Shown here one piece after another: positions 1 to 26,319 of a DNA stretch of 26,319 bases. The stretch is from Vitrella brassicaformis CCMP3155 (lineage: Eukaryota > Protista > Chromerida): assembly GCA_001179505.1 (NCBI GenBank), contig CDMY01000731.1, forward strand, positions 1 through 26,319, in the 5' to 3' direction. The notes below the pieces were generated by a model. The model ran no database searches, was not told the DNA's origin, and saw only the letters and a list, made by a program, of their open reading frames with translations. The number at the start of each line of letters is the position of its first letter. Within the stretch, counting starts at the first letter, position 1. Both the position numbers and the translations under genes were made by a program.

Positions 1-30
1 ACCACAGCCAGGCTCTCAGACATGGCCACA
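1..30 (-). other. Probable start of a third KS domain
   Basis: After the ACP and a short linker the frame reads PVAMSESLAVV, matching KS2 start MTNLAVMG and KS1 start EPIAIVG; only a few residues are visible. Confidence 0.6.
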
Positions 31-3000
31 GGCAACGGCCCACCCCACTCGTCCACAGCGCCCGCCTTGTCCGCCCCCCCGGAGACCTCATTGTAGATGA
101 AGCCAATGATGGCGTCGAGCGTCGGGTAGTCGAAGAGCGTGGTGGCGGGCAGCTTGACGCCGATCTTGGAGGACATGGCATTTCTGAACTCGACAGCGCC
201 AAGTGAGTCGATGCCCAGCTCTCGGAGGGGCGAGTCCAGAGGAGGCTCTTCAGTCATGCCAAGCACCGTCGCAGCCGTCTCCACGACTGCCTTGTGGATG
301 TGCTCTTTGAGGGCCGCCGCGTCCATGCTGCGCAGCTTGGCGGACACGCCTGCGGCCGCGCCTCCCGTGGCAGCCGACGCCACCGTCTCGAAGAAGGGCG
401 GGATGACGTCGTACTTGGAGAGGAAAGTGTGCCACACGAGGGCCTGACAGCACGTCACTCCAACACTATCAGAGTGCCGCATGACATCGCCCAGCACCCG
501 AAGGCCGAGCTCGTTGGTGATGCCGCGCACGCCGACTTTGTCCAAATATTGTGAGAGGTCGGCCGCCATGCCCTGTTCTGTCCACGGTCCCCACTGGATG
601 CTCTGGGCGGCGAGCTTATTGGATCGGCGGTACTCAGTCAGGGCGTCCAGACACGAGTTGGCCGCAGAGTAGTTGGACTGCCCCAAGTTGCCAAACAGAG
701 ATGCGACGGACGAGAACATCACAAAATGGTCGAGTGGAAGCTTCGTGTCGACCGACAGCTCATGGAGGTGCATCGCACCCATCACCTGAAAGCGAAGCAG
801 GAGCCAATGAATGTCTGAGTGCTTTGAGACGCGGTCAGCTAGCTGCTCTCACCTTTGGCAGGTAGACAGCCTCGATACGGTCCCTTGTCTGGTTGATTAC
901 TTCGGCGTCGTCGATGGCGCCGGCCGCGTGGAAGATGCCCTTTATTGGATGTGACGGCAGCCTGGCCCGCAGCTTGTCGAGCAGACCGGCAACCGCCTGC
1001 CTGTCTGACACGTCACACGGCATGCAGTGGACTTGCACGNNNNNNNNNNNNNNNNNNNNNNNNNNNNNNNNNNNNNNNNNNNNNNNNNNNNNNNNNNNNN
1101 NNNNNNNNNNNNNNNNNNNNNNNNNNNNNNNNNNNNNNNNNNNNNNNNNNNNNNNNNNNNNNNNNNNNNNNNNNNNNNNNNNNNNNNNNNNNNNNNNNNN
1201 NNNNNNNNNNNNNNNNNNNNNNNNNNNNNNNNNNNNNNNNNNNNNNNNNNNNNNNNNNNNNNNNNNNNNNNNNNNNNNNNNNNNNNNNNNNNNNNNNNNN
1301 NNNNNNNNNNNNNNNNNNNNNNNNNNNNNNNNNNNNNNNCAGCCGACGCCACCGTCTCGAAGAAGGGTGGGATGGCAATATACATCGACAGGAAGGTTTG
1401 CCACTTGACGAGTGCACAGCACGCCACCCCGACGCTCTCAGAGTGCCGCATGACATCGCCGAGCACCCGAAGGCCGAGCTCGTTGGTGATGCCGCTCATG
1501 CCGACTTTGTCCAAATATTGTGAGAGGTCGGCCGCCATGCCCTGTTCTGTCCACGGTCCCCACTGGATGCTCTGGGCGGCGAGCTTATTGGATCGGCGGT
1601 ACTCAGTCAGGGCGTCCAGACACGAGTTGGCCGCAGAGTAGTTGGACTGCCCCAAGTTGCCAAACAGAGATGCGACGGACGAGAACATCACAAAATGGTC
1701 GAGTGGAAGCTTCGTGTCGACCGACAGCTCATGGAGATGCATCGCACCCATCACCTGAAAGCGAAGCAGGAGCCAATGAATGTCTGAGTGCTTTGAGACG
1801 CGGTCAGCTAGCTGCTCTCACCTTTGGCAGGTAGACAGCCTCGATACGGTCCCTTGTCTGGTTGATTACTTTGGCGTCGTCGATGGCACCGGCCGCGTGG
1901 AAGATGCCCTTTATTGGATGTGACGGCAGCTTGGCCCGCAGCTTGTCGAGCAGACCGGCAACCGCCTGCCTGTCTGACACGTCACACGGCATGCAGTGGA
2001 CTTGCACGTTGGTCTTGCGGTGCGGCACGGGCGCCGTCAGCTTCTGCCAGATGGCCGATGTCTCGATGGAGGGCGAGGGCTTGCCGCGACGGGACAGCAA
2101 CACAATGTGCTTTGCGCCTTCATCCACCAGCCAGTCTGCGACGAGCAGTCCAAGTCCGCCGAGCCCCCCTGTGATGACATAGCATCCGTCAGTTTGGCGG
2201 TCGGCCGGTGTCGCCTCGTCGCGCTGTGTGTCGCCTGTGTGGGGCGGCGTGATGGCGCTCGGTATTTGTATGACGACTTTGCCGATGTGCTGGGCCCTCT
2301 GCATGAACCTGAAGGCCGCGATGCCGCCGGTGACTTGGTCGGCGCTGCTCATGTCGAATGTGTGCAGAGGGATGGGCTTGACCTTGCCAACATCGACTAG
2401 GCCCCGGAGGCGGTCGAGCATGCCGCCGAACCACTTGGGATCTTGCTCCATCATCTGGTCGATGGCCATCGCCTCGTACATGGCCAAGTCGGGCCGCTTG
2501 GCCAGCACCTCCTCTTTGCTCCAGATGCCGCGCTTGCCCAGCTCCATGAAGCGGCCCTTGGGCGCCATCGCGTCGAGCGACAAGGGAATGAAGTCCTCGA
2601 TGAGGCAGTTGAGCACCACGTCGACCTTGCTGTTGGCCTGCTGCGTGTCGGCCTGGAACTGGTTGGCGTCGCGCGAGCTCGTGACGAGCTGCAGGCCCTG
2701 CTGTCGCAGGAAGTCCTGTTTGTGCTGGCTGCCCGCCGTGCCGAACACGTCAGCGCCAATGCTTCTGCAGTACTGGATGGCCGCGAGCCCCACGCCGCCG
2801 CTGGCCGCGTGCACGAGGACGTTGTCTCCCTTGGTGACCTTGGCAAGCTCTCCAAAGGCGACCTCGACCGTCACAAAGACGACTGGCAGGGCGGCCGCCT
2901 CTTCCAAGGTCATGGATGCGGGCTTGATGGCCATCAGGTTGGCCTCCGTCGTCACGTAGGTCCGCAGGCAACCGGGCGCCACGCCGTAGACGTCATCGCC

Positions 3001-6000
3001 CACACTCAGGTGACTCACGCCCTCCCCAACGCCAACCACCGTCCCCGAGCAGTCGCCGCCCGGCGGACCGGGGTCGCCAGGATACAATCCCATCACATTC
3101 AACACGTCACGGAAATTCAGACCAATCGCACGAACACGGACCTCGACATAGTTGGAGCCGGCAGCCATGGCGTCGACTCGCAGCTCCTGTGACTGTGGCC
3201 GCAGCGTCAGGTTGGAGATTGCCCCCCTCTCGCTCATGTTGAGCTCGATCGGCCCCCTCACAGCAATCTTGTCGCGTGCCAGCCGTGCAACATACTGCTC
3301 TCCTCCCCGCACGGCAATCTCGCTCTCCAGTGGCTGTTCCTCTTGCCTCGACACGACACTGACGATAGCGTCCGCAAGTGCCCGCGGGTTCTTGTGGTCG
3401 ACCGGCATGTCCAGGTCGAGGCAGCCGATGCGTCCGCTGGCCTCGCCCTTCTCCATGCCGATCTCCAGCCGTGCGGTCTTGGCGAATCCCACCACACCGG
3501 CGTGCACAGGGGGGCCGAGGAATGCCTCGTCCTCGAGCACCTTGAGAGTCTTGGGCGTCACGGCCCACACAACGGGTGCCTTGGTGTCTTTGAGGACCAG
3601 CAGGGCTTGGCAGATGTCGAGCAGGCCGGACATGACATCCACTGCACTGCCAGTCGTCTCCATGGGCGCGAGGTACACGAGGCTGCCAAACTCCCTCTCC
3701 TTGAGCAGCGACACAACCTTGTCTCGCGAGTCGGCCACCACACCAGTGCTNNNNNNNNNNNNNNNNNNNNNNNNNNNNNNNNNNNNNNNNNNNNNNNNNN
3801 NNNNNNNNNNNNNNNNNNNNNNNNNNNNNNNNNNNNNNNNNNNNNNNNNNNNNNNNNNNNNNNNNNNNNNNNNNNNNNNNNNNNNNNNNNNNNNNNNNNN
3901 NNNNNNNNNNNNNNNNNNNNNNNNNNNNNNNNNNNNNNNNNNNNNNNNNNNNNNNNNNNNNNNNNNNNNNNNNNNNNNNNNNNNNNNNNNNNNNNNNNNN
4001 NNNNNNNNNNNNNNNNNNNNNNNNNNNNNNNNNNNNNNNNNNNNNNNNNNTGGAACCCACTGTCGACCAGGCCCCGGATGCGGTCGAGCATGCCGCCGAA
4101 CCACTTGGGATCTTGCTCTATCATCTGGTCGATGGCCATCGCCTCGTACATGGCCAAGTCGGGCCGCCTGGCCAGCACCTCCTCTTTGCTCCAGATGCCG
4201 CGCTTGCCCAGCTCCATGAAGCGGCCGTTGGGCGCCATCGCGTCGAGCGAGAAGGGAATGAAGTCCTCGATCAGGCAGTTGAGCACCACGTCGACCTTGC
4301 TGTTGGCCTGCTGCATGTCGGCCTGGAACTGGCTGGCGTCGCGCGAGCTCGTGACGAGCTGCAGGCCCTGCTGTCGTAGGAAGTCCTGTTTGTGCTGGCT
4401 GCCCGCCGTGCCATAGACATTGGCCCCGACGGCCCTGCAGTACTGGATGGCCGCGAGCCCCACGCCGCCGCTGGCCGCGTGCACGAGGACGTTGTCTCCC
4501 TTGGTGACGTTGGCGAGCTCTCGGAAGGCCACCTCGACCGTCACAAAGACGACCGGCAGGGCGGCCGCCTCTTCGAAGGTCATCGATGCGGGCTTGATGG
4601 CCATCAGGTTGGCCTCCGTCGTCACGTAGGTCCGCAGGCAACCGGGGGCCACGCCGTAGACGTCATCGCCCACACTCAGGTGACTCACGCCCTCGCCCAC
4701 GCCAACCACCGTCCCCGAGCAGTCGCCCCCCGGCGGACCGGGGTCGCCAGGATACAACCCCATCACATTCAACACGTCACGGAAATTCAGACCAACAGCA
4801 CGAACACGAACCTCGACATAGTTGGAGCCGGCAGCCATGGCGTCGACTCGCAGCTCCTGTGACTGTGGCCGCAGCGTCAGGTTGGAGATTGCCCCCCTCT
4901 CGCTCATGTCGAGCTCGATCGGCCCCCTCACAGCAATCTTGTCGCGTGCCAGCCGTGCAACATGCTGCTCTCCTCCCCGCACGGCGATCTCGCTCTCGAG
5001 TGGCTGTTCCTCTTGCCTCGACACGACACTGACGACAGCGTCCGCAAGTGCCCGCGGGTTCTTGTGGTCGACCGGCATGTCCAGGTCGATGCAGCCGATG
5101 CGTCCGCTGGCCTCGCCCTTCTCCATGCCGATCTCCAGCCGTGCGGTCTTGGCGAATCCCACCACACCGGCGTGCACAGGGGGGCCGAGGAATACCTCGT
5201 CCTTGAGCACCTTGAGAGTCTTGGGCGTCACGGCCCACACGACGGGTGCCTTGGTGTCTTTGAGGACCAGCAGGGCTTGGCAGATGTCGAGCAGGCCGGA
5301 CATGACATCCACTGCACTGCCAGTCGTCTCCATGGGCGCGAGGTACACGAGGCTGCCAAACTCCCTCTCCTTGAGCAGCGACACAACCTTGTCTCGCGAG
5401 TCGGCCACCACACCAGTGCTGCCTTCGACCTCAATTGCCTTGGCCACAGCCTCGGCAAAGGTAGCATTGCTGGCCACCACCAGGACCGGTTTTGTCTGGA
5501 CGGGTGGCGCGTCCGCATCTGGCTCGGCCCGCTTGTCCCACTCTGCCTTCCACATGAGCTCGCGAGGGATGTCCACCCCCGATGCAAGCTCGATCTTGCG
5601 AAGAGAGAGCTCCGTAATGTCGGCCACCTTGATGAGGGGCGTCTGGCCCGACGATGCTGCATCGCCTGCAAGTGCTGCGTCCGCCTTGACCTGGTAGATG
5701 GTGACGTTGGCCTTGGCGGTGGCCCCCTCCCTCGCCACGAGCGTCACGTGGGCCCAGCAGTCCTTGAACTGCATCTTCGTGAGGGTCGCCTGATGTGCTC
5801 CGACAGGGACCATCGGCTGGAGCTTGATGCCGCGGCTGGGCGATGCAGCGGGGCTGTTGGCGGTGAGACTCGAGCCCGACGTGCCCCTAATGGGCTCGCG
5901 GGGGCTCATTGACTTGAGCTGCCGGGGGTCGGGGTGGAGCAAGACCGCGATGGACTGGAAGGCACCGTCGAGGATGGCGGGATGGGTGAGAAAGCCGTCC

Positions 6001-9000
6001 TCATACCCCTCTCTGTCAGCCAGGGAGAGCTTCGCCNNNNNNNNNNNNNNNNNNNNNNNNNNNNNNNNNNNNNNNNNNNNNNNNNNNNNNNNNNNNNNNN
6101 NNNNNNNNNNNNNNNNNNNNNNNNNNNNNNNNNNNNNNNNNNNNNNNNNNNNNNNNNNNNNNNNNNNNNNNNNNNNNNNNNNNNNNNNNNNNNNNNNNNN
6201 NNNNNNNNNNNNNNNNNNNNNNNNNNNNNNNNNNNNNNNNNNNNNNNNNNNNNNNNNNNNNNNNNNNNNNNNNNNNNNNNNNNNNNNNNNNNNNNNNNNN
6301 NNNNNNNNNNNNNNNNNNNNNNNNNNNNNNNNNNNNGGCGAATCCCACCACACCGGCGTGCACAGGGGGGCCGAGGAATGCCTCGTCCTCGAGCACCTTG
6401 AGAGTCTTGGGCGTCACGGCCCACACAACGGGTGCCTTGGTGTCTTTGAGGACCAGCAGGGCTTGGCAGATGTCGAGCAGGCCGGACATGACATCCACTG
6501 CACTGCCAGTCGTCTCCATGGGCGCGAGGTACACGAGGCTGCCAAACTCCCTCTCCTTGAGCAGCGACACAACCCTGTCTCGCGAGTCGGCCACCACACC
6601 AGTGCTGCCTTCGACCTCAATTGCCTTGGCCACAGCCTCGGCAAAGGCAGCATTGCTGGCCGCCACCAGGACCGGTTTGGTCTGGACGGGTGGCGCGTCC
6701 GCATCTGGCTCGGCCCGCTTGTCCCACTCTGCCTTCCACATGAGCTCGCGAGGGATGTCCACCCCCGACGCAAGCTCGATCTTGCGAAGAGAGAGCTCCG
6801 TGATGTCGGCCACCTTGATGAGGGGCGTCTGGCCCGACGATGCTGCATCGCCTGCAAGTCCTGCGTCCGCCTTGACCTGGTAGATGGTGACGTTGGCCTT
6901 GGCGGTGGCCCCCTCCCTCGCCACGAGCGTCACGTGGGCCCAGCAGTCCTTGAACTGCATCTTCGTGAGGGTCGCCTGATGTGCTCCGACAGGGACCATC
7001 GGCTGGAGCTTGATGCCGCGGCTGGGCGATGCAGCGGGGCTGTTGGCGGTGAGACTCGAGCCCGACGTGCCCCTAATGGGCTCGCGGGGGCCCATTGACT
7101 TGAGCTGCCGGGGGTCGGGGTGGAGCAAGACCGCGATGGACTGGAAGGCACCGTCGAGGATGGCGGGATGGGTGAGAAAGCCGTCCTCATACCCCTCTCT
7201 GTCAGCCAGGGAGAGCTTCGCCAGCACCTCGTTATGGCCACTGTAGAGCTCAGATACAGTCCTGAACCGTGTGCCGTAGTTGAGACCGAGGCAACTGAGC
7301 TCGCGGTAGAATGCCGGCGTCGACAGCTCGAGGGGACAGCGGTTGCTGAGCGTCTCGAGTGTCTCGCCATTGGCATCCATAGGCTGGCCCGCCACCCTGA
7401 CACGAGCTGACGCATGGGAGCTCTCGTCGCCTTGTGGTTGATCGCCCTCCATCAGACGGCTGCAGATCTCTGCCGAGCCGCCGGGCTCGAGGCGAGCCGT
7501 CACCTGAATGGCCTGCGCACCGATGAACATGGGCTGCTCGATAGCCACATCCTCCAGCAACACAACCGTCCCACTCCACATGCGTGCGGGGTGCTCGGGG
7601 GAGGCGGCCAGGCTGGCCAGCATGTCGACAAAGCCCGCTCCGGGCATCAGGCACTGGTTGGACACGACGTGGTCGAGGAACAGCTTCTTGACATCGCGTC
7701 GGAGGGGGTAGCGGCATAGCACCCCGCCGTGTGCCTCGGTGCTCTTTTGGCCCAGGACAGGGTGCTGCACGGGCACCCACGGGAAACGACGGTGCTTCCA
7801 CTCGGGCTTCTTGGCGTGCATGCTCTCAAGCACAGGCATCGTCGACGTGCTTGCCTCCACCAGAATATGTGCGTTGGCCCCACCGAAGCCAAACGAGCTG
7901 ACGCCGCCGACCACCTGCTTCTGGCCGGTGCGGCCGGCGAAGTCGACAGCCGCTGTCTCGTACTGGAAGGGCAAGCCCTCGCTGTCAATGTGGGGGTTGA
8001 GCTCCGTGAAGTGCAGGTTGGGCGCCGCCTTGCCATGGATCAGGGTCATCACAAGCTTGATGAACCCAGAGATGCCCGCGGATCCCTCCAAGTGGCCGAT
8101 ATTGGTCTTGAGAGCGCCCAGCACAAGAGGATTGCTGTCACTGCGGCCAGGGCCGAACACAGCCTTCAGGGCGCCGAACTCGATGGGGTCGCCGAGAGAA
8201 GTGCCCGTGCCGTGGGTCTCGATGTACGACACGGCCGAAGGCTTCAGGCCGGCCATGGCGAGGGCGCCACGGAGGACCTCTTGCTGAGCTGGGCCGTTGG
8301 GGGCCGTCAGGCTGGCGCTTGTGCCATCATGGTTGACGGACGAGCCGAGGACGGTGGCCAGCGGCCGGTCGTTCTCAGTCAGCTGCCCTGTGGCCAGCAG
8401 GAATGCCGCGCCGGCACCCTCACCCCTCACATAGCCGTTGGCCTTGGCGTCGAAGGACTTGCATCGACAGTCGGGTGACAGCATTCGTGCCTTGGAGAAG
8501 GCAACGAACAGGTGGGGCGACATCATCAGATTCACACCGCCCACAATGGCGCCCTTGCAGAGGCCGAGACGCGTATTCTTGACGGCGGCGTCCATGGCAA
8601 CGAGTGAGGACGAGCACGCCGTGTCGATGGTCATGGACGGACCTCTGAGGCCGAAGGCGTACGAGATTCTGTTTGACATGAGGCTCATGGCTCCTCCAGT
8701 GCCCGAGTAGCTGCTGCTCTTGTATGACTCGATCCCCTGTGTCTTCTGGTCGAGATCGACGAAGTTCCAATCTCCATTGCAGCAGCCGATGAAGCATCCG
8801 TATGCCTTGCCCATGAGCTGGTCCTTGCGGATATCGGCCGAGTAGACGGCCTCGTAAGCGACCTCGACGATGAGGCGCTGCTGGGGGTCCATGCTCCACA
8901 CCTCCATTGGCTTGATGGTGAAGAAGTTGTGGTCGAACAGGTCGCCGTTGCTGATAAACCCGCCCTGCGTCGAGTAGGTCTTGCCGCCCTCGTCAGGGTC

Positions 9001-12000
9001 GGCCGAGTAGAACTCGATGTAGTCCCACCGTGTCAGCGGCGTGTCCACCATGCAGTCCGTCTTGTCCATGAGCATCTCCCAGAACTTAGCAGGCGTGTTG
9101 CTGTTGCCCGGCAGCCGGCAGGACATCCCCATGACCGCCAGATTCGTCATGTTGGCGTCAGCCGACAGCGGCAGGTTCTGCATGGCCAGCTGAGTCTCGT
9201 CGGCGGTCTCGCTGTCCGATCCCGACAGCTCCCTCTCAATGAAGTCAATGATGGCCGACAGAGTGGGGTAGTCGAACATGGTTGTCGCTGGCAGCTTGAC
9301 GCCCAGTTTGGTGGACAGCACATTGCGGAACTCCACAGCACCCAGTGAGTCGACGCCGAGGGCCTGCAGGGGCTGGTCCACGGGGGGAGGCTCGTTGGTA
9401 CCCAAGACGTTGGCGCAGGCATCAATGACGGTCTTGGAGATGAACTCGCGGCGCTTCTCCGGTGACATGCCCATAAGATGAGCTGATGCGCCGGCGATGC
9501 CGCTGCCGCCCACCTCGATGCGGCTGAAGAAGTTGGGCACGCGGTTGTATCGGTCGAGGAACTTGCGCCACACGAGGGCCTGGCAGCACGTCACCCCGAC
9601 GCTCTCAGAGTGCCGCATGACATCGCCGAGCACACGAAGGCCNNNNNNNNNNNNNNNNNNNNNNNNNNNNNNNNNNNNNNNNNNNNNNNNNNNNNNNNNN
9701 NNNNNNNNNNNNNNNNNNNNNNNNNNNNNNNNNNNNNNNNNNNNNNNNNNNNNNNNNNNNNNNNNNNNNNNNNNNNNNNNNNNNNNNNNNNNNNNNNNNN
9801 NNNNNNNNNNNNNNNNNNNNNNNNNNNNNNNNNNNNNNNNNNNNNNNNNNNNNNNNNNNNNNNNNNNNNNNNNNNNNNNNNNNNNNNNNNNNNNNNNNNN
9901 NNNNNNNNNNNNNNNNNNNNNNNNNNNNNNNNNNNNNNNNNNGCCATGGATCAGGGTCATCACAAGCTTGATGAACCCAGAGATGCCCGCGGATCCCTCC
10001 AAGTGGCCGATATTGGTCTTGAGTGCACCCAGCACAAGAGGATTGTTGTCACTGCGGCCAGGGCCGAACACAGCCTTGAGAGCGCCGAACTCGATGGGGT
10101 CGCCGAGAGAAGTGCCCGTGCCGTGGGTCTCGATGTACGACACGGCCGAAGGTTTGAGGCCGGCCATGGCGAGGGCGCCACGGAGGACCTCTTGCTGAGC
10201 TGGGCCGTTGGGGGCCGTCAGGCTGGCGCTTGTGCCATCATGGTTGACGGACGAGCCGAGGACCGTGGCCAGCGGCCGGTCGTTCTCAGTCAGCTGACTT
10301 GTGGCCAGCAGGAATGCCGCGCCGGCACCCTCACCCCTCACATAGCCGTTGGCCTTGGCGTCGAAGGTCTTGCATCGACAGTCGGGTGACAGCATTCGTG
10401 CCTTGGAGAAGGCAATGAACAGGTGGGGCGACATCATCAGATTCACACCGCCCACAATGGCGCCCTTGCAGAGGCCGAGACGCGTGTTCTTGACGGCGGC
10501 GTCCATGGCAACGAGTGAGGACGAGCACGCCGTGTCGATGGTCATGGACGGACCTCTGAGGCCGAAGACGTACGAGATTCTGTTTGACATGAGGCTCATG
10601 GCTCCTCCAGTGCTCGAGTAGCTGCTGCTCTTGTATGCGTCGATCCCCTGTGTCTTCTGGTGGAGATCGACGAAGTTCCAATCTGCATTGCAGCAGCCGA
10701 TGAAGCATCCGTATGCCTTGCCCATGAGCTGGTCCTTGCGGATGTCGGCCGAGTAGACGGCCTCGTAGGCGACCTCGGCGATGAGGCGCTGCTGGGGGTC
10801 CATGCTCCACACCTCCATTGGCTTGATGGTGAAGAAGTTGTGGTCGAACAGGTCGCCGTTGCTGATAAACCCGCCCTGCGTCGAGTAGGTCTTGCCGCCC
10901 TCGTCCGGGTCGGCCGAGTAGAACTCGATGTAGTCCCACCGTGTCAGCGGCGTGTCCACCATGCAGTCCGTCTTGTCCATGAGCATCTCCCAGAACTCAG
11001 CAGGCGTGTTGCTGTTGCCCGGCAGCCGGCAGGACATCCCCATGACCGCCAGATTCGTCATGTTGGCGTCAGCCGAAAGTGGCAGGTTCTGCATGGCCAG
11101 CTGAGCCTCGTCGGCGGTCTCGCTGTCCGATCCCGACAGCTCCCTCTCGATGAAGTCAATGATGGCCGACAGAGTGGGGTAGTCGAACATGGTTGTCGCT
11201 GGCAGCTTGACGCCCAGTTTGGTGGACAGCACATTGCGGAACTCCACAGCGCCCAGTGAGTCGACGCCGAGGGCCTGCAAGGGCTGGTCCACGGGGGGAG
11301 GCTCGTTGGTACCCAAGACGTTGGCGCAGGCATCGATGACGGTCTTGGAGATGAACTCGCGGCGCTTCTCGGGTGACATGCCCTTAAGATGAGCTGATGC
11401 GCCGGCGATACCGCTGCCGCCCACCTCGATGCGGCTGAAGAAGTTGGGCACGCGGTTGTATCGGTCGAGAAACTTGCGCCACACGAGGGCCTGGCAGCAC
11501 GTCACCCCGACGCTCTCAGAGTGCCGCATGACGTCGCCGAGGACGCGAAGGCCGAGCTCGTTGGTGATGCCGCGCATGCCGACCTTGTCCAAATATTGTG
11601 AGAGGTCGGCCGCCATGCCCTGCTCTGTCCACGGTCCCCACTGGATGCTCTGGGCGGCAAGCTTCTTAGATCGGCGGTACTCAGTCAGGGCATCTAGACA
11701 CGAGTTGGCCGCAGAGTAGTTGGACTGCCCCAAGTTGCCAAACAGAGATGCGACGGACGAGAACATCACAAAATGGTCCAGCTCCATGTGGCGCGCCATA
11801 GTGAGATCGTGCAGATTCATAGCGCCTTGCACCTAACAGACAACAGACAACAAGACACAACAAGTGTATCCGACTATCAAGATCCTTGCGTGTTTCCTCT
11901 TCATCCACTCTTGTACCTTTGGCAAGTAGACTTTGGTGATGCTCTCCTTGGTCTGCTTGCTCATGACCGAATCGTCCAGCACACCAGCGGCGTGCAAGAT

Positions 12001-15000
12001 ACCGAGCAGGGGATGCCTATCCGAGAACACACTCTCCACGTCCCCGAGCAGCCTCTCGCACTCCTGCTTGCTCGACACGTCACAGGCGAAACACCGCACC
12101 GTCGCTGATGTCTTGCCTTGTGGGGCGGGGGCAGTGAGCCTTTTCCACACAGCCGAGTTCTTCGTCTCGTCGGTCGGCTGCCCTCTGCGTGACACCAGGG
12201 CAATGTGTTTCGCCCCCTCATCGACCAACCAGTTCGCCACGAGCAGCCCCAGGCCACCGAGCCCTCCAGTGATGAGATAGACACCATCAGACTTGTTGGT
12301 TGTGGCAGCGACATGAGGCTCGAGGAAGGGCGATCGCAATGCCGATGGGATCTGGATGACGACCTTGCCGATGTGCTGGGCACGCTGCATGAACCTGAAG
12401 GCCGCGATGCCTCCGACCTTGGTATCGCTGCTGAGGAGGTTGAACACATGCAAGGGAATGGCTTTGATCTTGCCGTCATACACCAAGCGCCGCACGCGAT
12501 CAAGCATCCCGCCAAACCACTTGGGATCTTCCTCCATCATGTGGTCGACGGCGATGGTCTCATACATGATGTCGGGCCTCTCCTTGCTCATCTCGTCCTC
12601 GGTCCAGATGCCACGCTTGCCGAGCTCCATGAAGCGGCCGTTCGGTGCCATCAGGTCGACTGAGTTGGGGATGAAGTCTTCGATAAGACAGTTGAGGACG
12701 ACATCGATCTTGGCGTCTCCGCCGAGGAAGCCCGTCATCTCTGTCTTGAAGACATTTGCGNNNNNNNNNNNNNNNNNNNNNNNNNNNNNNNNNNNNNNNN
12801 NNNNNNNNNNNNNNNNNNNNNNNNNNNNNNNNNNNNNNNNNNNNNNNNNNNNNNNNNNNNNNNNNNNNNNNNNNNNNNNNNNNNNNNNNNNNNNNNNNNN
12901 NNNNNNNNNNNNNNNNNNNNNNNNNNNNNNNNNNNNNNNNNNNNNNNNNNNNNNNNNNNNNNNNNNNNNNNNNNNNNNNNNNNNNNNNNNNNNNNNNNNN
13001 NNNNNNNNNNNNNNNNNNNNNNNNNNNNNNNNNNNNNNNNNNNNNNNNNNNNNNNNNNNNCATCCACTCTTGTACCTTTGGCAAGTAGACTTTGGTGATG
13101 CTCTCCTTGGTCTGCTTGCTCATGACCGAATCGTCCAGCACACCAGCGGCGTGCAAGATACCGAGCAGGGGATACTTATCCGAGGACACACTCTCCACGT
13201 CCTCGAGCAGCCTCTCGCACTCCCGCTTGCTCGACACGTCACAGGCGAAACACCGCACCGTCGCTGATGTCTTGCCTTGTGGGGCGGGGGCAGTGAGCCT
13301 CTTCCACAGAGCCGAGTTCTTCGTCTCGTCGGTCGGCTGCCCTCTGCGTGACACCAGGGCAATGTATTTCGCCCCCTCATCGACCAGCCAGTTCGCCACG
13401 AGCAGCCCCAGGCCACCGAGCCCTCCAGTGATGAGATAGACACCATCAGACTTGTTAGTTGTGGCAGCGACATGAGGCTCGAGGAAGGGCGATCGCAATG
13501 CGGATGGGATCTGGATGACGACCTTGCCGATGTGCTGGGCACGCTGCATGAACCTGAAGGCCGCGATGCCTCCGACCTTGGTATCGCTGCTGAGGAGGTT
13601 GAACACATGCAAGGGAATGGCTTTGATCTTGCCGTCATACACCAAGCGCCGCACGCGATCGAGCATCCCACCAAACCACTTGGGATTTTCCTCCATCATG
13701 TGGTCGACGGCGATGGTCTCATACATGATGTCGGGCCTCTCCTTGCTCATCTCGTCCTCGGTCCAGATGCCACGCTTGCCGAGCTCCATGAAGCGGCCGT
13801 TCGGTGCCATCAGGTCGACTGAGTTGGGGATGAAGTCTTCGATAAGACAGTTGAGGACGACATCGATCTTGGCGTCTCCGCCGAGGAAGCCCGTCATCTC
13901 TGTCTTGAAGACATTTGCGTCACGGGAACTGGTGACGTAATGAACACCCTGCTGTCGTAGGAAGTCTTGTTTGTGCTGGCTGCCCGCCGTGCCGTAGAAA
14001 TTGGCCCCGACGGCCCTGCAGTACTGGATGGCCGCGAACCCCACGCCGCCCGATGCCGCGTGCACGAGGACGTTGTCTCCCTTGGTGACCTTGGCGAGCT
14101 CTCGGAAGGCCACCTCGACGGTGACAAAGACGGTCGGCAGGGCGGCCGCCTCTTCGAAGGTCATCGATGCGGGCTTGATGGCCATCAGGTTGGCCTCCGT
14201 CGTCACGTAGGTCCGCAGGCAACCGGGGGCCACGCCGTAGACGTCATCTCCCACACACAGATGACTCACGCCCTCCCCAACGCCCACAACCGTCCCCGAG
14301 CAGTCGCCGCCCGGCGGGCCGGGGTCGCCCGGATACAGACCCATCACGTTCAACACGTCACGGAAATTCAGACCTATCGCACGAACACGGACCTCCACGA
14401 GGTCGTTTGTCGGGGGCACTCTGGCGTCGTCTGAAAGGGGCCGTAGCTTGAGGTTTGAGATGGCGCCACGTGAGCTCATGTGCAGCTCGGCCGCGCCCCT
14501 GGTCTCTAGTTTGCCGTATGCGAGTCGGCTAACGGACGTGGGCCCGCTGCGGATGACCACCTCGGGCTCAACGTCGCCCTTCTCGGCAATGAAGTCCAGG
14601 AGGTGCTTGATCTGGTCCTCGACGAAAGGCTTGTCCGACACTTCAGCAACTCCGACCATCAGGTCTCGGACGCCCAGCATCTCGTTCTCGACACGTGCTG
14701 TGCGGGCGAAACCCCACACGCCCGAGTGTGGCGACATGTTTGTTGGCGGCGGGCCGCTCTTGTCGACCGAGTGGATGCCCGTCGTGAGCACCCAGATGCG
14801 GATGGTCTTTGCGCCGCTCGAGGCCTTGCAGATCTCAGCGCTGTTGACGCAAAGCTGCCGCAGCCCGTCCAGAGCGTTGATGGGGTCGGCGGTCGAGTCG
14901 AGTGACGTCGCGTAGAAGATGTACATGATGTTGCTGCCCTCCATAGCGCTCTCCAGGTCCGCGACGTCGGGCACACTGGCCTTCCGGATGACGTTGAGTG

Positions 15001-18000
15001 TCTTGACGGCCTCCGTGAGGCTGGATGCGGTCCACTTCATGACGCTTTCGTTGGGGCAGACGACGATCGTGCGCATGCCGTTGAAGATGTCCTCCTTCTT
15101 TGGCACGTTGGGGTCCTCGATACGCTCCCGCTCTTCTCCCTCCTCGTCGACCAGCTTGAGCTTCTTCCACTGGTCGTCCGACACCCAGTCCACCGTCCAG
15201 ATCAGGTCACGCGGGATCTCTGCCTGCGGCGTGAAGTCAACCTGCTTGAGTGTCACGTGCTCCAGCTTCCCCACGGCCTTGCCCGACTCTTCGAAGAGGG
15301 TCACGTCGATCATGGCAGTGCTGCTCTCGCTGTTCACCAAAGCCACGACGGCCCACAGAGGCGTCCCGGGGGCCACGCGGCTGAGTGTGACCTCGTCGAT
15401 GGCGATGGGCACCATGGCGGTCTTGGCCGCTCTGGCGCCACTGCCGCCAGCACCCAGTAGCACAGCGGCCACCTGCAGGGCGCCGTCCAGCAGACATGGG
15501 TTGAGGTGGAATGCGGAATCGAATGCCGACGAGGGCGGATGCTTGAGCTTGCCGAGTGCCAGAATGCCGTTGGCTGCCACACTAACTGACACGAGCGTCT
15601 GGAATGCGGGGCCGTAGGTGAGGCCGCGGGAGTGCAGGTGCTGGTAGAGCTCCTTGACGTCGAAGCTGGTGGTGCACGCCTCCTGGGCCTCCTTCAGACC
15701 GCCCTCAGCTACCTGGAGGGCCTTACACGAGCTGGCCGTCGACAGCCGAGCGGTCGCGTGGACCGTCTCCTCTTGGCCTTCAGACTGGCCGTTTACCGTG
15801 GCGATGGTTGCCTCCCGGCCCTTGACGGTGCACTTGAGCTGCGGTGCGCTGCCTGTCTCGGTGAAGACCTTCATGGGCCGGTCGAAGGCAACCTGCTGAA
15901 CGAACACGGGCTGGCTGGGGCTTGCGTTGCTCACTGTCGATGTCCAGAGCGCACCGAACAAATCCACATAGCCCGCACCGGGCATCACAACAACACTGAA
16001 ACACAAAATCATTAAGTTGGTCCAAGGAGTATGCGCCTTCGATCCTCTGGTTTCTCTCTTTTTCTGTGCTTGCTTACCCAGTAACGACATGGTCTGCGAA
16101 GAGCTGCTGCACGTCCTTGCGCAGCTGTGTCTGGAACACCACAGATCGGTCAGCCCCGATGCTCTGTTTGCCGATGAGGGGGTGGCTGACTTCCTTCCAC
16201 GGGAACGGCTCCCTGTTCTCGAACAGCCCCTCAGGCTGTGGCGCCAGCTTGACCTCGATCTCCTGCAACACTGCTGACACCGTCGACAGCTCGCTCTTGC
16301 CCGGTTCAAGGACCGCCAGCCAGTTGAGGCTGTCCGAGGAGCCGAGGCTGTCGCGACCCACACACTGCTTGCCGAGGTTGATGAGCGTCGGGCGGGGGCC
16401 CACCTCCACGAGGATACTGCAGCCCTCGGCGACGGTGGCCGTGATGCCGTCCATGAAGCGGACTGGCAGCGTGATGTGGCTGGCCCAGAAGTGACTGGTA
16501 AGGACCTCGTCGCCGGCCACCTTGCCACTCACGTTGGACACGAAGGGAATGGAGGGCTTGTGCAGCTTAACCGAATCGAGCACCTCACGGAAGGGCTGCA
16601 CGGTGTCCTCCATCAGCGGAGAGTGGAAGGCATGCGACACCGCCAGCAGACGATAGCTCTTGTCAGCATTCAGAGCTCTCATCACCAAGCCAACCTCGCT
16701 GCGAGTCCCGGACACCACCACACTCTTGGGGCCGTTGACGGCCGCCACAGAGACGGTCCTGGTCTGATCCTCGCCGACGGATGCGATGCCCTTGAGCACC
16801 TCCTCCTCGCTCAGACGACAGGCGGCCATGACGCCATCATTCTGTGGAGCGTCGTTCATGATTCGTGCTCGTTCCGCGATGAGCCTGAGTCCGTCCTCGA
16901 GGCTCATGACGCTAGCGACGGTGGCGGCCACGTACTCGCCGATGCTGTGGCCCATGACCACATCGGGCGTCACACCACGGCTCCGCAAAAGCTGAACCAA
17001 CGAATACTCGACAGCGAAGATCAGTGGCTGCGAGAACCGAGTCTGGTCGACGAGCTTCTGCATCTTCTGGCGCTCCTCCTGGTCGTCGCCTGGGAAGAGG
17101 ACGTCGAGAGCCTTGATGGGCGCCAGATAGCGGTCAAGGATGCCGATACATTGGTCGAGGCTCTGCTGGAACACCTTGTCGTTCTCGTACAGCTCCTTGC
17201 CCATGTCCAGGTGCTGCGAACCCTGGCCTGTGAACAGAAAAGCCACTTTCTTCTTCTCGGCCTTGACGGGCACATTGGCCGCCTCGGTGGACTTGGTCGC
17301 CGGAGACCTGTCCACCGCGGGCGCCTCCTCGAGAATGACGTGGGCATTGGCGCCACCAAATCCGAAGGAGCTCACACCGGCGAGGAGCCGCCGGCCAGGG
17401 GGCGGTATGAGTGGGAGGGTCTCAGTGGGGAAGGCGACGGGGAGGCCCTCGATGTCGACGTGCGGATTCAGGGAGCTGAAGCGGAGATTGGGGGGCGTCT
17501 GCTTCATCTGCAGTACGAGCACAGCCTTGAGCACACCCGCAATACCCGCCGCTCCCTCCAAGTGGCCCATGTTGGTCTTGAGGGCGCCCAGCACGAGAGG
17601 GTGCTCCGACTCCCGCCCTCCCGCAAACACGGCCTTGAGCGCGCCCACCTCGATCGGGTCACCGAGGGACGTACCCGTGCCGTGCGTCTCGATAAAGTCG
17701 ATTGCTGATGGTTGGAGGCCGGCCTGGCGCAGCGCCGACCTGATGACCTGCTGCTGGGCCGGCCCGCTGGGGGCTGTCAGGCTGGCTGCCCTCCCCCCGT
17801 GGTTGACGGCCGTGCCTCTCAGGCAGGCCAACACGCCCACCGACTCGGCGGATGTGTCGGAAAGTCGCTTGAGGATGATGGCGGCCGCTCCCTCACCACG
17901 AACATAGCCGTTGGCCGACGTATCGAATGCCTTGCATCGGGCGTCGGGAGCGATCATGCGCGCCTTGCAGAACCCCACCGTAACTTGCGGGTTGAGCATC

Positions 18001-21000
18001 AGGTTGATGCCGGCCCCCACACACGTGCTGCACACGCCTCGTCGGAGGTTGGAGACGGCGATGTCGAGGGCCACGAGTGAGGATGAGCATGCCGTGTCGA
18101 CCGTCATGGATGGCCCCTGGAGGCCGAGAATGTAGGAGATGCGGTTGCTGAGGATAGATGCGGCGGCCCCGCTGGTGCTGTAGCTGCTCACGCTGAGGGC
18201 CGTTTGGTTCTGCACGTGGTGCCAGTCAAAGGAGCAGCAGCCGACGAAAACGCCGATCTGGCTGCGCATGAGCGTCTGCCGTGAGTAGCCAGCGCTGTGG
18301 AATGCCTCGTAGCTGACCTCCAGCATGATGCGCTGCTGGGGGTCCATGGTCTTGGCCTCTGCGGGGCCGATTTTGAAGAAGGCGGCGGCGAACATCTCTG
18401 CGTTGTCAATGAAGCCCCCCTCCCGGATGTACATTTTGCCCTCCATGTCGGGGTCCCCATCGTAGTGCTCGTCGACGTTCCAGCGGGTCAGCGGCACNNN
18501 NNNNNNNNNNNNNNNNNNNNNNNNNNNNNNNNNNNNNNNNNNNNNNNNNNNNNNNNNNNNNNNNNNNNNNNNNNNNNNNNNNNNNNNNNNNNNNNNNNNN
18601 NNNNNNNNNNNNNNNNNNNNNNNNNNNNNNNNNNNNNNNNNNNNNNNNNNNNNNNNNNNNNNNNNNNNNNNNNNNNNNNNNNNNNNNNNNNNNNNNNNNN
18701 NNNNNNNNNNNNNNNNNNNNNNNNNNNNNNNNNNNNNNNNNNNNNNNNNNNNNNNNNNNNNNNNNNNNNNNNNNNNNNNNNNNNNNNNNNNNNNNNNTGG
18801 TTGGAGGCCGGCCTGGCGCAGCGCCGACCTGATGACCTGCTGCTGGGCCGGCCCGCTGGGGGCTGTCAGGCTGGCTGCCCTCCCCCCGTGGTTGACGGCC
18901 GTGCCTCTCAGGCAAGCCAACACGCCCACCGAGTCGGCGGATGTGTCGGAAAGTCGCTTGAGGATTATGGCGGCCCCACCCTCACCACGAACATAGCCGT
19001 TGGCCGACGTATCGAATGCCTTGCATCGGGCGTCGGGAGCCATCATGCGCGCCTTGCAGAACGCCACCGTAACTTGCGGGTTGAGCATCAGGTTGATGCC
19101 GGCCCCCACACACGTGCTGCACACGCCTCGTCGGAGGTTGGAGACGGCGGTGTCGAGGGCCACGAGTGAGGATGAGCATGCCGTGTCGACCGTCATGGAT
19201 GGCCCCTGGAGGCCGAGAATGTAGGAGATGCGGTTGCTGAGGATAGATGCGGCGGCCCCGCTGGTGCTGTAGCTGCTCACGCTGAGGGCCGTTTGGTTCT
19301 GCACGTGGTGCCAGTCAAAGGAGCAGCAGCCGACGAAAACGCCGATCTGGCTGCGCATGAGCGTCTGCCGTGAGTAGCCAGCGCTGTGGAATGCCTCGTA
19401 GCTGACCTCCAGCATGATGCGCTGCTGGGGGTCCATGGTCTTGGCCTCTGCGGGGCCGATTTTGAAGAAGGCGGCGGCGAACATCTCTGCGTTGTCAATG
19501 AAGCCCCCCTCCCGGATGTACATTTTGCCCTCCATGTCGGGGTCCCCATCGTAGTGCTCGTCGACGTTCCAGCGGGTCAGCGGCACCTCCACTATCGCAT
19601 CGCCGCCGGTGCTCAACAGCTCCCACAGCGACTCCAGCGACGAGCTGCCGCCCGGCAGACGGCACGCCGCACCCACGATGGCGATGGGCTCGTCTGCCCT
19701 GATGCCGCCCACCAGTTTGCCGCCCTCTTGTGCGGCCTCCTCAGCAGCGGCGTGGCCCTCCAGCTCGCCGACGAGGAAGTTGATGATGTCATTCGTCGTT
19801 GGGTAATTGAAAATGAGCGTTGGCTCGATGTGCAGCGACAGCGTCTGGGACACGTTCTCGGCAAACTCCACTGCACCGATGGAGTCGACACCCAGCTCGT
19901 GCAGAGGCGCGTCGAAGTCGAATGTGTCGGTGTTGCCCAGGATCTTGGCCGCCGACGCCAATACTGCTGACTGGACCATCTCCCTCCTCTGTCCGATGAA
20001 GAGGCCCTGGCCCGTTGCCTCCTCCTGTGTCGCAACGGAGCCGCCAGACGGCCTCGTCCGAGCAGCTGGGGAATCATCATTGTCTCCTCCTGCGGCACAC
20101 TCGGCTACTGACGCCTCGTTGGTGGGTAGGTGAGCTGCTGCGGCCTGCTCCTCGTTGTCCGTGTCGGGCTCAGCCACAACCTCATCCCAGATGAGGCCCG
20201 CCAGCACCATGTTGAGGAGGAGCTCACGCGTCTTGAACCGACGAACTTTGCCTGACGAGAGGCAGCGACAGAAGCCAAGGACAACAACGCTTGAATCTGA
20301 CATTGTCTATCGGCATATGTGTACGTCAAATAGACGTACCTGCTGTTGTCTTTGGGATGGTTCTTGGTTCGAGCAGCCATATGTGGAAGACGGGAATCCC
20401 CACCTTGGCCGAGACGGCCTTGCATATCTCGCGGCCGACTTGCCTGTATTGAGCCCCTTTACTGGTGAACGCCTGCCACAGCCCCGAGAGCCATCCCAAC
20501 GTCCCCGTCCCCTTCTCCATCTTGATCTCGACCGCCAGACCCAGCCGCTCGTGATCATCCACCTCCAGTGAGAACGCCGCCACGCACCCCTTGCGGACTG
20601 ATTCGCAGCCCTCTGCTGCCTCCTCGATGTCTTGGGGGAAGTAGTTGCGGCCCCGGACGATGATCATGTCCTTGATGCGGCCGGCGATGAAGAGTTCTCC
20701 CTTGTAGAGGAAGCCGCTGTCACCTGTGCGGAGGTATAAGGGCTCCGACTTGTCCCCCGTGCGGTAGATGCACTGCCCGTGGAACGACTCCCGCGTCTTG
20801 TCGGGAAGGTTGAAGTAGCCACGGGCCGTGCTGCCAGACATGACCCACACCTCGCCGCGACGGCCCTCTGGCAGCTCCTTCAGAGTCTCGGGATCAACAA
20901 TTCGAACTGAACGAAGCAGTCGGTGATCGACCGGCGTTGGTCATGGTGCGGTGTGTGTGTGTACCGTCTATCCCAGGGAAGGGCACGCCACATCCGACGA

Positions 21001-22798
21001 GCCTCTGGTAGCCGCCTGCGGGCATGTCAGCTTCATCCACCAACTCCACCACACCCTGGCCACACACACAGTCGGATGGTTGTCTCGTGTGTAGCCAGCC
21101 CATTCGTTCATCATGTACTTGGCTCCTCAATTTTTTGGCGTCGACATTGATGATGAGCGGCTCGCTATCGATGCCTTTGCGGCCTGTCACGAACAAGGTG
21201 TTCTCAGCCAACCCATACGCGGGAAGGAACATGCTTCGACGCACTCCTTTGCTCTCAAATTTCTGTTCAATAAGTCATATAGAGTGCGCACAGACAGCCA
21301 GGGTGCTCATGAATCCTACGTTCTGTCGACGGCTAGCTTGCTTGCCGCACGCACGTACCTTGACGAATTTGTCCACGGTGACTACTCTGATTGGTTCTGC
21401 CCCGCACAGGAACCCCATGACGTGGCTGAGGTCCAGCTCGTGAAACACGCTGTCGGGCATCTTGCGCGTCACGAGCTCAAAGGCGAAGTTGGGCGCAGCA
21501 CACGCACACGCCTTGTAGCGACTCATGCCTGCGTGAATGCGAACGACACACAGACCAAAAGCCATGCATTCAAGTCAAGCACCACTCGGCGGTCAGCTCG
21601 AGACTCGTACAGAGAGGCACCTTACCTTGCAGCCACAGGTGCGGCTTCCTGACGAAGTCGAGCGGTGAGATCTGGAAGAGCTCAAATCCAAAGAAAATGG
21701 GCGTGCAGAGGAAGCCGATGAGCCCCATGTCCCGGTAGACGGGAAGCCAGGAGAAGAGCCGCAGCCGGTGGCCCCGCACCCGCTCGCTGATCTCGTGACG
21801 CTGCATCAGGATCTCGCGCGTCCTGGTGTACGGCTGGCCTGTCACTGTGATGTTGGGAATGGTCGGGTCGTCGATGTTGCTGTCAAAGCCGAGGGTTGAG
21901 GCGCAGCAATGGACGTTGTGCAGCAGCGACCCGTGCGTGACTATCACCCCCTTGGGCGCCGCCGTCGACCCCGATGTGAACTGCAAAAAGGCAATGTCAC
22001 TCAGGCCGATGGACGGGGGGGTGAAGGTGAAGGACGCCTCAGGCCTGTCGTCTGCGGCCGTCCGCTTGAGTGCGTCGCTGGTGAGGATCCACTCGATGAA
22101 TCTCCACCTGTTGTCCTTGGCATAAAGGCNNNNNNNNNNNNNNNNNNNNNNNNNNNNNNNNNNNNNNNNNNNNNNNNNNNNNNNNNNNNNNNNNNNNNNN
22201 NNNNNNNNNNNNNNNNNNNNNNNNNNNNNNNNNNNNNNNNNNNNNNNNNNNNNNNNNNNNNNNNNNNNNNNNNNNNNNNNNNNNNNNNNNNNNNNNNNNN
22301 NNNNNNNNNNNNNNNNNNNNNNNNNNNNNNNNNNNNNNNNNNNNNNNNNNNNNNNNNNNNNNNNNNNNNNNNNNNNNNNNNNNNNNNNNNNNNNNNNNNN
22401 NNNNNNNNNNNNNNNNNNNNNNNNNNNNNGGGGGGATACACAGGCACCGCTACGACGCCCGTGGAGAGGCAGGCGAGGAAGGCGATGATGAAGTCGGTGC
22501 CGGGTGGGTAGCACAGGATCACCCGGTCACCCAGCTCCAATCCCAGATCCTCGGTGAGATAGGCGCCGAGCCGCTGCACCTTCCTGAAGAGCTCCCTGTA
22601 TGTCAGCACCTCGGCCGGCTCCCCATTGCCGTCGAGCCATGTGATGGCCGGATGCTGCGGCATCTCATCCGCCCACTTGGCGAGGGCTGTGCCGAATGCC
22701 GACGCCCCATAAAGCTGGTGCAGCTGTGAGAGATCATGAGAGATTGGTCGGGGAGGGACCTCCATGGCGCTAATCGATGTGCTGTGAGTGTCGGCCAT
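1..22798 (-). CDS. Giant multimodular type I polyketide/fatty acid synthase (FAAL-ACP-KS-AT-DH-ER-KR-ACP-KS-DH-ER-KR-ACP-KS...), 3'-truncated by the window edge
   Basis: Spliced model read from the sequence, with reading frame kept at every GT-AG junction. Exons: 22798-21626 (contains a gap), 21528-21359, 21262-21119, 21055-20965, 20906-20340, 20251-16078, 15995-13076 (overlap copy ends 11917), 11832-1822, then 1754-1340 / 785-<1. Catalytic motifs of every domain are present. About 4,700 aa after removing overlap duplicates. Confidence 0.95.
100..310 (-). other. ACP, module 2
   Basis: Manual translation gives [38 protein letters not shown]; Ser codon at 204-206. Confidence 0.88.
371..2008. 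repeat. Overlap duplicate 371-1039 / 1340-2008 (669 bp) flanking a 300-N gap
   Basis: Constant offset 969; near-identical apart from one divergent patch. Confidence 0.95.
430..2185 (-). other. KR domain, module 2, B-type (C-terminal part present twice across gap 1040-1339)
   Basis: ITGGLGGLG, HAAGAIDD, PK|V, GQSNYSAAN, WGPW. Confidence 0.9.
1755..1821 (-). other. Intron (67 bp, phase 0) in KR2; identical copy at 786-852
   Basis: GTGAG...TTCAG; joins VYLPK|VMGAMHLH. Confidence 0.9.
2270..3240 (-). other. ER domain, module 2 (variant copy at 4051-4910)
   Basis: GLNFRDV, LVHAASGGVGLAAIQ, GRFMELGK, HIGKVV. Confidence 0.9.
2381..5420. repeat. Overlap duplicate 2381-3750 / 4051-5420 (1370 bp) flanking a 300-N gap
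   Basis: Constant offset 1670; the first ~12 nt and an internal patch differ. Confidence 0.95.
5151..7222. repeat. Overlap duplicate 5151-6036 / 6337-7222 (886 bp) flanking a 300-N gap
   Basis: Constant offset 1186; scattered SNPs. Confidence 0.95.
6780..7770 (-). other. DH domain, module 2 (C-terminal part repeated at ~5594-6036)
   Basis: HPVLG, DHVVSNQCLMPGAG (His 7669-7671), YGTRFR, HPAILDGAFQ. Confidence 0.88.
7853..11058 (-). other. KS domain, module 2 (most of it present twice across gap 9643-9942)
   Basis: LAVMGMSCRLPG, MDPQQR, DTACSSS (Cys 10525-10527 and 8614-8616), HGTGTSLGDPIE, KTNIGHLE, SSFGFGGANAH. Confidence 0.95.
8032..11553. repeat. Overlap duplicate 8032-9642 / 9943-11553 (1611 bp) flanking a 300-N gap
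   Basis: Constant offset 1911; scattered SNPs, many non-synonymous. Confidence 0.95.
11145..11370 (-). other. ACP, module 1 (second copy ~9234-9459)
   Basis: [16 protein letters not shown]...MFDYPTL; Ser codons at 11257-11259 and 9346-9348. Confidence 0.9.
11478..13445 (-). other. KR domain, module 1, B-type (N-terminal half present twice across gap 12761-13060)
   Basis: ITGGLGGLG, HAAGVLDD (LDD, B-type), PK|V, FSSVASLFGNLGQSNYSAAN with catalytic Tyr and Asn, WGPW. Confidence 0.92.
11833..11916 (-). other. Intron (84 bp, phase 0) in KR1
   Basis: GTACA...GTTAG; joins VYLPK|VQGAMNLH. The donor is repeated at 13074-13075 in the overlap copy. Confidence 0.9.
11902..13919. repeat. Overlap duplicate 11902-12760 / 13061-13919 (859 bp) flanking a 300-N gap
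   Basis: Constant offset 1159. Confidence 0.95.
13500..14480 (-). other. ER domain, module 1
   Basis: VEVRVRAIGLNFRDV, EAAALP, LVHAASGGVGFAAIQ, GRFMELGK, HIGKVV. Confidence 0.92.
15230..16190 (-). other. DH domain, module 1
   Basis: HPLIG, HVVTG|VVVMPGAG (HxxxGxxxxP split by intron 15996-16077), YGPAFQ, LNPCLLDGALQ. Confidence 0.9.
15996..16077 (-). other. Intron (82 bp, phase 2) in the DH1 active-site motif
   Basis: GTAAG...TTCAG; restores HVVTGVVVMP. Confidence 0.92.
16330..17250 (-). other. cis-acyltransferase, module 1, malonyl-CoA type
   Basis: AFLFTGQGSQ, GHSIGE (Ser 16944-16946), conserved Arg in AERAR, VSHAFHS (HAFH 16623-16634, the established malonyl fingerprint), PVRF. Confidence 0.93.
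17321..19695 (-). other. KS domain, module 1 (part present twice across gap 18498-18797)
   Basis: EPIAIVGAACRLPG, MDPQQR, DTACSSS (Cys 19176-19178 and 18087-18089), HGTGTSLGDPIE, KTNMGHLE, SSFGFGGANAH; C-H-H triad intact. Confidence 0.95.
17709..19586. repeat. Overlap duplicate 17709-18497 / 18798-19586 (789 bp) flanking a 300-N gap
   Basis: Constant offset 1089; about 8 substitutions by manual count. Confidence 0.95.
19770..19985 (-). other. Loading ACP
   Basis: LHELGVDSIGAVEF...LIFNYPT; phosphopantetheine Ser codon at 19881-19883. Confidence 0.9.
20252..20339 (-). other. Intron (88 bp, phase 1) in the FAAL A10 motif
   Basis: GTACG...GTCAG; restores KTTAGKVRR. Confidence 0.9.
20907..20964 (-). 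other. Intron (58 bp, phase 1) in FAAL
   Basis: GTACA...TTCAG; joins PGID-V-RIVDPET. Confidence 0.88.
21056..21118 (-). other. Intron (63 bp, phase 0) in FAAL
   Basis: GTACA...(TG)nGCCAG; joins KLRSQ|GVVELV. Confidence 0.8.
21263..21358 (-). other. Intron (96 bp, phase 0) in FAAL
   Basis: GTACG...AACAG; joins DKFVK|KFESKG. Confidence 0.85.
21529..21625 (-). other. Intron (97 bp, phase 1) in FAAL
   Basis: GTAAG donor and CAG acceptor; joins WLQ-G-MSRYK. Confidence 0.9.
22130..22429. other. Assembly gap (300 N) hiding part of the FAAL N-terminal domain
   Basis: The only gap without flanking overlap; the reading frame differs on the two sides, so 300 is a nominal size. Confidence 0.9.
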
Positions 22799-23228
22799 GC
22801 CACGAAGTCCAGAGCGAGCTCAGCGGGGCTGCTCCCGGGCGATGCGGTCTTGCCTGCCGTTTCAAGGGAGTGAGGATAGCCGGCGAGCTCAGCCACGTCG
22901 ATCTGTGATTAAGATCTATGTAGCGACGTGCTTCAGACCCGCTCACACGTCCACATCTGCATGAGAAGAGAAAACAAGCGTGGCCTGCCTTCCGGTGAGG
23001 CTGCCGATGGATCAATTCCATGCGTGCTGACCTCCGAATGCTTCTCTTCGAGCCCACTCATGATGGCCACCCGCATCACCATTTTTCTGCCTCCTTCTCC
23101 CCTCAAGCGTTACACGACCAGGCCTACCCGTGCAGCTGTGGCAATTTCGCTTCTGCTTTGAGCTTTGAAGGGCAGTGGAGGCCTGCTGGCGCGTAGGAGT
23201 CAGGTGTCGCAGCATCTCTGTCGGCGTC
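22799..23228. promoter_or_regulatory. Putative shared (bidirectional) promoter and 5' UTR region, 430 bp
   Basis: Lies between divergent ATGs at 22798 (-) and 23229 (+); no transcription start sites can be read from sequence. Confidence 0.5.
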
Positions 23229-24761
23229 ATGTCTGCGAGTCAGCCCATCACGGTCAAGTTCGAGGGCTCTGAGGACACTCTGACCATATCAGAGGCCGTG
23301 GCGCAGCAGTACACCTTCTTCCAAGCCGTAAGGAACCGATCATGGCACTGCATGTGCTGCTGGGTGCAAGATCTGACTGCCTTCGTGTGTGTGTTGTGCT
23401 GTAGTTGCTGGACGGCGGTTTCCAGGAGCCGGCTGAGCGGACAGTGACGCTCAAGGAAATCTCTAGGCCAATCGCTGCCGTCGTGCTGCAGACGAGGAAT
23501 GACATGCTCAAAGATATCACGCGAGAGGTACCGATGCACACTGCCGTCTTTCCCTTGTCGCATGCTGCTGTCACTCATTGCGCGTGTGTCTGTGCTAGAA
23601 TCTGTTGGATTGCTTGTCGGCGTTGGATTTCCTCAATTGTTTGCAAGACGACCGACCGAAACTCATCGACAACGTCGGCAGGAAGGTACAATGGGAGGGA
23701 GGGGGAGCGGACATATCTCACTCGATGTATTCCTGTCAGGTGTTGCGCAATCGTTGGCACGATGACCAGGACCTCTGCCGAGCGATGCTCAAAATGGCAT
23801 TCGACAGACCACTCATCAGGTATGACACACCCAACGTCACAACTCATTCTGTGTTGTTGACTTCCTGAGCCTTGATTGGTTATCAGGTCATTGATTGGTT
23901 GGCATTATGACCTGGGCAGAGCCTGCGCCCCCTACCTGGTGGAGAATGCGAAACAAGTGGCCGCCCAGTGGGCGGTCAGCTCATCGGATGCTGATATCGG
24001 CATCAGGGCATTCATCATTGGCTTGCTGGGAGACCTCAAACGGCTCATCGACACTAACGCCGGCTCCATGCGACTCGAGACACTCAAACGATTCTGGTGG
24101 ACGCCACCGCCACATCGAACTTCAACGAGGCGGTGAGTCCGTCCGTCAGAAGAGGGAAAAGGAGGGCTCATCCGCCTCCTTCATCCTGCCCCCCCCCCTC
24201 CCCCCGTCTCTCTCTCCCTGGTGTGTATGTGTGCAGGCAGCCGCCTTCTTCGAGTGTGGTCGGCTCTCCAGCGAGCATGGATGCGAGATCGAAGCGCCAG
24301 GGAGCGCGGGCTGGACCGACCTCGGTAATCTCCGAGTTCGCTTGCACAGCAGCAGCGAGGCAACCGAAGACTCCGGAGGCGCTTCCTACTACATCCGGCA
24401 GGGCGACGTCAACGACACGTCGACCATGCTTCTCAGCAACGTTCGTTCATTCGAGATGAACAGCGCATACGTCCACCAATCGGACTCCCAGAGAGTCTTC
24501 TGCTTCTCATTGTCCGTCAAGATGTCCATCGGCGATGGCGGCAATGGCGGCGATGGCGATACTATCACCAACTTCAAGGCCCACCAGCGTGATATTATTC
24601 CCTTCATCCGGACTGTTGGGCCCCTCGGCCCTCTGCACATGCTTGTCGATCACGCAGACGGCATGATGGCCACCATCCTGACATCGATCATGGAGGACAG
24701 CGGGTGTGATGCGGTGGGGGAGGGAGGGAGGCCCCCCAAGCGACGGAGAGTGGAGGTGTGA
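23229..24761 (+). CDS. BTB/POZ (SKP1/BTB fold)-like protein with C-terminal NLS, ~400 aa; probable 1-bp frameshift near 24086-24090
   Basis: Exons 23229-23327, 23405-23527, 23599-23819, 23887-24132, 24237-24761 with GT-AG introns of 77, 71, 67 and 104 bp. The spliced N-terminus reads ...YTFFQA|LLDGGFQEPAERTVTLKEIS..., resembling the BTB consensus SxyF.amf.ggf.Es...i.l.di. The C-terminus is RPPKRRRVEV*. Confidence 0.72.
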
Positions 24762-25644
24762 GCCACGGACGGACCGACCGATACGTAGATAGATAGTGAC
24801 AGGTGGTGTTTGGTGAGCGTGTGGACTCAGTCGCCTCGCTGCTGCTGATCAGTGTGTATTGGTAGGGGTTCGTATTTCAGCTGGCTGATTGGTATGTTTT
24901 GATGTGCATGGCCAACTGACCGACAGTGGCAGGTGAATTCATCCATGGATCACAGTGGTTGTCCAATGGTGTCTGTGTCTCAATCGATCGATGCTAGCTG
25001 GGTGTAGTGCAGACAGACACACAGACACGTCACACACCACTCAAAACCACCACAGCGCCCAGGCAGGCGCGCAGGCAGGTATGAATACGTATCTGTGAAC
25101 GGCTGGCCTTTCTCGAAGAGGCAACGTGACGGTCTATCCTCGGGAGACACTCAGACTAAGTCACTGAAAAAACAGTTTCTAGAAAGCTGTGCCCTCAGGC
25201 GTTTGTGAGTGTGTATGTGCCACCATGTGTGTGTGGATGTAAGTATGGATATCGACAGGACCAAGTGGCTCTTCACACCCGTACATACACACATGGACTG
25301 GACCACCATAGCGGCGGGCACTGTTGGATGGGACAAACACACTTAGATGGCCCGGCCCACTATCTATCACACGACCCGTTTCGCCGCCGCCGACAAAAAA
25401 GAGTGCAGCACCGCACCGCACTCGTGCCCACCACAGCACAACGCACCCACCCAGGACAGCACACTCCATCTATACATAAAAACACTTTTCCCCCTCTCTT
25501 AATTTCCATCCTAAGCAGGCAGTAAGTACGCACGGCGACACACACAGGCGCCGGCGAGCCCTCTCTGTTTACCAAAAGCGTCGTCACCCAAAAGAGTCAA
25601 ACCGCACAACAATCAACCACCGCATGCGGGTCAGGAAATGACAT

Positions 25645-25684
25645 AGACAGACAGACAGACACACAGACAGACAGACAGACAGAC
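25645..25684. repeat. (AGAC)n microsatellite: 4 units + ACAC + 5 units
   Basis: Read directly from the sequence. Confidence 0.95.
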
Positions 25685-25999
25685 ACTGGCGCGCTTCAAT
25701 GAGGTGCTTCTCTCGTCAGCGAGCCGTCACAAGCGTGCGTCACCTGCAATCCAATCCTCACACACATGCAAGAAATGTGCGCATCGCATGCAATGCACCT
25801 AGCTATCCTATTGTCAATAGACGAGGGTAGTAGCAAGTAGGCACGATCCGATCCAGCCAGTGAGTTTCATAGACATACGAGTGCGTCCAGAAGATACACT
25901 CTCTCAGGCGACGCCACGGCCGCCACGATCGAATATATGCGGGGCCCACGTACCCTTTATCTATGTACACATACTTTTTTACAAGGGGGGACCAACCAG

Positions 26000-26041
26000 A
26001 CACGCATACACACACATACACACGCATACACATACACACAC
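26000..26041. repeat. Imperfect (CA)n tract
   Basis: acacgcatacacacacatacacacgcatacacatacacacac. Confidence 0.85.
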
Positions 26042-26063
26042 GAAAAACACAACTGACAAAGAT

Positions 26064-26083
26064 AGAGCAGAGCAGAGCAGAGC
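26064..26083. repeat. (AGAGC)4 pentanucleotide repeat
   Basis: Read directly from the sequence. Confidence 0.9.
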
Positions 26084-26319
26084 ACGTCGACTCATCGACT
26101 GATAGATAAACACTGACATACATATTCACATGACATAACAAAAGACAAGACAAGCTGACACAAGACAATTTAAGACACCACACAAAACTGCACACTGCCC
26201 TCCACACACACGTGGGCGAGGAAACCATTCCTTCCTTCATGCCATACACACACATACATATACAATCCCAAGCAGCCCATCGCTTATCGCCTGAAGCTTG
26301 GCACACACCCCACGGTGAT

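What the first reader, a model, noticed from the sequence alone, without database searches (positions are those of the whole stretch)
7770..7855. AT-less elongation module inside a FAAL-primed eukaryotic megasynthase (hybrid cis/trans-AT assembly line)
KS2 ends at ANAHILVEA and only about 30 residues later DH2 begins (HPVLG), in gap-free sequence. No AT is present, and neither is the ~100-aa flanking subdomain typical of bacterial trans-AT PKS. The post-AT linker remnant survives (W.HRRFPW vs FENREPFPW in module 1), so the AT looks cleanly excised as a cassette. KS2, DH2, ER2, KR2 and ACP2 all keep catalytic residues, so ACP2 must be malonylated some other way. Options are the module-1 AT acting in trans, a stand-alone AT elsewhere, or ACP self-acylation. 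AT-deficient modules and self-acylating ACPs are, to my recollection, reported for Toxoplasma PKS2. This is the most interesting system in the window.
Basis: partly seen in the sequence, partly recalled or inferred. Interest (0 to 1): 0.8.

Follow-up and report, generated by a model that had tools for sequence, protein, structure and literature searches.

The report
AT-less module in Vitrella fatty-acid megasynthase
The second module of this giant fatty-acid/polyketide-type synthase gene, from the alga Vitrella or a close relative, really does lack its own acyltransferase, but such modules recur in the related synthases of chromerid algae and apicomplexan parasites and are already described, so this is a clean example, not a new kind of enzyme.

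Summary
On the minus strand, KS2 ends at 7852-7854. DH2 (HPVLG) starts at 7762-7764. Only 29 residues lie between them, in an uninterrupted ORF (6337-9642). The window holds one AT (16317-17246).

Contigs from four independent studies cover the junction without a gap, joint or insertion. One is a 2284-nt contig lying on 6337-8230. The missing AT is therefore not an assembly deletion.

The gene is an apicomplexan/chromerid FAS-I-type megasynthase. Its layout is FAAL-ACP-[KS-AT-DH-ER-KR-ACP]-[KS-DH-ER-KR-ACP]-KS3... It carries introns and is closest to Vitrella and Chromera proteins.

The same AT-less junction of roughly 28-38 residues, ending in W-x-[RH]-[KR]-x-F-P-W before HPLLG, occurs in Chromera Cvel_19857 (twice) and a Cystoisospora FAS-I; Cvel_6161 has the same motif after a longer spacer. 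Even AT-containing modules of this family have only 17-35 residues between KS and AT. That explains why there is no flanking subdomain.

In a KS tree, AT-less and AT-bearing KSs interleave within species clades, which points to repeated recent AT loss.

AT-poor algal and chromerid synthases are already published (Shelest 2015; Tomčala 2020). This scan has also found the same thing on two other pieces of this genome. How ACP2 is malonylated remains untested.

Separately, six of the seven 300-N gaps are flanked by falsely duplicated sequence.

The parts
20338..22732 (-). Loading acyl ligase (FAAL-type), in several exons: about 22732-22457, 22118-21630, 21526-21125 (with an internal intron) and 20907-20338. 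A 300-N gap (22130-22429) lies inside it.
   Evidence: tblastn with the Blabericola N-terminus. NCBIfam best hits are fatty-acid--AMP ligase families. Motifs FLQFTSGST at 21963-21989, YGLAENT at 21197-21217 and GRIKDMI at 20662-20682.
19773..19967 (-). ACP0 of the loading didomain (DSI serine motif at 19863-19895).
   Evidence: Pfam PP-binding.
17325..19691 (-). KS1. It is interrupted by a 300-N gap (18498-18797) flanked by a false duplication (17709-18497 matches 18798-19586 at 99%).
   Evidence: Pfam ketoacyl-synt reported twice; self-blastn; motifs.
16317..17246 (-). AT1, the only acyltransferase in the window. It has FTGQGSQ, GHSIGE and the malonyl-type HAFHS motif. Only about 28 residues separate it from KS1.
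   Evidence: Pfam Acyl_transf_1, E=5.7e-51; tblastn.
11104..16217 (-). Rest of module 1: post-AT linker (EPFPW 16197-16211), DH1 (HPLIG 16170-16184; intron after DHVVTG, about 16076-15995), ER1, KR1 (intron after YLPKV) and ACP1. It contains the gap 12761-13060 with its flanking duplicate.
9193..9420 (-). ACP1, the copy on the contig that carries the junction (DSL at 9328-9360).
7852..9135 (-). KS2, with the Cys-His-His catalytic residues intact.
   Evidence: Pfam; motifs; AF2 model matches the KS fold of CurL and DEBS at rmsd 2.0-2.5.
7765..7851 (-). KS2-to-DH2 linker of 29 residues. It is a short spacer plus the W-K-H-R-R-F-P-W end of the former post-AT linker. No AT and no flanking subdomain.
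   Evidence: In the AF2 model this span has no secondary-structure elements beyond a 4-residue helix; pLDDT is about 52 for the first 10 residues and about 82 for the rest. Independent contigs bridge it.
6763..7764 (-). DH2, with HPVLG, the active-site His in H-x3-N-x4-P (7633-7674) and the Asp in HPAILDGAFQ (7141-7170).
   Evidence: Pfam PKS_DH_N and PS-DH.
1807..3750 (-). Structural KR region, ER2 (HAASGGVG at 2788-2811) and the N-terminal half of KR2 (ITGGLGGLG at 2149-2175, YLPKV at 1819-1833), followed by an intron.
   Evidence: Pfam ADH_N, ADH_zinc_N and KR.
3..788 (-). C-terminal half of KR2 (NYSAAN at 657-674), ACP2 (DSL at 186-218) and the first residues of KS3 (SESLAV at 3-20). The gene runs off the window here.
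   Evidence: Pfam KR and PP-binding.
4051..6036 (-). Redundant contig. It is an allelic or recent-paralogue copy spanning the join between contigs 1340-3750 and 6337-9642, and is not an extra module.
   Evidence: Self-blastn: 4063-5420 matches 2393-3750 (96.5%), 5151-6036 matches 6337-7222 (98.8%), 3481-3750 matches 6337-6606 (99.6%).

Best explanation
Shown: this is the 5' part of an intron-containing gene for an apicomplexan/chromerid type I fatty-acid-synthase-like megasynthase, from Vitrella brassicaformis or a very close relative. The order is FAAL-type acyl ligase, ACP0, module 1 (KS-AT-DH-ER-KR-ACP), module 2 (KS-DH-ER-KR-ACP), then KS3 and onwards. Module 2 descends from a cis-AT module. 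An in-frame deletion removed the AT together with most of its post-AT linker. What remains is a spacer of about 10 residues plus the KS-docking end of the post-AT linker (W-x-H-R-R-F-P-W), fused to DH2. In this family the AT-bearing modules already have only 17-35 residues between KS and AT, so the deletion leaves no flanking subdomain. The same loss has happened repeatedly in related synthases. Inferred: module 2 is an active, fully reducing C2-elongation module. ACP2 most likely receives malonyl from an AT integrated elsewhere in the same homodimeric megasynthase, either AT1 or an AT further downstream, acting across modules. All modules of such a FAS-like line use malonyl-CoA, and ACP1 and ACP2 present nearly the same recognition helix. 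I put the anatomy and evolutionary reading at about 0.9, and the shared-integrated-AT step at about 0.5.
For: Junction and motifs. Single AT in the window. Independent support: a 2284-nt contig of run X1 lies on 6337-8230 with 9 differences and no gap. Sediment-metagenome unitigs (7518-7800, 7771-7944, 7915-8101) chain across the junction. Depth is continuous in all four runs, which come from four different studies, and no joint or insertion is listed near the junction. Homologues share the architecture: Chromera Cvel_19857 has KS-28-DH twice and then KS-AT-DH; a Cystoisospora FAS-I has KS-34-DH in its third module; Cvel_6161 and Blabericola are also mixed. A conserved W-[DEK]-[RH]-[KR]-x-F-P-W motif precedes HPLLG in the AT-less linkers. 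KS-to-AT distance is 17-35 residues in the family, against 110-133 in Nostoc and Streptomyces. In the KS tree, window KS2 is sister (100/99) to the AT-bearing KS of Vitrella Vbra_425; Chromera's AT-less KS1 and KS2 are sister to its AT-bearing KS3; bacterial KSs form a separate clade (97/98). ACP1 and ACP2 share LG[VI]DSLGAVEFRN...KLPATT.FDYPTL. dN/dS is 0.19 between the two copies of the ACP1-KS2 region. The AF2 model (pLDDT 86, pTM 0.86) shows no domain between KS and DH. The FAAL-type loader is confirmed. Every family member examined that is not cut at both ends keeps at least one AT.
Against: No biochemical or expression evidence was obtained here. None of the runs that hold the stretch is recorded as RNA. 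One metagenomic relative (P0274, cut at both ends) shows five modules with no AT, so an external AT or self-loading is possible in this family. Self-acylating ACPs are reported for Toxoplasma TgPKS2. DH2 has Asn in place of the usual Gly in H-x3-G-x4-P. The window ends at KS3, so the total numbers of modules and ATs are unknown. The assembly around this gene is poor (false duplications at six gaps), and module counts elsewhere in it could be wrong.
Confidence: 0.8

Rival explanations
1. A free-standing cytosolic acyltransferase encoded elsewhere in the genome loads ACP2, which would be true trans-AT logic as proposed for most algal multimodular PKSs.
For: Shelest et al. 2015 (PMC4661987) infer in-trans ATs for almost all of about 30 algal non-iterative PKSs. 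The metagenomic relative P0274 shows five modules without any AT.
Against: No AT other than AT1 lies in the 26-kb window. In the chromerid survey (PMC7464705), the passages read show only one stand-alone acyl transferase for Vitrella, and it is predicted to be plastid-targeted (FAS-II FabD). Family members keep at least one integrated AT. KS2 lacks the flanking subdomain of bacterial trans-AT modules.
Confidence: 0.25
2. ACP2 loads itself with malonyl from malonyl-CoA without any AT.
For: Three of the four ACPs of Toxoplasma TgPKS2 are reported to self-acylate (bioRxiv 10.1101/2023.05.23.541938). Toxoplasma is in the same wider lineage.
Against: TgPKS2 is a different synthase. No sequence determinant could be tested here. 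ACP1, which has its own AT, and ACP2 are nearly identical in helix II, so ACP2 shows nothing special. Retention of at least one AT per synthase argues that ATs are still needed.
Confidence: 0.12
3. Module 2 is inactive, skipped or non-elongating, so ACP2 need not be malonylated.
For: DH2 carries H-x3-N-x4-P instead of H-x3-G-x4-P. Non-elongating modules are known in bacterial trans-AT lines.
Against: The KS2 Cys-His-His residues, the ER2 NADPH motif, the KR2 Ser-Tyr-Asn residues and the ACP2 DSL motif are all intact. dN/dS is 0.19 for the ACP1-KS2 copies. The same N variant occurs in Chromera Cvel_6161. The architecture is conserved across genera.
Confidence: 0.07
4. The AT is missing only because of a mis-assembly, either a collapsed repeat or a deletion in this scaffold.
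For: The scaffold is badly assembled. Six of seven gaps carry false duplications, and both neighbouring redundant contigs stop within about 180-630 bp of the junction.
Against: Contigs from four other studies cover 7700-7900 collinearly, including one of 2284 nt. No joint or insertion is listed there, and the loose ends shown lie elsewhere, though 43 loose ends were not shown. Chromera and Cystoisospora proteins have junctions of 28-38 residues with the same motif. KS1 and KS2 are too diverged at the DNA level to be collapsed onto each other.
Confidence: 0.03

Closest known systems
Apicomplexan/chromerid multimodular type I FAS (Cryptosporidium CpFAS1 / Toxoplasma FAS-I type; Chromera Cvel_19857, listed as 'Type I FAS' in Tomčala et al. 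2020, PMC7464705)
   Same: It has an N-terminal acyl-ligase plus ACP loader and tandem fully reducing modules. Sequence identity to Cvel_19857 is 41-56%. The KS-to-AT linker is short. Cvel_19857 has the same AT-less KS-28-DH junction, with the same W..FPW motif.
   Different: The AT is retained in module 1 here, but in the last mapped module of Cvel_19857. The N-terminal half of Toxoplasma FAS-I has ATs in both of its modules. The C-terminal reductase cannot be seen because the gene leaves the window.
Algal multimodular type I PKSs with displaced AT domains (Shelest et al. 2015, PMC4661987)
   Same: It is a eukaryotic, multimodular, non-iterative synthase whose modules lack an integrated AT. 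The evolutionary scenario of AT loss from cis-AT ancestors combined with module duplication also fits.
   Different: This synthase is a mixed line that still carries an integrated AT. Its modules are fully reducing (FAS-like). It belongs to the alveolate clade, not to the chlorophyte or haptophyte clades.
Bacterial trans-AT PKS modules (for example bacillaene PksJ/L/N, or the Brevibacillus K3DAK4 bimodule 7zma/7zsk)
   Same: A KS is followed directly by DH with no AT. The post-AT-linker-like motif before the next domain is present.
   Different: Bacterial modules have a spacer or flanking subdomain of about 90-220 residues after the KS. Here there are 29 residues and no subdomain. KS2 lies outside the bacterial clade. 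No discrete AT gene is in view.
Toxoplasma gondii TgPKS2
   Same: It is a modular type I synthase from the same wider lineage, with unconventional extender loading (self-acylating ACP2-4; one catalytically dead AT).
   Different: TgPKS2 keeps an AT domain in each of its three modules (PMC9301873) and is not fully reducing. No self-acylation data exist for the ACPs described here.

Membership tests
Apicomplexan/chromerid type I FAS-like megasynthase | N-terminal acyl ligase (FAAL-type) plus ACP loading didomain | tested here: met
   tblastn with the Blabericola loader gives 43-45% identity over four exons. NCBIfam best hits are fatty-acid--AMP ligases. ACP0 is found by Pfam.
Apicomplexan/chromerid type I FAS-like megasynthase | Tandem fully reducing modules (KS, DH, ER, KR, ACP) | tested here: met
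   Pfam hits and motifs for both modules.
Apicomplexan/chromerid type I FAS-like megasynthase | KS domains group with chromerid/apicomplexan KSs, apart from bacterial PKS KSs | tested here: met
   KS2 is sister to the Vitrella Vbra_425 KS (100/99) inside a 13-row chromerid/apicomplexan group (88/69). The bacterial clade is separate (97/98). KS1 is unresolved but is not in the bacterial clade.
Apicomplexan/chromerid type I FAS-like megasynthase | An AT in every module ('complete modules', as FAS-I is defined in PMC7464705) | tested here: not met
   Module 2 has no AT. The same holds for Cvel_19857, which that paper lists as FAS-I.
Apicomplexan/chromerid type I FAS-like megasynthase | C-terminal thioester reductase release domain | not testable with these tools
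   The gene runs off the window at KS3.
Bacterial-type trans-AT PKS | Flanking subdomain (remnant KS-AT linker domain) after the KS | tested here: not met
   The linker is 29 residues. AF2 shows no structured element between KS and DH. Bacterial comparators have 93-221 residues.
Bacterial-type trans-AT PKS | KS falls in the trans-AT KS clade | tested here: not met
   KS tree.
Bacterial-type trans-AT PKS | Free-standing AT encoded with the synthase | tested here: inconclusive
   There is none in the 26-kb window. The rest of the genome could not be searched.
Algal multimodular PKS with AT displaced in trans (Shelest 2015) | Multimodular eukaryotic synthase whose modules lack an integrated AT | tested here: met
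   Met for module 2 only. Module 1 retains its AT.
Self-acylating ACP (TgPKS2 ACP2-4 type) | ACP loads acyl-CoA without an AT | not testable with these tools
   This is a biochemical property. Only the DSL motif and the similarity to ACP1 were seen.

The most novel reading that the evidence does not exclude
In this alveolate family, one integrated AT serves the ACPs of several modules of the same dimeric assembly line (same polypeptide, different module). That would be a third loading logic, distinct from cis-AT and from free-standing trans-AT. The family's minimal KS-AT linker would make AT cassettes freely excisable, which would explain the repeated, recent and seamless AT losses.
Probability: 0.45. 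Interest if true: 0.5.

Novelty: new member of a known kind. Interest (0 to 1): 0.3.

Why it matters
This is a well-verified natural example of a seamless AT excision from a cis-AT module, and the AT-bearing sister KS (Vitrella Vbra_425) and the parental-type module 1 are both available for comparison. That gives PKS engineers natural cut points, just after the KS and just before the W..FPW motif. It also provides a tractable system (AT1, ACP1, ACP2) for asking how AT-less modules in protist megasynthases are loaded, which has not been tested biochemically for the FAS-I type. It does not reveal a new enzyme class. A practical point: gene models here are inflated by false duplications at the gaps.

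Tried and rejected
1. Assembly deletion: rejected, using independent contigs and conserved homologue junctions.
2. AT hidden in another frame, an intron or elsewhere in the window: tblastn with AT1 finds only AT1.
3. Doubled KS and KR domains as real extra modules: rejected. The copies abut the N runs in register at 95.5-99% identity, so they are overlapping allelic or paralogous contigs.
4. My first guess of a haptophyte, based on GC content and sediment metagenomes: rejected. The best relatives are Vitrella (87-90% amino-acid identity to Vbra_425 over ER-KR-ACP) and Chromera.
5. Bacterial trans-AT membership: fails the linker and clade tests.
6. The protein searches were swamped by bacterial PKSs. 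The window's own giant gene model was not retrieved, probably because of the length limits.
7. Foldseek matched only single domains (TMq about 0.5), so it says nothing on the KS-DH arrangement.
8. No run is recorded as RNA, so expression and splicing were not shown here.
9. Upstream ORFs in 22.8-26.3 kb have no Pfam hits.
Full report
**What is in the sequence.** The window has seven runs of exactly 300 N. The gene lies on the minus strand.

In the frame that is open from 9642 down to 6337, the order is ACP1, then KS2, then a short linker, then DH2.
- ACP1 has its DSL motif at 9328-9360.
- KS2 has its Cys in DTACSSS (8590-8625), His in ETHGTGT (8200-8220) and His in KTNIGHLE (8086-8109). It ends at 7852-7854.
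- A 29-residue linker follows (7765-7851) and contains RRFPW (7777-7791).
- DH2 starts with HPVLG (7750-7764). Its catalytic His is in DHVVSNQCLMPGAG (7633-7674) and its Asp in HPAILDGAFQ (7141-7170).

Pfam finds KS, PKS_DH_N and PS-DH in this piece but no acyltransferase. A tblastn search of the whole window with AT1 finds only AT1 itself (16317-17246), with nothing else better than E=1.8.

**The whole gene.** Read exon by exon, the gene has these parts.
- A FAAL-type acyl ligase in several exons (22732-20338). This rests on tblastn with a gregarine homologue and on NCBIfam best hits to fatty-acid--AMP ligases.
- ACP0.
- Module 1: KS1, then about 28 residues, then AT1 (GHSIGE, HAFHS), then a post-AT linker ending EPFPW, then DH1 (with an intron after DHVVTG), ER1, KR1 (with an intron after YLPKV) and ACP1.
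- Module 2: KS2, DH2, ER2 (HAASGGVG), KR2 (GGLGGLG; an intron after YLPKV; NYSAAN) and ACP2 (DSL).
- The first residues of KS3 at the window edge.

All the catalytic motifs of module 2 are present. DH2 has Asn where H-x3-G-x4-P usually has Gly. A Chromera homologue shares this variant.

**Assembly quality.** Self-blastn shows that at six of the seven gaps, the block just before the gap repeats, in register, just after it:
- 371-1039 and 1340-2008 (95.5%)
- 2393-3750 and 4063-5420 (96.5%)
- 5151-6036 and 6337-7222 (98.8%)
- 8032-9642 and 9943-11553 (97.6%)
- 11902-12760 and 13061-13919 (98.4%)
- 17709-18497 and 18798-19586 (99.0%)

These are overlapping contigs of alleles or recent paralogues that the scaffolder placed in tandem. 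Contig 4051-6036 is wholly redundant. The KS2-DH2 junction lies in unique sequence (7223-8031) within one contig.

**Is the junction real?** The stretch is held by 20 public runs from 7 studies, including marine-sediment and microbial-mat metagenomes. I laid four runs from four different studies on 6337-9642.
- One 2284-nt contig lies on 6337-8230 with nine differences and no gap.
- Metagenome unitigs at 7518-7800, 7771-7944 and 7915-8101 chain across the linker.
- Depth is continuous in all four runs.
- No joint or insertion is listed near 7700-7900, and the loose ends shown lie elsewhere; 43 further loose ends were not shown.

None of the runs is recorded as RNA, so expression was not shown here.

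**Relatives.** An exhaustive protein search with KS2-DH2 ranks Chromera velia Cvel_19857 first. It is 6729 residues long and 49% identical. Query residues 1-631 align collinearly with protein residues 1911-2538, which means KS joined straight to DH there too (one search gives the names).

Domain mapping with the window's own domains gives these architectures:
- Cvel_19857: ACP-[KS-28-DH-ER-KR-ACP] twice, then [KS-AT-DH-ER-KR-ACP].
- Cvel_6161: one AT among four modules.
- A Cystoisospora suis 'type I fatty acid synthase': two AT-bearing modules, then KS-34-DH-ER-KR.
- The gregarine Blabericola: an AT-less first module behind the same ligase-ACP loader.
- The N-terminal half of Toxoplasma FAS-I: ligase-ACP followed by two AT-bearing modules.

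Vitrella protein CEL92229.1 (Vbra_425; ER-KR-ACP-KS-AT) is 87-90% identical to the window's ER2-KR2-ACP2. This places the window in Vitrella brassicaformis or a very near relative. Two earlier follow-ups of this scan on other pieces of the same genome say the same.

**Why there is no flanking subdomain.**
- In the alveolate family, KS-to-AT distances in AT-bearing modules are 17-35 residues. In Nostoc and Streptomyces modules from the same hit lists they are 110-133.
- AT-less KS-to-DH distances are 28-38 residues in the closest relatives. In bacterial KS-DH modules they are 93-221.
- The AT-less linkers share W-[DEK]-[RH]-[KR]-x-F-P-W followed by x3-HPLLG. This corresponds to the end of the post-AT linker (EPFPW in module 1; YPF..R.W in bacteria).
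- An AlphaFold2 model of KS2-linker-DH2, built on 19 sequences, has mean pLDDT 86 and pTM 0.86. It shows no structured element between KS and DH. The first ten linker residues are low-confidence, and the W..FPW stretch has pLDDT of about 82.
- Foldseek confirms the KS fold (rmsd 2.0-2.5 to CurL and DEBS KS) but gives no information on the arrangement of the domains.

**History of the loss.** In a maximum-likelihood KS tree of 47 sequences:
- Window KS2 is sister (100/99) to the AT-bearing KS of Vbra_425.
- Chromera's two AT-less KSs are sister to its AT-bearing KS3.
- Cvel_6161's AT-bearing KS is nested among its AT-less ones.
- All bacterial KSs, both cis-AT and trans-AT, form a separate clade (97/98).

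AT loss is therefore recurrent and recent within this lineage. It is not the mark of an old trans-AT clade.

Within the gene, the KR-C/ACP segments of modules 1 and 2 are 94-96% identical in DNA and the ER segments are 82-85% identical. KS1 and KS2 share no detectable DNA similarity.

**How it probably works.**
- Module 2 looks active. Its catalytic motifs are intact, and dN/dS is 0.19 between the two copies of ACP1-KS2 (the other copy pairs have too few differences to judge).
- All modules are fully reducing, so all need malonyl only.
- ACP1 and ACP2 are almost identical through the serine motif and helix II.
- Every family member that is not truncated at both ends keeps at least one AT.

I therefore favour malonylation of ACP2 by an integrated AT of the same dimeric synthase, either AT1 or one further downstream. 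This is an inference, at about 0.5. The alternatives are:
- A free-standing AT, at about 0.25. Shelest 2015 infers these for algal PKSs. One metagenomic relative, cut at both ends, shows five modules with no AT.
- ACP self-acylation, at about 0.12. It is reported for TgPKS2 ACP2-4.

**Comparison with the literature.**
- Shelest et al. 2015 (PMC4661987) describe the lack of integrated ATs as a striking feature of algal multimodular PKSs. They propose AT displacement combined with module duplication.
- Tomčala et al. 2020 (PMC7464705) catalogue the chromerid FAS-I/PKS genes and note incomplete modules that lack an AT.
- Woo et al. 2015 (PMC4501334) report multimodular FAS-I in both chromerids.
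- TgPKS2 has three AT domains, one of them inactive (PMC9301873), and self-acylating ACPs (bioRxiv 10.1101/2023.05.23.541938).

**Verdict.** The finding is a correct and well-documented instance of a known pattern. The modest additions made here are the conserved junction motif, the family-wide minimal KS-AT linker, and the tree evidence for repeated recent excision.

Noticed in passing
window 1040-1339, 3751-4050, 6037-6336, 9643-9942, 12761-13060, 18498-18797 and their flanks: Six of the seven 300-N gaps are flanked by in-register copies at 95.5-99% identity. These are false tandem duplications from overlapping allelic or paralogous contigs. Contig 4051-6036 is fully redundant. Gene models built on this scaffold would show spurious extra KS, ER and KR domains.
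   Followed up: yes
window 22130-22429: The seventh gap has no flanking duplicate and falls inside the acyl-ligase region. Roughly 50 residues of the ligase, relative to the Blabericola homologue, are missing there, so this one may be a true gap.
   Followed up: partly
window about 16076-15995, about 11913-11833 and about 1806-1750: An intron sits after the catalytic-Lys motif YLPKV in both KR1 and KR2, so its position is shared by the two modules. The intron that splits the DH1 active-site motif (DHVVTG | ..VVMPGAG) is absent from DH2.
   Followed up: partly
window 428-731 vs 11475-11778; 2261-3144 vs 13506-14395: Divergence between modules is mosaic. KR-C/ACP is 94-96% identical in DNA and ER is 82-85% identical, while KS1 and KS2 share no detectable DNA similarity. 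This suggests gene conversion confined to the reductive and carrier parts.
   Followed up: no
P0121 (Chromera Cvel_19857) and P0362 (Blabericola), C-terminal parts: The precomputed Pfam lists include a thioester-reductase-type NAD_binding_4 domain (in P0121 and P0362) and sulfotransferase families (PF13469 in both; PF00685 in P0362). This hints that products of this synthase family may be released by reduction and then sulfated. That part of the gene lies outside this window.
   Followed up: no
P0181 (XP_023973534.1, labelled Physeter catodon): A 3920-residue modular KS-AT-KR-ACP synthase with three identical KS copies is filed under sperm whale. It looks like protist or other contamination in that assembly, or an assembly artefact.
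   Followed up: no
window 7633-7674: The DH2 active-site motif reads H-x3-N-x4-P rather than H-x3-G-x4-P. The same Asn is present in the first module of Chromera Cvel_6161.
   Followed up: partly
window 22800-26319: The upstream 3.5 kb has no ORF with a Pfam hit. It carries short microsatellites: (AGAC)n at 25645-25685 and an AC-rich repeat at 26000-26041.
   Followed up: partly
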